In this document: piece by piece, positions 1 to 64,000 of the stretch | How positions within the stretch are numbered: position 1 is the first letter of the stretch | How the letters are laid out: each line of letters starts with the position of its first letter | From: an uncultured Peptococcaceae bacterium | GTDB taxonomy: Bacteria > Bacillota > DSM-12270 > Thermacetogeniales > Thermacetogeniaceae | Reading direction: 5' to 3' | NCBI GenBank assembly: GCA_963768335.1 | Contig: CAVYHR010000006.1 | Location: 1 to 64,000 of the forward strand | DNA length: 64,000 bases | The notes under the pieces: model-generated | Told to the model about the DNA's origin: nothing | Databases searched by the model: none | What the model saw: only the letters and a program-made list of their open reading frames with translations | Translations under genes and position numbers: made by a program

Positions 1-843
1 GCGAACTGGCGGCCTATCACGTCGGGCGCAAGGTCAGGGTGGAGGCCCCGGACCTGGAGGCCTTCAAGCAGAGATTGAAGGGGCTGGCTCAACAGGGGCC
101 CGAGAGCGTGCCGGCAACCGCCCTGCCCATAGCCGAACCGGTGATCAACCGCGGCGAGGATGCCATCCTCGATATTCTGGTCAGGCGCCTGGAAAGGGAG
201 TTGCCCGGGAACAACTGCCTGCGCGTCGATATGGGCAGCATCAACGGACTGCTGGCCCTTTACTACGGCAAGGCAAACGTGGCCACGGCGCACCTCTGGG
301 ACGGCGATTCCGACGAGTACAACCGCCCTACATCCGGCGCATCCTCCCCGGCCAAAAAATGGTGACCATCAACCTGGTTTTCCGTACTCAGGGCTTTTAT
401 GTGGCGGAAGGAAATCCCCTGGGGATTGGCAGGTGGACCTGACCTGGCCAGACCGGACATCCGGTTCGTCAACCGGGAGCCCGGCTCCGGAACCAGGGTG
501 CTGCTTGACGAACAGTTACGCAAGCTGGGTATCGACCACCGTCAGGTGCCTGGCTACGATAATGTGGAAACGACTCACCTGGCGGTCGCCAGTTGTGTGG
601 CCAAGGGCGCCGCCGACGTCGGGCTGGGCACGGAGTCGGTGGCCGGCCAGGTAAAGGGGCTGGACTTCGTTCCCCGGGCAGAAAGAGCGCTACGACCTGG
701 TGATGCGCAAGGAAGACCTGGACAGGCCTTATGGAAAGGTTATTATAAACCTGCTCCGGTCGACATCCTTCCGCAACGAGGTAAGCGGCATGGGCAGGTA
801 TGACCTCTCACAGATGGGGAAATTGATCGCCGAAGTGTATTAG
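1..843 (+). pseudogene. 5'-truncated PBP-like (periplasmic-binding-protein-like, MoeA/ModE-associated) substrate-binding domain gene; reading frame broken about 3 times
   Basis: Protein-like sequence continues across track ORFs 39..365 (frame 0), a frame-2 stretch at about 362..440, 399..803 (frame 0) and a final frame-1 stretch ending at TAG 841-843. The conserved stretch is RPDIRFVNREPGSGTRVLLDEQLRKLGI...ETTHLAVASCVAKGAADVGLGTESVA...GLDFVP | LAKERYDLVMRKEDLDRPYGKVI. The first shift sits at an A6 run (354-359). The ORF is open from base 1. Confidence 0.45.
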
Positions 844-1079
844 GAATGCTCCCGGTACTTTTTCTTCCAGGCATCGAAGTCCCACCCCTGCAAGAAAACC
901 TTGCCCGCCTTCAATCCGTTGTCGAACAGGGCTATGCTCTGCTCGGGGGTGATGTCGAAATCCACCGTGCCGATTATTGTCTTCTGATTGCCAACCTGGA
1001 CTGTGGTCGGTATGCAGATAGACCGTTCATGGTCCCCGGACGAGACTGAAATATGGTAGTTGTCATTGCCGCTGATCAT
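840..1079 (-). CDS. C-terminal continuation of the patatin-like ORF after an in-frame TAG (79-aa ORF from first Met; 99 codons open from the TAG)
   Basis: Same frame as ORF 1137..1937 (1937 and 1079 are both 2 mod 3). The only stop between them is TAG at 1137-1139. Translation right after it is FDPDPIHNIADYLESLLGTMISGNDNYHISVSSGDHERSI..., which is protein-like. The stop TAA at 840-842 overlaps the convergent upstream gene. Confidence 0.4.
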   Translation of the reverse strand: MISGNDNYHISVSSGDHERSICIPTTVQVGNQKTIIGTVDFDITPEQSIALFDNGLKAGKVFLQGWDFDAWKKKYREHS

Positions 1080-1136
1080 CGTGCCTAACAGAGACTCCAG
1101 GTAGTCGGCGATGTTGTGGATCGGGTCGGGGTCGAA

Positions 1137-1845
1137 CTACGGCAAAGTCCTGCCCGTAGTATCGACGGGTTTGAAACCGAAGGTCGGCCAGGGCGGATCG
1201 CTGGTGCCGTCGTCCAGGAGCCAGATCGGGTAGTTGCTCAGCACTCCGCCGTCAACGATATAATGTAGTTTCCCCCGGCTATCGGTCAACCTGACCGGCT
1301 CGAAAAACACCGGGATGCTGATACTCATCCGGACAGCGGCGGCAATGCTGAATTGATCGGGATCATACCCAAAATTCTTGAGGTCTCCAGGCAGGACGAG
1401 GAGTCTTTTGTCGGTCATGTCGGAGGCGATGGCCTGGAACTTGTACGTGTACTTTTCCTGCGTGGGGTTAGCGAACTTGATGTCCCCGAAAGTTGTCTTT
1501 CCCTTGGCGTCGAGCAGGGCACCCAGCCAATTTTCAAAAAATGTCCCCTTGTAAATGCCGTACCTGAAAACGATGCTGGCGATCTTGCCGGGAACGCTAA
1601 ATCTGTCCAGCCAGTTCTCATCCTCAAAGTCCTTGTAGTTCAACTTCTGCAATGCCTGCTCGATCTCCCCGGCCGTATAGCCCACCGCCAGCAGCGAGGC
1701 CACGATCGCTCCCGCCGAAGTTCCCGCCAGGTTGACGAACTGGTAACCGGCCTCTTCAATGGCGGCCACGGCCCCAACCAGGCCGATGCCCTTCACCCCG
1801 CCGCCCTCAAAAACCGCATCGCAATTCAACGCCATTTTTTCGGCA
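1137..1845 (-). CDS. patatin-like phospholipase
   Basis: MALNCDAVFEGGGVKGIGLVGAV... (oxyanion GGGxKG), GTSAG nucleophile elbow and a distal DGG(V) Asp motif. RBS AAAGGAG sits 9 nt before ATG at 1845. The track ORF extends to 1937, but that N-terminus has no RBS. Confidence 0.85.
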
Positions 1846-2233
1846 CTCCTTTCCGGCCCGTTGCTAATTCCAACTTTGCTTCGCTTAGCTTGAAATATTT
1901 CTATTCCACACTTAGCATTAACATGCGGGGGATGCACGGAGTAGCGTTCCTTTCGGGACGGTTCACAAGAGATCGGAGGTCATGAAGTTCAGACCGGCGC
2001 CCGCCTGCAGCCTGGCGGCGACCTGCTCCCGCAGGGGCTGGGCCGGCTCCTGCCGGCCCAGGTTCTTGAAGGCTACCGCCAGCATCAGCTTGATGCGGTT
2101 CAACTGGTTGACCTCGCTGGCGCCGGCCAGTCGTTACAATTCATGCTGCCATCCTTCACCGCCGGTCCACCGGCCCCGGCAACCCCCGGGAAGTTCATGT
2201 GCCGGAACCGGCCGTGCCTGGCGCCCACATCGG

Positions 2234-4985
2234 TCATCCGGTCCTTGTCCGGCTTGCAGTTCCGGCCCAGACATGGCAGATCGGTTTGCCAAGCTTTTTC
2301 GCCAGATCGACTATCTCCCCGGTGCCGCCCCGTCCCTGGGCTTTCCTGCCGTCCCAGACCGCCACCATCACGTCGCTGTGCTCCACAATGTAGCGCCCGG
2401 ACCTCAGATAGGCCTCGCCCCGGGTCGGCGCGGGGGGCATGACGATGGTCTCGATGGCGCGCTCCGCCAGCCAGTAGCGAAACTCCTGCCTCAGCTCGGC
2501 CTCGTCGTAGTCCAGGCGGTGCTCGTCAGTGGGGCCAAAGTCTTTGATGTAGTCATCCAGAGGCACCGGCAGCACCACGATCAACCGGGCCGCCTCGTTC
2601 TTGAGCAGGGCACGGGCCACCAGCCGGTCGGCCCCGATAGCCAGGGGGGAGAAGACCGTCAGGTAGTGTTCCGGGAATTGGGACTCGATAAAGGTCACCG
2701 CTCTGGCGACTCCTGCCTCCAGTTCGGCCATCCGTTCCGGGTCGAGCCAGACATGGCCGGTGATACCCACCCTGAGCATCTCCCGGTGGCCCAGCCTGGT
2801 GAGGGCATCGAACTCCCCGGCATCGACGTGCATCTCTAAAATGTGGTCCGGGGGCAGACTGGACAGGGCGAAACTCCGCCTCTCATCAAGGTTGCTCATC
2901 CTGACCAGGGTCTCCATGGAGCGGGCCTCATAACGATAGCGGTTAACCTTCAGGAAGGCATCCAGCACCCCCCGGTCCACCTGAAACCGGTCGCCCTTCT
3001 TGATGTGCGGGGCTGATATCTCCAGGCAGCGGTTCAAGAGAAACGCCCGCCGGATGGGGAACATCCGGTCCTCGACAGTGTTGGGATGACCGTTCACGCC
3101 CTTCACGTCGATGTAGGCCCGCAGCCTGCTGATGAAATCGGGTTTTTTGGCAGCCGCCTTCTCCCCGCCGGAGCCGGCGCAGAACTCCTTGAAGGAGTGT
3201 CCGGTCGCCCCGGTGAAGACGTAGATGCCGCCGCCCAGCGGGTGCCCGCTGCCATGGTCGTTGAACTCGCCGTCCTGCATGGGCGCCAGAAAATCCGCAG
3301 CCAGCCCAGCGGGATGCCCTCGCAGGGTGCGTCGAACTCGTCCCAGAAGACCAGGGGCATCTTTCCCCTCAGGCGCCGGTCCCTGATCTGGTGGAAGGCC
3401 TGGGCGAGTTCCCGGGGCGATGTAAACTGGGAGAGGTTGAAGGTCAGTTGGGCGTTTTCGGCAATCCCCAGACCCCTGGCAATCTCCTTGACAACGAAGG
3501 ACTTGCCGGCCCCAGGGGGCCCGAACACCGCCACGCAGAGCGGTGTTTGCAGGCGCTGCTGCTTTAAATAGTCCGCCATAGCGTTGTAGACGCTGCGCAC
3601 GCCCTCGATCTCGCGCCGGTCGGCGCTGCGCCAGTTACCGACCATTTCCACGGGGACGTCGGGCAGGGCCACCCCGGGCCCCTCCTCCACGATCATCCGG
3701 GCGTACTCGAAAACCGCGTCCATGGTCCTGGAACCCCTGGCAACGCTTGCTTCCGTAATTTGCGCACCCGCCCGGCCCCTGTTCTCCTTGACCGCCTCTT
3801 CAAGGATGGACCACCCCGCCCGAGGCGGCGCCGCACCGGGTGCTCCCTGGGGGCGGCGCCCGCCTTCACTACGGGCCAGACCCCTGACATCCTGAAAAAT
3901 CCCCAGGTCCCATATTTTATCGGTCCTCTTGTCACCCGTTCCCTCGTGATAAGCCTTCACCAACCGCTGGCAGGGAAACTGGAGGCGCTGGCAGTCTCCT
4001 GCCGCCACCACCTCGCAACCATCCAGGTAAAGCAGCCGGGCCAGGGCGATACCGTCCCGGGTCGCCCTGGACCAGTCAACGCCCGGTGGCCAGTTGACCC
4101 AGGCCGCGGCCAGAGCCCCCAGCACACAGGTATTGGCACCCGGCGCCTGCCTCGTAAGATGCCGGGCAAAGTCGCCCTCCTGGCCGGAGCGGTCAAAGAT
4201 CAGAGTGTCATGTTCCTGCCCTACGATCACCGCCCCGCTCGCCCCGACGGTGACGATCACCTGATGGAAGAGCAGGTTGTTCTGATCGTCGACAAAGGGG
4301 CCCCTCGGGCTGCAGACGGCAGCGATTATGGCCTCAAACAGCCTCTCCCAGGAAAGGGAAACCCCGACCCGTTGCGGGCAGGCCCGCAGGTCTCCGATAG
4401 AGGTCAGGATGGTGGTCCTGGCCGCCAGGTCGATGGCATGAAGCCTGGCCAGCAAGGGGTGCTCCCGGTCGCCGCCAAACCGGGCGAGCTGGAGGATGAT
4501 CTGCTCCGGCTTTCTGCCGCACCGCGCCCGGCGGGCGCCCGCTTCGGGCGCGGACCCGGCACCGCCTCCTCCGCATCCGGGCTAAGCCCGGCCTGAATGT
4601 CCGCTCGAGGCTGGCGCCTCGGCTGAAAGCCCGCCGACACACCGGGAATGCGGAGCACAGGTGGGCGCGGCACCCGCCGCTCTCCTAAAACCTCCGGCCA
4701 CCCCTCCGTGACACTGCGAAATCCCAGGCCGCTGTCGGCGATCACCAGCAGGTCCGGCAGGCCGGCAGGCCGGCCCTCGACCTCAGCCAGCTCCGGCGGG
4801 ATCATCTCTTTTAAAAACTGCAGGATCAGCGCCGACCCACCGGCCCGGGACATCAGGCGCGCCACTGCTGCCGGACGATCGGGCAGCCGGGGGTGGCTTT
4901 CGCCTCTGCTGTAATGATCCTCGCCCTGGATGGTCAGCCAGTCGACGGTGGGGTCGCCGCATACCTGCACCAGAAGTTTCGCCAT
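2234..4985 (-). CDS. large multidomain NTPase: degenerate ribokinase/PfkB-like domain + AAA+ ATPase + C-terminal LOG/SLOG-like Rossmann domain; split over three frames in this assembly
   Basis: The three track ORFs 4404..4985, 3103..4455 and 2234..3280 are colinear and each continues the protein-like sequence of the previous one. PfkB-like motifs: AGGSALILQFL and APGANTCVLGALAAAW (GAGD degenerated to GANT). Walker A CVAVFGPPGAGKSF, Walker B LVFWDEFD, sensor-1-like IYVFTGAT. LOG-like: LTVFSPLAIGADRL...LIVVLPVP and GRGGTGEIVDLAKKLGKPI (PGGxGTxEE-like). The shift near 3290 looks like GGG->GG. The other break coincides with repeat copy A. Confidence 0.6.
4563..4668. repeat. P1-type palindromic repeat, copy A, inside the NTPase coding region
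   Basis: CCTCCTCCGCATCCGGGCT-AAGCCCGGCCTGAATG...GAAAGCCCGCCGACACACCGGGAATGCGGAGCACAG. The outer arms CTCCGCAT(C)CGGG / CCCGGGAATGCGGAG are reverse complements. The terminal 35 nt matches copy B. Confidence 0.6.
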
Positions 4986-5197
4986 GCCGCCCTCCTGCCT
5001 TACGATCTGCTATTAGGCAACGCTCAACTTATTATGTGAAATAATCTCATCTTTCAAAAGGAGGCGGCAGACCGGACCGGGGTTTAAACCATACTTATTG
5101 CCCGGGGATGAGTTTGAGAGGTAATAATCAAGAAAAATGGTATAATACTGTAGTGAATAACCAGATTATCGCCTTGCCATCACCAGGAGGAATGCTT

Positions 5198-6397
5198 ATG
5201 AGAAAAATGCTCAAGATCCTGCCGGTCCTTCTGCTTTCCCTGGCCGTGGCTGTCGGTTGCGCCAAACACGCCCCACCGCCGCCGCAACCTCCTCCGCCGG
5301 CCCAGCCCGCCAAAGCCGACCCGGCCAAGACCAGCGGCGCCACCAACGCCTCCCTGTTCTTCCTCAACAACCAACTGGGATGGGTTGCAGTCAACCTGGA
5401 GACACAGCAGCCCCCGGCCAGCGTCATCCTGCATACCGGTGACGGCGGGCAGAACTGGGTGCAGTTGAACTCCCCGGGTCTGTCGGTCGTCCAGCAACTG
5501 GCCTTCCCTGATGCCCAGCACGGCTGGGCGCTGGTGTCAGCCGACGCCGGCAACAGCCAGACAAGCTGCGCCATCATGGCCACGGCCGACGGAGGAAAGA
5601 CCTGGACACAGCAGTGGTCAGAGGTGATTCAACAGGGTGGATACCCGTACCGGATGCAGTTCCTGGACGCCAGCAACGGCTTCGCCCTGATCGGCAACAC
5701 CTTTGTGGTCACGCTGGACGGCGGCGCCCACTGGGTGCAGCGCACCATGGTACAGGGCATGAGCGGTTTCAGTTTCAGTGACCGCCTGGCGGGTTGGGCG
5801 GTTGGGGCCAACTCCATCTGGCACACCACCGACGGAGGAGTGACCTGGCTCAGGCAGTGGACGATACCGGACAATATTAAAAGCGAGTTCCCCGACAGTG
5901 GAGGCATCATCATCTTTGTCTCCCCCAACGCCGGCTGGGCGCTGTTCCAGGGGGAAGGGTCCATGTTCAAGTCCTCCAAGCTGGTGCTGCATACGGATGA
6001 CGGCAGTAACTGGTCGGCTGCCAGCGCCTACCTCCCTCCCATCAACCAGACCGGCCTCCCACCTAACACAGCGCCCCACTATACCGTGGCGCGCTTCGTA
6101 CCGGTGAACGCCACCACCGCCTTGCTGGCGGCATCGCCTCCCACCGACTACCCGGTGCTGTACCGCACCACCGACAATGGTAGTGACTGGGAGACGCTCA
6201 GCGATGGGATGAGCGGCGCCTCCGGCCTGCCCGAGGGCACCTGGGGAGACCTCAGCTTTGCGGGCGGCAGCGAGGGCTGGGCGGCGGTAATTACCCAACC
6301 TACGTCCAAGTCAAGCAGCGGCACTCCTACCGGCAGCAACGTGGCCCTGCTGCACACCCTGGACGGCGGCAAGACCTGGGCCACCCAGTTCCCGTAA
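5198..6397 (+). CDS. BNR/Asp-box (Ycf48-like) beta-propeller lipoprotein
   Basis: RBS AGGAGG before ATG at 5198. Signal peptide MRKMLKILPVLLLSLAVAVGC with a lipobox, followed by a Pro-rich linker. Seven SxDxGxTW-type repeats (TGDGGQNW, ADGGKTW, LDGGAHW, TDGGVTW, TDDGSNW, TDNGSDW, LDGGKTW). Confidence 0.8.
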   Translation: MRKMLKILPVLLLSLAVAVGCAKHAPPPPQPPPPAQPAKADPAKTSGATNASLFFLNNQLGWVAVNLETQQPPASVILHTGDGGQNWVQLNSPGLSVVQQLAFPDAQHGWALVSADAGNSQTSCAIMATADGGKTWTQQWSEVIQQGGYPYRMQFLDASNGFALIGNTFVVTLDGGAHWVQRTMVQGMSGFSFSDRLAGWAVGANSIWHTTDGGVTWLRQWTIPDNIKSEFPDSGGIIIFVSPNAGWALFQGEGSMFKSSKLVLHTDDGSNWSAASAYLPPINQTGLPPNTAPHYTVARFVPVNATTALLAASPPTDYPVLYRTTDNGSDWETLSDGMSGASGLPEGTWGDLSFAGGSEGWAAVITQPTSKSSSGTPTGSNVALLHTLDGGKTWATQFP

Positions 6398-6559
6398 AGA
6401 TTGTCATGGGCATAGAACCACTGGGATCGTGCCCGCCGGAACGCTTTACCTTGGGTGCGACTTACGGCGGGAAATACATAAACCGGCGTGAAACAGCAAG
6501 AAGCCGCAGGCTGCATAAACCTGCGGCTTTTGTTTGCCGTTCTCTGTTAACCGTGAGGT

Positions 6560-8554
6560 TTATTTAGTATCCGGCGCCTGCTGCTGCCCCGGCAGTTGCA
6601 GGTTGCCCTTCAGCAACTTGGCCAGCACAGCGTTCACCAGGGCGCCCTGACTGTTTTCTCCCCCGTTAATCATGATCTCGGGTGTGATCTTGATTTGCTT
6701 CTCCGAGATCAATTTCATCAACTCGATACTAACGAGTCCTTCCGCTGTTACTGCTTGCTTGGTCAGTTCGTATGCCTGCGCCGTGTTCTTGCCGATCGAC
6801 AGAATTTTATCAGCCTCACCCTGGCCTTCAAGCCTGATTTTCTCGGCCTCGCCCTGGGCAATGGCGATGGTCTTTTGCTTGATCTGTTCTGCAACCTGCA
6901 CATCAATCTGCGCTGCCACCAGGGTTGCCTGCTTGTCAGCCTCGGCCCTGGTTTTTTCCATGGCGATACGCTTTTGTTCCGAATTCCTCTGCTCATCGAA
7001 CATTGACTGCCGCTGCAGGGCGAGCACCTTGTTGGTCTGGGTCTCCATCAGCTCCGGCGGCAGAACAATATTACTGATGAGCACCGATAATACCTCGACA
7101 TGGTACTTGCTCAGTTCGTTGACGGCACGCTTCAGTGCCTGATCCTGCTGCTCGTGGCGATCCTGCAGGAATTGCATCGCTGAAGCCGTGGATGCCTGAT
7201 TGCGGAATGATGAGTCGATCAGCGGGTGAATGACGTTGGTGATCAGGTTTTCTATGCTGCCAATACGACTCACGAGATAGGGCGATTGATCGGGCAGCAC
7301 CCTGATGACCACTTTCACGCCTACCTTAAGCGCAAAACCATCCTTGCTGTTCACGTTCAGCGAGTCGAACTTGGTATCCGCGGCATCATCCCAATCAATG
7401 GTGGTATTAGTGGTATTAATGATGATCGGCCTGTATGCCAAGAGGTTCAAATAAAAATTTCCCGGTCCGAGCACTGAACGCTGTATGCCCCGGTATCCTT
7501 CCGTAACTACATATTTTTCTGCATTAAAGTCGTCCGCTGCATCATCGTTCGCTTTGGGCTCCCCGGAAGACAACGGTATTGCCGGTTGTTTGCCGACGTT
7601 GGAGATAATCACCGCCACCTGACCCTGGTTGACAGTTAACGCATCAGATGTTTGCACTGAAAACATCAGGGGGTTTACATAAAATTTGCCTGGGGTGAGG
7701 ACATCTAATTGTGGGCCGCGCTGCCCACCGTTCATGAGAAACGCTGCGGCATTCTGGAACATATCGTGACCTTGAATGGTCTTGGCGATTAGCTCGTTTT
7801 CCGGCAGTTCTTCTCCATCATTTGCGGTGACAATGCCAACTTTGCCGGACGGAACATCGATAGCTGGAGTGATTTTCACATCGAACATCCGGAGATTTAT
7901 TCTGTACCGGCCCGGTCTCAAGATATCTAGTTGTGGCCCCTTCTGTCCGCCCTGCTCGAGGAAAGCCTCTCCGTCCTGGTAGTTGCTATGGCCAGGAACT
8001 GATTTAGCGTAGAGTCGCCCCGGATCCAGCGGTTGGCCGGCTGCTGCGTTCACGATGCCAATCGAGCCCGCAGGGATCGTTATCGCATCCATAACTGTGA
8101 TCTTGAAGAGATAGCTGTTGACTCTGTAGAGACCTGGCGGCAGTGTTTCTGTCTGGATGCCTTTCTGTCCCCCGTTTTTCAAGAAAGCCTCAGCATCCTG
8201 AAAGTGGTTATGACCGGTTACGACCCTGCCGAATATATCTCCCGGATCGAGGGGCCTCCCGTCTATCGATTCGATTATTCCCACCTGGTTTTCCCCGATC
8301 GCCACCAGTTCATCGATGCGGACGTTGAACAGGAACGGAAAAAAGAGATGAAGGCCCGGCCCCAAGATTCTTGCCTGAATTCCGATCTGCCCGGGCAGTG
8401 CGACGACCCTATCCGAAGGAAGCCTTGCTCCGAAAAGTTTTTGTTCTACTATCCCCACCTGTCGGCCGCCGATAATGACGATCATCCGTGCACTTGCGAG
8501 CAGTAATATGACAACAATCGCCACAATTACATAAAGAATCGTATCCATTGCCAT
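6560..8554 (-). CDS. flotillin-like SPFH/band-7 membrane protein (YqiK family) with N-terminal repeats
   Basis: N-terminal TM helix. Four ~80-aa repeats (GIVEQKLFG..., GIIESIDGRPLDPG..., GIVNAAAGQPLDPG..., GIVTANDGEELPE...). Then an SPFH core and a long Ala/Glu/Gln-rich coiled coil (EQKRIAMEKTRAEADKQATLVAAQIDVQVAEQ...). Confidence 0.85.
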   Translation of the reverse strand: MAMDTILYVIVAIVVILLLASARMIVIIGGRQVGIVEQKLFGARLPSDRVVALPGQIGIQARILGPGLHLFFPFLFNVRIDELVAIGENQVGIIESIDGRPLDPGDIFGRVVTGHNHFQDAEAFLKNGGQKGIQTETLPPGLYRVNSYLFKITVMDAITIPAGSIGIVNAAAGQPLDPGRLYAKSVPGHSNYQDGEAFLEQGGQKGPQLDILRPGRYRINLRMFDVKITPAIDVPSGKVGIVTANDGEELPENELIAKTIQGHDMFQNAAAFLMNGGQRGPQLDVLTPGKFYVNPLMFSVQTSDALTVNQGQVAVIISNVGKQPAIPLSSGEPKANDDAADDFNAEKYVVTEGYRGIQRSVLGPGNFYLNLLAYRPIIINTTNTTIDWDDAADTKFDSLNVNSKDGFALKVGVKVVIRVLPDQSPYLVSRIGSIENLITNVIHPLIDSSFRNQASTASAMQFLQDRHEQQDQALKRAVNELSKYHVEVLSVLISNIVLPPELMETQTNKVLALQRQSMFDEQRNSEQKRIAMEKTRAEADKQATLVAAQIDVQVAEQIKQKTIAIAQGEAEKIRLEGQGEADKILSIGKNTAQAYELTKQAVTAEGLVSIELMKLISEKQIKITPEIMINGGENSQGALVNAVLAKLLKGNLQLPGQQQAPDTK

Positions 8555-8951
8555 TCGTTCCTCCTCTTCATGCTTGACTGTTTAAGCCGCATACTGATTC
8601 TGCTTGAATAACGCCTGGCGCTATTTTTGTTTTCCAACTTCCGATCCAAGATGCCGATCCGCTCGCCCCCGACGATCACCACCATATGCGAGTTCAGGGA
8701 TGACCAGGAGCACCAGCGCCAACTCTATCCAAGATCAGCCTCCCTTCAATTTTTCTCCTTGCTCCCCACCTATCATTATCATAATTAGGCCCTTTTGGCT
8801 ATGCGCCGCAGGCAAGAAATAAGCCGCCTATCCTACAGCAAAACGCCGGAAAGCGACATTTAACATGCGTGTAATTGATTACCTGTTATTTTGGTGGTCA
8901 GATGCCAGAAGGCGGATGTCAGCACATTTTTCTCCTGCTTTTGGACATCTT

Positions 8952-9095
8952 GCCTCCTCCGCATTCAGGCCTTCGGCCTGGCCTGAACGCCGGCTCAAGG
9001 CTCCGCCTTGGCTCCTGTGCTCCGCATTCTTCAGGCTGGGCTGAAAGCCCAGATGCGGAGGAAAGCCCGCCGGCACACCGGGAATGCGGAGTACA
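8952..9095. repeat. P1-type palindromic repeat, copy B (two hairpin units plus the shared terminal module)
   Basis: GCCTCCTCCGCATTCAGGCC..., then TGTGCTCCGCATTCTTCAGGCTGGGCTGAAAGCCCAGATGCGGAGG, then AAAGCCCGCCGGCACACCGGGAATGCGGAGTACAT. It lies right after the HK stop codon, in its 3' UTR. Confidence 0.6.
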
Positions 9096-9103
9096 TGACC
9101 TCT

Positions 9104-10438
9104 TTACAGGGCCGGAAGGTTGATCCTGAACGTGCTGCCATGTCCGGGAGCGCTGTCGACTTCGATCCAGCCGCCATGCGCCCTGATGATGCCATAAGCC
9201 ACCGGCAAGCCCAGCCCGGTGCCCTGGCCCGGCCGCTTGGTGGTGTAAAAAGGCTCGAAGATGCGGGACCGGTTGGCCTCGTCTATGCCGGCGCCGGTGT
9301 CGGACACCGAGAGGCAAACAAATCTGCCGGGAACAACGCCCGCCTGTCCGGGACGGCCCGCGGCCACGTTTTCAGTCTTGATGGTGAGGGCGCCGCCATT
9401 CGGCATGGCATCCCGGGCATTCAGCACCAGGTTGGCGATCGCCTGGTCGAGGGCGGCGGTATCGGCGTTCACCTTCCATAGGTGGGGGCATGTCTCCAGC
9501 CTGATGTCAATGTTCCCGCCCAGCCACGCCCGGTCCACTGACGCTTTTGCGGGCGCATCCCGGCGCGGGCGCGGCAGCATCTTACCAATCTCATCCACTC
9601 TCTGATTCAGGTCTGTGGGAACCTTGAAGAGGGGTAACCGGCAACTGAACAGCAGCATCTGCCTGGTAAGATTGGCGCAGATCAGGGCGCTGTTCCTGAT
9701 CCTCGATAATGCCCGGTGCAGGGGATTATCCATGGAAAGCCCGGGCAGAAAGAGGTCGGTGCAGGCGCAGATCACCGTCAACTGGTTGTTCAACTCGTGG
9801 GCCATGCCTCCGGCCAGGCGGCCCACCGCCTCCATCTTCCCTGCCTGCAACCACCCGGCCTGAGACTGGAGTTCGTCTTCTCCCTGCCCGGGCGGGTTGA
9901 GCCTCTCCTCCTCTTTCCTGTGTCCGGAGATGTCACGAAGCGCCACCAGCACCGCCGGCTCCCCCTGGCAGGCGATCGTCCTGGCCTCGATCTCCACCCG
10001 TATCTCCTGCCCGGTCTTGGAAATGATCTTGACGGAAAAGGTCGACACCGACACTGCTCCACGACGGAGCGCCTCATACCCCTCTTTGACGATCTCCCGA
10101 AAATCCGGGGCTATGAGCCTCCACAGATCCACTTTTTTGAGTTCCCTCGCCGTATACCCGGCGAAGTCATGGGAGCACGGGTTGACCGGGCGCAGGCGGC
10201 TTCCCTGGATAATATAAATAAAAGCTGGCGACACTTCCGCCAGCAGCCTGTAATCGAGTAAGTCTTTCCTGAGGCCGGCCTCCCGTTTCCGGTGTTCCAG
10301 AATCTCCCTTTCCAATGCCTGGTTGACAGTTACCAGTTCCTGCAGGTGTTCCCTCAACTGCTCGGGGGAGTACTCACTGCCGAAACCGGTTTCTTCATGC
10401 ACCTGCCGGGGCATTGCATCCGGGACTCGCTCATCCAC
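9104..10438 (-). CDS. cytoplasmic PAS-domain sensor histidine kinase (HisKA + HATPase_c), no adjacent response regulator
   Basis: H-box MAHELNNQLTVI. N-box LVLNARDAM. G-boxes DTGAGI and GQGTGLGL. PAS-like region upstream. No TM segment. Confidence 0.85.
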   Translation of the reverse strand: MDERVPDAMPRQVHEETGFGSEYSPEQLREHLQELVTVNQALEREILEHRKREAGLRKDLLDYRLLAEVSPAFIYIIQGSRLRPVNPCSHDFAGYTARELKKVDLWRLIAPDFREIVKEGYEALRRGAVSVSTFSVKIISKTGQEIRVEIEARTIACQGEPAVLVALRDISGHRKEEERLNPPGQGEDELQSQAGWLQAGKMEAVGRLAGGMAHELNNQLTVICACTDLFLPGLSMDNPLHRALSRIRNSALICANLTRQMLLFSCRLPLFKVPTDLNQRVDEIGKMLPRPRRDAPAKASVDRAWLGGNIDIRLETCPHLWKVNADTAALDQAIANLVLNARDAMPNGGALTIKTENVAAGRPGQAGVVPGRFVCLSVSDTGAGIDEANRSRIFEPFYTTKRPGQGTGLGLPVAYGIIRAHGGWIEVDSAPGHGSTFRINLPAL

Positions 10439-10840
10439 CCTGTAAAGTCTCGATGGGCGTCTGTACGGAATAAATCCCCATTTCTCGACCTCCTTGCCGG
10501 AAATAATCGAGCCGTACCAACTATGCGTTTGTCTATTAGGCTATTTCGCCATAATAGGAAAAACTCCTGCATGTTTTCCTGATAAATTCTATATTCTCAC
10601 ATTCTTACATTTCAATTATAGCAGCCGTACATCTGTTTGTCAAATACCCTTTTCACCTTCCGGCGACTGTCCGTTCATTCTCCGGCCAAGCCGATGGATT
10701 TCCTGGGCAATACAATTGCCTATCAAAAAGATATTTCATATAATTGAACGAGTGGATTGAGGTGATCAAACTCTTTCCTGTCAGATACGCGCAACCGCGC
10801 CCAGGGGACGCCCGCCTGGGAGAGAAACGGAGGGAGAACA

Positions 10841-12472
10841 TTGTCCAAGCTGACTTTCTTGGGGGGAGCCGGCACTGTTACCGGTTCCTGTTTTCTGCTG
10901 GAGACCGGGAAGCTGAAGCTGCTTGTGGACTGCGGCATGTTCCAGGGCAACCGGGAGTTGCGCACGCGCAACTACCGCAACCTGGAGGTCCCGGTCCAAT
11001 CTATCGACTACATCCTGCTGACCCACGCCCACATCGACCACTCGGGGTTGATCCCCCGCCTGTTCAAGCAGGGCTTCCGTGGCAAGGTGCTGGCCACCAA
11101 AGCCACTATCGACCTCTGCGGGATCATGCTGCCAGACAGCGGCCACATCCAGGAGGTGGAGGCGGAGTGGGAGACCCGGAAAGCCAGGCGCCGCGGCGAA
11201 AAACACCTGGACCCGCTCTACACTGCCCAGGATGCCGAGAACTGCCTGCAATCCTTTACCGGAGTCTCCTACGGCCAGGAGGTGGCCCTGGATGATCAGG
11301 TGCGGGTGCGCTACCTGGATGCGGGGCACATCCTCGGCTCCGCCATCATCGAGGTCTGGATCAGGGAGGACGGCCAGGAGATCAAGACCGTCTTCAGCGG
11401 CGACTTGGGCAACAAGGGCACACCCATTGTCAGGGACCCCGCCTGGGTGGCGGAGGCGGACTACCTGCTGCTGGAATCCACCTACGGAGACCGCTTCCAC
11501 GAACCGGTGGCCAACGAGGCCCGGCGGCTTCAGGAGATCATCCTGGACACCGTCAAGCGAGGGGGCAACGTGATCATCCCCTCTTTCGCCGTCGGCCGCA
11601 CCCAGGAGATCCTCTTCTTCCTCGGAGGCATGTTCAAACACGGCGACCTGCCGCCGGTCCCGGTCTACATCGACAGCCCGCTGGCCGTCTCGGCCACGGA
11701 GATCTTTACCCGCAACCCGGACTGCTACGATGACGAGGTCAGGGCCAGCCTGAGCAGCGGCGACCCCTTCCACTTCCCCAACCTGACCTTCGTGCGTGAT
11801 GTCAAGGATTCCATCGCCCTCAACAACAATGAACGCCAGCGCAAGGTGATCATCTCCGCCAGCGGGATGTGCGACGCCGGCCGGATCAAGCACCACCTCA
11901 AGCACAACCTCTGGCGCCAGGATGCGTCGGTGGTCTTCGTCGGCTTCCAGGCCGAAGGAACCCTCGGCCGCCGGATCCTGGACGGCGAGAAAAAGGTCCG
12001 CGTCCTGGGGGAGCCAATCAATGTGGCGGCCAGGATCTATTCCCTGCAGGGCTTCTCCGCTCACGCCGATCAGAACGGGCTCCTGGACTGGGTCTCGCAC
12101 CTGGCCGGCAAACCCGGGCGCCTGTTCATCGTCCACGGTGAGGCGGCAGCCTCCGGCGCTCTCAGCAACCTGGTGGAACAGCGTTTCGGCATCTCCACGG
12201 TGGTGCCACGGGCCGGCGAGCAGTACCTGCTCACTCCCCGCGGCCTGGAACTGGCCAAGGCGCCCCTGCCCAGCGTGCATCCGGCCGGCCTGGACGCCAG
12301 GCAGCAGTTGCTGCTGGAGATCTTCCGGCTGGAGAAAGCGCTGGTTGAGGCCAAGGAAGACCTGCTACTGATGGAAAATGGGGATCCTGAAGCTGACATC
12401 TTGAAGAAGATGGTGCCGGAGCTGGGCGAGAAGATCGACGCCCTGCTGCAGGCCATCCCGAAAAGGGGATAA
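10841..12472 (+). CDS. MBL-fold metallo-hydrolase, beta-CASP family (RNase J/CPSF-like)
   Basis: TTG start with RBS GGAGGGAG. FLGGAGTVTGSC, LLTHAHIDHSG (HxHxDH), downstream D/H motifs. C-terminal ~100-aa coiled-coil extension. Confidence 0.8.
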   Translation: MSKLTFLGGAGTVTGSCFLLETGKLKLLVDCGMFQGNRELRTRNYRNLEVPVQSIDYILLTHAHIDHSGLIPRLFKQGFRGKVLATKATIDLCGIMLPDSGHIQEVEAEWETRKARRRGEKHLDPLYTAQDAENCLQSFTGVSYGQEVALDDQVRVRYLDAGHILGSAIIEVWIREDGQEIKTVFSGDLGNKGTPIVRDPAWVAEADYLLLESTYGDRFHEPVANEARRLQEIILDTVKRGGNVIIPSFAVGRTQEILFFLGGMFKHGDLPPVPVYIDSPLAVSATEIFTRNPDCYDDEVRASLSSGDPFHFPNLTFVRDVKDSIALNNNERQRKVIISASGMCDAGRIKHHLKHNLWRQDASVVFVGFQAEGTLGRRILDGEKKVRVLGEPINVAARIYSLQGFSAHADQNGLLDWVSHLAGKPGRLFIVHGEAAASGALSNLVEQRFGISTVVPRAGEQYLLTPRGLELAKAPLPSVHPAGLDARQQLLLEIFRLEKALVEAKEDLLLMENGDPEADILKKMVPELGEKIDALLQAIPKRG

Positions 12473-12655
12473 GTTTAAGAGATTTCCCACGATGAGTAAC
12501 CCCCTTCGGCAGCCTCTTCAGCGGCAGTCTCGCCCACTTCTGGGGGGCGCCGGCCACCATCGCCACCGGGGCGGCTATCGGCCTGCTGTCCCTGATCACC
12601 ATGATCATCCGGGAACGCCGGCAGTGGTCGCCAAAGCCCGGCGACAGCCCGCGTT

Positions 12656-14164
12656 CTACCTCTGGGAGATCCACTCCCGGCAGGCGGCGGCAAATCGGGC
12701 GGCAGCCCGGGGGTTGGCGGCGAAATGGAAGTGAAAGTAGGAGGCCAGCAGGCTGCCGTCGGCATAGCCGTCGTTGCCGGTGCGACCGTCCCCCTTGCGG
12801 AAGGTGAACGCCCAAGGGAAGGGTTCCCTGGATGGAATGAACGAGGAGTAGTGAAACTCGTGGCCGCGCAGCGCATCCCCCTTCTGGCAGAGGATATTCC
12901 GGCCCTTGGCCTCGGCGGTGACGTAGCCCATGCCCACCAGGCGCCCGGCCATGCGGCAGCGGCCCGGCGCCAGGCCGACCATCGGGTGGTCGCGGCCGTC
13001 CAGGTCGCCGAGCGATTCGCAGAGGTACATGAAGCCCCCACACTCGGCGTAGATCGGCAGACCGGCAGCGTGTGCCCGGCGCAGGCTGTCCTTCATGCCC
13101 TCATTCCCGGCCAGTTCCCGGGCGAACACCTCGGGAAACCCGCCGCCGATCAGGACACCGGCGACGCCATCGGGAAGCGAGCGATCCTGCAGCGGACTGA
13201 AGGATACCAGTTCGATGCCGTGCCAGGATAACAGATCCAGCCCGTCCCGGTAATAGAAGTTGAAGGCAGCGTCCCAGGCCAGGGCCACCTTCACCAGGCG
13301 CTCACTCCCCACCGCAAACGCTACTGATGCGCCGGGCTGCTGGTTTTTATGACCGGTTCCCGCCGCTGTACTGGTACGGCGGCTGACCATCCGTTTGCTA
13401 GACAGCAAACGCTGGCGCCCGCGGTAGGCCCGAAAGATTGACGGCGCCGACTCTGCCACCGCCAGGATCGCTTCCAGGTCCACCTGCCGGACGACCTCCT
13501 GCGACAACTCCCTGAGCAGTGGGTCGGACTCCCGTTGCTCCGGCACCGGCACCAGCCCCAGGTGCCTTTCCGTCAGACGGGGCAGGCTCCCGTCCCGGAC
13601 CGCTCCCAGGACCGGTATCCCCGCCTCACAGAAACCCGCCTGCAGCATCTCCAGATGCCGTTCCCCGGTGTAGCGGTTGAGGATCACCCCGGCCAGCCGC
13701 AGGTCCGGGTCAAAGCTGCGGCAGCCCAAAAACTCCACCACGGCGCTGCGGGCCTGGCTGCGCACGTCCAGTACCAGCACCACCGGGCAGCCCAGGAGCT
13801 TGGCCACCTGGGCGCTGCTTGCCTGCTCTCCCTGGCCGCGCAGGCCGTCGAACAGGCCCATCACACCCTCGATCACTGCAATATCGGCGTCAGCCGCAGC
13901 CCTGCAGAAATATGACCGCACCTGGCCGCAGGAAAGCATCCAGGTATCCAGGTTGCGCGACCAGCGCCCCGTGACCGCGGTGTGGAAACTGGGATCGATA
14001 AAGTCCGGCCCCACCTTGAAGCCCTGCACCCGGCAACCCCGGCTGGCCAGCGCCCCCATCAGGCCGGTGGCGATACTGGTCTTGCCGGAACTGCTCCGGA
14101 CCGCGGCGATCATCACCCGCGGCGCCCGGCTCCCTCTAACGGTATTTCCAGCATCATCGCTCAT
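12656..14164 (-). CDS. cbiA: cobyrinate a,c-diamide synthase
   Basis: VMIAAVRSSSGKTSIATGLMGAL... P-loop N-domain. C-terminal GATase region (ECGGFMYL). Confidence 0.85.
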   Translation of the reverse strand: MSDDAGNTVRGSRAPRVMIAAVRSSSGKTSIATGLMGALASRGCRVQGFKVGPDFIDPSFHTAVTGRWSRNLDTWMLSCGQVRSYFCRAAADADIAVIEGVMGLFDGLRGQGEQASSAQVAKLLGCPVVLVLDVRSQARSAVVEFLGCRSFDPDLRLAGVILNRYTGERHLEMLQAGFCEAGIPVLGAVRDGSLPRLTERHLGLVPVPEQRESDPLLRELSQEVVRQVDLEAILAVAESAPSIFRAYRGRQRLLSSKRMVSRRTSTAAGTGHKNQQPGASVAFAVGSERLVKVALAWDAAFNFYYRDGLDLLSWHGIELVSFSPLQDRSLPDGVAGVLIGGGFPEVFARELAGNEGMKDSLRRAHAAGLPIYAECGGFMYLCESLGDLDGRDHPMVGLAPGRCRMAGRLVGMGYVTAEAKGRNILCQKGDALRGHEFHYSSFIPSREPFPWAFTFRKGDGRTGNDGYADGSLLASYFHFHFAANPRAAARFAAACREWISQR

Positions 14165-15710
14165 CCTTGTTCCCCCACGGCCCGGTCAGCCCCAACAGGC
14201 CGTAAATCGCCTTCATGTCCAGGCGGGCACGGCTTTCCGCCGCCAGCCGGTCCAGTTCCTGGTCCAGCAACGCCTGGCTGGGCAGGCCCTGGCCGGCCAG
14301 TTCGTCCAACCCCCGCCGCTGACGCAGCCAGCCCAGCAGCCCGGCCCGGAAGCGGTCGTTGTCGAAGATACCGTGGAAGTAGGTGCCCCAGACCAGACCC
14401 GTGGGCGCCACCGCCCCGTCGTGGCCGGAGGCCGGCTGGCCGCTCCGGCGGGTCACCTCCAGGAAGGGTTTGGCCTCCGTTCCGAGCACGGTGCGCCCCA
14501 TGTGGATCTCGTACCCGGCAACCTCCTGCCCGGCAGACTGCCCAAGCAGCGGGCCGACGGCGCAGAGCCGCCCCTCCGCCTGGGCCAGCACCTTATCGGC
14601 GGCAAAGGTGGTCGCCACGTCCAGCAGCCCCAGCCCCGGCAGTTCATCCCGGGTGGACTCGGTATGCTCCGGATCGTGCAGGTCCCGGCCAAGCATCTGG
14701 TAGCCGCCGCACAGCCCGCAGACCGGCACCCCCCGGGCAGCAGACTGCCTGATGGCGGCAGCGTGGCCGGTCTCATAGAGGTAGAGCAGGTCCTCGGTGG
14801 TGTTCTTCGTTCCCGGGATGATGATCAGGTCCGGATCCCCCAACCGGTCTCCCTCCCTGACGTAGCGAACGCGGACGCCGGGCTCCAGGGCCAGGGGGTC
14901 GAAGTCGGTGAAATTGGAGATGCGGGGCAGGTAGACGACGGCGATCTCGATCTCCGCCGGCCCCGTCCGGGCGGCATCCTCCAGGCAGACCGAGTCCTCC
15001 GCCGGGAGGTTGAGGTTCAGGTAGGGCAGCACCCCCAGCACCGGCTTCCCGGTCCTCCGCTCCAGAAAGTCCAGGGCCGGCTCCAGCAGCGAGATATCCC
15101 CCCGGAACTTGTTGATGATGATCCCCCGCACCAGTTGCTCCTCCTCCGGCTCCAGCAGGGCCAGGGTGCCCACCACCGCGGCCAGGGCGCCGCCCCGGTC
15201 GATGTCCGTCGCCAGCAGCACCGGCGCCTCGGCCATCCTGGCGATGCGCATGTTGGCGATGTCCCGGTCCTTGAGATTGACCTCGGCCGGGCTGCCGGCG
15301 CCCTCGATGACGATGATCTCGTACTCCCGGTGCAGCTTCGCCAGGGTCTCCCCGATGATCCGCAGCAGGTCCATGTTCTTGCCCAGGTGATAGTCCCGGG
15401 CGGACATGTTCCCCACCGGCTTGCCCAGCACGATCACCTGGGAGGCGGCGTTCCCGGTCGGCTTCAACAGCACCGGGTTCATCTCCACCTGTGGCGCCAG
15501 GCCGCAGGCCTGGGCCTGGAGCACCTGGGCGCGCCCCATCTCCCCGCCGCCGGCGGTGACGAAGGAGTTGAGGGCCATGTTCTGGGACTTGAAGGGCGCC
15601 ACCCGATAGCCATCCTGCCGGAAGATCCGGCAGAGGGCGGTGACGATGATGCTCTTGCCCACATTGGAGCCGGTCCCCTGCACCATGATCGCTCTAGCCA
15701 TGCTGTTCAC
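14154..15710 (-). CDS. cobQ: cobyric acid synthase
   Basis: IMVQGTGSNVGKSIIVTAL... and a C-terminal GATase domain. Overlaps the cbiA start by 11 nt. Confidence 0.9.
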   Translation of the reverse strand: MNSMARAIMVQGTGSNVGKSIIVTALCRIFRQDGYRVAPFKSQNMALNSFVTAGGGEMGRAQVLQAQACGLAPQVEMNPVLLKPTGNAASQVIVLGKPVGNMSARDYHLGKNMDLLRIIGETLAKLHREYEIIVIEGAGSPAEVNLKDRDIANMRIARMAEAPVLLATDIDRGGALAAVVGTLALLEPEEEQLVRGIIINKFRGDISLLEPALDFLERRTGKPVLGVLPYLNLNLPAEDSVCLEDAARTGPAEIEIAVVYLPRISNFTDFDPLALEPGVRVRYVREGDRLGDPDLIIIPGTKNTTEDLLYLYETGHAAAIRQSAARGVPVCGLCGGYQMLGRDLHDPEHTESTRDELPGLGLLDVATTFAADKVLAQAEGRLCAVGPLLGQSAGQEVAGYEIHMGRTVLGTEAKPFLEVTRRSGQPASGHDGAVAPTGLVWGTYFHGIFDNDRFRAGLLGWLRQRRGLDELAGQGLPSQALLDQELDRLAAESRARLDMKAIYGLLGLTGPWGNKDER

Positions 15711-15754
15711 CCCTTGAGGTCGGAGGCAGGAAGTCTTCCCACCTCTGAATTCTG

Positions 15755-16921
15755 TTACAGTCCGGGCCGGCCTGCGGCCAGCGCCAGCAAGGCATTGACG
15801 ACGGACACCGCCACGGTGCTGCCGCCCTGGTTCCCGATCATGGTGATGTAGGGCACCTCCTGGCCGGCCAGCCGGGCCTTGGCCTCGGCGGCGCCCACAA
15901 ACCCCACCGGCGTGCCCACGATCAGAGCCGGCCGGAAACCGGCCTCGCTCTGCCTGAGCACCTCGGCCAGGGCGGTGGGGGCATTGCCGATCACCGCCAC
16001 ACCGCCGGTTAAAAGCTGGCGAAACGCCCGTACCCCCATCATCGACCGGGTCAGGCCCTGCTCCTTGGCGAGGGCGGTGGTGCGCGGGTGATGGGTCATA
16101 CAGACCACGCGGCCGCCATACCCCCGCAGGGCGGCCCTGTTGATCCCCATCTTCACCATCCGCACGTCGGTGAACAGCGTCGCTCCCGCCCTAATGGCAG
16201 CCAGGCCGGCCTCCACGGCCGCGGGATGAAAGCGCAGCAGGTGGGCGGCGTCCGGATTGCCCATGGCGTGCACCACCCGCCGCACGATCTCCCCCTCCCG
16301 GGGCGGGAACTGCTCCAGGTAATGCAAACCCAGGGATGACTCGATCAGGCTCCGGCTGCGGCTGGTGATATGCTCGGGGTCCGTGAGCCCGTCCTGCTCC
16401 GCTCCCTCCGCGCCCAAAGGGCACCCGGCCGGGTCCAGTGCCACCTTGATTGCGAGCGTAGCGAGCCGCGCCCGGCCCACTGGAACCGGCGCCGACGCTT
16501 GCGGGCGCGGCGCCCGGCACGGAGGACCTGGCGCGGCGCCGTCTTCCGGCATCCCGGCAACCGCGGCATGCACCCGCTCCACGACGATCTCCGCCAGGCG
16601 CGGGTCGGGCCCGAAGCCCTCGGTCAGGATCAGGCGCACCCGCTCCCCGTACCGGGCCTCGAGTTCACCCAGGGCGGCGGGGATATCCTCCTTCAGGTGT
16701 ACGCCCGGAAAGAGCAGGGCCGGGACGACGACAATCTCCGTCACTCCTTCATTGACAAAGCGCTCCACCGTATCCGCCAGGTTCGGCCGTTCGAACTGGA
16801 AGTATGCCGGCAACACCCGCATCCCCAGTCCGGCCTGAACCAGTTCGGCCAGCGTCACCAGCCCGAGGTTGGCCGTACTGCGCCTGCTCCCATGGCCGAG
16901 CAGCAATATTCCTCTTTTCAT
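15755..16921 (-). CDS. fusion of CbiX (sirohydrochlorin cobaltochelatase, small form) and CbiC/CobH (precorrin-8X methylmutase)
   Basis: N-term: ILLLGHGSRRS...EIVVVPALLFPGVHL (CbiX). C-term: VRMVKMGINRAAL...ALIVGTPVGFVGAAEAK...ITMIGNQGGSTVAV (CbiC). A low-complexity linker separates them. Confidence 0.75.
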   Translation of the reverse strand: MKRGILLLGHGSRRSTANLGLVTLAELVQAGLGMRVLPAYFQFERPNLADTVERFVNEGVTEIVVVPALLFPGVHLKEDIPAALGELEARYGERVRLILTEGFGPDPRLAEIVVERVHAAVAGMPEDGAAPGPPCRAPRPQASAPVPVGRARLATLAIKVALDPAGCPLGAEGAEQDGLTDPEHITSRSRSLIESSLGLHYLEQFPPREGEIVRRVVHAMGNPDAAHLLRFHPAAVEAGLAAIRAGATLFTDVRMVKMGINRAALRGYGGRVVCMTHHPRTTALAKEQGLTRSMMGVRAFRQLLTGGVAVIGNAPTALAEVLRQSEAGFRPALIVGTPVGFVGAAEAKARLAGQEVPYITMIGNQGGSTVAVSVVNALLALAAGRPGL

Positions 16922-16961
16922 AACCGGTGTCCCCCTTGCTTTTTCAGACAGCTTCCGTGAA

Positions 16962-17882
16962 TCAGAGCTTCAGGCTTCTGAGATCAGGCAGACTGGCCGC
17001 CCAGTCCAGGACATCCTCCTGACACCGGGCAACCCGGACCGGCCCCCCTTCGGGAAGCAGATCCCGCTCCCCGCCGTCCCAGGCGCCCTCAGGGCGCGGG
17101 CGCCCCACCACCACCACCGGGATGTTCAGGTTCAGGGCGGCCCGCACCTTCTCCGTCGTACCCCCCTCGTCTCCGCTCTCCTTGACCACGAAGGCTTCAG
17201 CGCCGCAGGCCTCCAGCAGGGCCTCGTTGAGCCTTACCGTGCCCGGCCCCTGGAAGGCGACGATCTGCCCCGGACTCAGGCCGAGACGGCGGCAGGCATC
17301 CAGGGATTCGGATACGGGCAGCACCCGTACCGTGAACCGGCAGCCGGCCAGGGCGGGGTGATTGATGATGGCGCTCAGCGGCTTCACCCCCACCGCCAGG
17401 AAGACCTGCCTGGCGCCCAGGGCCGCCAACTGTTCGGCCGCCTCCGGCCAGCCGGATACTACATGCACCAGCGGGCTGTCAGGCAAAGCTGCCGGCGGAC
17501 GTTCCCAGCGCAGGCAGGGAATGCCGCAGTTCAGGGCCGCCTCCCGGGCCAGGCGGGACACCTCCACCGCGAAGGGATGGGTGGCGTCCAGCAGGCCCTG
17601 CACCTGCCCAGATCGCAGCAACTCCTCCAGGGCCGCCCGGTCCAGCCGCCCCTCCCGCACCGCCAGGCCCGGGGCTGCGGTGCGCAGCACCTCGGCGCCG
17701 TAAGGCGTGGCTGCGCTGGCCAGCACCTGCCAGCCGGCTGCCGCCAGGACCGCCGCCAGGTCCCTGCCGTCCCGGGTTCCCGCCAACACCAGAATCATCG
17801 TCGTACGTCGGACTTCGGACGTCGGAATTTGCATGTCTTTTTGAATGCCTTCCTTATTGGGTGTTGGTTTTTTTCCAACCAC
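16962..17882 (-). CDS. cbiJ: cobalt-precorrin-6A reductase
   Basis: MILVLAGTRDGRDLA... The true start is probably the internal Met near 17798. Confidence 0.8.
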   Translation of the reverse strand: MVGKKPTPNKEGIQKDMQIPTSEVRRTTMILVLAGTRDGRDLAAVLAAAGWQVLASAATPYGAEVLRTAAPGLAVREGRLDRAALEELLRSGQVQGLLDATHPFAVEVSRLAREAALNCGIPCLRWERPPAALPDSPLVHVVSGWPEAAEQLAALGARQVFLAVGVKPLSAIINHPALAGCRFTVRVLPVSESLDACRRLGLSPGQIVAFQGPGTVRLNEALLEACGAEAFVVKESGDEGGTTEKVRAALNLNIPVVVVGRPRPEGAWDGGERDLLPEGGPVRVARCQEDVLDWAASLPDLRSLKL

Positions 17883-17956
17883 TAAAACTCACCACCATCT
17901 AGTCATGAGCTTTTAGTAGTTTGGCCTTAACCTCGAGAGGGCCAATTACTCATCAC

Positions 17957-18796
17957 TCATTGCTCATCACTGATTTTATAGCCCCTGGGGGTTACCATGA
18001 AGCCGTCCCTGGTATAGGTCTGGCTGTTCCCCACCAGGACCACCGATTGCATGTCAATCTCCACTGACAGGAACCGCTCCAGGTCCGAGAGGATGACCTG
18101 CTGACCGCTGCGCCCGGCGCCGGTGACCACCCCCACCGGGGTATCCGGCTTCCGGTGCCTGAGCAGGACATCCCTGGCCTCCTCGATCTGGGTGACCCTC
18201 CGCCTGCTCTTGGGATTATAGAAGACCACCACGAAATCACCCCAGGCGGCGGCCTCGATCCGCCGCCCGATGACCTCCCAGGGCGTCAACAGATCGCTCA
18301 GGCTGATCACCGCGAAGTCGTGCATCAGCGGCGCTCCCAGCAGAGCGGCCGCAGCCGAAGCGGCGGTGATCCCCGGCACCACCCGGAAGTCCACCTCCGA
18401 CTGCCTGCCGGTGCCCAGCAGCACCTCCAGCACCAGGCCGGCCATGCCGTAGACCCCGGCATCCCCGCTGCTGACCACCACCACCCGGCGCCCGTCCAGG
18501 GCGTGATCCACCGCCAGGCGGGCGCGCTCCACTTCCTGGCGCATGCCGCTGCCCAGGGTGAGGCCCCCGGGCGGGAGAATATCCTTTAAAAGCTGCAGAT
18601 AGGTGCGGTAGCCGACGATCACCCCGGCGGAGGCCAACTCCCCGGCGGCGCCATAACTCAGGTGCGCCTGATCGCCCGGCCCGATGCCGACCACAGCAAG
18701 CCGGCCTCGGCCAGGGCCACCGTGACCCGGTTGAACTTGGTCTTCCGAAGCACCAGGACGCCGTCCGGAACCGCCGCCAGCGCTGCTGTCTCGCAT
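17957..18796 (-). CDS. cbiH: cobalt-factor III / precorrin-3B C17-methyltransferase
   Basis: VVGIGPGD...VVVSSGDAGVYGMAG...DLLTPWE...VVVFYNP. The N-terminus of the track ORF is probably over-extended. Confidence 0.85.
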   Translation of the reverse strand: MRDSSAGGGSGRRPGASEDQVQPGHGGPGRGRLAVVGIGPGDQAHLSYGAAGELASAGVIVGYRTYLQLLKDILPPGGLTLGSGMRQEVERARLAVDHALDGRRVVVVSSGDAGVYGMAGLVLEVLLGTGRQSEVDFRVVPGITAASAAAALLGAPLMHDFAVISLSDLLTPWEVIGRRIEAAAWGDFVVVFYNPKSRRRVTQIEEARDVLLRHRKPDTPVGVVTGAGRSGQQVILSDLERFLSVEIDMQSVVLVGNSQTYTRDGFMVTPRGYKISDEQ

Positions 18797-19887
18797 ACGT
18801 TACCAACTCCCAACTGCTGTTGTACAAACATCGAGTGCTCCAGGCCGGGATGAGACTCGTATACCTGTCCCAGGCGCCCACTGGTGAAGAACTCCAGGCT
18901 GAGCCCCATGCGCCCGGCAGTTTCCAGGAGGCCGGCCTCGTCCTCCTTGACCTCGTGGGTTGCCAGCACGCCCAGGCTGTCCCGGCTGCGCCCGGCAATC
19001 CGCAGCGCCTCCTCCACGGCGGCCTCGATCTCCGCCGCCTCGACCCCCCGCCGGCAGCCAATGCCCGCCGCCAGGCTCAGCGGCCGCAGAAAGACCCCCC
19101 GGGGCGGCAGCGCCAACAGGCGGCTGGTGACCAACACCGGCGCCGGCTGCCCCCGATCCGGGCCGCCCTGTTCCAACTCCTGCAAGCTGCGACAGGGGAT
19201 TGACTCCAGGCCGGGTATGCTGTCATCCTGATTCAGGGGTCTGTCTCCGGACAGATCCCACTCGCTGAAGATCTCCACCCGCTCGCCTGCAAGCAAGGCG
19301 CTGTTGACCACCTTGACCCGGGCGCCGGGAACGGGCCGGAATCCCCACTGCTTTGCCAGCAGGTCGATGGCAGGCTTGCCCCGCACGTCCGTGGCGGTTG
19401 TGACCACGGGCACCGCTCCCAGGCAGGCAGCCACCTCCCGGGCCAGGCGGTTGGCGCCCCCCCAGTGGCCTCCCACCAGGCTGACGGCAAAATTGCCGCC
19501 CTCATCCACCACCACCACCCCGGGGTCACACCATTTGCTCTGCAGCAGCGGCGCCACCAGGCGCACCACGATCCCCACGGCCATGATCAAGACGAAACTG
19601 TCATAGCGGCGCCAGAGATCCGACACCATGGCGGATAGGGGCTGGGCAGCCTCCAGCACCTCCAGCCGGTCGCCGCCCATGGCGCCGTCCCCGCTGCCGG
19701 GCGCCGCCGCCTGCGGCCAGTCCTGCTCCAGCCGGCGGGCCAGGCCGCCCCCGGAGGGAGTGAGGTAGATCACGGCGATGCGCCGCCCCCCGGATGCGGA
19801 TGCCTGATCCAGGGACCATCCGGGCTGGCGATTCGCCGGCTTCTGCTGTTCAAGCTGTTGATGTTGTAGCCTTTTCGCCTCGTTCAT
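18658..19887 (-). CDS. cbiG: cobalt-precorrin-5A hydrolase
   Basis: CbiG N-, middle and C-domain signatures (IAVIYLTPSGGGLARRL..., GVVVVDEGGNFAVSLVGGHWGGANRLAREVA...). Overlaps the cbiH track ORF by 138 nt. Confidence 0.8.
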   Translation of the reverse strand: MNEAKRLQHQQLEQQKPANRQPGWSLDQASASGGRRIAVIYLTPSGGGLARRLEQDWPQAAAPGSGDGAMGGDRLEVLEAAQPLSAMVSDLWRRYDSFVLIMAVGIVVRLVAPLLQSKWCDPGVVVVDEGGNFAVSLVGGHWGGANRLAREVAACLGAVPVVTTATDVRGKPAIDLLAKQWGFRPVPGARVKVVNSALLAGERVEIFSEWDLSGDRPLNQDDSIPGLESIPCRSLQELEQGGPDRGQPAPVLVTSRLLALPPRGVFLRPLSLAAGIGCRRGVEAAEIEAAVEEALRIAGRSRDSLGVLATHEVKEDEAGLLETAGRMGLSLEFFTSGRLGQVYESHPGLEHSMFVQQQLGVGNVCETAALAAVPDGVLVLRKTKFNRVTVALAEAGLLWSASGRAIRRT

Positions 19888-19932
19888 GCCGCCCCGTCCT
19901 CACCATCATCAAACCTGCCGCCATCTCGGCGC

Positions 19933-20724
19933 CTAATGCTCCTCGCCCCGCCCATGGCGGTAGCCATGGCTGAAGTCCGGGTCGTACAGCAGCGACCGCT
20001 TGCCGCTGGCCGCCAGGAAATCGCCGACGAAGACCAGGGCGGTCCTGGTGATGCCCGCCTCCTCCGCTCTCTGCGCCAACTCTGCCAGCGGCGCCCGGAT
20101 CACCCGCTGGTCGGGCCAGGAGGCCCGCTCGACAATGGCCGCCGGGGTCTCCGGCGGAAAGCTGAGGAGCAGGTCCGCCACCGCCTGGGGCAGCAACTGG
20201 GCGCTCAGAAAGAGGCAGGTACTGGAACGGTGGCGGCCCAGGTCCCGCAAGGACTCGGTCTCCGGCACCGGGGTGCGGCCGCCCTGCCGGGTCAGGATCA
20301 CCGTCTGGCTCCCCCCGGGCACCGTGAGCTCCCTCCCCAGCAAAGCAGCAGCCGCCAGGAAGGAGCTGACGCCCGGAACGATCTCCCAGGGGATCCCCTC
20401 CTGCTCCAGGCAGTCGATCTGCTCCTGGATCGCCCCGTACAGGGCCGGGTCGCCGGTATGCAGCCGGACCACCGTCTGGCCGGCAGCAATGCCCTGCCTG
20501 ATCAGCGCCACCGTCTCCTCCAGGGTCAGGGACGCCGTATCGTGGCAGGGCACGCCTGATCTGGCGTACCGGAGCAACTCCGGATTCACCAGGGAACCGG
20601 CATAGAGCACCAGGTCCGCCTCCTGCAGCAACCGTTGCCCCCGGACAGTGATCAGTTCCGGGTCGCCGGGCCCCGCCCCCACAAAGTAAACCTTCCCTGT
20701 AGCCGCTGGCCGCACACGCGACAC
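19933..20724 (-). CDS. cbiF: cobalt-precorrin-4 C11-methyltransferase
   Basis: KVYFVGAGPGDPELITVRG...LHTGDPALYGA...VPGVSS. Confidence 0.9.
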   Translation of the reverse strand: MSRVRPAATGKVYFVGAGPGDPELITVRGQRLLQEADLVLYAGSLVNPELLRYARSGVPCHDTASLTLEETVALIRQGIAAGQTVVRLHTGDPALYGAIQEQIDCLEQEGIPWEIVPGVSSFLAAAALLGRELTVPGGSQTVILTRQGGRTPVPETESLRDLGRHRSSTCLFLSAQLLPQAVADLLLSFPPETPAAIVERASWPDQRVIRAPLAELAQRAEEAGITRTALVFVGDFLAASGKRSLLYDPDFSHGYRHGRGEEH

Positions 20725-20797
20725 CCCTTTCCTGTGTTCGCTGGTATTATGTCAACTACGCTCCGAGATCCCGCAATTCCGCGCCCGTATGCAGGCA

Positions 20798-21586
20798 TCA
20801 GCCGGGCGCGGCGCGGCCGCCATGGCGCACCAGGATGAGCGAGTAATAATCAGCGGGCAACTCCCCCACTCCCGCCAGGGAGTCCTTGATGATCTGGCCG
20901 CCCATGCCGCACCGGCAGACGAAGGCAGCGTCATCGAGGCGCCCCAGCTCGGCCAGCAGCGCCTGCACCTCCGCCAACACCGGCGCCACCTTGAGCAGCA
21001 CCACATTCTCGAAGGTGGAGAGCACCTGCCTGAGGTAATCGACGCCGCGGGTGGCCGGCACCACTGCCAGGCCCTCCTGTCCCATCGTCAAGGCCCGGCC
21101 CAGCAGCGACGCTGCGGCGCTGAAAGAGGTGATGCCCGGCACCGTCTCTGCTTCTATGTCCGGCTGCTGCCGGCGCAGAGCCTCCAGGAGGTAGAAAAAA
21201 GTGCTGTAGAGCGTGCTGTCGCCCAACGTGAGAAAGGCCGCGTCCCGCCCGGAATCCAACACCGCCAGGACCTGGACGGCGGCCTCATCCCAGGCCCGGT
21301 CGCGGGCCTGGCGGTCGCGGGTCATGGGGGCGATCAATTCCCGCACCTCCTGACCGCCGGTAATAAACGGCCTGATGATGCCGAGGGCTATGCTCTCGTC
21401 GCCGGTGTCGCCCCGGGGCACGAAGACCACCGGCGCCTCGCCCAGCAGGCGGACCGCCCTCAGTGTCAACAGATCTGCAGACCCTGGGCCGGCTCCGATC
21501 CCGTATAGCTTGCCGCGCCGCTCTGTCCGGTGTAAAGATGGGCTCTGGTGATCCCAGTTTTTTTCAGTCATCGTCCTGACCCACAT
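20798..21586 (-). CDS. cbiL: cobalt-factor II / precorrin-2 C20-methyltransferase
   Basis: GKLYGIGAGPGSADLLTLRAV...TLGDSTLYSTF...VPGITSFSAAAS. Confidence 0.85.
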   Translation of the reverse strand: MWVRTMTEKNWDHQSPSLHRTERRGKLYGIGAGPGSADLLTLRAVRLLGEAPVVFVPRGDTGDESIALGIIRPFITGGQEVRELIAPMTRDRQARDRAWDEAAVQVLAVLDSGRDAAFLTLGDSTLYSTFFYLLEALRRQQPDIEAETVPGITSFSAAASLLGRALTMGQEGLAVVPATRGVDYLRQVLSTFENVVLLKVAPVLAEVQALLAELGRLDDAAFVCRCGMGGQIIKDSLAGVGELPADYYSLILVRHGGRAAPG

Positions 21587-21640
21587 GCCTTTCCAGATAT
21601 TCCTTCTATTGCCGGCCGCTGCCGGGATGACGCAACCTGT

Positions 21641-22999
21641 TCAGGCCAGCCTGGCCGACAGGATGAAAACCGGGTTCTCCCCGCTCCAGATCTGGGCGCT
21701 CCCACGGTGAGCGACCCTGGCCAGGCTCACCATGACCGTCTCCGGATCATGCCATGGATCTTCCCGCAGCATCTGCCAGGCGCCGCTGAATGTTTCCGGA
21801 GTGACGGCAGTGATCACCACCCGCCCGCCAGGCCGCAGCCAGCCGCCGGCCTCCCCCAGGACCTCCCGCAGCCTCCCGCCGCTCCCGCCGATCAGGATGC
21901 AATCCGCCGGCGGCCACCGCGGCAGGCCTCGGGGGCATCCCCTTCCACCAGCCTGGCATTGGCAACGCCGAACTTCTGCAAGTTGGCGCGTACCAGGGCT
22001 GCGGCGGCGGGGTTCTTCTCCACCGCCCAGACGGCGCCGGGGGCTACCAGGCGCGCTGCCTCCACCGTCCACGAGCCGGTGCCGGCGCCAATCTCGTAGA
22101 CCACCATGCCCCGCTTCAGCCGGGCCTTGCACAGGGTCAGGGCGCGCACCTCCTCCTGGGACATGGCCGCCGCTCCCTGCACGAACAGCTTGTCCGGCAG
22201 GCCGGGGGTGACCACGCCAAGATATGCGCCCAGGTCTTCACTGGTGCTAACGGTGCCCTTGATGGTCTTCCCTGCCGTCCCGGGGAAAACCCCGGAAGGC
22301 GTCTTGCCTGCCGGCAACTGCCCCGGATCGGGTTCGTCCCGCAGCAGGATCAGGATGCTGTTGCCGCTCCCAAGGGGCATCCCCTGCTGCCCGGCCATCT
22401 CCTCCAGGCTGCCATAGGCGATCCCTTCCCCGGGCAGCCCCAGGTCGGTAAGCACCCAGGCCTGCCTGAACCGGCTCCCCTGCTCCAGCAGGCGCCTGCA
22501 GACCGCCGCCGGAGGATACCTGGGCTCGGTCAGCACCGCAGCCCGCTCCGCCCCGGCGATCTCCGCCAGGCCGTCCAGGCCGCGGCCGTGGACGCTGGCA
22601 ACGGCCAGGTCGTCCCACTTGATCCCTAGCCGGGCGCAGGCCAGTTGCAGCGAGCTGATACCGGGGATGACGCTGATGCCGCCGGACGCCGAAACGCTGC
22701 CGCAGCCGCGGCAGCAGGCTGTAGAAGCCGGGGTCGCCCGAGAGCAGCACCGCCACCCGCCTGGTCTGCCTGGCGTCATCGATGGATTCCAAAATATCGT
22801 CCAGGTCGCGCCCGATCAGGCGCTGCTCCTTGCCCAGCGCATCGAACAGCGCCAGTGAGTTGCGCCCGCCCACCAACACCTCCGCCGCCAGCACCGCCTC
22901 TCTGGCAACCGGCAGCAGGTATTCCCCGCTCCCGGGGCCCACGCCCACCACAGTTATCGGGTACGCCAGCTCGTTCAACCCCTTAGAAACTCGATTCAA
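21641..22999 (-). CDS. CbiE-CbiT fusion (cobalt-precorrin-6B/7 C5,C15-methyltransferase, decarboxylating); two apparently compensating frameshifts in this assembly
   Basis: Track ORFs 22247..22999 (frame 1), 21892..22779 (frame 0) and 21641..22132 (frame 1) carry consecutive CbiE and CbiT sequence: VAVLLSGDPGFYSLLPRLRQRFG | ISVIPGISSLQLACARLG...MVVYEIGAGTGSWTVEAA...VEGDAPEA | LPRWPPADCILIGGSGG. The second shift fits a CCC->CC undercall. Confidence 0.7.
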
Positions 23000-23117
23000 C
23001 CTTCCGCAGATATTCTACCACCCATCAGGATTATTGAAGAAAAAACCGGCTTTTCCTTGCCTGGCGAACAGGACACCGTCCAGCTTGCCGAAGGCTTTCT
23101 TCTTGCTCTCCCCTGTT

Positions 23118-24422
23118 TCAACCCTGCTGCAATGAATTACTTGCTGCCCCAGCCAGTTCCCGCTTCAGCGTCCAGCCTGCCTCCCTCAGCAGCGACACCG
23201 CCCGCTCATCCCAGCCGACGGCCTCTCCGCTGTAGGAGAACAAGACGGTGCCCACCCGCAGTTCCTCCCGGGCGTAGGCCTCCGCCCGGCTGCTGGCCCG
23301 CAGGGCCAGGTCATGCCAGACCAGGTCCAGGCCGGCTTCCTGCAGCAGGCCGACCATCGCCTCGGCGGTGGGAGCGTCCAGGATCCCCCTGACCAGGTCC
23401 GCCCCCGCGCCTCTGACTGCGGCCAGTGCGGCCACCGCTTCGGCCCTGCCGTCGGAGATCCGGTTGTAGGTCTGGAAGGAGCCGGCGGCCACCTTGGCGA
23501 GCTTGCCCACGTGGCCCCACAGCACTACCTGCCGGAAGCCGCAGCGGACACACTCATCCAGCATGAAGCCGATAAAGTTGCTAGTCAGGATCACCGCCTC
23601 CTGAGGCACCCCGAAACCCCCCGCCAGGCTGACCCCGCGGCGGCCCGGCGTCAGCAGCAGCGTCTGCTGCCCGGCCGCCCGGGCAATTTCAAGCTGGGGC
23701 ACCAGGGCCTGCTTGAAGGCCTCCTCAGACATCGGCTCCACGATCCCGGTCGTGCCCAAGATGGAGATGCCGCCGACGATTCCCAGCCGGGGGTTCATCG
23801 TCCGGCGGGCCAACTGTTCACCCTCCGGCACGGAGATCACCACCTCGGCACCGTTCCCCGAAGAGAGCACACCCGATACGTTATCCCTGATCATCTGCAG
23901 CGGCCCCGGGTTGATCGCCGGCTGACCCGGCGGCACGGCCAGGCCCGGCTTGGTGACCACCCCGACGCCGCGGCCGCCCCGGATCACGATCTCTCCCGGC
24001 TGCAAGCGCACTGTAGCCTCAATCCGGGCGCCATCGGTGATGTCCGGATCATCCCCGGCGTCCTTGATCACCCAGGCCCGCGCCGCCCCGGGCGCCGCGC
24101 CCTCGAGCTCCACCCCGGCCACCGGCAGCACCGCCTCAGCGTCACCCTCGCCGGGCAGCCGCACGACCACCTCCAGCGGCGCCTGGCCTAACAGGGCCAG
24201 CGTTGCGGCCTTGGCGGCGGCCGCGGCACAGGTTCCGGTGGAGTAGCCCCGGCGCAGCATCTTGCCGTCATACAGCCGGTACCCGGCCCCCTGTGTCTTG
24301 TGCTCCAGCATCCGCCTCGCCTGACCGATGGTCATAGGCAGGGCGCCGGGCCTCAGCCAGCCCTCCGCTTCACCCGCCTGGCACTCGCCGTCCCGCTGCA
24401 GCAACTCCACCAGGTGTGCCAC
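23118..24422 (-). CDS. cbiD: cobalt-precorrin-5B C1-methyltransferase
   Basis: LRRGYSTGTCAAAAAKAA..., GTTGIVEPMSEEA. Confidence 0.85.
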   Translation of the reverse strand: MAHLVELLQRDGECQAGEAEGWLRPGALPMTIGQARRMLEHKTQGAGYRLYDGKMLRRGYSTGTCAAAAAKAATLALLGQAPLEVVVRLPGEGDAEAVLPVAGVELEGAAPGAARAWVIKDAGDDPDITDGARIEATVRLQPGEIVIRGGRGVGVVTKPGLAVPPGQPAINPGPLQMIRDNVSGVLSSGNGAEVVISVPEGEQLARRTMNPRLGIVGGISILGTTGIVEPMSEEAFKQALVPQLEIARAAGQQTLLLTPGRRGVSLAGGFGVPQEAVILTSNFIGFMLDECVRCGFRQVVLWGHVGKLAKVAAGSFQTYNRISDGRAEAVAALAAVRGAGADLVRGILDAPTAEAMVGLLQEAGLDLVWHDLALRASSRAEAYAREELRVGTVLFSYSGEAVGWDERAVSLLREAGWTLKRELAGAASNSLQQG

Positions 24423-24490
24423 CCTCGGCAGCCGCAGGTTGTTGTCGCGGATAACCTCCTTCTGGGAGAAGACCTCGGCGGTGGTGCCGG

Positions 24491-25149
24491 TCAGATCTTG
24501 ATCCGGCCCCTGTTCAGGACATAGATCCGGTCGGCCAGCAGGGGCACCACGTCCACGTCATGGGTAGCAAAGACCAGGGTGATGTTCAAGCTCTGGTTGA
24601 TGTCGTTCAGCAGCTTCACCAATTGGGCGACCCCGCGCGGGTCGAGGGAGGAGGTGGGCTCGTCGAGCACCAGCACCTCCGGCTTCATGGCCAGCACGCT
24701 GGCCAGGGCCACCCGCTTTTTCTCGCCCCCGCTGAGCAGGTAGGGGCTCTTGTCCTCGTAGCCTGTCCAGGCCAACCACGCTCGAGCGCCCACCTGACGG
24801 CCTCCGGAATCTCTTCTCTGGGTGTGCCCAGGTTGAGCAGGCCGTAGGCGATCTCCTGCTTCACCGTGTTGGAGAAGAGCTGGTCGTCGGGGTCCTGGAA
24901 CACCATCCCCACCATGCGCCGGATGGCCTTGTAGTTCTTTTTCTCCACCGGCAGGTCTTTGATGAAGACCTCGCCCGAAGTGGGCTGCAGCAGGCCGTTG
25001 AACAGGTTGAACAGGGTGGACTTGCCGGAGCCGTTGGCGCCGAGCACGGCCACCCGCTCACCGGATGCTACGGACAGGTTGATGTCCGTCAGGGCGGTGG
25101 TCCCGTCCGGGTAGGTGAAATTGATATCTACTGTCTTGATCACTTCCAT
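24491..25149 (-). CDS. cbiO: cobalt ECF/ABC transporter ATP-binding protein; one frameshift near 24790
   Basis: Track ORF 24685..25149: GANGSGKSTLF (Walker A), QDPDDQLF. Track ORF 24491..24793: LSGGEKKRVALASVLA (ABC signature), VLVLDEPTSSLD (Walker B), ATHDVD (H-loop). Confidence 0.75.
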
Positions 25150-25174
25150 GGATCTTGAAACCCTCCTCGGGTGT

Positions 25175-25942
25175 TTACCTCAGGATCAGATCGACTGCCA
25201 GCAAGGCCAGGAGCGTTGCAATGCTCCAGATGAAGAACAGCCGGTCCCACCGGGGGATGGCCTGCTCGAAGTACGGAGGGGCGGCGCTGCTCTCGTCGAA
25301 CCCCCGGGACAGCATCGCCTTGTAGATGCGGGTGCTCCGGTCGAGGGCCTTGATCATCAGCACCCCGGCGAGCACGCCCAGGTCATAGGCCTGCCGGTAC
25401 CAGGGCAGGCTGTCCGCGCCTCTGCTCACCTGGGCGTTTCTCATGGTGATGGCCGACTCGGTCAAGAGATTGATGTAGCGGTAGATCATCTCGGCCAGGT
25501 CGACGATCAGGCCGGGGACTTTGATCAGGCGCATCGTGGCCAGGATCTCGGTCATCGGCGTGATGATCGAGAGCAACGTGATGATGCAGACTGCCGCCAG
25601 GATGCGCAGGGTGATGATGAAGCCGCGCTCGAGGCCCTCGAGATACATGGGAAATGCCCAGTGCCAGATGGTGATGCAGGCGATCTCGGTGTGGCCGTAA
25701 GTGAGCAGGAAGCTCACCAGCACCAGCCAGGCCACGCCGAAGGGGACGATCAGGCGCAGCAGCAGTATCTTGATGGGGTATCTCTGCCAGAGCAGCAGGA
25801 CTGTGGCGGCAAGCATCATGCCTGCCGCCAGGTACCAGTGCCTCAGGATAACGGCGATCACGATGGCTATCAGGCAGAGCAGGGTCTTGACCCGCCCGTC
25901 GACAGCCTGCAGGGAAGTGTGGACCGTAATTTGATCATCCAT
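25175..25942 (-). CDS. cbiQ: cobalt ECF transporter T component
   Basis: Polytopic membrane protein of the CbiQ/EcfT type, positioned between cbiO and cbiMN. Confidence 0.8.
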   Translation of the reverse strand: MDDQITVHTSLQAVDGRVKTLLCLIAIVIAVILRHWYLAAGMMLAATVLLLWQRYPIKILLLRLIVPFGVAWLVLVSFLLTYGHTEIACITIWHWAFPMYLEGLERGFIITLRILAAVCIITLLSIITPMTEILATMRLIKVPGLIVDLAEMIYRYINLLTESAITMRNAQVSRGADSLPWYRQAYDLGVLAGVLMIKALDRSTRIYKAMLSRGFDESSAAPPYFEQAIPRWDRLFFIWSIATLLALLAVDLILR

Positions 25943-25961
25943 GAATACTCATTCCATGGCG

Positions 25962-27026
25962 TCAGCCCTTGGCCTCTCCTGGTTCAGGCGGGAGATACTG
26001 GGCATCCACGTCTTCCTTTTTAGTCTCGGAAAAGATCTTTCTCCAGGTGTAGCCAACCATCAGGCCGACGAATAAGTTGGCGATGGAAAAGGCGCCGAGT
26101 TGGGTGTCGCCCGGTAGATTGATCAGCGTATGATGCTGCACGTTGGCAACCTGGCCGGCCATATCATTAACATTGTCGTCGGTGCCATTGCCCGCCATCT
26201 TATGGACGTCCATGTAAAAAGCGGAGCAGAAGATGGCAATCAGAAAAATGAACATCGTGATCAGGCAGACTTTGACGAACGGGTCCAGGAACACTTTACG
26301 GTCATCTGGAATCATCTCTATTTCCCTCCTATTGAGGCGCGTGGCAGGATTAACAGGCACCGCCTGCTTGGCCGGCGCAAAGCCGGGGATCAGGTCGGGA
26401 CGGCGGCTGATCATCACCTGCAGCACGGCAGCCGTAAAGATCGCCTCCACGACGGCCAGCGGCAACTGCGTGGGGCCATAGCCCAGGAAGAAAACCATCC
26501 ACTGCTTGAAAAAGGGCAGGTTGCCGCCGTGCACGTTCAGGGCCAGTTCCAGGGCGGAGGTCAGGTAGACGGCCAGGTCTCCTAGAAAACCCGCAATCCC
26601 GCCCGCCAGCCAGATCGGGCTCTTGAACGAGCGGAACAGCTTCCACAGGCCGTAGCCGACAAAGGTGCCGACGACACCCATGGAGATGGTATTGGCGCCG
26701 ATGGTGGTGATGCCTCCGTGCGCCAGGAAGACGGCCTGGAAGAACAGCACGATGATCGAGATGATCACCGTGGCGAAGGGTCCCACGATGATGGCCGCCA
26801 GCGGCGTGCCGCAGGGATGGGAGCAGGAACCGGTGACGGGGCAGGGCATGTGCATGGAGGAGATCACGAACACGGCCACCCCGACCATGGCCAGGAAGGG
26901 CTTGTAGTAGAGGTTCTCCTCGATGCGGCGCCTGATCTCTCTGAGGCCCGGCACCACGAAGGCGGCCGTGGCGGCATACCAGGTTAACCACCAGGCGGGG
27001 GACAAGATTCCATCTTCGATATGCAT
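25962..27026 (-). CDS. fused CbiM-CbiN cobalt transport protein
   Basis: MHIEDGILSP... CbiM N-terminus with multiple TM helices. C-terminal ~100 aa (FLDPFVKVCLITMFIFLIAIF...) is a CbiN-like two-TM module. Confidence 0.85.
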   Translation of the reverse strand: MHIEDGILSPAWWLTWYAATAAFVVPGLREIRRRIEENLYYKPFLAMVGVAVFVISSMHMPCPVTGSCSHPCGTPLAAIIVGPFATVIISIIVLFFQAVFLAHGGITTIGANTISMGVVGTFVGYGLWKLFRSFKSPIWLAGGIAGFLGDLAVYLTSALELALNVHGGNLPFFKQWMVFFLGYGPTQLPLAVVEAIFTAAVLQVMISRRPDLIPGFAPAKQAVPVNPATRLNRREIEMIPDDRKVFLDPFVKVCLITMFIFLIAIFCSAFYMDVHKMAGNGTDDNVNDMAGQVANVQHHTLINLPGDTQLGAFSIANLFVGLMVGYTWRKIFSETKKEDVDAQYLPPEPGEAKG

Positions 27027-27226
27027 TTACTCTTCCTCCTCTATATCTCTCCTATCGAATGAGTTTGGCGCCACTGATAACGACAAGCTTCTCAACCTTG
27101 AAAACAGACGCAACTGTGTCTCCAGGAAAAAACTAACCCCAGCCATGAAGGCTGAGGTTCGTAAACACGTGCTTACTGAATCCCACCCCCTATCGTTCGT
27201 AGGGTAACACGGCGCGACTGGAACAG

Positions 27227-27385
27227 GCAGGTCTCCTGGCTCGGGTTCTTCGCCTGACCTGCCCTTCCCTGAAACGCTGTGCGCTCAAGTGGTAATGCAG
27301 TAGGCTCCCCCTCACAGTGGCGGGACCGCACCTTTCACCCAGCGCTCTGCTTCAAACCAGGTCCCCCTCATTGCATTATGTCAAC
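27227..27385 (-). ncRNA. cobalamin (AdoCbl) riboswitch in the cbiMN leader
   Basis: Minus-strand reading: ...GGTGAAAGGTGCGGTCCCGCCACTGTGAGGGGGAGC... (B12 box GCCACTG at plus 27311-27329), then ...CAGGGAAGGGCAGG...CCCGAGCCAGGAGACCTGCC. TTGACA lies about 20 nt upstream (plus 27379-27384). About 200 nt before the cbiM ATG. Confidence 0.75.
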
Positions 27386-27651
27386 TACTGGCGCGCGGCC
27401 GGGTGACACTGACAGCAACGCGGCGTGGAGCCTGAATCGCTGGGCTTCGGACTTCCCTTTTCAGCCCGTATTTAACGGGCCACCTGTTCCCCTTACGATG
27501 AAATTATCAAAGAACTTTTTTCAGTCCCCTTTTGCACAGAGACTACCACAGTCTGACAACGCCAACAACCACTGCCAATCCATAAAGGATTCGCCGTCAA
27601 GTTACATTCTCCTTCATGAAAAACAAAAACCGATCTTTTTTTTCTCATTCC

Positions 27652-28752
27652 TCAGCTCTTATTATATGCCTCGTCCACCGCTTTCAGACGCTCCAGCAGC
27701 AGCACGTTTCTCGCCCGGTCCTTGACTGCCACCCGGATGAAGCGGTCCCCCAGCCAGCCGAAGTTGCTGCAATCCCGCACCAGCACCCCCCGCCGGGCCA
27801 ACTGCTCCCACACGCCCGGAGCGGTGGCCGGCGGCTGCAGTTCCAGCAGCAGGAAGTTGGCCGCCGAGGGGTAGATCTGCCTGACCAGGCGCAATTCCGC
27901 CAGCGAGGACGCCAGGAAGCGGCGCTCCCGCCGCACCAGGGAGATCGTCCGGCGGGCATACTCCCCGGCCTCGAAGGCCACCCCGGCGGCGGCCTGGGCG
28001 AGGCCGTTGACGTGCCAGGGCGGCTGGCAACGGGACAACCGCGAGATCACCTCTGCATCCCCGATGCCGCAGCCGATCCGCAGGCCGGGCACACAAAAGA
28101 ACTTGGTCAGCGACTGCAGCACCAGGACACCGCCGGCGGCTGCAGCCTCTTTGATGCAGGTTAACTGCCTCCAACGGGGATGAAATAATAAAAAGGACTC
28201 GTCGACCACCAGAAAGATCCCCCGTGCCCGGCAATGCTCCAGGAAGGGCTGCGTGACCTCCGGCGGCGTCAGGCTGCCGGTGGGATTGTTGGGATTGCAG
28301 AGCCAGACCAGGTCGACTCCCCGGGTTGCTCTGATCAACTGAGGCAGGCCCGGCAGGAAACCCTGCCGGGGTGGGAGGTGGAAGTGCTTCACCGCAGAGA
28401 CGCCCCAGAGGCGGCAGGCGATCTCGTACTCCTTGAAGGTCGGGCCCGGGATCAGGACATTGCGGGGGCGCAGGACCTGCGCCAGCAGGTAGATCAGCTC
28501 CACCGCCCCGTTGGCGGCGATAACCTGCTCCGGGATGACACCGTAGAAGGCGGCGGCGGCTGAGCGCAGCGCCGCGCAATCAGGCTCCGGGTATGAGGAA
28601 GCCAGGGCCATGGATTCCTGCAGCACCCCGGCGATCCCGGCTGGCGGCCCCAGGGGATTGGTGTTGACGCTGAAATCCACGAAGGCCCCAGGGTCAATGC
28701 CAAACCTGGCTGCCGCCGATACAACGTTCCCGCCGTGCTGGTGCTTGTCCAA
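27652..28752 (-). CDS. cobD: threonine-phosphate decarboxylase (class I/II aminotransferase fold)
   Basis: N-terminal HGGNV motif, PLP-aminotransferase-like (NPNNPTG). Confidence 0.8.
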   Translation of the reverse strand: MDKHQHGGNVVSAAARFGIDPGAFVDFSVNTNPLGPPAGIAGVLQESMALASSYPEPDCAALRSAAAAFYGVIPEQVIAANGAVELIYLLAQVLRPRNVLIPGPTFKEYEIACRLWGVSAVKHFHLPPRQGFLPGLPQLIRATRGVDLVWLCNPNNPTGSLTPPEVTQPFLEHCRARGIFLVVDESFLLFHPRWRQLTCIKEAAAAGGVLVLQSLTKFFCVPGLRIGCGIGDAEVISRLSRCQPPWHVNGLAQAAAGVAFEAGEYARRTISLVRRERRFLASSLAELRLVRQIYPSAANFLLLELQPPATAPGVWEQLARRGVLVRDCSNFGWLGDRFIRVAVKDRARNVLLLERLKAVDEAYNKS

Positions 28753-29755
28753 CGCAAACCTTCCCTCCGGTTCTGATCTTGCCCGGGTAGCGCGGCCCCC
28801 CGCCGGTAAGGCGCAGGGAATAGTGGTCGCTGATCTCCGGAAATCGGGTACGCAAGCCCCGAATCAGTTGTTCATCAGCCTCGCGGCCGGGTGGCAGCAG
28901 TATCCCGACCACGGTGCCGCTGTGGGCTACATTGACCCCATAGGCGCCCCGGGCCAGGACATGATCGATGATCGCCTCCAGGTGAGGCTTGGGCAGGATG
29001 CGCTGGTTGGCGAGAGCGCTCATGGTGGCCCCCTCCCCCAGCTTGCCGGGATCCTGGCGCTGAAATCCATCCCGCACCAGTTGCAGAGCCTGTCTGATGG
29101 CAGGTTCATTGGCCGCGTTCAACTCGGCCAGATCGGAGCGTCGATGGAACTCCAGCGTGTCCACCGCTCCGCCGAAATCTAGCGCCAGCAGCCCCAGGGG
29201 GAACGGTTCCCCGATCCGCTCGAATATCCGGCCGTCAACGTGGTCGATCAGGACGATCCCCGCGGAGAAGGTGCCGTCCGAGGGCTCGATGGAGAGGGCG
29301 ATCTCCGCCACCGCCTCCGGAGTGAGCCGCCGGTTCAGGGCGACAGCCACGGCATAGCAGGCGGCAGACAGGTCGGCGGTGCTGCTGCCCATACCCTTGC
29401 CGATGGGCAGGCTGGAGGCCACGTCGATGACCGCCCCCAGGTTGGAGTAGCCCTCCCGGTCCAGAGCCTTGCGCACTGCCTGGGCGGTCTTGATGCGCTC
29501 CGCGGGAAACACGATCCGCCCGGCCCCCGGCGACGCATCTTCATTCATGACGGGAGCATCAGGTCTAACAGCGTCAAGAGGACTGCCGGCCTGCACGCTT
29601 GCAGTGCCGGGCACAGACCGGCCGGCGCCGGTGGTGACGGTCACCCTGCTGAACCAGTTCACCGGGCAGGTGACCAGAAAGTTGGTACCCGATAAAGTGC
29701 CCTGCACCAGCTCTCCGCAGGTGCCAGGCACCAGGGCGGTACCTCGCAAGATCAT
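28694..29755 (-). CDS. GHMP-family kinase, PduX-like L-threonine kinase (supplies Thr-P for the aminopropanol linker)
   Basis: PIGKGMGSSTADLSAA (GHMP motif). Sits between cobS and cobD. Overlaps cobD by 58 nt. Confidence 0.65.
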   Translation of the reverse strand: MILRGTALVPGTCGELVQGTLSGTNFLVTCPVNWFSRVTVTTGAGRSVPGTASVQAGSPLDAVRPDAPVMNEDASPGAGRIVFPAERIKTAQAVRKALDREGYSNLGAVIDVASSLPIGKGMGSSTADLSAACYAVAVALNRRLTPEAVAEIALSIEPSDGTFSAGIVLIDHVDGRIFERIGEPFPLGLLALDFGGAVDTLEFHRRSDLAELNAANEPAIRQALQLVRDGFQRQDPGKLGEGATMSALANQRILPKPHLEAIIDHVLARGAYGVNVAHSGTVVGILLPPGREADEQLIRGLRTRFPEISDHYSLRLTGGGPRYPGKIRTGGKVCVGQAPARRERCIGGSQVWH

Positions 29756-30597
29756 TGTAAACGGCCCCCCAGCAGGACTCCAATCAACAGCACGACTATC
29801 TCCGTCAGTTCGCTCAGCGCTCCGTAGGTATCCCCGGTCAATCCTCCGAGCAGGCGGGAGAGCCGGCCGGCAGTGAGATAGAATAGCAGGCCGGCCGCGA
29901 TAAAGATGCCGACTCCGGTCAATTTTAACAGAGCCACCAGCAGAAATAAAGAGATCCCGGTGGTGATCATCAGCATCTTATAATTGCCGTAGGTGGAGAA
30001 CAGCGATCCGATGCCCTGTTTGCGAGCGTAGGGAAACAGCACCTGCGCCCAGACCTGGGCCTGCCTCCCCAGCACCGGGGCCGCAAGCAGGTAGGGCAGC
30101 AGGTTGAAGCTGATCTGCGTGTACAGGCTGTACTTGAGGATCAGGATCAGGACGACGGCGATCACTCCGAAGGCGCCCACGTGGCTGTCCTTCATGAAAG
30201 CCAGGCGCTCCTCCCGGCTTCGTCCGCCGTACACCCCGTCGGTGGTGTCCATCAGGCCGTCCAGGTGCAGACCGCCGGTGAGGAAGACAGTCACGCAGAG
30301 GAGCAGGGCCGCCAGCACCGGGGCCGCCAGGAAACCCCGCAGCAGGTACCACAGGAGGCCGGTGATGATCCCCAGCAGCAGCCCAATCAGCGGAAACCAG
30401 TAGATACTGCGGCGGAAATCGTGTTCATCGAAGCGGCTCCACCTGCCGGGGACCGGAATGCGGGTCAGAAAGGCCAGGGCGCATAACAAAGACCGCACCA
30501 ATCGCATCTTCAAATCACTCCTCGAATCACCACACCGCGACCGCCGGACGCCGCCCACTGGCAGCCAGGGGTATCGGATAACTTCAGGCGCATTCAC
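29752..30597 (-). CDS. cobS: adenosylcobinamide-GDP ribazoletransferase (cobalamin synthase)
   Basis: LCALAFLTRIPVP...YWFPLIGLLLG, polytopic. Likely true start at the internal Met (MRLVRSLL, about 30507). The track N-terminus reads into repeat C. Confidence 0.85.
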   Translation of the reverse strand: MNAPEVIRYPWLPVGGVRRSRCGDSRSDLKMRLVRSLLCALAFLTRIPVPGRWSRFDEHDFRRSIYWFPLIGLLLGIITGLLWYLLRGFLAAPVLAALLLCVTVFLTGGLHLDGLMDTTDGVYGGRSREERLAFMKDSHVGAFGVIAVVLILILKYSLYTQISFNLLPYLLAAPVLGRQAQVWAQVLFPYARKQGIGSLFSTYGNYKMLMITTGISLFLLVALLKLTGVGIFIAAGLLFYLTAGRLSRLLGGLTGDTYGALSELTEIVVLLIGVLLGGRLQ

Positions 30598-30603
30598 ACT
30601 TCC

Positions 30604-30783
30604 ACAGATGACTACCCGCTCTAATGCCCCCGCTTCCTCCGCATCCGGGCTTACAGCCCGGCCTGAAGAATGCGGAGTACATCCGAAGCGGTGGAATAAG
30701 AGCGGCTACATCACTGTATTAACTGGCTCTAAGCGTCAGTGGGGGAAAACAACCCCCCACTGAAGCCAAGACCCAGTTGAAAG
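30604..30783. repeat. P2-type ~135-nt multi-hairpin repeat (copy C) carrying a nested P1 hairpin (30641..30684)
   Basis: Shares CACAGATGACTACCCGCTCTAATGCCCCCGCTTCCTCC...GAAGCGGTGGAATAAGAGCGGCTACATCACTGTATTAACTGGCTCTAAGC-GTCAGTGGGGG...CCCCCCACTGAAGCCAAGACCCAGTTGAA with copy D. Carries an extra insert GCATCCGGGCTTACAGCCCGGCCTGAAGAATGCGGAGTACATCC. Confidence 0.65.
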
Positions 30784-30795
30784 GCCGGCAAGCGC

Positions 30796-31785
30796 TCAAC
30801 ATCGAGCAAGAAGCACCCATCCAACGGTAGCCAGGACCAGAAAGATGGCCACCGTGCCGTAGAGCATCCTGATCGCCGCCTCGATGTGGCCCGGCGCCAG
30901 GGGTTCTTTCGGGTCGCCCAACCGCGCCCGCAGCGATGGCATACCCTGGTAGTAGTTCAGTCCGCCCAGTTGCACCCCCAGGGCGCCGGCCATGGCAGCC
31001 TCCGGATACCCACTGTTGGGGCTGGGGTGTTTATGCGCGTCCCGCCAGGGTAGCATCCAGGCCCGGCGCCAGTCGAGGCCGAGCAGCAGGGCGGCGCCTA
31101 CCATTAGCAGCATGGTCAGCCGGGCCGGCAAAAAATTGACCACGTCGTCCAGCCGGGCTGCGACCATTCCGAAATCCTGGTAGCGCTCGCTCCGGTAGCC
31201 GACCATGGAATCAAGGGTGTTGATCGCCCGGTAGGCGCAGGCCAGGGCGGGGCCGCCCAGCAAGAAATAGAACAGCGGAGCGATCACTCCGTCGGAAATG
31301 TTCTCGGCCACCGTCTCTACCGTCGCCCTGGCGATCTCCGCCGGATCCAGCCGGTCGGTGTCCCGCCCGACGATCAAACCCACCCGCCGCCGGGCCTCCG
31401 CCAGGTCACCCCGGCGCAGCAGGCCGAGAGTCTCCCGGGCCGCCCGGTCGAGGCTGCGGATGGAGATGGTCGCCCAGAGGAAAAGGGCGCTCACCACCAA
31501 GTATATGTAGGCCCACAGTTGTGGATGATCAGCGGACAGGGACAGCCTGTGCAGCCAGGTCAGACACAGATAGACCAGCAGCCACACCGGCAGCACCGTT
31601 CCCAGCACGAGCAGGGCGCCCGCCACCCGCTTCGCCGGCAGCGAGGCGGCGCCATGTCCGCCGGCGCGACCGTACAGCAGGCGCTCCCAGGCAGAGATCA
31701 GCCTGCCGATCAGAGCGACCGGGTGATAGTCGACCCTGGGGTCTCCGATGAGAAGATCCAGGAGCACCGCCAGCAGCAGCACCAC
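30796..31785 (-). CDS. cbiB: adenosylcobinamide-phosphate synthase
   Basis: MVLLLAVLLDLLIGDP...HPVALIGRLIS... CobD/CbiB family membrane protein. Confidence 0.9.
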   Translation of the reverse strand: MVLLLAVLLDLLIGDPRVDYHPVALIGRLISAWERLLYGRAGGHGAASLPAKRVAGALLVLGTVLPVWLLVYLCLTWLHRLSLSADHPQLWAYIYLVVSALFLWATISIRSLDRAARETLGLLRRGDLAEARRRVGLIVGRDTDRLDPAEIARATVETVAENISDGVIAPLFYFLLGGPALACAYRAINTLDSMVGYRSERYQDFGMVAARLDDVVNFLPARLTMLLMVGAALLLGLDWRRAWMLPWRDAHKHPSPNSGYPEAAMAGALGVQLGGLNYYQGMPSLRARLGDPKEPLAPGHIEAAIRMLYGTVAIFLVLATVGWVLLARC

Positions 31786-31997
31786 AATTGGTCCTGAGAA
31801 ACATGATCACGTCCAGTTGTTCCTCCTCGAGGTTCGAAGAAGGAAGTCAATGATCATCCAACTTCAAACTTCCAACGAGAGGATTTCCATTCCCCAAGCA
31901 ACAGCCCTGCATGTCCAGTCCGGTCTAGCGTTCTCATGATGGTCCAGAGCGGTGCCCATTGGACGAGCAAGGAAATATGTGCCCCGCCAGCCCGGGT

Positions 31998-32720
31998 TCA
32001 GCCGAAAATGGCTTGCTGGGGATCGCAGTGCAGGGATTTCAAGTCGAGGGCGATACCGGATACGAGCAGCAGGGCACGCTCAGCCCGGGCTGCCATCACC
32101 TGGTTCGCCAAGCCGGCCAGGTCGCGGAACAGGCGCCCCTCCGGGCTGGCCGGCACCAGCCCCAGCCCCACCTCGTTGGAGACCAGGATCACCTGGGCGC
32201 GGCTGGAGTGGGCAACCTCGGCCAGGCGCCGCACCTCAGCCAGCACCCGATCCTCAATCTGGCCGGTGAGCTTGGGAGACAGCACACCGGGGCTCTCGCC
32301 GGAGGAGTCGACTGCGTGCTGCAGCGGCCAGTCCTGGTAGATGAGGTTGGTGATCAGCAGGGTCAGGCAGTCGATGAGGATCGTCCGGTCCTGCTGCCCG
32401 ATCCGCTCCAGCAGGTCCGCCACCGCCCGGGGCTCCTCTATGGTTGTCCACGAGGCGGGGCGTCGTTGGCGATGCCTGGCGATCCGCTCCGCCATCTCCG
32501 GGTCCCCCGCCTCGGCGGTGGCCACGTAGGTTACCGCCCGTTCCAAGGTTGCCGCCAACTGCTCGGCATAGGCGCTCTTGCCGCTGCGCGCCCCGCCGGT
32601 GATGAAGTAGAATCTCCCACGATCCATACACGATAAGCCTCCCTGATAACCGGCCTCACCCCACAATTTGGCGGTGATTGGCATACAGTTAAAAAATGCC
32701 GCCGCATTGATAATCATCAT
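31998..32720 (-). CDS. cobU: adenosylcobinamide kinase / adenosylcobinamide-phosphate guanylyltransferase
   Basis: FYFITGGARSGKSAYAE (P-loop). True start probably the internal Met at about 32627 (RBS CAGGGAGG + 9 nt). Confidence 0.85.
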   Translation of the reverse strand: MMIINAAAFFNCMPITAKLWGEAGYQGGLSCMDRGRFYFITGGARSGKSAYAEQLAATLERAVTYVATAEAGDPEMAERIARHRQRRPASWTTIEEPRAVADLLERIGQQDRTILIDCLTLLITNLIYQDWPLQHAVDSSGESPGVLSPKLTGQIEDRVLAEVRRLAEVAHSSRAQVILVSNEVGLGLVPASPEGRLFRDLAGLANQVMAARAERALLLVSGIALDLKSLHCDPQQAIFG

Positions 32721-32769
32721 ACCGTTTTTTCCAATTTTGCATTGCCACGGCTATTATACCACAGCCGCA

Positions 32770-33732
32770 TCACGCCTTGCTCCGCGCCCCGAAGGACCTG
32801 ACCCGGTGCAGCAGTAAGAACCCGATCAGCAGCGGCAGCCAGAAGGTTAGCCCGCGGAAGGCCAGGGCGGCCAGCACCGCCGTGGCGCCGGGAACACCCA
32901 GCGAGGCGTACACCAGGGCCATCACGCCCTCCACCACCCCAATACCCTGAGGCGTGGGAGAGACGACCCAGAACACGAAACCGATGGCGTAGCCGGCCAC
33001 CAGCGGACCGAAGGCGAGCGGCCACCGAAAGGCCAGAAAGATGGCATACAGGCAGGCCACGTTGACCAGGTGGGAGGCCAGGGATACCGTGAAGGCATGC
33101 AGCAATCGCCTGGGGTGGCGCTGGATGGCGGCCGCAGCCCCGATATATTCGGAGGCATTTTTGGCCGGCCAATCCCCGGCCAGTGGAGAGGGCCGCTTGA
33201 GCAGGCGGGACACCCAACCGACGCCCCGGTGACACCAGACGAGCACCCGCTGCAGCATGGCCGGCTGCCACAGCCCGAGAAGCAGCAGGCTGCTCAGCAG
33301 CATGATAAACAGAAGAAACAGGACGGCGCCGGTGACCTGGTACAGCAGCAGGTCGGCCTGCCGGAACAGATAGATGATCCCGACGGCCAGGAGCAGGGAG
33401 AAGGCGCTGAAATCCACCACCAGGGTCAGCAGGGTACCGGCGGCGGCCCGGGCCGCCGGCTGCCCGCGCAGGGAGGCGTCGTCCATGAACAGGGCGATGG
33501 CTGCCGTACCCCCCGTCGGCGCCACCACGTTGACGAACAGCGAGGCCAGCACCAGCGAGAGCATGTCCCGCAGGCGGCGATCTATACCCACGATAAAGAA
33601 TGTATTCTGGTAGAGGACGGTATGCAACAGGTAGAATAGAACCTGCAGCAGGGCAGCCAGCCCCACCCACTGCCATTGGCTCTGCCGGACAGTCAGGGCC
33701 AGTTTCTGAATCTCGGCATAGCGGCTCACCAC
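32770..33732 (-). CDS. flippase-like / LPG-synthase-TM-like (UPF0104) integral membrane protein
   Basis: 8-TM hydrophobic protein resembling the lysylphosphatidylglycerol-synthase TM domain family. Co-oriented directly upstream of cobU. Confidence 0.6.
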   Translation of the reverse strand: MVSRYAEIQKLALTVRQSQWQWVGLAALLQVLFYLLHTVLYQNTFFIVGIDRRLRDMLSLVLASLFVNVVAPTGGTAAIALFMDDASLRGQPAARAAAGTLLTLVVDFSAFSLLLAVGIIYLFRQADLLLYQVTGAVLFLLFIMLLSSLLLLGLWQPAMLQRVLVWCHRGVGWVSRLLKRPSPLAGDWPAKNASEYIGAAAAIQRHPRRLLHAFTVSLASHLVNVACLYAIFLAFRWPLAFGPLVAGYAIGFVFWVVSPTPQGIGVVEGVMALVYASLGVPGATAVLAALAFRGLTFWLPLLIGFLLLHRVRSFGARSKA

Positions 33733-33864
33733 CAGCCAGATGAAGGCGACCAGCAGCAGCCAGAACAGCCAGCGGCGCGCCGGGTGTTTTTCAGCCTGAA
33801 TCTGCGCTATCTGCCTTCCCCCCTTCTGACCAATTCCAAGTCGGGGATCACCGGCCCCATCCTC

Positions 33865-35193
33865 CTACTGTTCGCCTGCAGGTACGGTGTTGACCAGACT
33901 GGCATACTGCCTGGCGATCCTGGGCGCCCAGGTTTGAAACTGCCGTCTCAGGTGCGCCGCCTCATCCGTCAGGCGCTGCGCTCCCAGGTGCCCGATGTAG
34001 GGCTCCATCACGTCGGGGCTGCACAGGTCAAGCAGGCTGCCCAGGGGAACATCAACCCCCGGCAGGCTCCGGGGTCCATTGTTGATCAGGTCGACCACGC
34101 AGCATATATAAAAAGTTTCAGCAGTCTTGAACTGGCAGGACATGAAAAAACCATTCAACAGATCCCTCAGGCTCTGCATGGAGGCGGCCAACCCGGGTTG
34201 ATCCCCGTCCGGCCAGGCGGCAACCACCTTTCGCAGCTCTGGAAGGAAGTACAGGCACTCATCCCGCCGCCAGAGCATGTCCCGCAGAATCTGCAGCACC
34301 TTGTCGCCGGGCAGGCCTGCGGCCAACTGCTCGTCCGCGCCCGCAAGCGGACACCCGCCCGACAAGACCTGGAGCACTTCCAGATAGACCGCGTAGCAGC
34401 CCCCGGCTATGGCATAGAACGGCGCCTGCAGAGCCCCCGACTCCATGATCGACCGGCAGGCAGGATCCACCTTGGCCAGCATCTGAGTGGAAACAAAATT
34501 GTCGTAGGAGGGGTGGCTGGCGAAGAAACGGCGCATCTTCTCATTCCCCACCGCCCCGTCAGCGTCCGGCACATCCGGGTCGAGCGCCGCAAACTCCTGC
34601 TGCGCCTTGGCAAGATCCATCAGTGTGGCCCCTAAAACAACGGCTGCCAAAAGCGCCCGGGTCTTCTGGTCGACCAGCGCCCAACTGAAGCCCGCCAGCA
34701 GCGTTTTCAGCTCCCCATCCAGGTAGGGGTCGTTGCGTATGGACAGTGCCATCTGGTAGGAAGCAAAATCGTAAAACCCTTCGGGCAGGTTGTCGATGAT
34801 CCGCTGGCGCAAGCCATCCTGATCCACGGTCTCGTCCGCCCTGAGCTTGAAGTCCGCCAGCAAGTTGACCGGGATGCGCAGCCCCCGCAGGTGTTTCTTG
34901 CCGAGCAGGAGTTCCCTGAACTGGTCGTAGGGCACTGCATCCCTGTCTCTGACCTGCCAGACCTCCGGCATCAACCTGCCCAGCAGATCCGGGTCCGGCG
35001 GCGCTCCGGTTTCCGGCAGTTGCAGTCCGCACCACACGCCCAGGGTGCGCCCTATCTCCTGTCCGGTGGTAGAGATCCCGGCCCCCATGGCCTGCAGCAA
35101 CCGGCCCGTGAACTCCTCCACCCGTACCTGACAGCACTTCTTGTACTTGATACCGCTGCCGCAAAGGCAGGGGTCATTCCTGGATATCTGCAT
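33865..35193 (-). CDS. SEC-C motif domain protein, otherwise uncharacterised
   Basis: N-terminal RNDPCLCGSGIKYKKCC (SEC-C metal-binding motif). The remaining ~400 aa were not recognised. Confidence 0.6.
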   Translation of the reverse strand: MQISRNDPCLCGSGIKYKKCCQVRVEEFTGRLLQAMGAGISTTGQEIGRTLGVWCGLQLPETGAPPDPDLLGRLMPEVWQVRDRDAVPYDQFRELLLGKKHLRGLRIPVNLLADFKLRADETVDQDGLRQRIIDNLPEGFYDFASYQMALSIRNDPYLDGELKTLLAGFSWALVDQKTRALLAAVVLGATLMDLAKAQQEFAALDPDVPDADGAVGNEKMRRFFASHPSYDNFVSTQMLAKVDPACRSIMESGALQAPFYAIAGGCYAVYLEVLQVLSGGCPLAGADEQLAAGLPGDKVLQILRDMLWRRDECLYFLPELRKVVAAWPDGDQPGLAASMQSLRDLLNGFFMSCQFKTAETFYICCVVDLINNGPRSLPGVDVPLGSLLDLCSPDVMEPYIGHLGAQRLTDEAAHLRRQFQTWAPRIARQYASLVNTVPAGEQ

Positions 35194-35438
35194 AAAACCA
35201 CCCTTCGTCCTATTTGCTGATATTATACCTCTTGGTTAGAGTTGCTTCTACCGGCTAAGTCCCCCATTGGTTAAGTCCCCCATCCTCCCGAAATCAACCC
35301 CGGGGCTATGCCACAGGGGAACCATGCCTTTGCCTGGACAAAAATAAGACCCCATCATGAGGGATCTCTGTGTTTTTTTTGAACTATATCGCCGAAGATA
35401 TCCGCTATGTCCGGATGCTCTGGCTGGTTTTTCTGGTC

Positions 35439-35999
35439 CTAGCCTTCTTTCAGCTCTTTATAAAGCCTTGCTAATTCCTGCTGCAGGTTGAGCACGTTTG
35501 CCCAAAACGCCAGGTAATCTTGATTCAGATTTTCCCCTTGTATCTGGGCAATGCCCAGCGCATCCCGAAACTGGCGCTCACTTTCTCCTGTCTTCGCCCA
35601 CTCGAGCTTGGTCAGAATGACATCTTCGGGGCTGGCAAACCAGTACTTGCTGCCCAAGAATGGTTCCAGCCGCCTCCTGTTAAACTCTTCTTTGGAGAAA
35701 GCCCTGCTCTTTCTGATAATCAGATCGATCTTAAAACCTGTTTCGAGATGAATGATGTTGAAGATTCCCTCATAGAGCTGTGCCTCTTTGATAGCTTCGG
35801 AAGACACGTAAAAGTCTTTTTCAATTGTTCTGATAAACTGATCGAGGGAGTTCTGGCGCGCTTCGATAACTATATCAGCATCGTAAGTCGTGCGTGGAAC
35901 TCCATAGCGGTTTCCGGCATAGGATCCGGTGATCATGTAAGCAATGCCGGCCTCTTCGAGCTTCTCCAAAACTGCTTCGAGGGCGCCCTCCGGTTTCAT
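35439..35999 (-). CDS. minimal nucleotidyltransferase (MNT/pol-beta fold) domain protein
   Basis: ITGSYAGNRYGVPRTTYDADIVIE, i.e. the GS-x12-DxD NTase signature. ATGA overlap with the upstream small ORF. Confidence 0.65.
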   Translation of the reverse strand: MKPEGALEAVLEKLEEAGIAYMITGSYAGNRYGVPRTTYDADIVIEARQNSLDQFIRTIEKDFYVSSEAIKEAQLYEGIFNIIHLETGFKIDLIIRKSRAFSKEEFNRRRLEPFLGSKYWFASPEDVILTKLEWAKTGESERQFRDALGIAQIQGENLNQDYLAFWANVLNLQQELARLYKELKEG

Positions 36000-36292
36000 G
36001 GCCTGATGCTCACGTACTGGGGATAGGCGTTGATAAACAGTGCCTCGGGAATCAGGAGGCGAATTACAGCCAGCCTCACCTCGTCTTCCGTGTATTCAGG
36101 ATGCCTCTGCCGAACACCCTCCGCCAGCATTTTCCTTGATGTGTCCGTCAAATCAATGGCCAGCTCCAGGCGCTCGGAGGAACTCATTCGCCGTATGATT
36201 TCAATCTGTACCTTTTCGGCATCATTGGATGTATCAACGCTCATATGAACCAACCGCCTCCGATTGTAGCGCACCATCAGCCGAGCCGGCAC
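35996..36292 (-). CDS. small hypothetical protein, putative partner of the NTase (TA-like pair)
   Basis: 4-nt overlap with the NTase start. The probable true start is the internal Met (MSVDTSNDAEK, about 36244). No motif recognised. Confidence 0.45.
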   Translation of the reverse strand: MPARLMVRYNRRRLVHMSVDTSNDAEKVQIEIIRRMSSSERLELAIDLTDTSRKMLAEGVRQRHPEYTEDEVRLAVIRLLIPEALFINAYPQYVSIRP

Positions 36293-36313
36293 CTTGGGTT
36301 AGCAAGCTGTCAG

Positions 36314-37123
36314 CTATTTCCGGATGCTCTCATCCCCGTCGTCGAAGCCATTTTCGCAGTGGGTGCCATCGCAAAAAGGCTTGTTCCCCGATCCGCCGCA
36401 ACGGCACAGGGTGACCCGGTTCCTGGTCTCATAGCTGGTACCGGAGGATGATTCCAGGGGGATGCCGCCTTTGAGCCAGATCGGTCCGCTCACCTGCTGC
36501 TCCGGGTCCTCGATCAGGCTGATGGATGGTTCAAAATCAGGCTCGAACGCCTGGAGGGTCTCTCTGTCCCAGGCCACCAATCTTCCCGAGGGGCAATTAC
36601 AAGCTTCCTGAATTGCCTGCTTCTTCGCCCCGGGATTATCGGATCTTCGGGTCAACTGCCATGTACCCCCGCCGGGATGACAAAAACGAGCGACGGAGCA
36701 CAAATCCTGGGCATCGGTCAACACCAGCTCGGGTCCCTCAAAGGCTACCGCCTGTTCATTGTAGGGGACCGCAGCGGCCATCCCATTGCCATCAAATTCT
36801 TTCCTTTCATGAGTTCCATCGCAGAAGGGCTTGCTTCCGGACTTGCCACAACGACAGAGGGCATACCGATCCCGATCCGGATACGTCTCGCCATCACGCC
36901 AGGCAACCGAGTCGCCATTCTTGTCAGATACTATAATCTCCTTCTTCAGCGGCAGTTTGCCAGACACCAGGTATGGGCCATTCCTGGTGACAGTTACCTT
37001 GAAGCCCGTTTTTTCTGCTGCGCCGGCGGTGTCCTTGTAATCCCCGGACTTGTTCGACATAATGTGCCTCCCTCCTCGAAACCGCAGTACAAGTTGTGCA
37101 GCCTGTATGCGAGACTCTCCCAC
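36314..37123 (-). CDS. CDGSH iron-sulfur domain protein (two CDGSH motifs)
   Basis: CRCGKSGSKPFCDGTH and CRCGGSGNKPFCDGTH. Likely start at the internal Met MSNKSG (about 37060). Confidence 0.8.
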   Translation of the reverse strand: MGESRIQAAQLVLRFRGGRHIMSNKSGDYKDTAGAAEKTGFKVTVTRNGPYLVSGKLPLKKEIIVSDKNGDSVAWRDGETYPDRDRYALCRCGKSGSKPFCDGTHERKEFDGNGMAAAVPYNEQAVAFEGPELVLTDAQDLCSVARFCHPGGGTWQLTRRSDNPGAKKQAIQEACNCPSGRLVAWDRETLQAFEPDFEPSISLIEDPEQQVSGPIWLKGGIPLESSSGTSYETRNRVTLCRCGGSGNKPFCDGTHCENGFDDGDESIRK

Positions 37124-37256
37124 TCAGCCGAGGATGCCGGGCTTTTTCTCTCCTCAACCTTTTCGAAAAGATTCTCGATAGTTTCAACCTGATTCTACAC
37201 CTGTGCCTTCAGTAGCGCTAGTTGTTCCCTTTCCATCGTATCCCCCCCTGCCTCTC

Positions 37257-37679
37257 TCACTCGTGCCATGGATTATGAACAGAGGCCTGACAGCGCTCCA
37301 AGTCATGTGCATTTCGAGTTACAACAATCAGATTATGGGCAATTGCTGTAGCCGCAATCAGGCTATCGATTACTGGCAGTTTCAAGCCATTTTTTTCCGA
37401 AACGCCTAGAATCCTTCCCCAAGTGAATGCTACATCAAGATCAATTGGCAATATCCGACCCTCAAAGCGTTTGGCCAGATCCTGATCTACCCAGGCCTGC
37501 AGGTGTTCCGCCCGTTTTCCATCACTGAGTTTTTTAATGCCCTTTTGTATCTCGCCAAAAGTAACCACACTGAGAAATAGAGTTCCCTCGTCCCGCTCAT
37601 CAACCCAACGCACCACACTTGGATTCGGCTCTCTTTTGATCAGTTCCGAAACGACATTGGTGTCTAAAAGGTATTTCAC
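37257..37679 (-). CDS. vapC: PIN-domain toxin VapC (type II TA)
   Basis: MKYLLDTNVVSE...acidic PIN residues. 4-nt overlap with the upstream antitoxin. Confidence 0.85.
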   Translation of the reverse strand: MKYLLDTNVVSELIKREPNPSVVRWVDERDEGTLFLSVVTFGEIQKGIKKLSDGKRAEHLQAWVDQDLAKRFEGRILPIDLDVAFTWGRILGVSEKNGLKLPVIDSLIAATAIAHNLIVVTRNAHDLERCQASVHNPWHE

Positions 37680-37969
37680 AATTCCACCTCGCGGGATAAG
37701 TCTGCGCTTCTTTCCAGGTCAATCTCCACATCGCATAAGGGCGACTCCTTAAAAAAATCCGTTAACTTTGTTCGAGGCTGTGTAAGGCGCTGATACTCTT
37801 CAATCGACAAGATAATAGCAGCAGGTTTCCCCCTGACTGTGATAATTTGCGGCCCATCTTGGGCTGCTTGATTCACAAGTTGGCTGAGACGATTTTTTGC
37901 TTCTTGCAGTTGCCATTCCATGCTCATAGTTTTCGCCCCCAATAAGTCTAGACTGTCAAGATTTATCAA
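37676..37969 (-). CDS. Phd/YefM-family antitoxin
   Basis: MEWQLQEAKNRLSQLVNQAAQDGPQIITVRGKPAAIILSIEEYQRL (YefM fold). Likely start at the internal Met. Confidence 0.75.
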   Translation of the reverse strand: MINLDSLDLLGAKTMSMEWQLQEAKNRLSQLVNQAAQDGPQIITVRGKPAAIILSIEEYQRLTQPRTKLTDFFKESPLCDVEIDLERSADLSREVEL

Positions 37970-38165
37970 TCAAAACTGTCTTGTTTTGTAAATTCCAATT
38001 CAACCCCCTCCTGCTCCCTTTTGGCCACTCCTTTTCTCTTGTACCGGCTTCAACAAGCAATCTGCAAAACCATGGTTCGACATTTTTCAAGCAAAATATT
38101 TTTCCAGGTTGCCTTTTGCCAGTTGACGTAATATACTGATTCTGACAACTGAATATAACATTCCT

Positions 38166-38320
38166 TCGTTAGGTGAGGCTTCTGCGTAGACAGACGCCAC
38201 TGCCCGGAAACGTCGAAAGACGCCAAATGGGTCAACAGGTATTACCGGCTTAAGGTTCTACCTAATGTGGCTGAGGGACAATCTCTAAGCTGCGCACGTG
38301 TCAAAACTCGACGAGTGGGG
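38166..38320 (+). ncRNA. M-box (ykoK-type) Mg2+ riboswitch
   Basis: TTCGTTAGGTGAGGCTTCTGCGTAGACAGACGCCACTGCCCGGAAACGTCGAAAGACGCCAAATGGGTCAACAG... Near-identical to the B. subtilis mgtE leader core (TTCGTTAGGTGAGGCT...GACGCTAATGGGTCAACAG). Confidence 0.85.
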
Positions 38321-38347
38321 GGATGAGGTATTGGCATTTATGAGACT

Positions 38348-38377
38348 GAGTCTTCCCGCGGGGAGGACTTTTTTATT
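38348..38377 (+). terminator. intrinsic terminator (riboswitch expression platform)
   Basis: GAGTCTTCCCGCGGGGAGGAC hairpin followed by TTTTTTATT. Confidence 0.6.
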
Positions 38378-38767
38378 GGGTAAGGCCGGATTGCGGATGC
38401 AAAAGTTGTGAACTACCCCCACTTTAGAAATGGGAGCTTCCTGCTTCATCGACCATTGCCTTGGTATGCCAAGGTCTTACACGATCTCAATTCAGGCGTA
38501 ACTTCGGGCTGTTCCATCCCTAGTCTTTGGGGGGTCGAAACTTTTACCCCGGTAAGCATTTCTACCGGGAACCGCCTAGTTTCGGTTATCAAAGATCTGG
38601 TTATATTATAACTAACATACGTTCGGTATGTCAACAAGTTTTTCTAAGAATGGCGATTCATCCCTCACCTCAGAGGAGAGGGACTTCTCGCTGAATAATG
38701 TTAAAAAAAGTAATTCCAGGCAGGTTAATACAGGGGCGCCAGTCCCGCTGACCAAGGAGGGGAAGGC

Positions 38768-40061
38768 TATGAAAAAGATCACGTCACAGAGGGAATTCTT
38801 CCTCAGTCAGACACTCGGCAAGCCGATCTACGACCGGAACGGCAAGCTGGTCGGTCGCTTGCGGGACATGGCGGTACGCTGGGATAACCACTATCCCAGG
38901 GTGACGGGGATCAAGTTCGCCAAGGACGTCCAGAAGCACATCGGGATCAGCCAGATCGAACAATGGGACGAGCGAAGCATCCGGCTCAACGTGGCCTTCA
39001 CCGACGAGCTGCAACTCCTCACCGAAGAAGAGCTCTACGTCGGCAAGTGGCTGCTCGACAAGCAGATCATCGACACCAAGGGTTCCAAATTGGTGCGGGT
39101 CAACGATATCATGCTGGCCTGGATCGAGAGCGGCCCCGCCCACGACCTGATCCTGGTGGCGGTGGATGTGGGCGTGCGCGGCCTGTTGCGCCGCATCGGC
39201 GTGGAAAGCCTGGTCAGGGGACGGCCGCAGAATCTGGTGGACTGGAAGTACATCAAGCCGCCGGAGTCCAAGATGGACAACCTGCGCCTGACCCTGGAAC
39301 ACCCCTCGCTGAAAGACCTGCACCCGGCAGACCTGGCCGACATCATCGAGGATATGGACAGTGTCAGCCGAAGTCAACTGCTGGCAGGCCTCGACCGTCA
39401 GACTGCCATCGAGGCCCTGACCGAGGCCGATCTGGACACCCAGGTGGAGATCATCACCGACATGGACAGCACCAGCGCCTCCGAGATGCTGGCGGACATG
39501 CCGCCGGATGAGGCGGCGGACATCCTGGGCGAACTGACGGAGGAGAAGTCCAGCGAATTGTTGAACCTGATGGACAAGGATGAGGCGGAGGACGTCCGGG
39601 AACTGATGGAGTATGAGGAAAACACCGCCGGCGCCCTGATGACCACGGAGTTCATCTCCTTCCCGGCTGACACTACCGCCGAGGACTGCATCAACCGGCT
39701 GCGGGAGCTAGCGCCCTCGGCCGAGACGATCTTTTACCTCTACATTATCGACCACGCGGAAGTTCTCAAGGGAGTGGTAAGCTTGCGCGACCTGATCGTC
39801 GCCCAACCTCACACAGAGCTGGGCGCCATCATGCGCTCCCGTGTCGTTACCGTCCGGGGAGACGACAATATCAAGAGGGTGCAGGAAACGGTCGCCAAGT
39901 ACGACCTGCTGGCGCTGCCGGTGGTGGATGAACAGGGTGTGCTGCTGGGGATCATCACGGTGGACGATGTCATGGAGACGGTGTTCCCTGACCGCGGTGG
40001 GCTGGAGAGCTTCACCGACTTCATGACTCACAGCAAGTCCTGGAGGATGTGGAAACCGTGA
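38768..40061 (+). CDS. stand-alone MgtE N-terminal domain + CBS-pair cytoplasmic protein (no membrane domain)
   Basis: RBS AAGGAGG 8 nt before ATG at 38768. The track start at 38628 has no RBS. Acidic MgtE-N helical region (DLADIIEDMDS...EMLADMPPDEAADILGEL...) and two CBS motifs. Ends 13 nt inside the next gene. Confidence 0.8.
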
Positions 40062-41317
40062 AAGGGCTCAAGAGATTCAACCTGTTGTTACCGTCTCTGA
40101 TCCTCTTCCTGGCGATCATGGGTCCGGGGATCATCACCGCCAACGTGGACAACGACGCCGGCGGCATCACCACCTACTCGGTGGCCGGGGCGTCTTTCGG
40201 ATTGAAGCTGCTCTGGATCTTCATCCCGATGACCATCGCCCTGATCGTCGCCCAGGAAATGTGCGCCCGCATGGGCGCCGTCACCGGCAAGGGCCTGTCC
40301 GACCTGATCCGGGAGCGCTTCGGAGTCAAGGTGATCATGTTCGTGATGGCGGCCCTGTTGATAGCCGACCTGGGCAACACAGTGTCCGAGTTCGCCGGCG
40401 TGGCCGCCAGTGGAGAAATCTTCAACATCTCCAAATACATCATCGTGCCAATCGTTGCCTTCCTGGTCTGGTTTATTGTGATCAAGGGTTCCTACAAGAT
40501 GGTCGAGCGCGTTTTCCTGGTAGCCTCCGCCCTGTACCTGTGCTACATCCCCTCGGCGATCATGGCCAGGCCCAACTGGGGAGTCGTGTTCAAGGCAATG
40601 GTCGTGCCATCCTTCAGCTTCAGTCCGGTCTACCTGGCCATGCTGATCGGGCTGATCGGGACGACCATCACTCCCTGGATGCAGTTCTACATCCAGTCGG
40701 CAGTGGTGGAGAAGGGGATCACCGCCAAGGATTACGCATACTCCCGGACGGATGTGATCGTGGGCTGCTTTATGACCGACATCATCGCCTTGTTCATCGT
40801 GGTGGCCTGCGCCGCCACCCTGTTCCTACACAACATTCAAATTGCAACAGCCAAGGATGCGGCCATCTCCCTGCAGCCGCTGGCCGGCAGGTGGGCCGGC
40901 CTGCTGTTCGGCTTCGGCCTCTTCAACGCCTCGGTCTTCTCGGCCTCGATCCTGCCCCTGGCCACTTCGTACTATGTCTGTGAGGCGCTGGGTTTCGAGG
41001 CCGGCATCGACAAAACGTGGAGCGAGGCCCCGGTCTTCTACTGGCTGTACACCAGCCTGGTAGTCATCGGGGCGGGGCTGATCCTGATCCCGAACGCCCC
41101 GCTGATCGCCATCATGCTCTGGTCACAGGTGGCCAACGGGGTGCTGCTGCCCTTCATCCTGATCTTCATGCTGATCCTGATCAACAACAAGGATATCATG
41201 GGCCGGTTCACCAACTCCCGGAGTTTCGACGCCATCGCCTGGGCGACTACCGTCATCATGATCGCCCTGACCGTGCTGCTGGTGGTGATCTCCGTCTTCC
41301 CGAACCTGCTGGCCTGA
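40049..41317 (+). CDS. NRAMP-family transporter, probably the NRAMP-related Mg2+ transporter (NRMT) type given M-box control
   Basis: 11-12 TM NRAMP fold (GPGIITANVDNDAGGITTYS...). Translationally coupled to the MgtE-N/CBS gene. M-box upstream. Confidence 0.85.
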   Translation: METVKGLKRFNLLLPSLILFLAIMGPGIITANVDNDAGGITTYSVAGASFGLKLLWIFIPMTIALIVAQEMCARMGAVTGKGLSDLIRERFGVKVIMFVMAALLIADLGNTVSEFAGVAASGEIFNISKYIIVPIVAFLVWFIVIKGSYKMVERVFLVASALYLCYIPSAIMARPNWGVVFKAMVVPSFSFSPVYLAMLIGLIGTTITPWMQFYIQSAVVEKGITAKDYAYSRTDVIVGCFMTDIIALFIVVACAATLFLHNIQIATAKDAAISLQPLAGRWAGLLFGFGLFNASVFSASILPLATSYYVCEALGFEAGIDKTWSEAPVFYWLYTSLVVIGAGLILIPNAPLIAIMLWSQVANGVLLPFILIFMLILINNKDIMGRFTNSRSFDAIAWATTVIMIALTVLLVVISVFPNLLA

Positions 41318-41344
41318 CGCCGTTGGAAACCCGAATTTCCGTAG

Positions 41345-41373
41345 CCGCCGGGGTTGCCCCGGCGGCTTTTCGA
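41345..41373 (+). terminator. intrinsic terminator after the NRAMP gene
   Basis: GCCGCCGGGGTTGCCCCGGCGGC + TTTTCG. Confidence 0.6.
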
Positions 41374-41676
41374 TCCTCTCCGGATTTTCGGAACCGTTTC
41401 CGCTTTTTCGGTGCTTTTACTGTCTTTAACAGACACTACGCCGGCAGGACAACCCGGTTAACCGCGCTGTCTATGGCAACGGAGAAACCGAGGTACACCA
41501 CCGCCCCGGCAGCATCCGGCAGGCAGGCTGCTGAGCATCCGGCGGCTGCTGCCTACAACCGGAGCCGGTACCCGCCCGCCGGTTCCCGATTGTGGCATGA
41601 AATATGCATGTTTATATAGGCAGGAAAACAAAAACGAGGCCGCCGGAAGGGGCCGGAATGAGGGGAGAGGGCGAAC

Positions 41677-41850
41677 ATGGCAGTGGCACTGAGGACTTTC
41701 GAGGAGCTTGAGCATCGGGACGCAGAGGTGAAGAGGCCGGGATTGAAACTCGAAAAACGGGCCGAGACAGGCAGGGTAGAGTACGAATTCCCCTATGACG
41801 ACCTCTACCAGATGTACGACTACATCACCAAAGAACTGGGTATCAAGTAA
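41677..41850 (+). CDS. small hypothetical protein (57 aa), tandem paralogue 1
   Basis: RBS AGGGGAGAGGG then ATG. MAVALRTFEELEHRDAEVKRPGLKLEKRAETGRVEYEFPYDDLYQMYDYITKELGIK. Below the ORF-track cutoff. The whole unit, including the RBS, is tandemly duplicated. Confidence 0.5.
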   Translation: MAVALRTFEELEHRDAEVKRPGLKLEKRAETGRVEYEFPYDDLYQMYDYITKELGIK

Positions 41851-41922
41851 CAACAACCGGGTAGAGATCTTAAAAAAAACAGGCCGCCGGAAGCGGGGCC
41901 GGAATGAGGGGAGAGGGCGAAC

Positions 41923-42096
41923 ATGGCAGTGGCACTGAGGACTTTCGAGGAGCCTGAGCATCGGGACGCAGAGATCAAGATACCGGTTTGGACACAGCAA
42001 GAGCGGATCGAGAGAGGCAAACTCGAGTACGAATTCCCTTATGACGACCTCTACCAGATGTACGACTACATCACCCAAGAACTGGGCATCAGGTAG
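41923..42096 (+). CDS. small hypothetical protein (57 aa), tandem paralogue 2
   Basis: MAVALRTFEEPEHRDAEIKIPVWTQQERIERGKLEYEFPYDDLYQMYDYITQELGIR. Same RBS and leader as paralogue 1. Confidence 0.5.
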   Translation: MAVALRTFEEPEHRDAEIKIPVWTQQERIERGKLEYEFPYDDLYQMYDYITQELGIR

Positions 42097-42142
42097 GATA
42101 TGAAAGCAACGATAAAAAGCAAAGCCTCTGTCGACTGCTAGC

Positions 42143-42178
42143 AGGCCGGGCGGGAAACCAGCACCCGGCCTTTTCATT
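42143..42178. terminator. hairpin + T-tract between the convergent small genes and the LarE-like gene (possibly bidirectional)
   Basis: CAGGCCGGGCGGGAAACCAGCACCCGGCC + TTTTCATT. Confidence 0.5.
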
Positions 42179-42203
42179 AGCAACTGTTGTGCACCCCCGG
42201 CAT

Positions 42204-43157
42204 CTAAACAAGCACTTCGTTCAGGCTCCCGGTCCGGTAGCCGTCCAGGTCGAGGGCGACGTAAGCAAAGCCACAGGCCTTGATCCTGCCTGAGATCACC
42301 TGCAACGATTCCCGGTTCAACACCTTCTCCAGTTCATCCGGAGCGATCTCGATCCTGGCGATCTGGCCGTGGTGCCTGACCCTGACGTTGCACAGGCCGA
42401 GCTCTATCAAAACGGCCTCCGCCCTGGCGACCTGCTCCAGGCTCTCCGAAGTCAGCGGCACACCGTAGGGGATCCGGGACGCCAGGCAGGCCTGGGCGGG
42501 CAGGTTCCAGTTGGACAGTCCAAGGCGCCGGGCGAGCTGCCGCACCTCCTGCTTGTCCAGGCCACACTCCAGCAGCGGGCTGTAGACAGTGTCGAAGCTG
42601 CGGATGGCAGCCATGCCGGGGCGGTAGTCGCTGCAATCGGAGCGGTTGGTGCCGTCCAGCACCGCCAGGTAGCCCTCCTCCCGGGCGATGCCGGTCAGCA
42701 GGGCAAAGGTGTTGTTCTTGCAGTGCCAGCAGCGGTTTGGCGGATTGGCGGCAATCTCCCCCACCTGCAGTTCATCGGTGGTGATGATCCGGTACCGGGC
42801 GTCCAGAGACTGGGCCACTGCCTGCGCCGACCCCTGATCCCGCTCAGGCATCAGGGGGGAGACCACCGTTATTGCCAGCACGTTCTCAGTCCCCAGGGCA
42901 TCGAGGGCTGCCTTCAGCACCAGCGAGCTGTCGACTCCCCCGGAAAAGGCCACTACCACCCGCTGCAGCCTTGAGATAAACGACTTCAAGCTATCCAGTT
43001 TGCCTTGCAGAGCATCATCCTCTCCTCCGCTCTCCGCAAGCTGTATCAACCGTTCGTTCACTACTTTCACCCCCTCTGACAGACTCCTCCACCACCATTG
43101 TGTTCGTTGGCCGTGAGCACTTAGCCGTCGAATTTCAACACGCTGATCTCCTACCAC
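42204..43157 (-). CDS. PP-loop ATP pyrophosphatase of the LarE / TIGR00268 family (putative sacrificial sulfur transferase)
   Basis: VVAFSGGVDSSLVL (PP-loop), CWHCK Cys motif. The N-terminus of the track ORF reads through a CCAACCA tandem repeat. True start probably GTG near 43070. Confidence 0.7.
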   Translation of the reverse strand: MVGDQRVEIRRLSAHGQRTQWWWRSLSEGVKVVNERLIQLAESGGEDDALQGKLDSLKSFISRLQRVVVAFSGGVDSSLVLKAALDALGTENVLAITVVSPLMPERDQGSAQAVAQSLDARYRIITTDELQVGEIAANPPNRCWHCKNNTFALLTGIAREEGYLAVLDGTNRSDCSDYRPGMAAIRSFDTVYSPLLECGLDKQEVRQLARRLGLSNWNLPAQACLASRIPYGVPLTSESLEQVARAEAVLIELGLCNVRVRHHGQIARIEIAPDELEKVLNRESLQVISGRIKACGFAYVALDLDGYRTGSLNEVLV

Positions 43158-43191
43158 CTAGGCGTCACTTTGTTCCTCCAACCACCGACCA

Positions 43192-44286
43192 CTAACCACC
43201 AACCACCAAAATCGTCCCGCCCCCCAGCACCACGTCGCCGTCGTACAGAACCACCGCCTGGCCCGGGGTGATCGCCTTCTGGGGTGCCTGGAAGTCCACC
43301 CGGAGCCGGTCTTCGCCAATGGCTGCGGCCACCGCCCCCGCCCGCGGCGCCTTGTAGCGGATCTTGGCCGTGACCGGCTGCGGCCGTTCGAGAGGCATCC
43401 CTGAGATGTAGTTGACATCGCCGGCGATCAGGCTGTTTTGATAGAGATCCCGCTCCGCCCCCACCCACACGGTGTTGGTCTGGAGATCGATCCGGGTCAC
43501 GTACAGCGGGTAGTCAGACGTCAGCCCCAGACCCTTGCGCTGACCGACGGTATAGCAGCAGACGCCCCGGTGGCGGCCGAGGACCTGCCCATCTGTGTGT
43601 CTGAACAACCCCTCAGCCCCCGTGGAGCCCGTTCTCTCGGCCACGAAGCCGGCGTAACTCTGCCCGGAGACGAAACAGATCTCCTGGCTCTCGGCCTTTT
43701 CCGCCACTGTCAGGTCAGCCTGGCGGGCGATCCGCCGTACCTCCTGCTTGCGGTATTCTCCCAGGGGAAAGAGGGTGTGCTCCAGTTGCTGCTGGGTCAT
43801 CTGGTAGAGGGCGTAGGTCTGGTCCTTGGAGGCGTCCGCCGCCGTGCGCAGTTGCCACCTTCCGTCATCGTCCCGCTCGATCCGGGCGTAGTGTCCGGTG
43901 GCCAGGTAGTCCGCCCCCAGGCCACGGGCCTTGTGCAGCAGCGTCCCAAACTTGAGGTAACGGTTGCAGGCGATACACGGGTTAGGGGTGCGGCCGGCGT
44001 GATACTCCCTGCAGAAGTAGCTGATCACCCGGTTCTCAAACTCCGCACGGAAATCCAGGACGTAGTGGGGGATGCCCAACTGCCAGGCTACCCGCCTGGC
44101 ATCGTCGATGGCCGACAGCCCACAGCAACTGCGGTCGCCGCTGGAGCTCGGCCAGACCTGCATGGTGACGCCGGCCACCTCGTATCCCTGGCGCTTTAAC
44201 AGCAGGGCAGCCACGGAGCTGTCCACCCCGCCGCTCATGGCCACCACCACCCGCCGCGGATTTGCTACTTTTCCACCATCGCTCAC
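43192..44286 (-). CDS. mnmA: tRNA 2-thiouridine(34) synthase
   Basis: GTG start. VVVAMSGGVDSSVAA (PP-loop)...catalytic Cys motifs. The C-terminus LVVGG is encoded by a TGGTGGT-type tandem repeat. Confidence 0.9.
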   Translation of the reverse strand: MSDGGKVANPRRVVVAMSGGVDSSVAALLLKRQGYEVAGVTMQVWPSSSGDRSCCGLSAIDDARRVAWQLGIPHYVLDFRAEFENRVISYFCREYHAGRTPNPCIACNRYLKFGTLLHKARGLGADYLATGHYARIERDDDGRWQLRTAADASKDQTYALYQMTQQQLEHTLFPLGEYRKQEVRRIARQADLTVAEKAESQEICFVSGQSYAGFVAERTGSTGAEGLFRHTDGQVLGRHRGVCCYTVGQRKGLGLTSDYPLYVTRIDLQTNTVWVGAERDLYQNSLIAGDVNYISGMPLERPQPVTAKIRYKAPRAGAVAAAIGEDRLRVDFQAPQKAITPGQAVVLYDGDVVLGGGTILVVGG

Positions 44287-44354
44287 TGTGTTATCTCACC
44301 GTCCAGGATTATCCGTTCCGGGTGGCTCTAGAAAGGTTGCAGCCTCTCATCGCC

Positions 44355-44490
44355 ACAGATGACTACCCGCTCTAATGCCCCCGCTTCCTCCGAAGCGGTG
44401 GGATAAGAGCGGCTACGTCACTGTATTAACTGGCTCTAAGCTTCAGTGGGGGCAAGCAATCCCCCACTTAAGCCAAGACCCAGTTGAATC
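44355..44490. repeat. P2-type ~135-nt multi-hairpin repeat (copy D), flanked by diverged ~45-bp direct repeats
   Basis: About 88% identical to copy C but without the nested P1 insert. Flanks 44305-44354 and 44497-44545 both read ATTATCCG(T/C)TCCGGGTGG...GGTTGCAGC. The right copy encodes the FdhD C-terminus. Confidence 0.65.
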
Positions 44491-44491
44491 A

Positions 44492-45343
44492 TCACTCAAG
44501 AATTATCCGCTCCGGGTGGGCGTAGAGGTTGCAGCGGTTGCCCCTGGCGAAGCCTGCCACCGTCACCCCCAGGTCGTCGGCCAACTGCAGCGCCAGGTCG
44601 GTGGGCGCCGAACGGGAGATCAGTACAGGCACCCCCATTTTGGCGACCTTGAGCACTATCTCCGAGGAGACCCGGCCGCTGAAGACGATGGTCTTATCCT
44701 CCCGGGGGATCTCCTCCAGAAAACACTGGCCGTAGATCTTGTCCAGGGTGTTGTGGCGCCCGATGTCCTCCCGGAAGATCAGGATCTCCCCGTCTTTGGC
44801 CAGGGCCGCCCCATGCACGCCGCCGGTGCGCCGGAACAGGTGCGACCGTTCCTGCAACTGCTCCGCCAGGCTCAACACCGTGGCCAGTGGCACTTGCAGG
44901 GTAGCGGTCACCGGTTTGCAGAGCATGGCGTCCGCCGCAAAGTAGAACGAGGCCCGGGCGCGCCCGCAGCAGGGTGTGATGTAGCGCTTGAGAAACACCT
45001 TCTCCCCCAGGTGATCCCGGCAGGTGGTCACCCAGGCCATCCCCTGCTCCTCATCGATGCTGATCTGTTCGAGGTCGCCGCGCTGGAGCAGGATCCCCTC
45101 TGCGCAGAGAAAGCCCACCGCCATATACTTGAGGTCCACCGGGGAACAGACCAGGGTGGCCAGCTCTCTGTCATTGACGTTGACCGTGAGCGCCGCCTCC
45201 CGCACCACGATGTCTTCGTCATCGGTGGCGCCGGCCTCATCAACCCTGGTGATGCGCCGCCTGATCACTGTCGCCCCGTACTCGTCCTTCATATAATCGT
45301 CGCCTCCTGCCGCGCCGCCACCGGGGACGGTTTTCACTGTCAC
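44492..45343 (-). CDS. fdhD: formate dehydrogenase accessory sulfurtransferase
   Basis: FdhD fold with CCG motif (ITPCCGRARAS). Confidence 0.85.
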   Translation of the reverse strand: MTVKTVPGGGAAGGDDYMKDEYGATVIRRRITRVDEAGATDDEDIVVREAALTVNVNDRELATLVCSPVDLKYMAVGFLCAEGILLQRGDLEQISIDEEQGMAWVTTCRDHLGEKVFLKRYITPCCGRARASFYFAADAMLCKPVTATLQVPLATVLSLAEQLQERSHLFRRTGGVHGAALAKDGEILIFREDIGRHNTLDKIYGQCFLEEIPREDKTIVFSGRVSSEIVLKVAKMGVPVLISRSAPTDLALQLADDLGVTVAGFARGNRCNLYAHPERIILE

Positions 45344-46515
45344 TCCAGGTATCGCTCTATCAGCCGCACCGCCTGGCTGGCCGAATCGGGATGTTTCAGG
45401 CGGACAGCCGCCTCCCGCATCCGGAAGCGCAGGCCCTCGTTCCGCAGCACATCACAGAGCAGCGTGCCGAGCTCGGCCAGATTCCGGGCAGACAGGGCCG
45501 CCCCCTCCCGGGTCAGGAAATCCCGGTTCATCTCCTCCTGGCCGGGCAGGGCCTTGTAGATGATCATCGGCGCCTCCGCCGCCAGGGCCTCGCTGATGGT
45601 AAGCCCCCCAGCCTTGGAGATCAGGCAGGAGGCGGCAGCCATGAACACATGCATCTCCCGGGTGTAGCCGACGATGAACACCCTGTTCGGCCCCTTCTTG
45701 ACCGCCTGGCGCAGGTTCAACCGCAGCTTGGGAAAACGTACTCCCAACACCGCCGTCACGTTGGGCACCGGCAGTCCGGCCATCAGGCGGCAGATCCGGC
45801 TCAGGTCCCCACCGAAGCCGGTGGCCGCGCTGATCACCAGGACCAGGGGCAGATCCTTCAGTTCCTCCGACAGATCCGGCGCCACCTCGGACAGCGGCCT
45901 GGCGGACATCCATCGGGGACATTCCCCCGCAGAGGTTGTGTCCCCTTGCGCGGTAAAGCGGGGATCGATGGGGATGCCGGTGGCCGCCACCTGCTCGGGG
46001 GGCACGCCCCTCCGGACCAGTTCCCCGGCCACCGCCTCGGATGCCGCTATATAGAGATCGGTGCCGGGCTGGATCCACATCTGGTGCACTATGTAGTCGG
46101 TGATCACGGTCACCAGGGGGCAATTGACCAGGCCGCGCTGCTTCAACCAGGAAACAACCGCCGCCGGGACCGGGTAGGTGCTGATGATCAGGTCGGGACG
46201 CTTGCGCCTGAGGTAAAGGAGAAAGGCCGGCACTCCGGTGGTCTTCATGAGCTTCTGAAACAGGGAGTCCTGGGACAGGCGGTCGGTGTAGCTGAAGAAG
46301 CGGCGATAGACCGGCGGCATGCGGACCATCAGGTCTTGGTAGATCAATCGCAGGATGAAATCGAACAGAGAGCCGGCAAACTTGAGATAGTTGACGACCT
46401 CTACCTTGATTGTGGGATGCTCCTCTACCAGCGCCCTCTTGAGCGCCAGGGCAGCCTGCCAGTGCCCGCTGCCGAAGCGTACCGCCAGGATCAGCACACG
46501 CTTTGTCTCCGCCAT
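45340..46515 (-). CDS. GT28-family glycosyltransferase (MGDG-synthase / UgtP-like diacylglycerol glycosyltransferase)
   Basis: RVLILAVRFGSGHWQAA... N-terminal MGDG_synth domain, C-terminal GT-B domain. 4-nt overlap with fdhD. Confidence 0.75.
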   Translation of the reverse strand: MAETKRVLILAVRFGSGHWQAALALKRALVEEHPTIKVEVVNYLKFAGSLFDFILRLIYQDLMVRMPPVYRRFFSYTDRLSQDSLFQKLMKTTGVPAFLLYLRRKRPDLIISTYPVPAAVVSWLKQRGLVNCPLVTVITDYIVHQMWIQPGTDLYIAASEAVAGELVRRGVPPEQVAATGIPIDPRFTAQGDTTSAGECPRWMSARPLSEVAPDLSEELKDLPLVLVISAATGFGGDLSRICRLMAGLPVPNVTAVLGVRFPKLRLNLRQAVKKGPNRVFIVGYTREMHVFMAAASCLISKAGGLTISEALAAEAPMIIYKALPGQEEMNRDFLTREGAALSARNLAELGTLLCDVLRNEGLRFRMREAAVRLKHPDSASQAVRLIERYLE

Positions 46516-46538
46516 ATTCGCCCGATTACCCCCAGAGA

Positions 46539-47012
46539 CTAGCTTGAAATCTCTTTTTTCACCAGTTCCAGAACAAAGGGGAGGCTGGCCGCCACCTCGG
46601 GAGTCAGTTCCAGACCGACCTCGATCTTGCCTGGCTCGACCCCGACAATCACCACCGGCGGGAGCTGCCCCTCCATCAGCTCCAGCATCTTCAACACATC
46701 CATGATCCCGATATCGTGCAAGGAGACGGCGCCCTCCCGGGAATCCTGCTCAAAATCCTGCGGTGTCAGGCGGTATACCGCTCCAGGTGGCTCTCCGCCC
46801 TGCAGGGCATCTACGATGACGACTCTCTCCGCCCCAGCGATCAACGGCAGCAGATCGCAGCCCGCGGTCGCCCCGTCGATGACCTCCACATCCGGGGGAA
46901 ACTGGTGTCCGGCCAGTGCCTTGACCACGTGAATCCCCACGCCCTCGTCCCTCAAAAGCAAGTTGCCGACCCCGAGTATGACCTTTCTTCCCACTACTGC
47001 TTCCTCCTGCAC
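46539..47012 (-). CDS. hyaD: [NiFe] hydrogenase maturation endopeptidase
   Basis: VILGVGNLLLRDEGVGIHVV...VIDGATAG...VVIVDA (HyaD/HybD family). Confidence 0.85.
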   Translation of the reverse strand: MQEEAVVGRKVILGVGNLLLRDEGVGIHVVKALAGHQFPPDVEVIDGATAGCDLLPLIAGAERVVIVDALQGGEPPGAVYRLTPQDFEQDSREGAVSLHDIGIMDVLKMLELMEGQLPPVVIVGVEPGKIEVGLELTPEVAASLPFVLELVKKEISS

Positions 47013-47221
47013 CGCGCCCTGTTCAACGAGTTCCTGGCTTCAGTGGGGGCGCCGGTAAACATGGCCTCACTAACTTGGCTTAACAATAATTATACCCGAA
47101 AACAATCCACTTTGCTGTCAAAACCGGTCATGGCAAGTATGCTTTCTGCATAAAATAATGAGCCAAGTAGGCCCTAACTTGTCACAACATGGCAGATCTT
47201 ATGTTGAGCATGCGTGCTTCT

Positions 47222-47266
47222 TAAAAAAAGCCAGCCTACCTCTACATCGGGTAGGCTGGCTTTTTT
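47222..47266. terminator. perfect palindrome with A-tract/T-tract on both sides (bidirectional terminator-like) between hyaC and hyaD
   Basis: AAAAAAAGCCAGCCTACC-TCTACATC-GGGTAGGCTGGCTTTTTT. Confidence 0.6.
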
Positions 47267-47345
47267 GATGATTTCAATCCACGCCCCCGCGCCGGGGGCG
47301 ACCCATTCAGTTGAATCCTTGATACCGGGGCTGCCGGAGTTCGGT

Positions 47346-47990
47346 CTAGCCCTTGACAGTCGCCCTATGCACCAGAGGGCTCTCGTGCCGGTGATGGACC
47401 TTCACCGGGCGCGTGCCGGTGAACATCCCGACGATGTTGGCCCACCCCTCGGTGAAGTCCAGGTACATATGAGCAGCTATGCAATAGACGAAGACCCAGG
47501 CCACGATGTAGTGGATCTCCCGGATCCACTTGATGCCGCCGAGCCAGAGCGCCCAACTGGAAAAGGTGCCTGGCCACATCATGATCATCCCGGTGTAGAT
47601 CTGGATCAGCAGCAGCGGGGCAAAGGCGGCGTACATCCCCTTCTGGCCGGGGTTGTACTTCCCGCCCCAGTCCGGCTCCTCATCGGTGATGAACAGGTAA
47701 TAGAGCATCAGCTTGAGCATATTGGCCATGTCCTTCGGGCCCATGGCAAAGTTCTTGTAGTCGCCTGAGGCGAAGGCGTAGTAGATGCGCCCGACCAGTC
47801 CGGCGATCACGCAGTACATGAAGATGAAGTGGACCTTGCGGGCGGCGTCCATATCGTAGAACATCCACCTGAAGAACCCATACGGGTTGTGGATATAGAA
47901 GCCGCTGAAGATCAGGGCGAAGATCGACACTGCGTCCCACCAGTGGAAGAAGCGCACTACCAGGGTATGACGGTCTTCCATATTTGCCAA
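47346..47990 (-). CDS. hyaC: Ni/Fe-hydrogenase b-type cytochrome subunit
   Basis: VRFFHWWDAVSIF... four TM helices with His ligands. Confidence 0.85.
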   Translation of the reverse strand: MANMEDRHTLVVRFFHWWDAVSIFALIFSGFYIHNPYGFFRWMFYDMDAARKVHFIFMYCVIAGLVGRIYYAFASGDYKNFAMGPKDMANMLKLMLYYLFITDEEPDWGGKYNPGQKGMYAAFAPLLLIQIYTGMIMMWPGTFSSWALWLGGIKWIREIHYIVAWVFVYCIAAHMYLDFTEGWANIVGMFTGTRPVKVHHRHESPLVHRATVKG

Positions 47991-48001
47991 TTAGATCCCT
48001 C

Positions 48002-49459
48002 CTAATAGACCCGGAACTTGCGAACTTTCCGGTCCGGGGTGATCAGATGTATGGCGCAGGCGAGGCAGGGGTCGAAGGAGCGCACCACGCGCACCAGCTC
48101 GATCGGGTTGTCGGGGTCCTTGACCGCGGTGCCGATCAGGGCCTGCTCGATCGGTCCGGGCTGGTCGTTGTCATCGCGCGGGCTGGCGTTCCAGGTGGTC
48201 GGCACGATGGCGTTGTAAATCTTGATCTTCCAGTTATCGATCACGATCCAGTGTCCGAGGGCGCCGCGCTCGGCGTCGTTGAGGCCCATGCCCTCCGCTT
48301 GCTTCGGCACTTCATGCGGCACGCAGGTGGGGCCACCCGGCACCAACTGCATCAGCCAATCAACCATGGCGGTGGCTACGTTTAAGCAGTCAACAGCCCT
48401 GGCTGCATGCCGGCCCATGACCGAGAAAGCGTTTTCGGTCTTCAATCCCAGCGTAGTCAATGCACCCAGCAAGGTGGGATCCTGGTTGATAAACAGCTTG
48501 GCCAGCGGGCCAACCTCCACGACGTTACCGTCGTAGCGGGGAGCCTTCAGCCAGGTGTACCCGGCTGCTTTGTCCGCTTCCGGAGTGATCACGCTATGGT
48601 ACGGGTCCTTGGGGATACCGTCCACGTACCAGGAGTGCTTGACATCCTCGGTGATCTGCGTGGGATCGAAGGTGCCGGCCTGGCCGTTGATGTAGACGCC
48701 GTTCGAATACATGCGCTTGCCGTTCCACCCGCCATTGTCCTGCGGGAAACCGCCGTAGCTCATGAAATTCTTGCAGCCGACGCCGATGGACGCCCAGTCG
48801 CTGTATACTTTGGCTACCGCCAGGACATCCGGAATGTATGTGCCTTTAATGAAGTCGGTAATTTGCTCCAGGAGGTACTTGGATTGAACGATCTTCTCCG
48901 TGTCGACGTTGGCGCTAGAGCCGCCGGGCACGATCCCTCTCTGGCCGGGGATGCGCCCGCCCCAGGTCGCCAGCAGCGTGTGAGCCATCTTGCGCATCTC
49001 CAGGGCCTGCAGGTAGTGCTGCACCGCTGCCGCGTTGACGGCGTCAGGCAGCCGGTAGTCGCCGGCATACTGCGGCACCAGCGGCGGCAGGTTCGGGGCC
49101 TTCACGTAGTCCAGGGCCGCCAGGTGGTAGAAGTGCAGGATGTGCGAGTGCAGGTAGTTGGCGCCGAGGATCAGGTTGCGCACGATCCGCCCGTTGTCGG
49201 GAATCTGCCCGGTCAGACCGAAAGCGTCATCCAGGGCGAAGGCGGCCGCCGTGCCGTGAGTAACCGGGCAAACGCTGCAGATCCGCTGGACATAGTCCTG
49301 AGCGTCCCGGGGGTCATGGCCCTGCAGGATCAACTCTAGACCGCGGAACAGCGTGCCGGTGCTTTGGGCATCTATGACCTTGCCGCCATCCACTTGGCAC
49401 TCGATACTTAGGTGGCCCTCTAGTCTGGTAATCGGATCAACTACTACTTTAGTTGCCAT
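48002..49459 (-). CDS. hyaB: [NiFe] hydrogenase large subunit
   Basis: N-terminal RICSVCPVTHG and C-terminal DPCLACAIH Ni-binding motifs. Confidence 0.95.
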   Translation of the reverse strand: MATKVVVDPITRLEGHLSIECQVDGGKVIDAQSTGTLFRGLELILQGHDPRDAQDYVQRICSVCPVTHGTAAAFALDDAFGLTGQIPDNGRIVRNLILGANYLHSHILHFYHLAALDYVKAPNLPPLVPQYAGDYRLPDAVNAAAVQHYLQALEMRKMAHTLLATWGGRIPGQRGIVPGGSSANVDTEKIVQSKYLLEQITDFIKGTYIPDVLAVAKVYSDWASIGVGCKNFMSYGGFPQDNGGWNGKRMYSNGVYINGQAGTFDPTQITEDVKHSWYVDGIPKDPYHSVITPEADKAAGYTWLKAPRYDGNVVEVGPLAKLFINQDPTLLGALTTLGLKTENAFSVMGRHAARAVDCLNVATAMVDWLMQLVPGGPTCVPHEVPKQAEGMGLNDAERGALGHWIVIDNWKIKIYNAIVPTTWNASPRDDNDQPGPIEQALIGTAVKDPDNPIELVRVVRSFDPCLACAIHLITPDRKVRKFRVY

Positions 49460-49474
49460 TTTCTCCTCACCCCC

Positions 49475-50542
49475 CTACTCTTCTTTGCCGCTGAGGCGGC
49501 CATTGACTGCGTTGCCAACCAGGTGGGCAGCCATGCCGACCACCACTGCCGCGCCCAGGGTGACCCCAACAGCGTCGGCGCTGGCGTCGATGTTAGGCAG
49601 CTTCACGTCTGGATAGCGCTGGTAGATCGGGGAGGACCCGTCCGGGAAGTTCATGTCGGTGCAGGCGTAACAAGGGCCGTTGGCCAGGATGCACGAACTC
49701 GCGCCGTTCCACTGCCGTTTGTAGGAGTCGCAGGCGGCAAATGGCCCCTTGCAACCCAACTCCAGAAGGCAGTATGGTTCGCTGAACACCTTGGCAAACT
49801 TGCTGTTGTCGAAATACTGGCGCCGCTGGCAGTTGTCGTGAAGGATATTGCCGTAGAACATGGTCGGGCGGTTGTACTGGTCCATCGGCGGCAGTTTCTT
49901 GTAAAGCAGGAAATGGGCGAGGCTGCCGACCATCCAGTCCGGGTGCGGCGGGCATCCGGGAACATTGATCACCGGAGTGGTGATGCCTTTTTGCTTGAAG
50001 AAGTCGAGCACGCTCATGCACCCGGTGGGACCACCGTGGGTGGTGGGATTGCCACCGTAGGTGGCAGCGGGGATGCCGCCGAAAGCGGCGCAGGTACCGA
50101 CTGCCAGCACGGCAGCGGCCTTGGAGCCGAGATCTGCGACCCGATCCATGAAGGTGATCTGTTGCCCGTTCTTCTCACCCACGGTGCAGAACATGCCATT
50201 GGCTCCGGTAGGCACGGCGCCCTCCACCACCAGGAAGAAACCACCGGCAGCAGCCGTATCGTCGATGACCTTCGTGGCCAGATCGCCGGCAGCACCGGAG
50301 ATGTTCGGGTGGAACTTGAGGCTGATGACATCCGTCAAAATCTTTGCGATGGCAGGCTGTTCCGAGTTCAGCAGGGAGACGGAACAACCGGTACAGCTTG
50401 CGCCCTGAATCCAGAGCGCCGGAGGATTTCCTGAAGCAGGAGCTGCCTCCAGCAGGTGCGGCAACAGCATCTCCGACAGGCTGACAGCCGCGGCAGAACC
50501 CGCGCATAACTTCAGGAAATCGCGCCGACTGAGTCCCTTCAC
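49475..50542 (-). CDS. hyaA: [NiFe] hydrogenase small subunit, Tat-exported
   Basis: Twin-arginine signal LSRRDFLKLCAG. FeS-cluster Cys motifs. Confidence 0.9.
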   Translation of the reverse strand: MKGLSRRDFLKLCAGSAAAVSLSEMLLPHLLEAAPASGNPPALWIQGASCTGCSVSLLNSEQPAIAKILTDVISLKFHPNISGAAGDLATKVIDDTAAAGGFFLVVEGAVPTGANGMFCTVGEKNGQQITFMDRVADLGSKAAAVLAVGTCAAFGGIPAATYGGNPTTHGGPTGCMSVLDFFKQKGITTPVINVPGCPPHPDWMVGSLAHFLLYKKLPPMDQYNRPTMFYGNILHDNCQRRQYFDNSKFAKVFSEPYCLLELGCKGPFAACDSYKRQWNGASSCILANGPCYACTDMNFPDGSSPIYQRYPDVKLPNIDASADAVGVTLGAAVVVGMAAHLVGNAVNGRLSGKEE

Positions 50543-51147
50543 ACCAATCCCTCCTCTTTAATCCTTGCTTGAAACCTGGTTGATAAAAGCTAAAACGGAC
50601 TATACCACTACGGCTTTCAGCCCCTCTGGCGAGGGGACTGCCCGACCACCCCCTAATGTTGAAGCCAATCTTTTGTAAACACGATCATGAAAGATGCATC
50701 TTCCCATCACTCTTGCCGAAAGCACGATCACGCTTCAATTCCCCGGAGGGACGTTGCAACCAGCAACCCCGCCGCGACTCCTGCCGTCGTCTCAGTCTCA
50801 TGATGGGATGCTCTGACATCAAGCCCTTGAACGCGATCAGACTGCCCCCGTTCACCACCCTTGCACCTCTGGAATGCCTTTGTCGTCCCCTCTCGCCGGT
50901 TCAAGGCGATCAGGCTGCTCTTGTCCGACTACTGCCCGGTCTTCAGACCCTTGGTACCGGGTCAACGACGGCAATGGCCCTGGGGCATCACAATGCGTTA
51001 TGGGTATTCAAGATGTCTATTCGAGGGAAAAAGCCAAATTCCTGCTGTAATCTTCAAAAAACTCTGCAGCATTTTAAAAATGAGTTGTGGGACAGTCTCT
51101 GAAACATTGTTCCGGCCACGGGCCCCTCCGGGTGCCCGCCGCCCCTG

Positions 51148-52029
51148 TTACTCGTATCCGAAGGATTGCAGGGCGCTCTCATTATCCCGCCATTCTTTCT
51201 TCACCTTGACCCACAGTTCCAGGAAAATCTTGTTTCCGAACAGGGCTTCCAGTTCCAGCCGGGCCAGCCGGCCAATCTCCTTCAACATCAGCCCGCCCTT
51301 GCCGATCAGGATCCCTTTCTGGGATTCCCGCTCCACGTAAATGACGGCCGGCAGGTAGAGAGTCTGATTGGCCCGGGTCTGCATCTCCTCGACGACCACC
51401 GCTATGGAGTGGGGAACCTCCTCCCGGGTCAGCAGCAGTACCTTCTCCCTGATGATCTCCGCCGCCACGAAGCGCTCCGGCTGGTCGGTCACCATCTCCT
51501 GCGGGTAGTAGCACGGCCCCTCCGGCAGGTTGTCGAAGATCAGTCCCTTGACCTGATCCAGGTTGGCGCCAGTGAGAGCCGATGCCGGCACTATCTCCAG
51601 AAAGGTGCCGCGCCTGGAATACCATTCCATGACCGGCAACAGCCCGTCCTTCTTGATCAGGTCGATCTTGTTCAACACCAGGATCACCGGGGTGCGCACC
51701 CCGCCAACCTGGTTGAGGATGAACTCCTCCCCGGGGCCGGTCGGCGCGGCGGCGTCCACCACGTAAAGGAGCAGGTCGACTCCGTCCATGGCCCTCCGGA
51801 CCACTTTCAACATATACTCCCCCAGCCGGTGGCGCGGCCGGTGGATGCCCGGCGTATCCAGGAAGACCACCTGCCCCTCGTCGTTGGTGCAGATGCCCAG
51901 GATGCGGTTCCTGGTAGTCTGGGGCTTGTCCGAAACGATGGCAATCTTCTGCCCGACGAACTGGTTGATCAGAGTGGATTTTCCCACGTTCGGCCGTCCG
52001 ATGATGCATACAAATCCCGACTTTATCAA
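51148..52029 (-). CDS. era: GTPase Era
   Basis: GRPNVGKSTL (G1), DTPG (G3), NKID (G4), C-terminal KH domain. Confidence 0.95.
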   Translation of the reverse strand: MIKSGFVCIIGRPNVGKSTLINQFVGQKIAIVSDKPQTTRNRILGICTNDEGQVVFLDTPGIHRPRHRLGEYMLKVVRRAMDGVDLLLYVVDAAAPTGPGEEFILNQVGGVRTPVILVLNKIDLIKKDGLLPVMEWYSRRGTFLEIVPASALTGANLDQVKGLIFDNLPEGPCYYPQEMVTDQPERFVAAEIIREKVLLLTREEVPHSIAVVVEEMQTRANQTLYLPAVIYVERESQKGILIGKGGLMLKEIGRLARLELEALFGNKIFLELWVKVKKEWRDNESALQSFGYE

Positions 52030-52105
52030 TGCTCACTCCATTCTAGAAGTTAGATATTCGAAGTTCGGCCTTCTATTAACCGTTCAAGTAGTCAGAATTC
52101 AGGAG

Positions 52106-52170
52106 TCAGTACTCAGAATACCCCGAGAGTTTTCGCCCGTTCCTGAGTCCTGGCTCCTGGCTCCTGACTA
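52106..52170. repeat. ~65-nt palindromic element with CAGGAGT/CTCCTG heptamer arms in the era-dgkA spacer
   Basis: AATTCAGGAGTCAGTACTCAG...CTGAGTCCTGGCTCCTGGCTCCTGACTAC. Same heptamer as the tandem repeat inside ybeY. Confidence 0.55.
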
Positions 52171-52536
52171 CTATTTCAATAGCATGCGCAGGTGCGGCAG
52201 GAATATCAGCACCCCCACCACCACCGCGTTCAGGGCGGAGACCAGCACCGCCCCCGCCGCGATATGCTTGGCCAGGCGCGCCAGCGGGTGATAGGTATCC
52301 ACGAACAGGTCGACCGTCTTTTCCAGGGCTGTGTTGAACATCTCCGCCGCCACCACGAAGCTGATGGCGAACAGCAGCAGCGCCCATTCCAGGCGGCTCA
52401 GCTTCAGCAGCCAGGCGGCGACCAGGACCGCGACAGCCGCAACCAGGTGCACCTGCATGTTGCGCTGGGTGCTGAGGCAATACCACATCCCGGACAGCGC
52501 ATCCCCGAATGACATCTTGAAGGAGCGCCTATGCAT
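52171..52536 (-). CDS. dgkA: diacylglycerol kinase
   Basis: Three-TM DgkA family. Position conserved between era and ybeY. Confidence 0.85.
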   Translation of the reverse strand: MHRRSFKMSFGDALSGMWYCLSTQRNMQVHLVAAVAVLVAAWLLKLSRLEWALLLFAISFVVAAEMFNTALEKTVDLFVDTYHPLARLAKHIAAGAVLVSALNAVVVGVLIFLPHLRMLLK

Positions 52537-53188
52537 CCCTGACCGCTCCCAACCCCAGCTTGTCCATCACTTGACGGGCAATCTCCATCATCCTGGCGGC
52601 GCCGCCATCGGTCTCATCATCATAGCCCAGCAGGTGCAGCATCCCGTGCACCGCCAGGAAGACCATCTCTGCCTTAAAAGAATTGCCGTAGGCAGCAGCC
52701 TGGTCGAGCGCCCTGGGGACCGAGATGACGATGTCCCCCAACAGCACCTCCATATCGGTCGTCGGATTCTCGTTGGCAGGTGCCCGCCGGGGCAGGCGCG
52801 CTTCGCCAATCCCTTCTTTACACTCCTGACTCCTGACTACTGACTCCTGACTCCTGTATTCTATCATCGGGAAGGACAGCACGTCGGTGGTATCGGCAAT
52901 GCCCCGGTACTGCTGGTTCAGAGCCGCCATCCCGACGTCGTCGACCAGGGCCAGGCTGACCTCTATTTGAGAGGTGAGAGGTGGGAGGTGGGAGGCGAGA
53001 TTCTTGTTGGCATCGGCTCCGCCGATGCCTTCTTCTATTCCCACTTCACACTTCCGCGCCCGTCCACCGGACGGGCACCCGCTCACTTCCTCCAAGGCCA
53101 GCACATCCTTGAGGGCATTCTCGATCAGCGAGCAAAGATCCTCGCCGACCGCGGCCTCCTGCTGCTCGTTACTGATTAACAACTGCAC
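52529..53188 (-). CDS. ybeY: rRNA maturation endoribonuclease YbeY carrying two in-frame repeat-derived insertions (219 aa versus the usual ~150)
   Basis: Conserved MQLLISNEQ..., VSLALVDD...DVLSFPM, LGDIVISVPRA, FLAVHGMLHLLGYD (HxxxHxxxxxH). Extra segments at about aa 36-74 (nt about 52966-53083) and aa 109-148 (nt about 52744-52864) coincide with GAGGTGG-type and CAGGAGT x5 tandem repeats. Confidence 0.85.
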   Translation of the reverse strand: MQLLISNEQQEAAVGEDLCSLIENALKDVLALEEVSGCPSGGRARKCEVGIEEGIGGADANKNLASHLPPLTSQIEVSLALVDDVGMAALNQQYRGIADTTDVLSFPMIEYRSQESVVRSQECKEGIGEARLPRRAPANENPTTDMEVLLGDIVISVPRALDQAAAYGNSFKAEMVFLAVHGMLHLLGYDDETDGGAARMMEIARQVMDKLGLGAVRDA

Positions 53189-55355
53189 CCCGCGCCCTCC
53201 TTCTTTCGATCTCGGTGATCATCGTTTCCGGGTATTCGATACGGGAGTGGAAGATGCCGCCGAGCACCTGCACAAAGGTAGCGGCGATGGTGTTCAGGTC
53301 TTTGAACGTCAGGTCGCATTCATCCAACTGCCCGTCGTGCAGCCGCTCCTTGATGATCTTTCTGGTCAGGCCCTCCAACCGTGCCGGGGTAGGCTTCTGC
53401 AGGGACCTGATGGCCGCTTCCACGCTGTCCGCCAGCATCACCAGGGCAGCCTCCTTGGTCCGGGGCTTGGGGCAGTCATAACGGAAATCCGCCTCAGTCA
53501 CCAACTCCGGGCGGTCGCTCTCCAGGGCCCGCTGGTAGAAGTAGGCAACCAGGCTGGTGCCGTGGTGCTGTTCGATGATCTCCTGCACACCGGCGGGGAG
53601 ATTGTGCTCCCGGGCCTGCTCCAGGCCGTCCCTGACGTGTGAGGTGATGATCAGGGTGCTCAGGCTGGGAGCGATCTTTTCGTGCGGGTTGTCCCGGGCC
53701 ACCTGGTTTTCAATGAAGAAGTACGGTCGCTTGATCTTGCCGATATCGTGATAGTAGGCCCCCACCCGCACCAGCAACGGGTCGGCGTGTACCGCCTGAG
53801 CCGCCGCCTCGGCCAGGTTGCCCACCAGGATGCTGTGGTGGTAGGTACCCGGCGCTTCAACCAGCAGGCGCTTGAGCAGCAGTTCATTGGGGTTGGCCAG
53901 TTCCAGCAGCTTGACGGAACTGGTGATCCCGAACAGAGTCTCCAGGTAGGGTAGAAACCCCAACAGCATGATCGAAGACAGAAAACCACCGGCCACGCCC
54001 AGCCCCATTCCCATCATCACGGTGGCGGCATCGGAGGTGTTAAGCAGCCCCAACACTAAAATCACCGCTGCGTTGACCCCCGCGACAAAGGCGCCGCCCC
54101 GGATGAGCCCCGCCCGGTCACTCAGGTTGGAGACGCTGTAGATCCCGGCCAGGCTACCGGCCAGGCCGGCAATGGCAAAAGAGATCTGCCCGTCCAGCAT
54201 CACCCCCAGCAGCAGGCTCAGGATAAGGGAGGTGAACACTGCCAACTCGGCATCCATCAACACGGTGATCAGCATCGCTCCACCCGCCAGCGGCGCCAGG
54301 TAACCGATCAGCCCGGCCGTCTCCGCCTGCGAGCCCAGTCTGATCAGGGTGACCCCCTTGGCGGCCAGCAGGGTGAGGGTGACGAGGATGCTATAGAGGG
54401 CGATGTACCGGTTCCGCTCATAAAACCTCGGCTGGAACTGCTTCAGGTAGGCCGCCGTCAACCCTGCCAGCAGCAGCACCAGGAAAACGACCCCGAACAC
54501 GGGCGGCCAGATATTCTGAGTCCGCAGCAGCCCCAATTGCTGGAGCTCTGCCAGCCGGTTGGCGTCGATCATCTCGCCCTTCGCCACGATTACCTGGTTG
54601 GCCAGGACCGAGTGCTGCACCGGGCTGACGCTTGCCCGGGCCTCAGCCACCTTGCTGGCGTACGTCTCCAGGTCCAACACCAGGTTCGGCCTCAGGATAT
54701 GGGTCAGAATAAAGGTCACGGCAGGCTTCAAATCCCGGTCCAGGTTCGAGGAGGCCACCTGGCCCGACAGGTTATCCCGGGCGTCCGGCAGGGCATCCTC
54801 GGTCAACCCGTACTGGAGAGAGTCATTAAGCCAACTCTGGCACAAGGAGTACAGCCTGGTTAACTGGGTGTTGTTCAAGGACAACAGCGCTCCCAGGGAG
54901 GTGGGGTCCACCGAGGCCACATCCGTGTCGGAAGCCCCGGTCGCCTGGGCCAGGTAACCCTGAAGCAGGCTGTCGCTTCGCTGGGCCGGCAGATTCTGGC
55001 GCTGCAGGTCCCTGATCTCGTTGAAGACTCCCTGGAGGTTGGACTCGACCTCCGGCAGCACCTGGTCGTCGCGCTGGTAGACGTTCTCCACCCGGCTGGC
55101 CGCCTCCCGGCGGGCGCTTTCGGTCTCCGCCTGGTCGACGTAGGACATGGTGCGAGGCGCCCTGATGTCGAATGGCGAGATCTGGCCCTCCGTGAGGGTG
55201 TAACCCCGCCCTATCAAGCCAGACCCGACGACAGCCGCCGCGATCACCAGGAATATGGCCACCAGTTCCACCCTGCGCAAGCCGCGGCGCGTAAGCTGCT
55301 GCCATCTATTGCGTAGCCAGAGGCTCCCTTGTCGCCAGGTGATCATGCGATCCAC
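53169..55355 (-). CDS. pgpH: 7TM-receptor with intracellular HD hydrolase domain (PgpH/YqfF family, c-di-AMP phosphodiesterase-like)
   Basis: N-terminal extracellular domain, 7 TM helices, C-terminal HD domain (GAYYHDIGKIKRPYFF). Confidence 0.85.
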   Translation of the reverse strand: MDRMITWRQGSLWLRNRWQQLTRRGLRRVELVAIFLVIAAAVVGSGLIGRGYTLTEGQISPFDIRAPRTMSYVDQAETESARREAASRVENVYQRDDQVLPEVESNLQGVFNEIRDLQRQNLPAQRSDSLLQGYLAQATGASDTDVASVDPTSLGALLSLNNTQLTRLYSLCQSWLNDSLQYGLTEDALPDARDNLSGQVASSNLDRDLKPAVTFILTHILRPNLVLDLETYASKVAEARASVSPVQHSVLANQVIVAKGEMIDANRLAELQQLGLLRTQNIWPPVFGVVFLVLLLAGLTAAYLKQFQPRFYERNRYIALYSILVTLTLLAAKGVTLIRLGSQAETAGLIGYLAPLAGGAMLITVLMDAELAVFTSLILSLLLGVMLDGQISFAIAGLAGSLAGIYSVSNLSDRAGLIRGGAFVAGVNAAVILVLGLLNTSDAATVMMGMGLGVAGGFLSSIMLLGFLPYLETLFGITSSVKLLELANPNELLLKRLLVEAPGTYHHSILVGNLAEAAAQAVHADPLLVRVGAYYHDIGKIKRPYFFIENQVARDNPHEKIAPSLSTLIITSHVRDGLEQAREHNLPAGVQEIIEQHHGTSLVAYFYQRALESDRPELVTEADFRYDCPKPRTKEAALVMLADSVEAAIRSLQKPTPARLEGLTRKIIKERLHDGQLDECDLTFKDLNTIAATFVQVLGGIFHSRIEYPETMITEIERRRARGAVVNQ

Positions 55356-55390
55356 TCCTGATAGCTACCTATCCGTGAGGCGAGATGTGC

Positions 55391-56359
55391 TCACATCTCA
55401 CCTCTCGTCTCACGTCTCTCATACGCCTCCACGATCTTCTGCACCAGCGGGTGGCGGATCACGTCGTCTCCGGTCAAGTACTGGAAGGACACGCCGTCCA
55501 CATCCTTGAGCACTTTCTGTACCTCGATCAGGCCGGAAGCCTGCCCGCGGGGCAGGTCTACCTGAGTGATATCGCCGGTGACCACAGCCTTGGAACCAAA
55601 ACCGAGGCGGGTCAGAAACATCTTCATCTGCTCGGGCGTGGTATTCTGGGCCTCGTCGAGAATGACGAAGGAATCGTCCAGGGTGCGCCCGCGCATATAG
55701 GCGAGCGGCGCCACTTCGATCACGTTCTTTTCCATATGGCGCTGGACGGTCTCCGCCCCAAACACACTGTAAAGCCCGTCGTAAAGCGGGCGCAGGTAAG
55801 GGTCGACCTTTTCCTGGATGTCCCCGGGCAAGAAGCCCAGCTTCTCCCCGGCCTCCACCGCCGGCCGGACCAGGACGATCCGGCTCACTTCCTTGTTGCG
55901 AAAGGACCGCACCGCCATTACCACCGCCAGGAAGGTCTTGCCGGTCCCGGCGGGGCCGATGGCAAACACCAGGTCATGGTCCCTGATCGCCTGGATATAG
56001 CGGGCCTGCCCGGTAGTCTTTGGGCGCACCGGTTTGCCCCTGGTGTTGGTCAGGATCACCTCGGACCTGATCTCTGCCAGGTTCACCTGTGACCGATCCG
56101 ACACCAGGCGCCAGGCGTAATTGATATCCGGGATGGTCACCGGATTCCCCTGCTCCGTCAAGGTGATCAACTGCTGCAACAGGGTGACGGTCCGGGCCAC
56201 CGCCTCTTCTTCACCGCGGATGACGATCTCGCCGCTCCGGGCGATGATCCTGGTAGCACTCTTCTCCTCGATGAATTTTAGATTCTCATCGAGATTGCCG
56301 AACAGGTTTAAGGCGTCATGATTGTTGTTGACCATGACCTTAGCTTCCGTGACTGACAA
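55391..56359 (-). CDS. phoH: PhoH-family ATPase
   Basis: VFAIGPAGTGKTFLAV (Walker A). Conserved position upstream of pgpH. Confidence 0.9.
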   Translation of the reverse strand: MSVTEAKVMVNNNHDALNLFGNLDENLKFIEEKSATRIIARSGEIVIRGEEEAVARTVTLLQQLITLTEQGNPVTIPDINYAWRLVSDRSQVNLAEIRSEVILTNTRGKPVRPKTTGQARYIQAIRDHDLVFAIGPAGTGKTFLAVVMAVRSFRNKEVSRIVLVRPAVEAGEKLGFLPGDIQEKVDPYLRPLYDGLYSVFGAETVQRHMEKNVIEVAPLAYMRGRTLDDSFVILDEAQNTTPEQMKMFLTRLGFGSKAVVTGDITQVDLPRGQASGLIEVQKVLKDVDGVSFQYLTGDDVIRHPLVQKIVEAYERRETRGEM

Positions 56360-56432
56360 GCTGATAATTTACCCCCTTGTTTGACAGGCTATGAGGCGGT
56401 GTACTGCTGCCTCTAATAATACACCCGCTCTT

Positions 56433-57737
56433 TTACTGGGTCAAAGCAGGGTTCTTTACCTTAGTGCCGGGAGGCGCAAACTGCTGCGGCAACCCGATCT
56501 CCTCCAGGGTCTCCACCGTCAACAGCACCCCGACGTGGTCCATGTCCACGTTGATCACCTTCGACTGACGATCGGTCACCACCGCCCCGGCGGGAAGCTG
56601 ATCGGCCAGGATTGCCTGAGCCCGCTGAACTGCCAGGCGCAGGGCCTCTTCAAAACTGCGCCGCAGTAAAAAGCGCCTGATCTCCTCCGCTCTTATTGTA
56701 ACAAATTCGACAGGCAAAGTTATATTCCTCCACTGTGGCAATTTCCTTTTGTTCTCTGTCAGATCGTACAGGAGGTAGGGAATGGTGGGCGGGCCCTTGA
56801 TGATTATTTCCTTGTTTGCCAGTCTGATGCTGACGATGCTGGTGACGCGTCCGGTCTTCTGATCCACCAGTTCCTCCAGGGGCGCCTCGGCGTAACAGCG
56901 GTACCAGACTCGCGCCCGGACAATCCCCTGGGCCTCCACGTAGCGCAGCTCATACTTTGGCGCCGGAGGCTGTGGAGCGCCCTCAGTTTTAGGTGGGGGC
57001 GGCGGGGCGATGATCCCCGAGATCAGGATCTGACCGGCACGGACCACGTCCCCCTCCTTGACCTGGGGCGAGCCAGACAGCACCAGGATGTCTTTGATCA
57101 CCCCGTCCTTGACAGCCACAATATTGGCGGCGCCCAGGGAGGGCTGCGGTACGACCCTCTCGGTGATCTTGATGCTCACCTGCGTCCCCCGGAAGTCTAT
57201 CTCGGCAAAGGCGATCCCCGGCATTTCCCGCATCAGGCGGTCCGCCACATCCTTGCCGTTAACCAGGAAGCGCAGGTTTCCCGGGTACAGTCCGGCGGAG
57301 GCGGCCGCCCGGAGGACCTGGTTCGGGTCGAGTTGCCTGGTTCCGACCACATCGACAGTCCAGATCAGTGAAGAGAGCAGGTACAGCAGCAGGCAAAAGG
57401 TGATCGCCCCACCCACCAGCATCCGGCGGCGCCGCAGACGCTGCAGGATAAAGGGCAACCCGCCTCTGGCCCGGATGCGCACCCTCACGTTGGTGCGCCG
57501 TGCAATATGCCGCAGCGCCACAAAAGATCGCGCTGGCGCCTTGACCAGGATGGTCTCCTGGTTTACCCGGTTCACATCCCAGAGCGCCACGCCCCTCATG
57601 GTCGCCAGGTTGATAAACCGCTCCGGGTGCTCCCCCCTGACCGCCAGGACCAGAAAACCCAGCATGTAGGCCCAAAAACTACGTATCAGCACGGTGTTGG
57701 CACTCCCCCACTTGAAAGGTGAGATGTGGGATCTCAC
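56433..57737 (-). CDS. yqfD: sporulation protein YqfD (stage IV)
   Basis: YqfD family. The track N-terminus reads into repeat E. Probable start at the internal Met MLGFLVLAV. Confidence 0.8.
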   Translation of the reverse strand: MRSHISPFKWGSANTVLIRSFWAYMLGFLVLAVRGEHPERFINLATMRGVALWDVNRVNQETILVKAPARSFVALRHIARRTNVRVRIRARGGLPFILQRLRRRRMLVGGAITFCLLLYLLSSLIWTVDVVGTRQLDPNQVLRAAASAGLYPGNLRFLVNGKDVADRLMREMPGIAFAEIDFRGTQVSIKITERVVPQPSLGAANIVAVKDGVIKDILVLSGSPQVKEGDVVRAGQILISGIIAPPPPPKTEGAPQPPAPKYELRYVEAQGIVRARVWYRCYAEAPLEELVDQKTGRVTSIVSIRLANKEIIIKGPPTIPYLLYDLTENKRKLPQWRNITLPVEFVTIRAEEIRRFLLRRSFEEALRLAVQRAQAILADQLPAGAVVTDRQSKVINVDMDHVGVLLTVETLEEIGLPQQFAPPGTKVKNPALTQ

Positions 57738-57790
57738 CTCCTCCGCATCCGGGCTACGCCCGGTCCGAAGAATGCGGAGTACATCGCTAC
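57716..57790. repeat. P1-type palindromic repeat copy E with adjacent GTGAGATGTGGGATCTCAC palindrome
   Basis: GGTGAGATGTGGGATCTCACCTCCTCCGCATCCGGGCTACGCCCGGTCCGAAGAATGCGGAGTACATCGC. In the yqfC-yqfD spacer. Confidence 0.6.
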
Positions 57791-57793
57791 TCG

Positions 57794-58099
57794 CTACTCA
57801 CCCACCAGGTCAATGCTACGGATCTTACCATCCACGGCGATCTCCTCCGGAAAGATCGTCCGCAGGGCCAGCCCGGTTCCGGTCACCCGCAGTTCTCCGA
57901 TGCCGGTGCCGATCCTGACCCTCTCCGTGGTATACTCGATAATGCCCCGGTGGTTCTCCACGATCAACTGGATGTCGCCGAGCACGGTGATCCTGGGCAG
58001 GCCCATAACCAGTTCCTTGGGCAGTTCCAGGAAGTGGGCAAGGAAATACTCGAGGTTCTTCATTTCCCTGGGCACAACAAAACCCACCTTTCCCTCCAT
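57794..58099 (-). CDS. yqfC: sporulation protein YqfC
   Basis: About 100-aa YqfC family (LPRITVLGDIQLIVENHRGIIEY...). Confidence 0.8.
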   Translation of the reverse strand: MEGKVGFVVPREMKNLEYFLAHFLELPKELVMGLPRITVLGDIQLIVENHRGIIEYTTERVRIGTGIGELRVTGTGLALRTIFPEEIAVDGKIRSIDLVGE

Positions 58100-58299
58100 T
58101 TTTATGCAGGTGGGGCGCCAAAGAGACCGATCTGGTGGTTAGTGGTTGGAGGAACAAGATCTCTGGCAGGAATAGCCTCGTACGCAAAGAAAAACCACCC
58201 TATTTCATCTACGGGCGGTTTTCTCCTGTTTTTTCGGTTTTTTTTCGATGTTGGCATTCGCAATTATCTTCGAAGCTCTCATCGAACTTCAAGAAAGTC

Positions 58300-58827
58300 T
58301 CAGTTGCTTGAGGGAGTTAGAAGAGAACGGACGATCTCCTGAACGGCCCTGCCGTCTGCACGCCCTTTCACCTGTGGCATCAGTGCTCCCATGACACTGC
58401 CGATCTGCCGCACATCAGTGGCGCCGGTGGTGGCGATAGCCTGGCGCCCCAGGTCCTGGATCTCCTCCCTGCTCAACTGGCGAGGCAGGTACTCCTCCAG
58501 GATGGCGATCTCCGCCTCCAGCTCCGCCACAACATCCATCCTGTTGACACGGGTGTATTCCAGGATATCGTCCCGGCGCATCCTGACCTCCCTGGCGAGA
58601 ACGTCCAACACATCCTGCTCGGTCAGGTCCGCCCCCTTGGCAATGGCGCGGTACTTTAACGCCGCCCGGGCCAAACGAATCACCGATAGCCTCTGTTTCC
58701 CCGCCTGGCGAGCCTTGAGCGCCTCTTTCATGTCATTGAACAATCGTTCCTGCAGTGTCAAGAGAGCCAACTCCCTAGGACCAGCGACGCTTTCGCGCTG
58801 CCTCGGACTTCTTCTTCCTTTTGACAC
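58300..58827 (-). CDS. yqeY: GatB/YqeY domain protein
   Basis: [36 protein letters not shown]... The true start is likely downstream of the track Met. Conserved partner of rpsU. Confidence 0.75.
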
Positions 58828-58957
58828 TCGGTTTCAAATAATGCTCGTGCTTGCGTGCTTCAACCAGTATCCCGGATTTTTGACAGGAACGTTTAAAACG
58901 TCTCAGGGCGCTATCCAGGGATTCGTTTTTTCCGACCCTAACCTCGGCCATACCCAC
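58775..58957 (-). CDS. rpsU: 30S ribosomal protein S21
   Basis: [29 protein letters not shown]...[11 protein letters not shown]. Confidence 0.9.
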
Positions 58958-59105
58958 TTCTTCCCTCCCCCCGGCTAAGTTCCGTACGGCGATTTCTGCT
59001 GCGAAAAGACAAAAGTAATGACCCCATTCTTAGAACAAATGCACCTACATTATACACTACCGGTTTAAAGAGCGTCAACCGCGGCTAGTTGACAAGCTGC
59101 CGCAA

Positions 59106-59699
59106 CTATTTGCCGCTCCCGTACCATAGCACCGCCGCTGCAATGACGCTGCCCACTGCCTCCACCCGGTGGTCAATCCCCAGGACATGCACCTCCCGCA
59201 GCGTCAAACCGCGCTTTTCAAACCCCTCCTCGACCATTTTCCGGACACTGGCCTCCGCCTCGTCCTTGGTGCAGCAACCCTCGAACTCCATGATCACGCC
59301 GTAACTGTCCGGGTTGCCGATCCCGACCCCGATGGCAGCAGCGATCACCTGGCCGGGCTGGCTGTTCGTGATGAAGCCGTAAGCGGTCGGCGTCAAGGAT
59401 CCCGGCGGGATCTCCAGGTCCCTGCTGAACTGGGTTGACGGCGGCAGGATGCTGCTCACCCGCAGCAGGTTCAGATTGCCGATCCCTGCCTCGACGAGCG
59501 CCGCGTCGAAGGCATTCAGGGGCGTGCCCCCCTCCCCGTGCCCGGCCACCAGGGTAAACTTGCACGGCGTTGCTAACAATTGTTTCCCTCCCCACCCAAA
59601 GGGTGCGGCAGACGAGCCCGAAGCGAAACCCAAAGCCTGCCTCACCAGCTTAGCTCTATAAATTATATGGAATAAGAGCCTGAATGGTCCCCCGCGCAT
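59106..59699 (-). CDS. pdaD: pyruvoyl-dependent arginine decarboxylase
   Basis: PCKFTLVAGHGEGGTPLNAFDAALVEAGIGNLNLLRVSSILPP. The track N-terminus is probably over-extended. Confidence 0.8.
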   Translation of the reverse strand: MRGGPFRLLFHIIYRAKLVRQALGFASGSSAAPFGWGGKQLLATPCKFTLVAGHGEGGTPLNAFDAALVEAGIGNLNLLRVSSILPPSTQFSRDLEIPPGSLTPTAYGFITNSQPGQVIAAAIGVGIGNPDSYGVIMEFEGCCTKDEAEASVRKMVEEGFEKRGLTLREVHVLGIDHRVEAVGSVIAAAVLWYGSGK

Positions 59700-59954
59700 G
59701 ACGGGTGCCCGCTTGCGGGTGCGGCGCGGGGCGGGCCTCGCTGCCCAGCGCTTTCGGCGCCCGCAAAAACGTCACAATCAAGGAAACCGCCCCCTGAAAA
59801 TGAGCATCCAAGCCTGCTGCATTTAGCATTGCGCCTCTTTTTCCTTATCGCGCCGGGTCACGATCAGGGAAGCGGTTAATATCTATGCAGTCAAGCACAT
59901 AACAGGAATGACGGTTTCATAATTATTAACAAACCCTTGTGAAGGCGGGACAAA

Positions 59955-60464
59955 ATGTTCGCAGAGTTTATCCTGGCAGCGCTGGCCTGCCTGGGTACCC
60001 TGGCCGCCTCCCTGGCGGTGTACTTCCATTACCAGGGGGACAGTGAGATTACCTTTGACACCGGGGCCGCCAGGGACTCCCGGGTCACCAAAAACATGCT
60101 GCAGCGGTCTATCCGCTGCCGCTGCCTGATCCCCCTGGCCAACCACGGGCGGCAGAATGGTATGGTGATCAATGTTTTCTGCCAACCGATGTACTATGGA
60201 AAGATCATGGAGCAACTGGATATCACCGCCCGCCTGCGGCTGTTGGATGCGCCGGCGCGGCGGAACGGCTACTGGGAGGCGGTGATCGTCAAAAAGAACA
60301 CCGCCCGCCTGGTGGAGCTGGATGTAACAGTCCGTTCGCAGGTTGATCTGACCATGGTCGCCAGGGAGATCCCCTGCCTGAAGGTGATCATCTATTACCA
60401 GGTGGTCGGGCGCGACGGGATCCAGTGGCACCTGTCGGAAGCCCAATTCAATCTGGCCGGATAA
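59955..60464 (+). CDS. hypothetical membrane-anchored protein
   Basis: N-terminal TM helix MFAEFILAALACLGTLAASLAVYF and a ~140-aa soluble domain. Preferred over the GC-artefact ORF on the opposite strand. Upstream of the CofE-like gene. Confidence 0.5.
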   Translation: MFAEFILAALACLGTLAASLAVYFHYQGDSEITFDTGAARDSRVTKNMLQRSIRCRCLIPLANHGRQNGMVINVFCQPMYYGKIMEQLDITARLRLLDAPARRNGYWEAVIVKKNTARLVELDVTVRSQVDLTMVAREIPCLKVIIYYQVVGRDGIQWHLSEAQFNLAG

Positions 60465-60499
60465 TTGGGAAGTGGGACGTGGGATGGAGGAGGCGCGTC

Positions 60500-61138
60500 A
60501 TGACCCTGGAGGTAATCCCCCTGCAAACCAAGATCGTCACCCCGGAAGACCGGCTGCTCAAAGTCGTCGCCGATTACGCCGGCCCGCATCTCCGATCCGG
60601 CGATATCCTGGTGCTGGCCGAGAGCGTGGTGGCCATCACCCAGGGACGGCTGGTCCGGCCGGAGCAGGTCAAACCCACCCCCTGGGCGCTGGCCATGGCC
60701 CGTTTCGTCAGCCAGGACGGCAGCCTCTCCTCCCCTTACGCCATGCAGGTGATCATGAATGAGGGCGGCCCCCTGCGCACCCTGTTCGCCTTCTGCGCCG
60801 CTGCTGTGACCCGCCTGGTGTTCGGCCGCCGGGGGGATTTTTACCGGTTTGCGGGACAGCAGGCCTCCCTGGTGGATGACGTCACCGGAAACATGCCCCC
60901 CTTCGACAAACACATCGTACTCGGCCCCAGTCATCCGGAGCAGGTGGTCGCGGAGATCAGGGAGCAGTTCGGGGTGGAGGCCGCCATCATCGACGCCAAC
61001 GACCTCGGTCGCACCAGGATCCTGGCCGCCACCAGCGGAGCCGGCCAGAAACTGCTTTTAAAAGTGTTCAGGGCCAATCCCGCCGGCAATGCCAATCAGC
61101 AGACCCCGCTCGTCATCATCCGCAAAACCCGTTCCTGA
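60500..61138 (+). CDS. F420-0:gamma-glutamyl ligase (CofE)-like domain protein
   Basis: RBS GGAGGAGG + 7 nt + ATG at 60500. DILVLAESVVAITQGRL resembles the CofE/F420_ligase core. The track ORF starts upstream without an RBS. Confidence 0.7.
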   Translation: MTLEVIPLQTKIVTPEDRLLKVVADYAGPHLRSGDILVLAESVVAITQGRLVRPEQVKPTPWALAMARFVSQDGSLSSPYAMQVIMNEGGPLRTLFAFCAAAVTRLVFGRRGDFYRFAGQQASLVDDVTGNMPPFDKHIVLGPSHPEQVVAEIREQFGVEAAIIDANDLGRTRILAATSGAGQKLLLKVFRANPAGNANQQTPLVIIRKTRS

Positions 61139-61203
61139 CGGTGCCCCATGTTTTTCAATCTTTCCTTGAGCCTCCGGGCAGTTACGTGTATTCAATATTT
61201 TTC

Positions 61204-61232
61204 TTGACGTGCCTGGACATGGATGTTAACAT
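61204..61232 (+). promoter_or_regulatory. putative sigma-A promoter for the TetR-MFP-RND operon
   Basis: TTGACG - 17 nt - TAACAT. Confidence 0.45.
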
Positions 61233-61250
61233 CTCATCAGGAAAATATGA

Positions 61251-61265
61251 AAAACATATTGTTTT
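61251..61265 (+). promoter_or_regulatory. putative TetR operator: perfect inverted repeat AAAACA-TAT-TGTTTT between promoter and start codon
   Basis: 61251-61256 is the reverse complement of 61260-61265. Confidence 0.4.
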
Positions 61266-61284
61266 CCGGGGAGACATCATTGAG

Positions 61285-61857
61285 ATGAGAGAGAGAATTA
61301 TCTACTCCGCCAGGGAACAGATTCAGAAGTACGGCTTCCGGAAATTTACCATTGATGACATTGCTGAGGACCTGGGGATAAGCACCAAAACCATTTACAA
61401 GTACTTTCAGAGCAAGAATGAACTCATCGGAGCGGTCTGCGCTGCCGCTAGAGAGGCAGACAAAAGGCAATGCCTGGACATTCTGACCTCAGAGGGCACC
61501 TGGCTTGACAAGACCATGGCGCTCGCCCGCAAAGATGCGGTAAAGGGTGAGCATATGCATCTGGCTCAAGAGTTAAAAAAGTTTTTTCCGGATGAATGGA
61601 ACAAGAATTGTGGTTTCTTTGACTCACTTTCAGATCAGATAAAAGACTTCATGAAGCAGGGAGCGGCCAGCGGCGATATCCGCCCCGATATCAATCTCGA
61701 AGTGGTTTCTATCGTTCTGCGCTCATCCATTATGGGGCTGTTCGGCGCCGAGTTCGATGATCTGAGTACGAAGCAGATTTTTGATGAGTTCCAGAAGGTT
61801 CTCATGTGCGGAATTCTCAGTCCCACCAGCAAAATGAGAGAGGAAATAGCAAGATGA
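61285..61857 (+). CDS. TetR/AcrR-family transcriptional regulator
   Basis: HTH YGFRKFTIDDIAEDLGISTKTIYKYFQSKNEL. Start taken at the internal Met 61285. The track ORF starts at 61141, inside the promoter. Confidence 0.85.
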   Translation: MRERIIYSAREQIQKYGFRKFTIDDIAEDLGISTKTIYKYFQSKNELIGAVCAAAREADKRQCLDILTSEGTWLDKTMALARKDAVKGEHMHLAQELKKFFPDEWNKNCGFFDSLSDQIKDFMKQGAASGDIRPDINLEVVSIVLRSSIMGLFGAEFDDLSTKQIFDEFQKVLMCGILSPTSKMREEIAR

Positions 61858-62981
61858 GGAGCAAAGGATCGATGCAAAACAGGTGGAAACTCTGGTTGGC
61901 AGCGGTGGGCGCAATTGTCATTCTCTTTGTACTGGCCAAATTCCTCAGCAACCCCAAAAAACAGGTTGCCGCACCGGTGCCTCCCAAGACCGTCGTTGCC
62001 CAAACCGTTGCCAAGGTGTCGCAGGCGCCGACCCTTGTCCTGACGGGCAGCATTGAGGCCGTTCAGGAGGCCACGATCTACCCACAGGTATCAGGACAAG
62101 TGTCCGGCGTGCAGGTCAAAAATGGGGATGAAGTGGCAACCGGACAGCCCCTGGTCCTGTTGGACGACAGTAGTTTTCGGGACGCCCTCGCCGTCGACCG
62201 GGCCGCCCTGGAATCGGCTCAGGCCGCCCTGGAAGCGGCGAGCCAGACCTATCAGCGGGATCAGGTCTTAGCTGACAGCCATTTTATTTCAAACGCCGAT
62301 CTCGAGAATGCAAAGGTAGCCATGGAAACCGCTCAGGCCAATGTTGACTCTGCCACTGCCACAGTGAGCAGTGCCCAGGATTCCCTGCGGGATACCTCCA
62401 TCTGCTCACCGATCTCCGGCGTGGCAGGCAACTGCACTGCCGAGATCGGGCAATATCTCTCTCCCGGCATATCCCCAACTCCCCTCCTGGTGGTCGAGGA
62501 CATCTCCAGCGTCTATGCAGTGGTTGATATCGAGCAGGGCGACCTTCCTGCGGTCAGGCCGGGCCTGGCGGCCAAGGTCACAGCCGATGCTTACGGCGAC
62601 CGCGTCTTCGAGGGAACGGTAGAACAGATCAACCCGGTCGGCGACGCCACCTCACGGGTCTTTGCCACTAAGATCAGAGTAGCCAACGGATCTGGCCTGT
62701 TGCAGCCAGGTATGTTTGTCAAGGTGGAGATCACGACGGGGACGCCCACCCAGGTCATCGCAGTGCCCCAGAACGCCGTGGTCAGCAATGCCGGCCTTGA
62801 TTACGTCTTCGTGGTCGACGGCGGCAGAGTGCAACGCCAGCAGGTGCAGACCGGTCAGGTGATGGGACAGATGGTGGAAATCACCTCCGGCTTGGCGGAG
62901 GGGCAAAAAGTTGTCCTGACCGATGTCGATACCCTGCAAGACCAGGACCAGGTTGTCGTTTCCTCCCCGGCACAACAGTAG
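61854..62981 (+). CDS. efflux RND periplasmic adaptor (membrane fusion protein, HlyD family)
   Basis: ATGA overlap with the tetR stop. N-terminal TM anchor, then lipoyl/beta-barrel MFP motifs (LTGSIEAVQEATIYPQVSGQV...). Confidence 0.85.
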   Translation: MRSKGSMQNRWKLWLAAVGAIVILFVLAKFLSNPKKQVAAPVPPKTVVAQTVAKVSQAPTLVLTGSIEAVQEATIYPQVSGQVSGVQVKNGDEVATGQPLVLLDDSSFRDALAVDRAALESAQAALEAASQTYQRDQVLADSHFISNADLENAKVAMETAQANVDSATATVSSAQDSLRDTSICSPISGVAGNCTAEIGQYLSPGISPTPLLVVEDISSVYAVVDIEQGDLPAVRPGLAAKVTADAYGDRVFEGTVEQINPVGDATSRVFATKIRVANGSGLLQPGMFVKVEITTGTPTQVIAVPQNAVVSNAGLDYVFVVDGGRVQRQQVQTGQVMGQMVEITSGLAEGQKVVLTDVDTLQDQDQVVVSSPAQQ

Positions 62982-63108
62982 TGAGGAATGGGTGAAAACG
63001 AAGATCAGGAATGGGAACACACCTTAGGCGAGGATGTTCCGCATGAACGCCTTGCCTTAGCGTCAGAGGAGAGCACCATCTTATCATAGTCCCGGGGAGG
63101 AAGTATCT

Positions 63109-64000
63109 GTGAACCTGAGTGACCTTAGCCTCAAAAGGCCGGTTTTTGCCACCGTGATCATTTTGGCCCTGGTGGCGCTGGGTATCGCCAGCTACGTCAG
63201 TCTGAGCATCAACGACATGCCGAATATAGATATCCCGTATGTAACTGTGTCTATCGCCGAGCCCGGGGTGGCCCCGGAGCAGATGGCAACTGATGTCACC
63301 AAGAAGGTGGAGGATGCCGTCGGCCAGATCTCCGGTGTCAAACACATCACCAGCTATAGCGATGAGGGACTTTCCACAGTGCTGATCGAGTTCACCCTGG
63401 AAACACCCCCCGATCAAGCAACTCAGAATGTGAGAGACAAATTGGGCGCCATCAGGGGTGACCTGCCGCAGCAGATCCAGGAACCGGTGATTTCCAAATT
63501 TGACATTAACGACCAGCCGATCGTCTCGCTGGCTGTGAGCGGCATGCTGCCGCTCCGGGAGATGACCACCCTGGTAGAGGATACAATCAAACCACGCCTG
63601 GAGAAAATCGATGGTGTGGGCCAGATCACTACCTATGGCGAAGAAACCAGAGAGATCCAGATCAATCTGGACAAGGACAAGCTGGCCGCTTACGGCATCA
63701 CCACCACCGATGTGCTGACCAACCTGGAAAATCAGGACATGGATGTCCCAGCCGGCCAGTTGAGCAGCGGCAGGAATGAGGTAACCGTACGCACGGCGGG
63801 CAAGATCGACACTGTCGAACAGTTCAGCGACCTGCCGGTGGACCGACAGAATGGCCTACAACTTTACGTCAAGGACATTGCCAGCGTTGAGGATGGCATC
63901 AAGGAGCAGGACAGCCTGGCGCGTTTTGATGGCCAGCCGGCGATCGGCATCGATCTGTCCAAACAGTCGGACAGCAACACCGTAACCGTGGCAGATGAAG
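63109..64000 (+). CDS. RND efflux transporter permease (AcrB/HAE1 family), 3'-truncated by the window edge
   Basis: RBS GGGGAGGAAG + GTG at 63109. LKRPVFATVIILALVALGIASYVSLSINDMPNIDIPYVTVSIAEPGVAPEQM... Absent from the ORF track because no stop falls within the window. Confidence 0.85.
   Translation, partial: MNLSDLSLKRPVFATVIILALVALGIASYVSLSINDMPNIDIPYVTVSIAEPGVAPEQMATDVTKKVEDAVGQISGVKHITSYSDEGLSTVLIEFTLETPPDQATQNVRDKLGAIRGDLPQQIQEPVISKFDINDQPIVSLAVSGMLPLREMTTLVEDTIKPRLEKIDGVGQITTYGEETREIQINLDKDKLAAYGITTTDVLTNLENQDMDVPAGQLSSGRNEVTVRTAGKIDTVEQFSDLPVDRQNGLQLYVKDIASVEDGIKEQDSLARFDGQPAIGIDLSKQSDSNTVTVADE

What the first reader, a model, noticed from the sequence alone, without database searches (positions are those of the whole stretch)
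840..4985. Candidate conflict/defence-type module: patatin-like phospholipase next to a PfkB-like + AAA+ + LOG/SLOG-like NTPase
A ~900-aa protein combines three parts. First, a ribokinase-like domain whose GAGD catalytic motif has degenerated to GANT, which would suit ligand binding rather than kinase activity. Second, an AAA+ ATPase (GPPGAGKS / LVFWDEFD). Third, a C-terminal LOG/SLOG-like Rossmann domain (GRGGTGEIVDLAKKLGKPI). It sits directly upstream of, and co-oriented with, a patatin-like lipase (GGGVKG, GTSAG). Nucleotide-sensor domains plus an NTPase plus a phospholipase effector is the logic of CBASS-like and other nucleotide-centred conflict systems, but I do not recognise this exact three-domain architecture as a described system. 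A further ~50-codon open frame (NRIKLMLAVAFKNLGRQEPAQPLREQVAARLQAGAGLNFMTSDLL, about 1964-2115) may be another shifted C-terminal tail or a tiny coupled ORF. The locus is interrupted by frameshifts and a repeat insertion, so it may be inactivated in this strain.
Basis: partly seen in the sequence, partly recalled or inferred. Interest (0 to 1): 0.7.

Follow-up and report, generated by a model that had tools for sequence, protein, structure and literature searches.

The report
Sensor-flanked AAA+ ATPase; lipase neighbour incidental
The large gene encodes a member of a big, apparently undescribed family of bacterial ATPases flanked by a dead sugar-kinase-like domain and a nucleotide-binding SLOG domain, a family that in other phyla sits beside TIR immune genes, whereas the lipase next to it here arrived through a recent deletion and is not its partner.

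Summary

The patatin link does not hold. A 75%-identical relative has a 1441-aa BcrAD/DUF2229 gene between the two genes. The window lost that 4.3 kb, and the 46-codon ORF is its C-terminal relic. Among 159 other loci only one carries a patatin neighbour.

The frameshifts are probably assembly errors. Three near-identical assemblies break the gene at different places, and dN/dS is 0.17-0.39. A 61-codon deletion of the PfkB lid hairpin and a 51-codon palindromic-repeat insertion are real features of this lineage.

The PfkB-AAA+ core family is large, with about 2,200 clusters at 50% identity. Its C-terminus is SLOG, RyR repeats, rarely TIR, or nothing. TIR-domain genes lie nearby in 46 of 159 loci, none of them in the sampled Firmicute genomes. 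PADLOC and the papers I could reach do not describe it. The best reading is a nucleotide-ligand-gated AAA+ switch of the conflict type, standing alone in this organism.

The parts
2156..4985 (-). Gene for the PfkB-like / AAA+ / SLOG protein. It is 944 codons once five missing bases are restored after 4545, 3295, 2264, 2176 and 2160.
   Evidence: It is 76% identical to the intact homologue P0003 and 99% identical to P0001.
3943..4985 (-). PfkB/ribokinase-fold domain lacking the canonical kinase catalytic Asp. CGDPTVDW lies at 4961-4938 and GANT, the GAGD equivalent, at 4140-4129.
4766..4769 (-). Site of an in-frame 61-codon (183-nt) deletion relative to L002/P0003. It removes the lid beta-hairpin and the invariant residues P82, T92, W94, R108 and E116.
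   Evidence: The deletion is shared by the window, L001 and P0007.
4519..4679 (-). In-frame insertion of about 51 codons in a surface loop. It is made of nested GC-rich palindromic repeat modules that also occur elsewhere in the window.
2804..3720 (-). AAA+ ATPase module including its lid. Walker A GPPGAGKS lies at 3522-3499 and Walker B LVFWDEFD at 3354-3331.
   Evidence: Pfam AAA hit. Weak PDB profile hits to the classical AAA clade. Invariant catalytic residues.
2159..2797 (-). YpsA-type SLOG domain. The GxD signature in GADRLVAR lies at 2635-2612 and GRGGTGEIV... at 2335-2279.
1963..2126 (-). Relic of the last ~54 codons of a deleted 1441-aa BcrAD_BadFG/DUF2229 gene. It contains the 46-codon ORF at 1963-2103. 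The deletion junction lies at about 2126-2137.
840..1835 (-). Patatin-like phospholipase gene of 331 codons. It has an in-frame TAG at 1139-1137, where L001 has CAG.
   Evidence: Pfam Patatin E = 2.9e-31. The gene is intact in L001 and L002. The substitution is listed.

Best explanation
The interval holds two functionally unrelated genes that a recent 4.3-kb deletion brought close together.

The large gene belongs to a widespread, apparently undescribed family built on a PfkB-like pseudokinase plus AAA+ ATPase core. In this branch a YpsA-type SLOG domain is fused at the C-terminus.

Shown:
- The three folds.
- Intact ATPase motifs.
- Family-wide loss of the canonical kinase base, alongside invariant GDPTVD and GG motifs.
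- The SLOG partner occurs either fused or as the adjacent gene.
- The C-terminal position can instead hold RyR repeats or, rarely, TIR.
- TIR-domain genes recur as neighbours outside the Firmicutes.

Inferred: the protein is a self-contained ligand-gated AAA+ switch. The PfkB-like pocket and the SLOG domain would bind ribose-containing, probably NAD- or nucleotide-derived, small molecules. That binding would control ATP-dependent assembly or remodelling by the AAA+ ring, within a conflict or immune-type pathway.

In this organism the gene stands alone, with no TIR partner in the 64-kb window and no dedicated effector gene. The patatin is an ordinary independent lipase gene.

The frame breaks are mostly assembly errors. 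The loss of the lid hairpin and the repeat insertion in the PfkB-like domain are real and may have weakened that sensor.

The confidence of 0.55 is a blend: about 0.85 for the anatomy and the incidental patatin, and about 0.4 for the ligand-gated, conflict-type mechanism.
For: Anatomy:
- one 944-codon ORF after five base restorations.
- AAA+ with invariant Walker A/B, sensor-1 Thr, R618 and R686.
- the GAGD-equivalent position is T/A/S, never D, in 113 homologues, while GDPTVDW and GG are invariant.

Patatin is incidental:
- L002 has a 1441-aa gene between the two.
- the small ORF is the relic of that gene.
- L003, L004 and L052 lack a patatin.
- only 1 of 159 other loci has one.

Family:
- more than 1,739 hits.
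- 2,197 clusters at E <= 1e-30.
- SLOG as a separate adjacent gene in Thermoleophilia and Chloroflexi.
- tandem SLOG.
- RyR tails in 64 of 147 representatives, and one TIR fusion.
- TIR or STAND neighbours, including same-strand TIR genes 4-250 nt away.

Not a dead gene:
- dN/dS 0.17-0.39 against L002.
- each of three near-identical assemblies carries a different set of single-base indels.
Against: - No ligand, ATPase activity or phenotype has been tested for any family member.
- The mapping of G-x-N-T onto GAGD rests on position at the helix N-terminus in the model and on local motif order.
- An invariant family-specific acidic loop, FDxxGQEGDF, could in principle supply catalysis.
- All 51 Firmicute genome loci lack TIR or STAND neighbours. 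Their neighbours are mixed or housekeeping genes such as AsnRS and the CCA-adding enzyme. The conflict role is therefore extrapolated from other phyla.
- The protein has no recognisable killing domain.
- Two independent patatin juxtapositions exist, in the window lineage and in L009. That is slightly more than I would expect by chance, though not significantly so.
- Single-base deletions are somewhat denser inside this gene than in its flanks, so real frameshifts cannot be excluded.
Confidence: 0.55

Rival explanations
1. The three-domain NTPase senses a nucleotide signal and activates the downstream patatin phospholipase, forming a CBASS-like two-gene abortive-infection module.
For: - The two genes are co-oriented and about 320 nt apart in the window.
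- The patatin resembles PADLOC phospholipase effector models weakly (E = 1e-12).
- One unrelated Syntrophomonas locus (L009) has a different patatin gene 16 nt downstream on the same strand.
Against: - The adjacency was created by deletion of a 4.3-kb BcrAD/DUF2229 gene that still separates the two genes in L002.
- L003, L004 and L052, the next relatives, have no patatin.
- Patatin neighbours occur in 1 of 79 genome loci and 0 of 80 metagenome loci.
- NCBIfam CBASS_lipase scores 32.8 bits against a cut-off of 200.
- No cyclase gene is called in the ±10 kb of L001.
- The patatin carries a stop codon in this window.
Confidence: 0.05
2. A housekeeping or metabolic protein rather than a conflict system. 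It would be an enzyme or regulator of nucleoside, sugar-phosphate or NAD metabolism, with the PfkB-like and/or SLOG domains catalytic, perhaps through non-canonical residues, and the AAA+ module acting as a regulated chaperone or activase.
For: - In Firmicutes, the window's own clade, the neighbours are mixed or housekeeping genes and the gene is usually monocistronic.
- No relatives were found in 2.9 million viral contigs.
- PADLOC gives no hit.
- An invariant acidic loop, FDxxGQEGDF, lies in the PfkB-like domain.
- Inositol-monophosphatase-family genes lie directly downstream in L028 and L068.
- The profile weakly resembles Rubisco activase and Vps4-type AAA proteins.
Against: - The distribution is patchy across phyla, with about 50% identity between Firmicute and Acidobacterial proteins, variable neighbourhoods even within Syntrophomonadaceae, and two paralogues in one MAG (L004/L005).
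- TIR and STAND genes recur as same-strand neighbours, and TIR fusions exist.
- The canonical kinase base is absent in all 113 homologues.
- The LOG catalytic motif is not conserved.
Confidence: 0.2
3. In this particular lineage the gene is a decaying pseudogene. The lid deletion, the repeat insertion, real frameshifts and the patatin nonsense codon would all reflect erosion of a dispensable region. This is compatible with either family-level reading.
For: - The 61-codon deletion removes invariant residues of the PfkB-like domain, and a repeat element sits inside the coding region. Both are shared by three assemblies.
- Five single-base deletions lie in 2.8 kb, against about 0.7 per kb in the flanks.
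- The adjacent 4.3-kb gene has been deleted.
- There is a TAG in the patatin.
- dN/dS of the PfkB part is higher than in the intact pair: 0.39 against 0.25.
Against: - The three near-identical assemblies (window, L001, P0007) break the gene at different sites, and each break is repaired in another assembly.
- The same window also has indels in neighbouring genes, for example the split regulator at 39-843. L001 splits Band_7 and CbiA, which are intact here.
- Both the deletion and the insertion are in frame.
- The AAA+ and SLOG parts show dN/dS of 0.17-0.22.
Confidence: 0.2

Closest known systems
Thoeris type I: ThsB (TIR) plus ThsA (SIR2-SLOG)
   Same: Both have a SLOG domain of the YpsA-like group in a protein that, in many loci outside the Firmicutes, is encoded next to TIR-domain genes. 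One such neighbour also hits the ThsB_TIR model. Both follow the logic of a nucleotide-sensor domain joined to an output module.
   Different: - There is no SIR2 or other known killing domain. The SLOG is joined to a PfkB-like pseudokinase and an AAA+ ATPase.
- There is no TIR gene in this window.
- Many neighbouring TIRs are parts of STAND, TPR or WD40 proteins rather than small ThsB-like proteins.
- PADLOC Thoeris models do not hit the family.
YpsA (Bacillus subtilis, PDB 2NX2, DUF1273), founder of the 'YpsA proper' SLOG clade
   Different: YpsA is a stand-alone protein of about 180 aa linked to cell-division inhibition and oxidative stress (PMC6459960). Here the domain is the C-terminal module of a 940-aa ATPase. 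Identity is 13%, and no Pfam hit was returned for the domain.
ShosA of the ShosTA defence system (DprA-like SLOG, PDB 8zva)
   Different: There is no PRTase partner (ShosT), the architecture differs, and the sequence score is far below significance.
PfkB/ribokinase family of carbohydrate and nucleoside kinases
   Different: No Pfam PF00294 hit. The catalytic Asp of GAGD is replaced by T/A/S in all 113 homologues. There is an extra invariant loop, FDxxGQEGDF. The domain is fused to an AAA+ ATPase.
CBASS with a patatin (CapV-type) effector
   Same: A patatin-like lipase lies near a protein with nucleotide-binding-type domains, and the patatin weakly matches PADLOC phospholipase effector models.
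   Different: No CD-NTase is present. The NCBIfam CBASS_lipase score is 32.8 against a cut-off of 200. The adjacency is not conserved.
STAND/AAA+ NTP-dependent conflict systems of multicellular-type bacteria (Kaur et al. 2020, PMC7159879)
   Same: The neighbourhoods are rich in TIR-NACHT-TPR and DUF4062-NACHT-WD40 proteins in Acidobacteria, Chloroflexi and Thermoleophilia. Pfam gives weak hits to nSTAND_NTPase5 and bpMoxR.
   Different: Those hits fall below the Pfam cut-offs. The ATPase is nearer the classical AAA clade. The text of that paper does not mention a ribokinase-like domain.

Membership tests
PfkB/ribokinase kinase family | Ribokinase-like alpha/beta fold with a lid beta-sheet | tested here: met
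PfkB/ribokinase kinase family | Catalytic Asp of the C-terminal DTxGAGD motif | tested here: not met
   The structurally equivalent motif is G286-[Y/D]-[N/H]-[T/A/S]. Asp occupies the last position in 0 of 113 homologues, and the window has GANT. The equivalence is inferred from the helix N-terminus in the model and is not backed by a significant alignment.
PfkB/ribokinase kinase family | Sequence match to Pfam PF00294 | tested here: not met
   No PfkB hit for the window fragments or for 38 full-length homologues, even at E <= 1. The PDB profile search also found nothing.
AAA+ ATPases | Walker A, Walker B, sensor-1, Arg finger and sensor-2, plus a Pfam AAA match | tested here: met
   Pfam AAA scores 27.9 bits against a cut-off of 21.2 on the window fragment. 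GPPG[AS]GKS, FWDEFD, T592, R618 and R686 are invariant or nearly so in 113 homologues. Assigning the roles of R618 and R686 is an inference.
SLOG superfamily, YpsA clade | SLOG Rossmannoid fold | tested here: met
SLOG superfamily, YpsA clade | GxD/E signature of the predicted nucleotide-binding site (PMC6459960) | tested here: met
   G61 is invariant and D63 is conserved in at least 90% of the 25-sequence C-domain alignment. The window has GADRLVAR at 2635-2612. The definition is quoted.
LOG phosphoribohydrolases | PGGxGTxxE catalytic motif (from my own knowledge of the family) | tested here: not met
   The family consensus is GxGGTxxIV with no conserved Glu. Many members read SSVTAQIV at this position.
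Patatin-like phospholipases | Pfam PF01734 match with GGGx[KR]G, GxSxG and DGG | tested here: met
   E = 2.9e-31, 109.6 bits against a cut-off of 27.7. All three motifs are present. The window copy is interrupted by TAG at 1139-1137.
CBASS | CD-NTase cyclase gene together with a cyclic-nucleotide-activated effector | tested here: not met
   No cyclase appears among the called genes within ±10 kb of the near-identical contig L001. CBASS_lipase scores 32.8 bits against a cut-off of 200.
Thoeris | TIR-domain gene adjacent to an effector that carries a signal-binding domain plus a killing domain | tested here: not met
   No TIR ORF in the 64-kb window. The protein has no known killing domain. PADLOC gives no hit. 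Among 83 loci with the same core-SLOG architecture, 13 have a TIR ORF and 8 have one directly flanking on the same strand.
Any system in PADLOC-DB v2.0.0 | HMM match of the large protein | tested here: not met
   No family at E <= 0.01 for three full-length homologues or for the split and RyR forms. The window fragments give only faint P-loop matches.

The most novel reading that the evidence does not exclude
The PfkB-like pseudokinase plus AAA+ core, with SLOG, RyR or TIR at or next to its C-terminus, could be an undescribed and widespread family of TIR-linked immune proteins, a new Thoeris-like branch. In that reading the dead ribokinase pocket and/or the SLOG domain read an NAD-derived ribose-containing signal, and the AAA+ ring is the output. 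The stand-alone Firmicute form seen in this window would then respond to a signal made elsewhere in the genome, or sense infection directly.
Probability: 0.3. Interest if true: 0.8.

Novelty: new variant of a known kind. Interest (0 to 1): 0.55.

Why it matters
If the family-level reading is right, about 2,200 protein clusters spread across at least six bacterial phyla in the sampled genomes form a defence-type family that current catalogues miss. It would use a kinase-dead sugar-kinase fold as a small-molecule sensor and an AAA+ ring, rather than a nuclease, lipase, NADase or pore, as the output.

The interchange of SLOG, RyR and TIR at a single position would also give the first functional handle on bacterial RyR domains. 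It would extend the set of proteins wired to TIR signalling.

For this window the practical lessons are narrower. The apparent sensor-plus-lipase module is an accident of a deletion. The apparent pseudogenisation is mostly an assembly artefact.

Tried and rejected
- Pfam, NCBIfam and PADLOC on the raw ORF fragments gave only weak P-loop hits and nothing for the N- and C-domains. The same held for 38 full-length homologues.
- PDB sequence-profile searches with the N- and C-domain alignments found nothing meaningful. Only fold comparison resolved these domains.
The GAGD mapping therefore stays structural and positional.
- A scan of 2.9 million viral contigs found no relatives.
- The promoter and terminator scan of 700-5200 gave nothing usable on co-transcription of the two genes.
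- Burroughs et al. 2015 (PMC4678834), which defined SLOG clades, is not held in the library. I could not check whether it lists this architecture. One literature search was wasted on the everyday word 'slog'.
- A BcrAD/DUF2229 link to the ATPase was considered and rejected. That gene occurs only in L002 and L003.
- Clustering of neighbours found no partner gene conserved across the family. The largest neighbour family is present in 13 of 82 loci and consists of generic ABC ATPases.
I clustered the tails locally and scanned representatives instead.

Full report
**What is in the sequence**

The minus strand of window 840-4985 carries four elements:
- three overlapping ORFs in different frames (4985-4404, 4455-3103, 3280-2234);
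- a 46-codon ORF (2103-1963);
- a patatin ORF that stops at a TAG (1937-1137);
- an in-frame continuation of the patatin ORF to 840.

A protein search with a stitched query found more than 1,739 relatives. Most are about 930 aa and unbroken. P0001, from an ENA contig, is 99% identical. P0002, P0003 and P0004 are intact relatives at 75%, 70% and 66% identity.

**Frameshifts**

Contig L001, which encodes P0001, is 98.2% identical to window 1-14368. Within the locus the window differs from L001 by 10 substitutions and 7 single-base gaps.
- Two of the seven gaps (at 4501 and 4491) look like errors in L001. A third assembly (P0007) agrees with the window there and reads straight through.
- Adding the other five bases to the window gives one 944-codon ORF, 2156-4985, that is 76% identical to P0003.
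- P0007 has its own frameshift further downstream. L001 splits Band_7 and CbiA genes that are intact in the window. The window splits the regulator at 39-843, which is intact in L001.

So three near-identical assemblies carry different indels. This is the pattern of consensus errors. The contig names and the indel pattern suggest long-read assemblies, which is my inference.

dN/dS between the corrected window gene and L002 is 0.39 for the PfkB part, 0.22 for AAA+ and 0.17 for SLOG, at dS of about 0.45. The gene was therefore under constraint for most of that divergence. Deletions are denser inside the gene than in the flanks, so I cannot exclude that some are real.

**Real lineage-specific changes**

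Relative to L002 and P0003, the window, L001 and P0007 share two in-frame changes.
- A 61-codon deletion at about 4766-4769. In the structural model the missing segment is the lid beta-hairpin (strands 88-97 and 106-116). It contains residues that are invariant in the family: P82, T92, W94, R108 and E116.
- An insertion of about 51 codons at about 4519-4679. It sits in a loop of low model confidence. It consists of nested palindromes (stem CTCCGCATCC...GAATGCGGAG, inner stem CCGGGCT/AGCCCGG). Modules of these palindromes recur at 9056-9095, 30656-30683 and 57737-57785.

**The three domains**

- **Middle domain.** It is an AAA+ ATPase (Pfam AAA above cut-off). It is distantly nearest the classical AAA clade.

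Conservation in 113 full-length homologues:
- CGDPTVDW and GG are invariant.
- The motif at the N-terminus of the helix that corresponds to GAGD is G-[Y/D]-[N/H]-[T/A/S], and Asp never occupies the catalytic position.
- A family-specific loop, FDxxGQEGDF, is invariant.
- Walker A, Walker B, a sensor-1 Thr and two Arg residues (R618, R686) are invariant.

The SLOG domain keeps the GxD signature that defines the predicted nucleotide site of the YpsA clade. It does not keep a LOG-type catalytic motif.

One caveat applies: the GAGD equivalence is positional and not backed by an alignment.

**The patatin link**

In L002, the closest intact relative, the order of genes is ATPase, then a 1441-aa BcrAD_BadFG/DUF2229 gene, then a 115-nt gap, then the patatin.
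- DNA alignment shows that the window lacks L002 12884-17206, between window 2137 and 2126.
- Window 2126-1963 aligns with the last 163 nt of that gene. The 46-codon ORF translates to its C-terminus.
- L003 (66% identity) has the BcrAD gene but no patatin. L004 and L052 (63%) share the upstream BNR and Band_7 genes with the window but have neither.
- In 79 loci from species-representative genomes, a phmmer and motif search found one further patatin. It lies in L009, belongs to a different subfamily, and sits 16 nt downstream on the same strand. Pfam confirmed it.
- In 80 independent metagenome loci there was none.

Two lineages out of about 160 is not distinguishable from chance, by my rough estimate from typical patatin gene frequencies. 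The patatin itself is a standard patatin domain. It is intact in L001 and L002. In the window it is interrupted by a CAG-to-TAG substitution at 1139.

**The family**

A full HMMER scan of 1.84 billion cluster representatives found 2,197 at E <= 1e-30 and 6,199 at E <= 1e-10.

The conserved unit is the PfkB-like plus AAA+ core. Among 147 diverse representatives:
- 64 have a C-terminal tail of RyR repeats (Pfam RyR, E down to 5e-24);
- about 55 end after the AAA+ lid;
- about 20 carry the fused SLOG;
- one carries a TIR domain;
- one carries an ACT-like tail.

In Thermoleophilia and some Chloroflexi the SLOG domain is a separate gene immediately downstream of the core. Some proteins have two SLOG domains in tandem. 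Fusion and fission of this kind argue that the core and SLOG work together.

No relative was found in viral contigs. No PADLOC model matches the family.

**Neighbourhoods**

No single neighbour is conserved across the family.
- In the 51 Firmicute genome loci the neighbours are mixed or housekeeping genes, and none is a TIR or STAND gene.
- In 19 of 28 non-Firmicute genome loci there is a TIR-domain gene or a DUF4062/NACHT STAND gene within 8 kb. Pfam confirmed these as TIR-NACHT-TPR, TIR-WD40 and DUF4062-NACHT proteins.
- The metagenome sample replicated this: TIR in 33 of 80 loci and STAND in 15 of 80.

TIR association by architecture, over 159 loci:

| Architecture | Loci | TIR ORF in locus | TIR directly flanking, same strand |
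|---|---|---|---|
| core-RyR | 34 | 19 | 12 |
| core-RyR plus a separate SLOG gene | 15 | 7 | 3 |
| core-SLOG (the window's type) | 83 | 13 | 8 |

The flanking TIR genes of the core-SLOG type include small TIR proteins 22-242 nt away in L093, L094, L095, L097 and L100.

I could not compute a per-genome background for TIR genes. That this frequency is far above chance is my inference from typical TIR gene densities.

**Mechanism**

Shown: the folds, intact ATPase motifs, loss of the canonical kinase base with retention of the N-terminal GDPTVD and GG motifs, a conserved SLOG nucleotide-site signature, modular exchange of SLOG, RyR and TIR, and the TIR neighbourhoods.

Inferred: the PfkB-like pocket and the SLOG domain bind ribose-containing small molecules. 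SLOG domains of the YpsA-like group include sensors of TIR-made cADPR isomers (PMC9503650). Ligand occupancy would gate ATP-driven assembly or remodelling by the AAA+ module.

What the output is remains open. There is no recognisable toxic domain. The region where classical AAA proteins carry the pore-loop motif reads SQFESP (the comparison is from my own knowledge). This hints at a switch rather than an unfoldase.

For this window the protein stands alone. No TIR or STAND ORF occurs in the 64 kb, and the PfkB-like sensor has lost its lid.

**Comparison with known systems**

- The nearest functional analogy is Thoeris (TIR plus a SLOG-bearing effector). Membership fails on the absence of a TIR gene here, the absence of a killing domain, and the lack of HMM matches.
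- The nearest structural relative of the C-domain is YpsA, and of the N-domain the ribokinases.
- The CBASS-patatin analogy fails on every defining feature tested.
- A 2025 survey of TIR-associated effectors does not mention an ATPase, kinase or PfkB effector in its text.
- I could not read the 2015 paper that classified SLOG contexts. Prior description of this architecture there cannot be excluded.

**Verdict**

The patatin-effector module is not supported. The small ORF is a gene relic. The frameshifts are probably artefacts.

The interesting residue is the family itself. It is a large, uncatalogued PfkB-pseudokinase plus AAA+ family with SLOG, RyR or TIR modules and a recurrent TIR association. 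The window holds an atypical, possibly weakened, stand-alone copy of it.

Noticed in passing
window 4565-4659, 9056-9095, 30602-30781, 44353-44488, 57737-57785: This is a dispersed family of GC-rich nested palindromic repeats with the stem CTCCGCATCC...GAATGCGGAG. A ~180-nt version is 93-100% identical between 30602-30781 and 44353-44488. One copy sits in frame inside the ATPase gene.
   Followed up: partly
window 38158-38326 (+) and 27209-27502 (-): An M-box (Mg) riboswitch scores 142.8 bits and a cobalamin riboswitch scores 83.5 bits. The latter fits the cobalamin-biosynthesis genes (CbiA, CbiC, CbiX) seen in the syntenic contigs.
   Followed up: no
window 41649-42095: Two direct copies of a 201-nt unit, 88% identical, lie 246 nt apart.
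   Followed up: no
window 39-843 (+): The HTH_17/PBP-like regulator that converges on the patatin gene is split by a frameshift near 365-399 in the window. It is an intact 309-aa gene in L001 and L002, which is further evidence of indel errors in this assembly.
   Followed up: partly
window 13001-14368 vs L001 6-1400: Identity to the otherwise 98-99% identical contig L001 collapses here, with 121 mismatches and about 80 indel columns in 1.4 kb, inside the CbiA/GATase_3 region. This could be a strain-variable segment or a misassembly.
   Followed up: no
L009 3109-4386 (+): In one uncultured Syntrophomonas MAG a patatin-like gene (Pfam E = 8e-30), of a different subfamily from the window's, starts 16 nt after the ATPase gene on the same strand. 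It is the only other patatin adjacency in 159 loci.
   Followed up: partly
L028 6701-7651, L068 12831-14219 (and a cluster-mate in L056): Inositol-monophosphatase-family genes lie about 110 nt downstream of the core-SLOG gene, on the same strand, in Acidobacterial loci L028 and L068. A third homologue of the same cluster lies in L056, several kb away on the opposite strand. They may be an additional partner acting on a sugar phosphate or nucleotide phosphate.
   Followed up: no
L082 12661-14445; L073, L072, L079 C-termini: RyR domains recur with this family. They appear as C-terminal repeats of the core protein in Chloroflexi and as a TrkA_N-RyR protein encoded just downstream in a Thermoleophilia locus. 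The function of bacterial RyR domains is unknown.
   Followed up: partly
L001 17587-22304 (beyond the left end of the window): The syntenic contig continues into a cluster of toxin-antitoxin-type genes (MazE/PIN, HTH_3/Gp49, HicB) and a baeRF-family gene. The locus therefore borders a variable, mobile-type region.
   Followed up: no
window 5108-6397 (+): The divergently oriented upstream neighbour is a secreted or membrane-anchored BNR/Ycf48-like beta-propeller protein. It is conserved next to the ATPase gene in L001-L004 and L052. In metagenome locus L134 a TIR domain is fused to a BNR/Sortilin-type propeller right after the SLOG gene, which may be coincidence.
   Followed up: no

Follow-up and report, generated by a model that had tools for sequence, protein, structure and literature searches.

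A palindromic repeat insert read in frame within an NTPase gene of an uncultured peat Thermacetogeniaceae bacterium

Has a palindromic repeat been inserted into a working protein-coding gene and translated there, or did it fall into a gene that was already dead? The question is raised by an NTPase gene in a 64,000-nt stretch of DNA from an uncultured bacterium (hereafter, the window), whose closest named relative, with 90-95% nucleotide identity, is Thermacetogeniaceae SPRUCE 237. In-frame palindromic selfish DNA in housekeeping genes is famous from Rickettsia, and was later recognized as REPs in Proteobacteria. As stated in the original prediction, a minus-strand frame of the window (ORF 4985..4404, 193 aa) passes through a repeat at 4563-4668 without a stop, giving the quoted peptide ...PEVLGERRVPRPPVLRIPGVSAGFQPRRQPRADIQAGLSPDAEEAV... 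The features of the locus are the following:

2150-4985, minus strand: host NTPase gene, encoding a protein of ~940-950 aa (3′ end coordinate approximate)
about 4522-4673, minus strand: composite insert without counterpart in orthologues, 152 nt here and 153 nt (51 codons) in sister assemblies
4522-4568, plus strand: larger part of a GC-rich palindromic unit, with hairpin GCGCCCGCTT(G)CGGGCGC
4569-4661, plus strand: hairpin element, 93-nt long form, CTCCGCAT...ATGCGGAG(C/T)ACA(GG), assigned from its similarity to 8953-9095, its paired termini and its fold
4662-4673, plus strand: remaining 12 nt (TGGGCGCGGCAC) of the GC-rich unit, which adds up to 60 nt with 4522-4568 when the deleted base is put back

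The N-terminal domain of the host protein is ribokinase-like; the other two are an AAA+ P-loop ATPase domain and an alpha/beta domain at the C-terminus. We found 357 homologues, and Pfam returned weak matches to AAA / nSTAND_NTPase5. An AlphaFold2 (AF2) model of one orthologue (P0002; pLDDT 81) was linked by Foldseek to ribokinase-family kinases and to p97/Clp, and PADLOC gave no defence-system match for the host protein.

Comparison with orthologues shows that the inserted codons are not native. A DNA alignment places a 153-nt gap opposite the insert in three syntenic orthologues (L003, L004 and L005), and a protein alignment places a 51-aa gap opposite it in 10 orthologues, which have at this position a short linker that varies among them. 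The insert had initially been sized at 105 nt, i.e., 35 codons, and this figure has to be replaced by 153 nt and 51 codons; a GCGG repeat at the insert junctions leaves the boundaries free to shift by up to 4 nt. Its length is a multiple of three, the host frame through it is stop-free, and its translation, VPRPPVLRIPGVSAGFQPRRQPRADIQAGLSPDAEEAVPGPRPQAGARRARCG, is a low-complexity peptide of 51 residues rich in Pro, Arg and Gly. Three contigs that were assembled independently, from different ENA samples, carry the insert at the same site. In an AF2 model of the protein of a sister assembly (P0007), the residues of the insert (104-154) have pLDDT <50, a low value expected wherever the alignment has a gap at that place, and no secondary structure, while their neighbors are strands and helices with pLDDT >85. 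In the orthologue model, a helix and the strand 171-176 are joined by a coil at the insertion site. The insert is thus predicted to form a disordered 51-residue loop, extending a short and variable loop in the N-terminal domain.

The insert was at first taken for a single palindromic repeat; the insertion itself is real, but its composition from two repeat families had been missed. Sequence comparison shows a 93-nt hairpin element with the parts of a 60-nt GC-rich unit, from a second family, on either side of it. Empty and filled sites elsewhere suggest that the element proper would be 4569-4661 (93 nt), which can fold into an outer 8-bp stem, a hairpin CCGGGCT-AAG-CCCGG and two more internal hairpins. 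Directly 5′ of it, in the plus-strand orientation of the element, segment 4522-4568 ends in ...GCACCGCCTC; this segment folds with -22.5 kcal/mol (z -2.9). In silico excision of the element yields ...CACCGCCTC^TGGGCGCGGCACCCG, in agreement with the family motif CCCTC^TGGGCGCGGCACCCGG and with the insertion point in two other loci (L059 and L063). The GC-rich family, with core GGG(T/C)GCCC-TCT-GGGCGCG, has at least 22 copies, and a related copy lies inside another ORF (L020, 7533-7575). The two units may have been inserted one after the other, in an order that we infer, or may have arrived as one composite.

Searches for further alleles and for known RNAs around the insert were negative. A scan of JGI metagenomes for the NTPase::element junction gave 0 matches, and a scan for close relatives of the NTPase N-terminus gave pattern matches of which 0 were confirmed, with no empty or intermediate allele. 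Rfam had no match at E<=1 in 4480-4720 or 44300-44560, and neither tRNA nor tmRNA was found in the window. A separate Rfam scan of the window at the gathering threshold returned an M-box and a cobalamin riboswitch, both away from the insert, and nothing else.

Among alternative explanations, the one that survives best is that the NTPase is a decaying pseudogene, such that the repeat fell into dead DNA and its open frame is meaningless. In the window, the NTPase is indeed spread over three frames, broken by single-base deletions located in a three-way alignment of the window with two sister assemblies (L001 and L002):

4544-4545: one-base deletion private to the window (plus strand GCTT^C, against GCTTGC in the sisters)
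3294-3295: second private one-base deletion, which turns GWLRYFLAPMQDG into a frameshift
2263-2264: third private one-base deletion, near the NTPase C-terminus

The first of these deletions causes the apparent frameshift between ORF 4404..4985 and ORF 3103..4455: in a sister assembly (P0007, on L001), the element is read in frame straight into ...RKPEQIILQLARFGG. The change of frame ~40 nt downstream of the repeat had been attributed to a separate indel, and this attribution holds, the indel being a one-base, window-private deletion absent from both sister assemblies. At the second break, P0001 and all orthologues read GWLRYFLAPMQDGEF, and past the third, P0001 and orthologues go on with WAGN(C/Y)KPD... 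Indels are particular to each of the three assemblies, and the NTPase frameshifts fall at different positions in each of them, with 0 shared. Across the whole overlap, alignment of the window with its sisters opens 27 gaps over 8.2 kb and 48 over 14.2 kb, i.e., ~3.3 indels per kb; this rate is typical of long-read error and marks the window as an error-prone long-read assembly. The alignment therefore shows all three frame breaks as single-base deletions private to this assembly, and thus as apparent artefacts, and the majority consensus of the three assemblies is a single intact NTPase ORF of 951 codons.

Other evidence for decay is concentrated in the N-terminal domain. The window species lacks ~60 conserved residues of this domain in a protein alignment with orthologues, corresponding to a beta-hairpin "lid" in the orthologue model, and rough Nei-Gojobori branch estimates of dN/dS reach 0.4-0.7 for this domain, which evolves faster on the window-species branch. 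The N-terminal domain may hence be losing function, and it may tolerate the insert because it is decaying, not because the two are compatible. Furthermore, a shuffled sequence with the composition of the insert (77% GC) is open in a given frame with a probability of 0.55, so that the read-through in the NTPase alone is not beyond chance. Against a pseudogene, however, stand the AAA+ and C-terminal parts, for which the same rough branch estimates give dN/dS of 0.17-0.34, as among the orthologues (the whole NTPase gene having a rough Nei-Gojobori value of 0.33-0.39), together with intact Walker A (GPPGAGKS) and Walker B (LVFWDEFD) motifs, the frame-preserving nature of both the insert and the N-terminal deletion, and the presence of the same repeats in frame in ProS and PurH of related genomes. 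Overall, we infer that the NTPase gene is truly intact, with its AAA+ and C-terminal domains still under purifying selection, and consider a pseudogene improbable.

The hairpin element belongs to a dispersed family. Its terminal motif ATGCGGAG occurs 10 times in the window, against 3.4 expected and a maximum of 7 in shuffles, and all 10 occurrences are paired ends of five copies, namely the one in the NTPase (4569-4661) and four others:

8953-9095, plus strand: intergenic long-form copy, starting ~10 nt after the stop of ORF 9104..10438(-)
9016-9063, inverted orientation: short-form copy nested in 8953-9095
30634-30681, plus strand: short-form copy (~45 nt) in the first hairpin loop of a ~140-nt structured repeat
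57737-57783, plus strand: short-form intergenic copy

Long forms measure 93-143 nt and the short form 45 nt, the latter folding with -15 to -16 kcal/mol (z -4.7 to -5.5). We rejected a role of the GGAGG end of the element as ribosome-binding site for a gene at 8948(-), as that ATG opens only 9 codons. Beyond the window, the family is found in at least 78 stretches of GTDB genomes, with many copies in metagenome-assembled genomes (MAGs) of peat Thermacetogeniaceae and Peptococcaceae. The 723 kb sampled contain at least 94 short-form copies, 47 of them distinct, and all 47 have the ends (TC)CTCCGCAT and ATGCGGAG(T/C)ACA, in a census based on regular expressions that demand near-perfect termini and on stop-to-stop ORFs, not gene calls. 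Pairing in the inner hairpin is kept by compensatory changes (4 pairs, 19 cells), a level reached by 0 of 500 shuffles, and in one subfamily a different complementary pair takes the place of the 8-bp CTCCGCAT/ATGCGGAG stem.

Among ~93 distinct sites in the 723 kb sampled, seven (~7%) are in frame inside real genes: those encoding ProS, PurH, CheA, SpoIID, an FNR-like reductase, an RsmD-CoaD read-through and the NTPase. The six beyond the NTPase come from Illumina-based MAGs, and in each of them Pfam domains are recognized on both sides of the insert. Compared with solved homologues, the inserts add ~46-50 aa to ProS, which is the product of an essential gene, and ~79 aa to PurH; the junction GGATGCGG(A/T)GGAGGCGGTGC of the NTPase insert recurs in the ProS insert. 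This recurrence of in-frame copies inside verified genes is beyond chance.

The possibility that the inserted peptide has been co-opted, as a useful flexible linker or interaction motif, has in its favor that the NTPase and CheA have one peptide frame in common (PVLRIP...SPDAEE) and that the insert is present in 3 of 3 assemblies of the species. Yet 4 of the 6 frames are translated across the family, in both orientations and differing by gene, with other genes using other frames or the opposite orientation (SSASGLTARPERMRST, PPHPGLQPGLKECGAQ and CTPHSSGQAEGLDAEE). Stop codons are not depleted in the family, whose members have a mean of 4.38 open frames vs 3.79 +/- 1.12 in shuffles; the related idea that the elements evolved to be translatable was rejected, as the family neither exceeds shuffles in open frames nor favors any one frame. 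As the peptide is also low-complexity and predicted to be disordered, and the inner hairpin is conserved as nucleotide pairing and not as peptide, co-option appears very unlikely. Finally, the reading of these 35-51 codons as native protein sequence that resembles a repeat, or as an assembly chimera, has nothing but the open frame in its favor and is refuted by the absence of the insert from 10 of 10 orthologues and 3 syntenic loci, by termini and internal hairpins in common with intergenic copies, and by the single site in three contigs assembled independently from different ENA samples.

The rules by which the elements insert are tractable, thanks to the nested architecture and to several empty and filled sites. 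For the hairpin element, paralogous sites are seen in both states, e.g., the paralogous ~140-nt repeat at 44353-44488 is an empty site for the copy at 30634-30681, and nested as well as tandem copies are found. TC lies directly 5′ of CTCCGCAT in every copy listed and at the filled sites examined, and the empty sites TTCTC^TGAA, TTC^TCCGAA, CCCTC^TGGG and CTTTC^AG fit this rule, a 2-nt target being weakly specific. Three kinds of structure have taken up insertions in their loops: the 140-nt repeat, a terminator-like hairpin and the GC unit. A fixed target-site duplication is not supported: a TCCG repeat occurs at one filled-site class only, with none at the other filled sites and most flanks. 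No matching ends 0.2-4 kb apart and enclosing an ORF, as expected of a parent IS, were found in the 723 kb (8-kb slices around short forms), where this search gave noise and no candidate.

Taken together, these data point with good confidence to an intact NTPase carrying an in-frame, two-unit palindromic insert, with non-autonomous selfish repeats that survive in genes only when in frame in linkers. Such repeats would have spread through genomes of a peat Thermacetogeniaceae/Peptococcaceae clade. Most would enter the loops of intergenic hairpins, on the 3′ side of a TC dinucleotide, and would duplicate no target sequence. Copies that enter genes are few and would persist only if the frame is kept and a linker is hit, and the inserted peptide would have no function of its own. 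Our best guess for the mover would be a transposase of the IS200/IS605 or RAYT type, acting on single strands and directed by hairpins. A broader proposal, which we regard as doubtful, is that the CTCCGCAT element, the GC-rich unit and the 140-nt structured repeat may form one undescribed REP-like mobile system of peat Thermacetogeniaceae/Peptococcaceae, in which such a transposase would target loops 3′ of TC. GC units could then serve as landing pads, and nested clusters of 50-80 codons could thereby build up in essential genes such as ProS and PurH.

For annotation, the consequence is that an apparent three-piece NTPase pseudogene is an intact gene; at ~3 indels per kb, many other window ORFs will show false breaks of this sort. 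Genes of this clade that contain 15-80 extra low-complexity, repeat-derived codons will also be mis-handled by gene callers and domain annotators. For evolution, in-frame colonization of housekeeping genes by palindromic selfish DNA occurs also in free-living, GC-rich, uncultured peat Bacillota. The kind of phenomenon is already known from RPEs (Rickettsia palindromic elements) and from REPs in ORFs; the family and the host lineage are new, and the concept is unchanged. The expectation that this had not been described for Firmicutes is borne out by a literature search, which found nothing (subscription journals outside its scope).

The analogy with RPEs drawn in the original prediction describes the behavior of the insert well. 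In the summaries of RPEs given in PMC10969869 and PMC3733652, and as far as these go, both are palindromic repeats of ~100-150 bp present in many copies, some of which lie in frame in unrelated, apparently functional housekeeping genes, where they add a peptide that the fold tolerates, and both are regarded as selfish DNA. By the same summaries, nearly half of RPE-1 copies lie in genes (Ogata et al. 2000, 2002), against ~7% here, the RPE host is an obligate intracellular alphaproteobacterium and not a free-living GC-rich peat Bacillota, and each RPE family encodes one conserved peptide, unlike the several frames and both orientations translated here. The hairpin family further differs by its 45-nt short form and by units nested in each other and in a second GC-rich unit. 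Given the host taxonomy (a relative of a Thermacetogeniaceae MAG) and the GC content, membership in the RPEs is implausible, and the likeness, drawn from descriptions of RPEs, is one of behavior.

REP/REPIN sequences in ORFs are likewise short imperfect hairpins of high copy number, located mostly just downstream of genes, with some units or clusters wholly in ORFs, including tRNA synthetase genes, to which they add up to tens of residues, and with hairpins kept by compensatory changes (Di Nocera et al. 2013, PMC3733652). The text of that survey makes no mention of Firmicutes or Clostridia. Unlike REPs, which are GTAG-/CGTC-tagged, the family described here has no such tag, its ends being CTCCGCAT... 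and ...(T/C)ACA(GG), and its 45-nt short form is slightly longer than the 20-40 nt quoted for REPs.

Bacterial MITEs (ERIC/IRU, QMITE1 of Coxiella, Nezha, Anabaena MITEs and large BOX elements) are also small and non-autonomous, and can give translational fusions (PMC10969869, PMC5896051, PMC2229807). MITEs have terminal inverted repeats of ~15-30 bp, in contrast to the single 8-bp CTCCGCAT/ATGCGGAG stem and the lack of a consistent target-site duplication for the hairpin element.

Palindrome-associated elements of the IS200/IS605 group move by single-strand, hairpin-dependent Y1 transposition and have separate left and right subterminal hairpins. The hairpin element resembles them in inserting immediately 3′ to a short invariant sequence, here TC, with no duplication, in its hairpin dependence and in its preference for sites able to extrude as hairpin loops; it differs in a visible target of only 2 nt and in one closing stem that spans the whole element. 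Should the doubtful REP-like system prove true, it would give the Bacillota an equivalent of the RPE phenomenon of Rickettsia, brought about by another mechanism.

The NTPase is encoded on the minus strand, where the original prediction had its frame remaining open across a palindromic repeat at 4563-4668. ORF 4404..4985(-) (193 aa) indeed contains no stop and translates into the peptide quoted there, and the remainder of the protein follows in two further minus-strand ORFs in other frames (3103..4455 and 2234..3280). A protein search with the repaired NTPase identified 357 homologues; full-length orthologues measured 930–960 aa at 50–70% identity, and in three of them the gene neighbourhood was conserved (BNR protein upstream; Band_7 and patatin genes in the vicinity). 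In DNA alignments, 153 nt were missing from these three syntenic loci, in a gap between GGAGAGCGGCGG and TGCGGCAGAAAGCCGGAGCAG, while all 10 aligned orthologous proteins bridge GWPExL and PxxII with just a short, variable linker; at this point, the protein of the window species is 51 residues longer. Based on these two gaps, we placed the insert at 4522-4673 (152 nt here): the extra sequence is an insert absent from orthologues, as anticipated, but larger than the 105 nt originally proposed.

Next, we evaluated the frameshifts against two sister assemblies, L001 and L002, i.e., contigs from other ENA samples of the same species (98.6–98.7% identity to the window) with names of the kind that long-read assemblers assign. 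A three-way alignment revealed private single-base indels in each of the three assemblies; around the NTPase, the private differences were:

4544/4545, one-base deletion in the window only, in the hairpin GCGCCCG(C)AAGCGGGCGC
3294/3295, one-base deletion in the window only
2263/2264, one-base deletion in the window only
near 4491-4501, two extra bases in L002 only
further downstream, a run of indels private to L001

Overall, 27 gap openings were detected in 8.2 kb (1-8167 vs L001) and 48 in 14.2 kb (1-14135 vs L002), i.e., ~3.3 gap openings and 9.4 mismatches per kb, or one gap opening per 2.8 mismatches, a pattern typical of long-read consensus error and not of coding-DNA evolution. Since the base at 4544/4545 is missing from the window alone and the errors are of this type, the prediction of a separate indel in the downstream GC-rich tract is correct, and that indel is an artefact. 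The protein called from L001 (P0007) runs from the N-terminus through the element directly into RKPEQIILQLARFGG in one reading frame, and a majority consensus built from all three assemblies gives one 951-codon ORF. Its 3′ end is approximate, because at ~2176, near the C-terminus, orthologues indicate that the minority assembly is seemingly correct. Given this gap rate, many other ORFs of the window are likely falsely frameshifted.

The boundaries of the element were established by comparing copies with empty sites. The window contains 10 occurrences of ATGCGGAG (3.4 expected, shuffle maximum 7), all of them inverted ends of five element copies:

4569-4661, copy in the NTPase gene
8953-9095, copy with a second one nested inside at 9016-9063
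30634-30681, copy
57737-57783, copy

The unit reads CTCCGCAT ... ATGCGGAG(T/C)ACA, followed by GG in one subtype, with TC directly 5′ in every copy tabulated. Empty sites lie in loops, namely those of the first hairpin of a ~140-nt repeat (paralogous sites TTCTC^TGAA and TTC^TCCGAA), of a terminator-like hairpin (CTTTC^AG), and of a GC-rich unit (CCCTC^TGGGCGCG); no target duplication of fixed length was seen. By these rules, the NTPase carries a 93-nt element at 4569-4661, without which the gene reads ...GGCACCGCCTC^TGGGCGCGGCACCCGCC, which is recognisable as a GC-rich unit (family core GGG(T/C)GCCC-TCT-GGGCGCG, ≥22 copies across the DNA sampled). The insert therefore consists of a 60-nt GC unit plus a 93-nt element, each divisible by three. 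The two units may have arrived in two steps or jointly as a composite. The junction GGATGCGG(A/T)GGAGGCGGTGC is common to the NTPase insert and to a prolyl-tRNA synthetase (ProS) insert of another genome, which could reflect either the same preference for a target or a composite moving as one piece.

The 140-nt repeat is itself structured (CCACAGATGACTACCCGCTCTAATGCCCCCGCTTC-loop-GAAGCGGTGGGATAAGAGCGGCTAC...AACTGG..CAGTGGGGG-loop-CCCCCACTG..CCAGTT) and yielded no Rfam match at E ≤ 1. It is found in the window at 44353-44488 and 30602-30781, with >60 copies across comparison loci L006-L083, and often starts just past a stop codon (e.g., L020 7677). Short elements land most often in its first hairpin loop, and ~20 of the 63 copies found lack an element. 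Separately, the window includes two ordinary riboswitches, an M-box (Mg2+) at 38158-38326(+) (142.8 bits) and a cobalamin riboswitch at 27209-27502(-) (83.5 bits).

When folded as RNA or DNA, the whole NTPase insert is enclosed by its outer stem with z of only −1.4 to −1.6 in its GC-rich context, while short-form elements are clearly structured (z −4.7 to −5.5). Inner hairpin pairing is maintained by compensatory changes (four positions, 19 cells; equalled in 0 of 500 shuffles), whereas the invariance of the outer stem in the element alignment was imposed by the search pattern, which demanded it. One subfamily (L042 7275-7370; L020 7716-7765) combines the same internal hairpins with another complementary outer stem, GCCCGTATCC...GGGAAAACGGGCACACAGG, not CTCCGCAT...ATGCGGAG. 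We also observed head-to-tail arrays of 42–43-nt units (...GGAGCACAGG|CGCATCCGGGC...) at L004 1-130, L041 2220-2350, L032 336-420, and L014 ~1625-1720, which look as if new copies had inserted after TC in the left arm of a copy already present.

A pattern search across 723 kb (the window and 83 loci) identified 97 element intervals, or ~93 distinct sites without sister-assembly duplicates. In ten stop-to-stop ORFs, an element is flanked by ≥60 codons on each side, and translation and Pfam searches indicated that six of these, in addition to the NTPase, are genuine genes in which domains flank the element:

CheA (L066), element between Hpt domains
ProS (L053), element between catalytic core and editing domain
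PurH (L025), element between IMP cyclohydrolase and AICAR transformylase parts
SpoIID (L037), element within the SpoIID domain
FNR-like reductase (L063), element between FAD and NAD domains
RsmD-CoaD read-through fusion (L007 1400-1640, minus strand), element between the two genes

Relative to solved structures, inserts measured ~46–50 residues in ProS and ~79 in PurH. In the SPRUCE 237 genome, the rsmD-coaD gap is filled by a long-form element that has a short form nested within it and contains no stop, yielding a continuous 428-codon ORF. By accession prefix, these loci derive from the Stordalen and SPRUCE MAG sets, which we take to be short-read assemblies; if so, their open frames are independent of long-read error.

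The NTPase and CheA share the element frame PVLRIP...SPDAEE, and the element is translated as SSASGLTARPERMRST in SpoIID, PPHPGLQPGLKECGAQ in PurH, and CTPHSSGQAEGLDAEE in the FNR-like reductase, i.e., the frame used varies from gene to gene. Since, in addition, stops are not depleted in the family relative to shuffles (4.38 open frames vs 3.79 ± 1.12) and any given frame would be open in 55% of random sequences matched to the 152-nt insert in composition, the elements are not built for coding. In-frame copies would instead be the remainder once selection had purged disruptive insertions. Another in-frame repeat insert was noted in the window at ~16390-16490 (core 16409-16426), within ORF 15755..16921(-): this CbiX-CbiC fusion has ~30 extra inter-domain linker residues compared to its L003 orthologue (SAPVPVGRARLATLAIKVALDPAGCPLGAE), including a GC-rich unit translated as GCPLGA, a peptide identical to one in an L020 ORF.

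Across species-representative genomes, the short-form pattern matched at least 78 stretches, and nearly all the matches listed came from four peat MAGs: Thermacetogeniaceae bacterium SPRUCE 237, Peptococcaceae bacterium bog_1190, Peptococcaceae bacterium palsa_1188, and MFD01231.bin.2.34. The window comes from a close relative of SPRUCE 237, given 90–95% identity across several kb. Two contigs binned as Dehalococcoidia (L008 and L020; JBEKCL01, Dehalococcoidia bacterium SPRUCE 159) also carry the element, and since both include the 140-nt repeat of the Thermacetogeniaceae clade, this probably reflects mis-binning rather than transfer. The L003 genome (68% identical) harbors a diverged relative (CCTCCTCTGCATCCGGGTTAGCGCCCGG...) just upstream of the NTPase start codon (9864-9930), indicating that the family predates the split of the two species.

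The AF2 model of the NTPase orthologue P0002 (pLDDT 81) comprises a ribokinase-like N-terminal domain (Foldseek matches to myo-inositol kinase, LacC, and ribokinase, target-normalised TM ~0.5), an AAA+ domain (matches to p97 and Clp), and a C-terminal alpha/beta domain, with the insertion point in a coil between a helix and strand 171–176. In the P0007 model, the 51 insert residues lack secondary structure (pLDDT <50, flanks >85), a prediction expected wherever the alignment has a gap and thus showing only consistency. The window species has also lost, in frame, ~60 residues near-invariant in orthologues (~4760-4790, minus-strand codons after AEVEG). These form a helix and long beta-hairpin in the orthologue model (residues 76–122), by analogy to ribokinase-family kinases presumably the lid subdomain, and a GGCCGGCCTGCCGGCCTGCCGG repeat at the junction suggests slippage or microhomology. 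For the window lineage, dN/dS on its branch was roughly estimated at 0.4–0.7 in the N-terminal domain and 0.17–0.34 in the AAA+ and C-terminal parts, the latter equal to values among orthologues, and Walker A and B are intact. From these sequence patterns, we conclude that the NTPase is likely functional with its N-terminal domain under apparently relaxed constraint, which may explain the tolerance of both deletion and insert.

The open frame across the repeat is confirmed, and its reading as an in-frame palindromic insert in the NTPase is supported. The concept is not new: in-frame palindromic repeats inside genes are well documented, including RPEs in Rickettsia, REPs within ORFs of many Proteobacteria (tRNA synthetase genes included), intragenic ERIC elements, QMITE1 of Coxiella, and cyanobacterial MITEs (PMC10969869, PMC3733652), and this family behaves in the same way. 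Within the partial coverage of our literature search, no account of such elements in Clostridia-type lineages came up, and the recurrence in essential genes and nested three-family architecture merit a short note. The element carries neither the GTAG nor the CGTC tag that defines REPs, differs from classical MITEs in its 8-bp terminal repeat and absence of fixed duplication, and, unlike RPEs, does not encode one conserved peptide. It most resembles single-strand Y1-transposase systems, entering hairpin loops 3′ of a fixed dinucleotide with no duplication, which would make such an enzyme a candidate.

Follow-up and report, generated by a model that had tools for sequence, protein, structure and literature searches.

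A new family of REP-like miniature palindromic mobile elements in an uncultured peat lineage of Bacillota

Short hairpin repeats in the DNA of an uncultured Peptococcaceae bacterium constitute a new family of REP-like miniature palindromic mobile elements, carried by an uncultured peat lineage of Bacillota (Thermacetogeniaceae/Peptococcaceae). The family comprises a short unit, here termed S, and a longer form, termed L. Insertion is precise and occurs directly 3′ of the dinucleotide TC, with the target not being duplicated, and the preferred target is an unpaired TC within the loop of a hairpin that was already there. With moderate confidence, S and L are interpreted as non-autonomous elements whose movement as single-stranded DNA (ssDNA) would be carried out by a trans-acting HUH/Y1 nuclease. 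REP-type repeats are best known from Proteobacteria, their mode of movement is still debated, and, to our knowledge, no enzyme at all is known for some REP classes. No description of the present family was found in the literature on Thermacetogeniaceae or on RAYT/REP in Firmicutes.

An earlier note on this DNA—the window, that is, the whole 64-kb stretch analysed—had described modular hairpin repeats of REP or BOX type in at least five copies, leaving their mobility and function open, and this reading is upheld. The exact boundaries of the elements, the TC preference, the hairpin-loop preference, the in-frame gene insertions, and the sister subfamilies with compensatory arms are new. The arm sequence CTCCGCAT occurs exactly 10 times in the window against ~3.5 expected, a count reached by 1 of 100 shuffles, and all 10 occurrences fall into five inverted pairs with partners no more than 150 nt apart. 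The family also survived formal alignment, an nhmmer profile built from related copies matching the three complete S units of the window with E-values between 5e-15 and 6e-17 (Table 1). The tail proposed as a shared feature, GAATGCGGAG(T/C)ACA(T/G), was recovered in copies A, B outer, C, and D, and also in B inner on the reverse strand.

Table 1. Copies of the hairpin family, P2 host repeats, and the interrupted gene in the window (1-based coordinates)
Feature	Description	Coordinates	Strand	Basis
Copy A	L form, 93 nt, CTCCGCAT...GAATGCGGAGCACAGG	4569-4661	+	sequence
Copy B outer	L form with B inner nested in it, 141 nt in total	8957-9097	+	sequence, A/B alignment
Copy B inner	S unit, 47 nt, CACAGG subfamily, reverse, nested in B outer	9014-9060	-	alignment of A with B
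Copy C	S unit, TACA subfamily	30637-30683	+	sequence, comparison of filled and empty P2
Copy D	S unit	57741-57785	+	sequence
P2 host repeat, filled	two long hairpins, the first with an S unit in its loop	30602-30781	+	alignment
P2 host repeat, empty	loop CCTCCG; in-window empty-site reference	44353-44488	+	alignment
AAA ATPase gene	interrupted by copy A	2234-4985	-	ORF frames, homologues

The S unit (45-47 nt) has the order CTCCGCAT-CCGGGCT-loop-AGCCCGG-CCTGAAGA-ATGCGGAG-YACA(KG), in which an outer stem of 8 bp (CTCCGCAT/ATGCGGAG) and an inner stem of 6-7 bp (CCGGGCT/AGCCCGG) are separated by a conserved, asymmetric internal loop of 8 nt (CCTGAAGA), and in which the 3′ tail, TACA(T) or CACAGG, is short and unpaired. 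On the reverse strand, GT[AG]C (GTAC or GTGC) stands directly at the foot of the hairpin. The L form (93 nt) is an S unit with additional hairpin modules in the internal loop. Folded as ssDNA, S forms one hairpin of -16 kcal/mol (z = -5.6), and copy B outer gives z = -4.7. Among 50 distinct units, 98.6% of the cells of S are paired, and compensatory double changes, which preserve both stems, were found at four base pairs (19 cells), a result equalled by 0 of 500 shuffles and by no slid register. Furthermore, sister subfamilies, in S and L forms alike, carry outer arms that are different yet complementary (CGCCGCAT/ATGCGGCG and GCCCGT/ACGGGC), and a further subfamily has AGCT/AACT tails.

The modular combination of units noted earlier is explained by nested insertion. 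More detailed comparison of copies A and B showed B to be an A-type element carrying a clean 47-nt reverse S insert without duplication, the nesting site in the L form reading ...GGGCTTTC^AGCC... (^ marks the point of insertion here and below), and filled and empty states of the B-inner type were found again at many loci. Copy C, likewise, sits in the apical loop of a P2 repeat between cobD (30796-31785, -) and cobS (29752-30597, -). As for the remaining settings in the window, copy B outer lies 7 nt past the stop codon (9104-9106) of a histidine kinase gene (9104-10438, -) and upstream of a Band7 gene (6560-8554, -), and copy D occupies the spacer between yqfC/YabP (57794-58099, -) and yqfD (56433-57737, -). 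P2 is a separate repeat of ~135 nt with two long hairpins (z = -8.5 for the empty copy), present in more than 50 copies in loci L001-L199; it is itself modular, its right half being exchangeable and its 3′ arm often hosting, flanked by GGTGGG and TAAGAGC, a GCCCGTAT-type element. The window also contains a 201-nt segment, unrelated to the hairpin family, that is tandemly repeated with 88% identity and 246-nt spacing (41649-41849 and 41895-42095) within an ORF at 41458-42183 (-).

Small, modular, hairpin-forming intergenic repeats are also known from other Firmicutes, namely BOX, RUP, and SPRITE in Streptococcus and bcr1 in the Bacillus cereus group, and S resembles them in this respect. The modularity of BOX, however, is a tandem composition of A, B, and C boxes, whereas that of S is nested insertion, and RUP and bcr1 are MITEs of IS origin that carry duplications, which S lacks.

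To define the junctions, the flanks of every copy were compared with those of all other loci. Among the matches listed, 123 of the 133 distinct flank pairs (92%) have TC as the 5′ flank, against a background of 6.5%; in the window, for example, TC at 4567-4568 directly precedes copy A. Because TC is found in the empty sites too, it belongs to the target. In the TACA subfamily, the insert into the standard CTCCG loop of P2 is 45 nt long and ends ...GGAGTACA (at position 30681 for the core of copy C), the empty P2 of the window being a 6-nt loop variant. Further junctions of this subfamily are GCCTC^TACC in unique DNA (L041 vs. L127), CAGCAC-TTTC^A-GTGCTG (L144 vs. L152), GGTGCCC-TC^T-GGGCGC (L055 vs. 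L168; L158 vs. L042), C^TCCG and CTC^TG in the P2 loop, TTCTTC^AGG within a reverse S unit (internal loop), and GGCTC^TAAG in the second hairpin of P2; those of the CACAGG subfamily are CTTTC^AGCC, CGCC^T(C/T)GG, and CCTC^CGCAT. About 7 of 11 distinct insertion sites are unpaired loops of host hairpins, pointing to single-stranded targets. The preference for TC and for hairpin loops thus accounts for the accumulation of copies inside other repeats—P2 and their own relatives—and in intergenic spacers. For copies of the CCAGGCC type, the flanks are alike across loci, with …CTTGCCTC before the element and AC(C/T)TC… after it (window 8940-8956 and 9098-9103; L060 and L024), which means either that the ends of this subfamily reach further than drawn here or that an additional host repeat is involved.

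The perfect inverted termini of 8-10 bp, CTCCGCAT(TC)/(GA)ATGCGGAG, the small size, the high copy number, and the largely intergenic location would also suit a conventional MITE—that is, a deletion derivative of a DDE-type IS, with its arms serving as terminal inverted repeats and the transposase of its parent moving it in double-stranded form. However, no target-site duplication was present at about 10 distinct exact filled/empty sites, and the ends are asymmetric, with the YACA(KG) tail following the right arm and nothing preceding the left arm. In addition, 45 nt is far under the usual MITE size, neither an IS with such termini nor a multi-copy coding segment turned up in 1.6 Mb, and insertion into hairpin loops suggests single-stranded targets. 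We regard an origin as a MITE as very unlikely. The filled and empty P2 of the window, taken as a pair on their own, could equally reflect a deletion by microhomology, their 44-nt difference being flanked by a 4-nt direct repeat (TCCG).

Comparison with orthologous loci showed that the presence and content of elements vary among close relatives (85-95% identity) at the same spacers. The yqfC-yqfD spacer contains S alone in the window, whereas in L070 the S unit sits within a truncated P2; downstream of the histidine kinase gene, the spacer holds L plus S in the window and a composite of P2 and S in L065; and L051 carries an S′ element together with P2 at a point occupied in the window by ~60 nt of unrelated sequence (27654-27714). 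The last spacer adjoins a cobalamin riboswitch (27209-27502, -; 83 bits).

The family extends beyond the window. In contigs from one genome per species, a strict pattern scan found at least 79 loci, and a metagenome scan at least 120, yielding at least 222 strict copies spread over 196 of the 200 sequence sources; viral contigs that were scanned contained no match. The sources are at least five MAGs together with JGI and ENA metagenome contigs, from lineages of ~50% and ~58-61% GC. Those of the genome scan include the Thermacetogeniaceae MAG SPRUCE_237, the Peptococcaceae MAGs bog_1190, palsa_1188, and MFD01231, and two contigs binned as Dehalococcoidia. The window itself (61% GC) shares 85-95% identity with parts of SPRUCE_237 and palsa_1188 and 98.7% with the ENA contig L200. 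The two Dehalococcoidia-labelled loci, L003 and L014 (JBEKCL01, SPRUCE_159), have 48.5% GC and contain P2 and S. Since L003 is ~90% identical to contig L036 of the Peptococcaceae MAG MFD01231, its label is, judging from this identity, probably a binning error; L014 has no such match.

That all sources are MAGs or metagenome assemblies, with two loci from a Dehalococcoidia-labelled bin, might suggest an artefact of assembly or binning, or a chance similarity. The same element with the same junctions is nevertheless present in independent NCBI, JGI, and ENA assemblies, the E-values reach down to 6e-17, and the label of L003 probably does not describe its host, so that the likelihood of an artefact is negligible.

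Within genes, the element can be carried as part of the reading frame, and 4 of the 6 reading frames of S are open. The earlier placement of one copy (4563-4668) inside a coding sequence was confirmed for copy A, the gene encoding an AAA ATPase. The two ORFs flanking copy A (4985 to 4671, and from ~4512) jointly match single AAA ATPases of ~930 aa over 90% of the fused query, and the strain represented by L200 encodes a protein, P0001, in which the identical element is read through in frame. At the position of copy A, element-free homologues have 5-8 residues versus 52 in P0001 (~47 aa fewer), the element-encoded peptide including ...PGVSAGFQPRRQPRADIQAGLSPDAEE.... In the window, the gene is split into ORFs 4404-4985, 3103-4455, and 2234-3280. 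The first split occurs because one C is missing relative to L200, a 1-nt indel 30 nt downstream of copy A, and a second frameshift lies near 3200-3280; this breakage represents either decay of the gene or assembly indels. The AAA ATPases of this lineage, in both the window and L200, also lack a ~60-aa segment of their homologues.

Other proteins contain element-encoded segments in frame as well. A FakA-like protein has a linker ~85 aa longer than that of PDB 7w7h, the interdomain linker of PurH is ~80 aa longer than that of 9ou7, and further segments are found in a CheA linker, within SpoIID, and in an ORF that fuses rsmD with coaD. Among the recurrent peptides that the element encodes are ...SPDAEE..., ...PPHPGLQPGLK..., and ...SSASGLTARPERMRSTG..., and gene models are altered in relatives at L002 (938-2200, -), L064, L050, L020, and L035. 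Rickettsia palindromic elements (cited in PMC3733652 and PMC10969869) are likewise palindromic and inserted in frame into genes, adding loop or linker peptide with the frame being kept; the counterparts here are the AAA ATPase, CheA, FakA-like, PurH, and SpoIID proteins. However, the Rickettsia elements are ~100-150 bp long, belong to Alphaproteobacteria, and are presumably unrelated in sequence, whereas S is mostly intergenic with ~7% of copies in genes; the comparison concerns the mode of insertion.

With respect to gene context, of 94 full-length copies in the window and the genome loci listed, 51 are intergenic by the gene calls, 20 stand at the end of a locus, and 23 overlap a called ORF; most of these last ORFs are spurious or 5′-extended, leaving 5-7 genuine in-gene copies. 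In the genome-scan loci listed, copies between tandem genes are oriented 14 in sense and 12 in antisense, and 13 copies lie between convergent and 12 between divergent genes. Outside P2, orientation relative to GC skew is 19:20. Copies embedded in P2, unlike those outside it, have a bias of 27:11 (p = 0.014), suggesting a strand preference or function of P2.

The functions offered earlier for the hairpins, namely terminator and mRNA stabiliser, find little favour in these data. A reading as an intrinsic terminator fails because the hairpin is followed by YACAKG without a T-run and no terminator-like call was made at any copy, and the lack of any orientation bias relative to genes makes a strand-specific RNA role, such as that of a stabiliser, unlikely. 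A search of the whole window with Rfam 15 at gathering thresholds matched only the M-box and cobalamin riboswitches, both elsewhere in the window, and the E-value mode on two element regions gave just weak, microRNA-like chance matches. The M-box (Mg) riboswitch is at 38158-38326 (+), with 143 bits.

More generally, the copies might be kept by selection as a structured element of use to the host, either in RNA (terminator, stabiliser, processing site, or translational regulator) or as a nucleoid or topoisomerase site in DNA. Such a role would agree with a hairpin conserved through compensatory changes, with copies in the operon spacers cobD-cobS and yqfC-yqfD and one shortly past a stop codon, and with the identity of the orthologous copies C and L051, whose flanks are 93% identical; secondary roles of this kind are known for E. 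coli REPs (PMC3479197). Nevertheless, orientation relative to transcription is unbiased, T-runs, terminator-like calls, and Rfam matches are lacking at the copies, and copies lie within coding regions, other repeats, and one another. Their presence or absence also varies among close relatives, and a DNA-binding role, although conceivable, would leave the precise insertion junctions unexplained. Selection for a host function is thus an improbable explanation of the family.

Among known systems, the REP/BIME/REPIN repeats and their RAYT (TnpA-REP) nucleases (PMC3733652, PMC6006769, PMC3479197, PMC3116915) are the closest in kind. Like S, REPs are short imperfect palindromes with a bulge or internal loop and a conserved unpaired tag at one foot of the hairpin; the canonical tag, GT[AG]G, is located 5′ at the foot (PMC6006769, PMC3733652) and is shared at three of four positions by GT[AG]C of S on the reverse strand. 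Also in common are hundreds of mostly extragenic copies, the lack of target duplication, subfamilies within one genome, and insertion inside other small palindromes and, at times, into ORF linkers with the frame kept, both of which are documented for REPs (PMC3733652). The differences are that the fourth base of the tag is C in S and G in REPs, that the unit is 45-47 nt in S compared with 20-40 in REPs, and that S is mostly single, tandem-nested, or reverse-nested without regular head-to-head pairs, in contrast to the inverted doublets of REPINs and BIMEs. Moreover, the junction of S is TC^N, whereas E. coli TnpA-REP cuts C^T (PMC3479197), no RAYT was found for S in 1.6 Mb, and the host of S is an uncultured lineage of Bacillota, whereas Firmicutes are unmentioned in the REP survey.

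The IS200/IS605 elements (IS608, ISDra2) and the gene-less PATEs provide a second comparison. They have hairpin-defined ends, insert 3′ of a short specific sequence without target duplication, and prefer ssDNA, all as in S. In contrast to the single hairpin of S and its 2-nt target (TC), however, they have two distinct subterminal hairpins (LE and RE) and a target of 4-5 nt; the strong lagging-strand bias of the IS608 type is absent for S, and neither TnpA nor TnpB was found for S in the sampled loci.

The preferred interpretation, movement of ssDNA by an HUH/Y1 enzyme, rests on the combination of hairpin, tag at its foot, short target, and lack of duplication, on the closeness of the reverse-strand tag GT[AG]C to the canonical GT[AG]G (PMC6006769), and on the documented occurrence of REPs inside other palindromes and ORF linkers (PMC3733652). 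S would be moved as ssDNA, being cut and rejoined in trans by an HUH/tyrosine nuclease (Y1, RAYT- or IS200-like) that may be encoded once elsewhere and that would recognise the hairpin together with the tag at its foot. The effects on host genes, that is, RNA hairpins in operon spacers and added peptide segments, would then be by-products.

For such an enzyme, the queries were IS608 TnpA and E. coli TnpA-REP (verified to be 100% identical to PDB 2a6m and 4er8) and an IS200 TnpA sequence. Searches with phmmer gave nothing below E = 0.1 in the window and 199 loci (1.59 Mb), divergent RAYTs being poorly detectable in this way, and a 5-sequence Y1 HMM and an HUH...Y regular expression had no match in the 1.59 Mb, including 955 kb of metagenome loci. 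The earlier statement that the window contains no transposase or RAYT gene is borne out by these searches; a RAYT- or IS200-like tnpA, which it had been suggested to seek elsewhere, was likewise not found in the 1.59 Mb around ~200 copy-bearing loci. No REPtron—a RAYT flanked by repeats—was found among the 199 loci, whose 1.59 Mb represent part of each genome, and internal repeats of IS type (350-4000 nt) did not turn up in the 1.6 Mb sampled around copies. Wherever ORFs lie between inverted copies, they are housekeeping genes (nrdR, hrcA, aspS, rplT/infC, mnmE/yidC, radA, accD/A, pyk, mreB, and others). Multi-copy ORF clusters proved to be paralogues of ABC, HlyD, Amt, OYE, Nramp, and beta-lactamase proteins, and an insertion of ~1.3 kb in L065 (2948-4315) relative to window 12475-12678 turned out to hold a cobT-like gene of 390 aa. 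This segment of L065, the SPRUCE_237 relative, starts with a degenerate S-like end, CCGCCGCATCCGGGAATGCAGCGCACAGG, from which the inner hairpin is deleted.

These results also bear on the alternative that the element is mobile without a Y1 or RAYT enzyme, through another HUH protein (Y2/IS91-like or Rep-like), a hairpin-targeting DEDD recombinase of the IS110/IS1111 type, a reverse transcriptase, or an undescribed enzyme, or that it is a fossil left behind after the loss of its enzyme. In line with this alternative, the 1.6 Mb of copy-bearing DNA yielded no Y1 gene, tag and cut site are both unlike those of E. coli REP/RAYT (PMC3479197), a lagging-strand bias is absent, and CGTC-type REPs have no dedicated transposase known (PMC3733652), so that a mechanism other than RAYT is conceivable here as well. 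On the other hand, no candidate gene of those classes stands beside the copies in the sampled part of each genome, and the hairpin, foot tag, short ssDNA target, and lack of duplication are the signature of Y1 HUH enzymes (PMC6006769). Mobility of this sort is a possibility to be taken seriously, although short of probable. A more specific proposal—that a REP-like family is spreading without RAYT, some other activity cutting ssDNA at 5′-TC^N in hairpin loops and pasting in the 45-nt hairpin—is more speculative and, on balance, doubtful.

The family offers unusually clean natural evidence, with exact ends, many filled/empty pairs, a two-base target, a loop preference, and self-nesting, in an uncultured and ecologically relevant peat lineage of Bacillota. 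For genome annotation, the repeats break or extend gene calls, as seen in the split AAA ATPase, the rsmD-coaD fusion, and the larger CheA, PurH, and FakA linkers; they probably also fragment MAG assemblies, and their use as strain markers is conceivable. Should the mobilising enzyme not be a RAYT, the family would indicate a new route of ssDNA transposition. Specifically, if spread without RAYT is true, GT[AG]C would be a third tag class beside GTAG and CGTC, the family would represent, in Bacillota, a form of miniature transposition aimed at hairpin loops, and its in-frame peptide insertions could steadily supply variation in protein linkers.

Follow-up and report, generated by a model that had tools for sequence, protein, structure and literature searches.

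Introduction

PATEs of the IS200/IS605 type, such as those of ISGst in Geobacillus stearothermophilus and those of Haloquadratum, are short, non-coding elements with hairpins at both ends on one strand, without terminal inverted repeats and without target duplication. They insert 3' of an AT-rich pentamer, the transposon-adjacent motif (TAM; TTTAT or TTCAT in ISGst), carry a related pentamer, the transposon-encoded motif (TEM; TTCAC in ISGst, given for ISGst2), at the right boundary, far outnumber the tnpA transposase genes and often carry omega-RNAs, and TnpA can take in extra DNA via a downstream look-alike motif (PMC10055086). The omega-RNA genes at IS200/IS605 right ends, which encode guide RNAs for TnpB or IscB, are structures of ~130 nt that end at the transposon boundary, where they adjoin a possible guide sequence, and their target motif is the TAM. 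REPs are palindromes of 20-40 nt, one end of which carries GTAG (or CGTC) as an invariant tag (PMC3733652). In REP, BIME and REPIN systems with a RAYT, such extragenic units occur in hundreds of copies, in both orientations and as mosaics; a Y1 enzyme acting on single-stranded DNA probably handles them, and long maintenance is possible. MITEs of Firmicutes (bcr1 of Bacillus cereus, RUP and BOX; listed in PMC3733652) are small, structured repeats in intergenic and intra-operon positions that are co-transcribed with neighbouring genes.

Here we describe a family of repeats represented by two copies, C and D, in the window, by which we mean the whole 64-kb stretch of DNA analysed. Its members resemble PATEs in their short, non-coding form, their hairpins and the nature of their ends, with TTNAY as the pentamer on the 5' side and TTGAA/TTAAC as the related pentamer at the right boundary, and in copies that far outnumber transposase genes. 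With REPs they share extragenic palindromic units, high copy number, both orientations and mosaics; with the Firmicute MITEs their small size, structure and location; and with omega-RNA genes a structure of similar length that ends at the element boundary. The family is a selfish, gene-less hairpin repeat of peat-soil Firmicutes, previously unnamed but of a kind already known.

Results

Two operon spacers of the window hold copies of one element

Reading and alignment of both regions confirmed the two related multi-hairpin copies of the original prediction; they are the only ones in the 64-kb window. Their locations (30604-30783 and 44355-44490) stood, and the limits moved by 1-2 nt to those given in Table 1. 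With the P1 insert taken out, copies C and D agree at 127 of 135 positions and differ by 7 mismatches and one gap, an identity of ~94% rather than the ~88% first reported. The left 40 nt are identical, and the flanks of the two copies are unrelated. As proposed, the extra hairpin of copy C, P1, occupies the apex loop of the first hairpin (module A). It measures 44 nt relative to D and 45 nt relative to the family consensus apex, which it interrupts between GCTTC and TCCGAAGC; the full insert is CTCCGCATCCGGGCTTACAGCCCGGCCTGAAGAATGCGGAGTACA, of the form CTCCGCATCC...GGAGTACA. Folding gave two hairpins per copy, not three, the supposed AGTGGGGG/CCCCCACT hairpin being the tip of the AACTGG/CCAGTT hairpin. 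Both copies do lie between co-oriented genes inside apparent operons, minus-strand cbiB-cobS and fdhD-mnmA, whose assignments have Pfam support. The defined top strand of the element is antisense to the flanking genes at both sites.

Table 1. Copies of the element, their modules and neighbouring features in the window
Feature	Position	Strand	Basis or remark
Copy C, composite of module A (interrupted by P1) and module B, 179 nt	30603..30781	+	nhmmer 1-134, E=8e-37
Hairpin module A of copy C (CACAGATGACTACCCGCTCTAAT ... ATAAGAGCGGCTACATCACTGTA)	30603..30718	+	folding of copy D; covariation helices 1-2
P1 module (CTCCGCATCC...GAATGCGGAG+TACA, 45 nt) in the module A apex loop	30637..30681	+	same composite in L026, L055, L058, L061, L071
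Hairpin module B of copy C; TTAACTGG pairs with CCAGTTGA; 3' end GTTGAA invariant	30719..30781	+	helices 3-4
5' flank of copy C, ACTTC, at the target-motif position	30598..30602	+	fits the TTNAY logo only at -1
cbiB (CobD_Cbib), upstream of copy C on the gene strand	30796..31785	-	Pfam match on called gene
cobS, downstream of copy C	29752..30507	-	Pfam match on called gene
Copy D, uninterrupted composite, 135 nt	44354..44488	+	nhmmer E=3e-43; base-precise empty site in L065
Hairpin module A of copy D	44354..44425	+	folding
Hairpin module B of copy D (TTAAC ... GTTGAA)	44426..44488	+	folding, covariation
5' flank of copy D, target motif: ATCGC (ATCAC at the relative's empty site)	44349..44353	+	L065 comparison
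fdhD (start codon uncertain), upstream of copy D on the gene strand	44492..45343	-	Pfam match on called gene
mnmA, downstream of copy D	43192..44286	-	Pfam match on called gene
Free-standing long P1-type module with a further hairpin nested inside	4569..4659	+	dozens of relatives in fetched loci
Compound P1-type cluster: long P1 containing an inverted P1	8957..9095	+	sequence relatives of P1
Free-standing short P1 module	57741..57783	+	sequence relative of P1

The element belongs to a high-copy family

An exact 20-mer across the A/B junction was found at 63 loci of the species-representative genome set: 22 in Thermacetogeniaceae MAG SPRUCE 237, 20 in Peptococcaceae MAG MFD04492.bin.2.79, nine in Bacillota MAG053, seven in palsa_1188, four in bog_1190 and one in the isolate Thermoactinomyces mirandus, class Bacilli. 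Searched with an nhmmer profile, these 63 loci yielded 71 full copies, 28 A-only units, 12 B-only units and 25 partial matches. A looser pattern returned at least 120 further stretches from peat and bog metagenomes, and the matches listed from these (120 loci) added at least 94 more full copies, at least 71 A-only and at least 24 B-only units. The family therefore comprises at least ~165 full copies plus many half-copies, from at least five Thermacetogeniaceae/Peptococcaceae MAG species, peat metagenomes and one Thermoactinomyces, at a density of ~1 copy per 10 kb in the DNA sampled around matches. Judged by relatives of its CobS and MnmA, the window derives from a Thermacetogeniaceae-like organism. 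Plasmid and phage records (BLASTN) and viral contigs (exact scans) gave no match to the element. The copy in T. mirandus (L045 7184-7314; NZ_JACEOL010000003.1) is a near-consensus full copy that follows a terminator-like GGGGGTTTTTTTAT; its presence in the class Bacilli suggests either transfer between classes or a much wider family.

Insertion is base-precise and follows a one-sided motif

Comparison with relatives revealed empty sites. In locus L065, whose MnmA is 87% identical to that of the window, the fdhD-mnmA spacer is 39 nt long and lacks copy D. In the window, copy D is placed exactly between CTCATC(A/G)C and TCATCAC of the L065 site, with nothing duplicated or lost, and its right flank at the aligned site is TCATCACTCAAG. 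Two further filled/empty pairs were also base-precise: L124/L020, with the element between TGATC and TCCTGCC, and L053/L008, with the element between TTTAAC and TTCG. No target-site duplication was found at these three precise empty sites. Coarser pairs were L013/L021 and, for copy C, the empty cbiB-cobS spacers of L074 (35 nt; CobS 85% identical) and L077 (41 nt; CobS 80% identical).

The 5' flanks of 79 independent, non-nested copies gave the logo TTNAY (from -5 to -1: T 72%, T 90%, N, A 68%, Y 99%), the commonest pentamers being TTTAT, TTGAC, TTTAC and TTCAC. Empty sites already carry this motif. The downstream flank of the same 79 copies had no information content, and no particular base is required after GTTGAA. 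A YTC motif precedes P1 insertions, again without duplication. The element thus inserts as a block and base-precisely, with a one-sided, T-rich TTNAY motif on its 5' side. Nearly all copies are intergenic. Relative to their neighbours, 22 are co-oriented, 14 opposed and 17 in mixed settings (10 between divergent and 7 between convergent genes), and no bias was seen. Nor was there a bias against the sign of the local GC skew (35:33), which is a proxy for the replication strand only.

Some local features of the two spacers were also recorded. The empty fdhD-mnmA spacer of L065 (2259-2297) contains three tandem GTGATGA units, and copy D of the window lies exactly at a unit boundary. Copy D is bracketed by an imperfect direct repeat of ~40 nt (44305-44345 and 44499-44537; 33 of 41 positions identical), of which the right-hand unit forms the 3' end of fdhD and the left-hand unit is a non-coding relic. 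This repeat is absent from L065, suggesting that a local duplication accompanied or preceded the insertion. The cbiB-cobS spacer holds ~95 nt of extra non-element DNA (30508-30602) that is common to SPRUCE 237 and absent in more distant relatives; no repeats of it were found among the sampled loci.

The two hairpins are maintained by compensatory change

The element unit of 134 nt consists of two long hairpins, module A of ~72 nt with a variable tip, spanning CACAG to CACTGTA, and module B of ~62 nt, joined by ATTAAC. The outer stem of module B pairs TTAACTGG with CCAGTTGA, and its tip is a GGGGG/CCCCC helix. An alignment of 60 distinct copies showed sharp ends, with CACAGATG at the 5' end and an invariant GTTGAA at the 3' end (5' CACAG ... 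GTTGAA 3' for the family). These termini are not inverted repeats of each other (CACAGATG... against ...CAGTTGAA); likewise, CACAGATGAC... is not the reverse complement of ...CCCAGTTGAA. In both modules the basal stem carries GCTCTAA...AAGA(G/C)C, whose columns are the best conserved in the alignment, and the tips differ in length and sequence. The shared stems suggest that one protein could plausibly recognise both modules.

Compared with shuffled sequences, the fold reached z = -9.0 (minus strand) and z = -7.8 (plus strand), and none of 200 shuffles was equally stable. In the consensus structure of 28 pairs, 97.2% of cells were paired and nine pairs had changed on both sides. We counted 65 compensatory cells against 17.7 in shuffles (0 of 500 reached 65), and structures slid by 1-3 columns gave 0-7. 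A second subfamily, whose copies start CGATG or CGAGG, has TAGTTCT/AGAACTA in the B stem instead of TGGCTCT/AGACCCA, a swap that amounts to a set of compensatory changes. GTTGAA is paired with the internal TTAAC; both are invariant in 60 of 60 copies, hence no covariation signal is possible there. The five outermost pairs of module B are likewise invariant in all 60 copies. No left-end guide was identified. Substitutions to wobble pairs (G-U against A-C) occupied ~25 and 21 cells outside one invariant T-G pair, favouring neither strand, so the structure is not assignable to an RNA from a particular strand.

Repeat modules nest within one another at several levels

The earlier proposal that the repeat families nest within one another was borne out by copy C and by nested loci in several species. 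P1 was found in the apex of module A in the window and in L026, L055, L058, L061 and L071, in three species. A whole A+B unit had entered the A/B junction after TTA(A/T)C in six loci (L007, L017, L041, L050, L056, L059), a subfamily-2 unit lay in the module B loop after CAAT in two (L064, L028), and P1 or a module of 95-180 nt lay in the internal loop of module B in L057, L038, L050 and L069-L071. All of these nested insertions fall in predicted loops or junctions, that is, in unpaired regions of the fold. This loop preference is consistent with insertion into folded single-stranded DNA, but would equally result if selection retained only copies still able to fold.

Module A was also found alone (L054, L060), as was module B (L041; in tandem in L034), which suggests that the 135-nt element is a composite now spreading as a block. 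The family is new and well-defined, with unusually clear multi-level nesting. In MAG053, a specific module of ~105 nt lies in the internal loop of hairpin A, between GGGATA and TAAGAGCGG (L022, L031 at two sites, L035, L005). It has the hairpins ATGCCCGGC/GCCGGGCAT and GGCCAC/GTGGCC, and the composite has itself multiplied.

Copy C predates one species split and copy D postdates another

Copy C, with its P1, occupies the same site in SPRUCE 237 (L071; CobS 91% identical), where module B holds further nested inserts. Copy C is therefore older than that species split, and the absence of copy D from L065 makes copy D younger than the split from this relative. Between the window and SPRUCE 237, cbiB is 92.9%, cobS 93.7% and the remaining spacer 87% identical. 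In contrast, positions 30603-30714 of the window, which cover the junction, hairpin A and P1, are identical to L071 at 112 of 112 positions, for which the probability at the coding divergence rate is ~4e-4 (0.93^112). A second same-site pair showed a similar but weaker excess of conservation. Possible causes are purifying selection, gene conversion among copies, or repeat collapse in short-read assemblies.

Discussion

A probable mobile element moved as single-stranded DNA

The many copies in several species, the empty sites in relatives and the nesting of families together point to a mobile element. Its hairpin ends, the lack of inverted termini and of target duplication, the one-sided pentamer and the related pentamer on the right suggest IS200/IS605-like single-stranded transposition. 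We consider it probable that C and D belong to a high-copy, non-autonomous element family of the IS200/IS605 PATE type or REP type that is moved via single-stranded DNA. By analogy with these systems, we infer both the mechanism of transposition and a Y1 (HUH) enzyme supplied in trans. Such a transposase would move the element as single-stranded DNA by 'peel-and-paste', with TTNAY acting as the TAM, and GTTGAA/TTAAC as the TEM and DNA guide. Other hairpin modules (P1, a second element copy, B-only units) would target the unpaired parts of the folded element and so produce the Russian-doll nesting, copy C being A+B with P1 in the A apex loop. Module B may have been joined after module A's own TTAAC end when TnpA captured extra DNA via a downstream look-alike motif. 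Of the possibilities first offered for the pair, namely MITEs, processing or attenuation sites, or a structured small RNA, the non-autonomous mobile element is upheld, and the classical MITE, regulatory and RNA options are not. In the window itself, C and D are best explained as fixed passengers in operon spacers.

The enzyme was sought in 1.6 Mb around the copies. The query was an IS200 TnpA confirmed as PF01797, and a Y1 HMM was built from five PDB-aligned TnpA sequences. Neither TnpA nor RAYT was found in these 1.6 Mb by tblastn, phmmer or the Y1 HMM, a scan for zinc-ribbon/RuvC motifs gave no TnpB-like gene in the same DNA, and no full-length parent with the same ends was seen there. All-against-all clustering of ORFs in the sampled loci revealed no multi-copy or recurrent ORF near the copies, and no A and B matches separated by cargo occurred in these loci. 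These results count against the PATE assignment. Further points against it, or differences from known PATEs, are that A and B also move or persist alone, more like REP units than a fixed LE/RE pair; that hairpin A (~60-70 nt), with its variable tip, exceeds the classical IS200/IS605 end hairpins; that nesting is pervasive and multi-level; that the family has no detectable nucleotide similarity to plasmid or phage records; and that the ACTTC flank of copy C fits the motif poorly. The same-site C copy in the sister species is also more conserved than the flanking genes, unlike a neutral passenger. Orientation was unbiased by the GC-skew proxy. A lagging-strand bias has been described for IS608-type elements but is not universal, and Meers et al. 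reportedly observed excision from either strand.

Alternative readings

The main rival is a REP/BIME-type system handled by a domesticated Y1 transposase (RAYT), under which A, B and P1 would be independent REP-like units and the 135-nt element would be a BIME-like mosaic of such units, spread as one block. The modules do occur singly and in several combinations, the copies are extragenic, numerous and in both orientations, the bottom strand of most A modules starts with GTAG followed by an imperfect palindrome, and the unusual conservation of same-site copies would be expected of host-maintained repeats. However, the modules measure 45-75 nt, compared with 20-40 nt for REPs (PMC3733652), and the GTAG tag is not invariant, the tag position on the top strand reading CTAC, CTAG, GTAC, TTAA or ATAC. 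The modules are thus not short palindromes with an invariant GTAG or CGTC tag. Insertion sequences typically show such sharp ends, a flank motif and precise empty sites, no RAYT-like gene was found in the 1.6 Mb around the copies, and the survey of REPs makes no mention of Firmicutes (PMC3733652). We regard a REP/RAYT system as unlikely.

An equally low chance attaches to the idea that the elements are kept for a function, either as trans-acting, omega-RNA-like guide genes for a TnpB or IscB encoded elsewhere or as host-selected structured sites, or that they form a REP-like, single-hairpin, modular system of Firmicutes that targets loops. Functional retention would explain the 112/112 identity despite the 7% difference in the flanking genes, and also the near-identical consensus across at least six species plus one member of the Bacilli. 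Unlike omega-RNA genes, however, the element matches no Rfam family, its wobble pairs show no asymmetry between the strands, and neither TnpB nor IscB turned up in the DNA sampled.

A functional multi-copy structured RNA, or an RNA or DNA protein-binding site (an mRNA stabiliser, a processing site, or a small or guide RNA gene), is quite improbable. The very stable fold (z about -8 to -9), the compensatory changes, the complete identity of A+P1 at cbiB-cobS in two species despite 93% identity of the flanking genes, and the omega-RNAs that PATEs often carry (PMC10055086) would all agree with it. However, compensatory change is equally expected of a single-stranded DNA transposition substrate, the orientation relative to genes is unbiased, and wobble substitutions single out neither strand. 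The host operons can do without the element, since it is missing from close relatives. The original prediction would have fallen to an Infernal match with a known RNA family; the Rfam scan gave no such match to the element, with only chance miRNA-type hits at E<=10. Promoter and terminator scans detected no promoter-like or terminator-like sites at the elements, and an intrinsic terminator was rejected on the same scan. A dedicated cis-regulatory or small-RNA role thus has no support. Any effect of the predicted -80 kcal/mol hairpins on the cbiB-cobS or fdhD-mnmA mRNAs would, speculatively, be a by-product.

Integron attC and IS110/bridge-RNA systems also insert at defined sequences without duplications. 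A product of site-specific recombination, with attC-like hairpins or an element of the IS110/bridge-RNA type, would account for the missing target duplication, and the bounds of module B, ATTAAC ... GTTGAA(C), loosely recall the attC core RYYYAAC/GTTRRRY. Yet TATTAAC departs from RYYYAAC, GTTGAA may be followed by any base, TTNAY stands on the 5' side only, no recombinase gene recurs near the copies, and the copies are single and scattered between genes rather than in cassette arrays beside an integrase. The attC assignment was rejected on the core-site misfit and the dispersed single copies, and site-specific recombination as a whole is very unlikely.

We consider a classical MITE derived from a DDE-transposase insertion sequence highly improbable. 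The element is small, non-coding, intergenic and multi-copy, and each pair of hairpin arms resembles an inverted repeat. However, bcr1, RUP and BOX have terminal inverted repeats and/or target duplications, whereas the element has neither: its termini are not mutual inverted repeats, and no precise empty site shows a duplication. This candidate was rejected for that reason. Finally, a single segmental duplication or chance similarity, which the presence of only two copies in the 64-kb window might suggest, is almost certainly wrong, being refuted by the unrelated flanks of C and D, by at least ~165 full copies elsewhere and, for chance, by exact matches of 42 nt or 20 nt that would not be expected. 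A segmental duplication was the other condition under which the original prediction would have fallen.

Implications and other features of the window

The probable assignment to elements moved as single-stranded DNA removes a tempting but false lead, since the elements are not riboswitch-like and are not attenuators of cobalamin or tRNA-modification operons. It also records a very abundant family of hairpin repeats in uncultured peatland relatives of acetogens or syntrophs. With its precise empty sites, TTNAY motif and loop-confined nesting, the family forms a clean natural data set in which to study transposition of single-stranded DNA. Short-read assemblies break at such repeats, which can inflate or collapse MAG contigs. 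If the same-site conservation is true, the elements would join REPs as selfish-looking repeats that are maintained by a host or by a guide-RNA system.

At the gathering threshold, Rfam 15 identified only two RNAs in the window, both away from the element: an M-box (Mg2+) riboswitch at 38158-38326 (+) and a cobalamin riboswitch at 27209-27502 (-), the latter among the cob genes, in the same region as copy C. Elsewhere in the window, two tandem small ORFs of ~57 aa (MAVALRTFEE...; 41678-41851 and 41924-42097) are 88% identical in DNA, and each has its own ribosome-binding-like leader.
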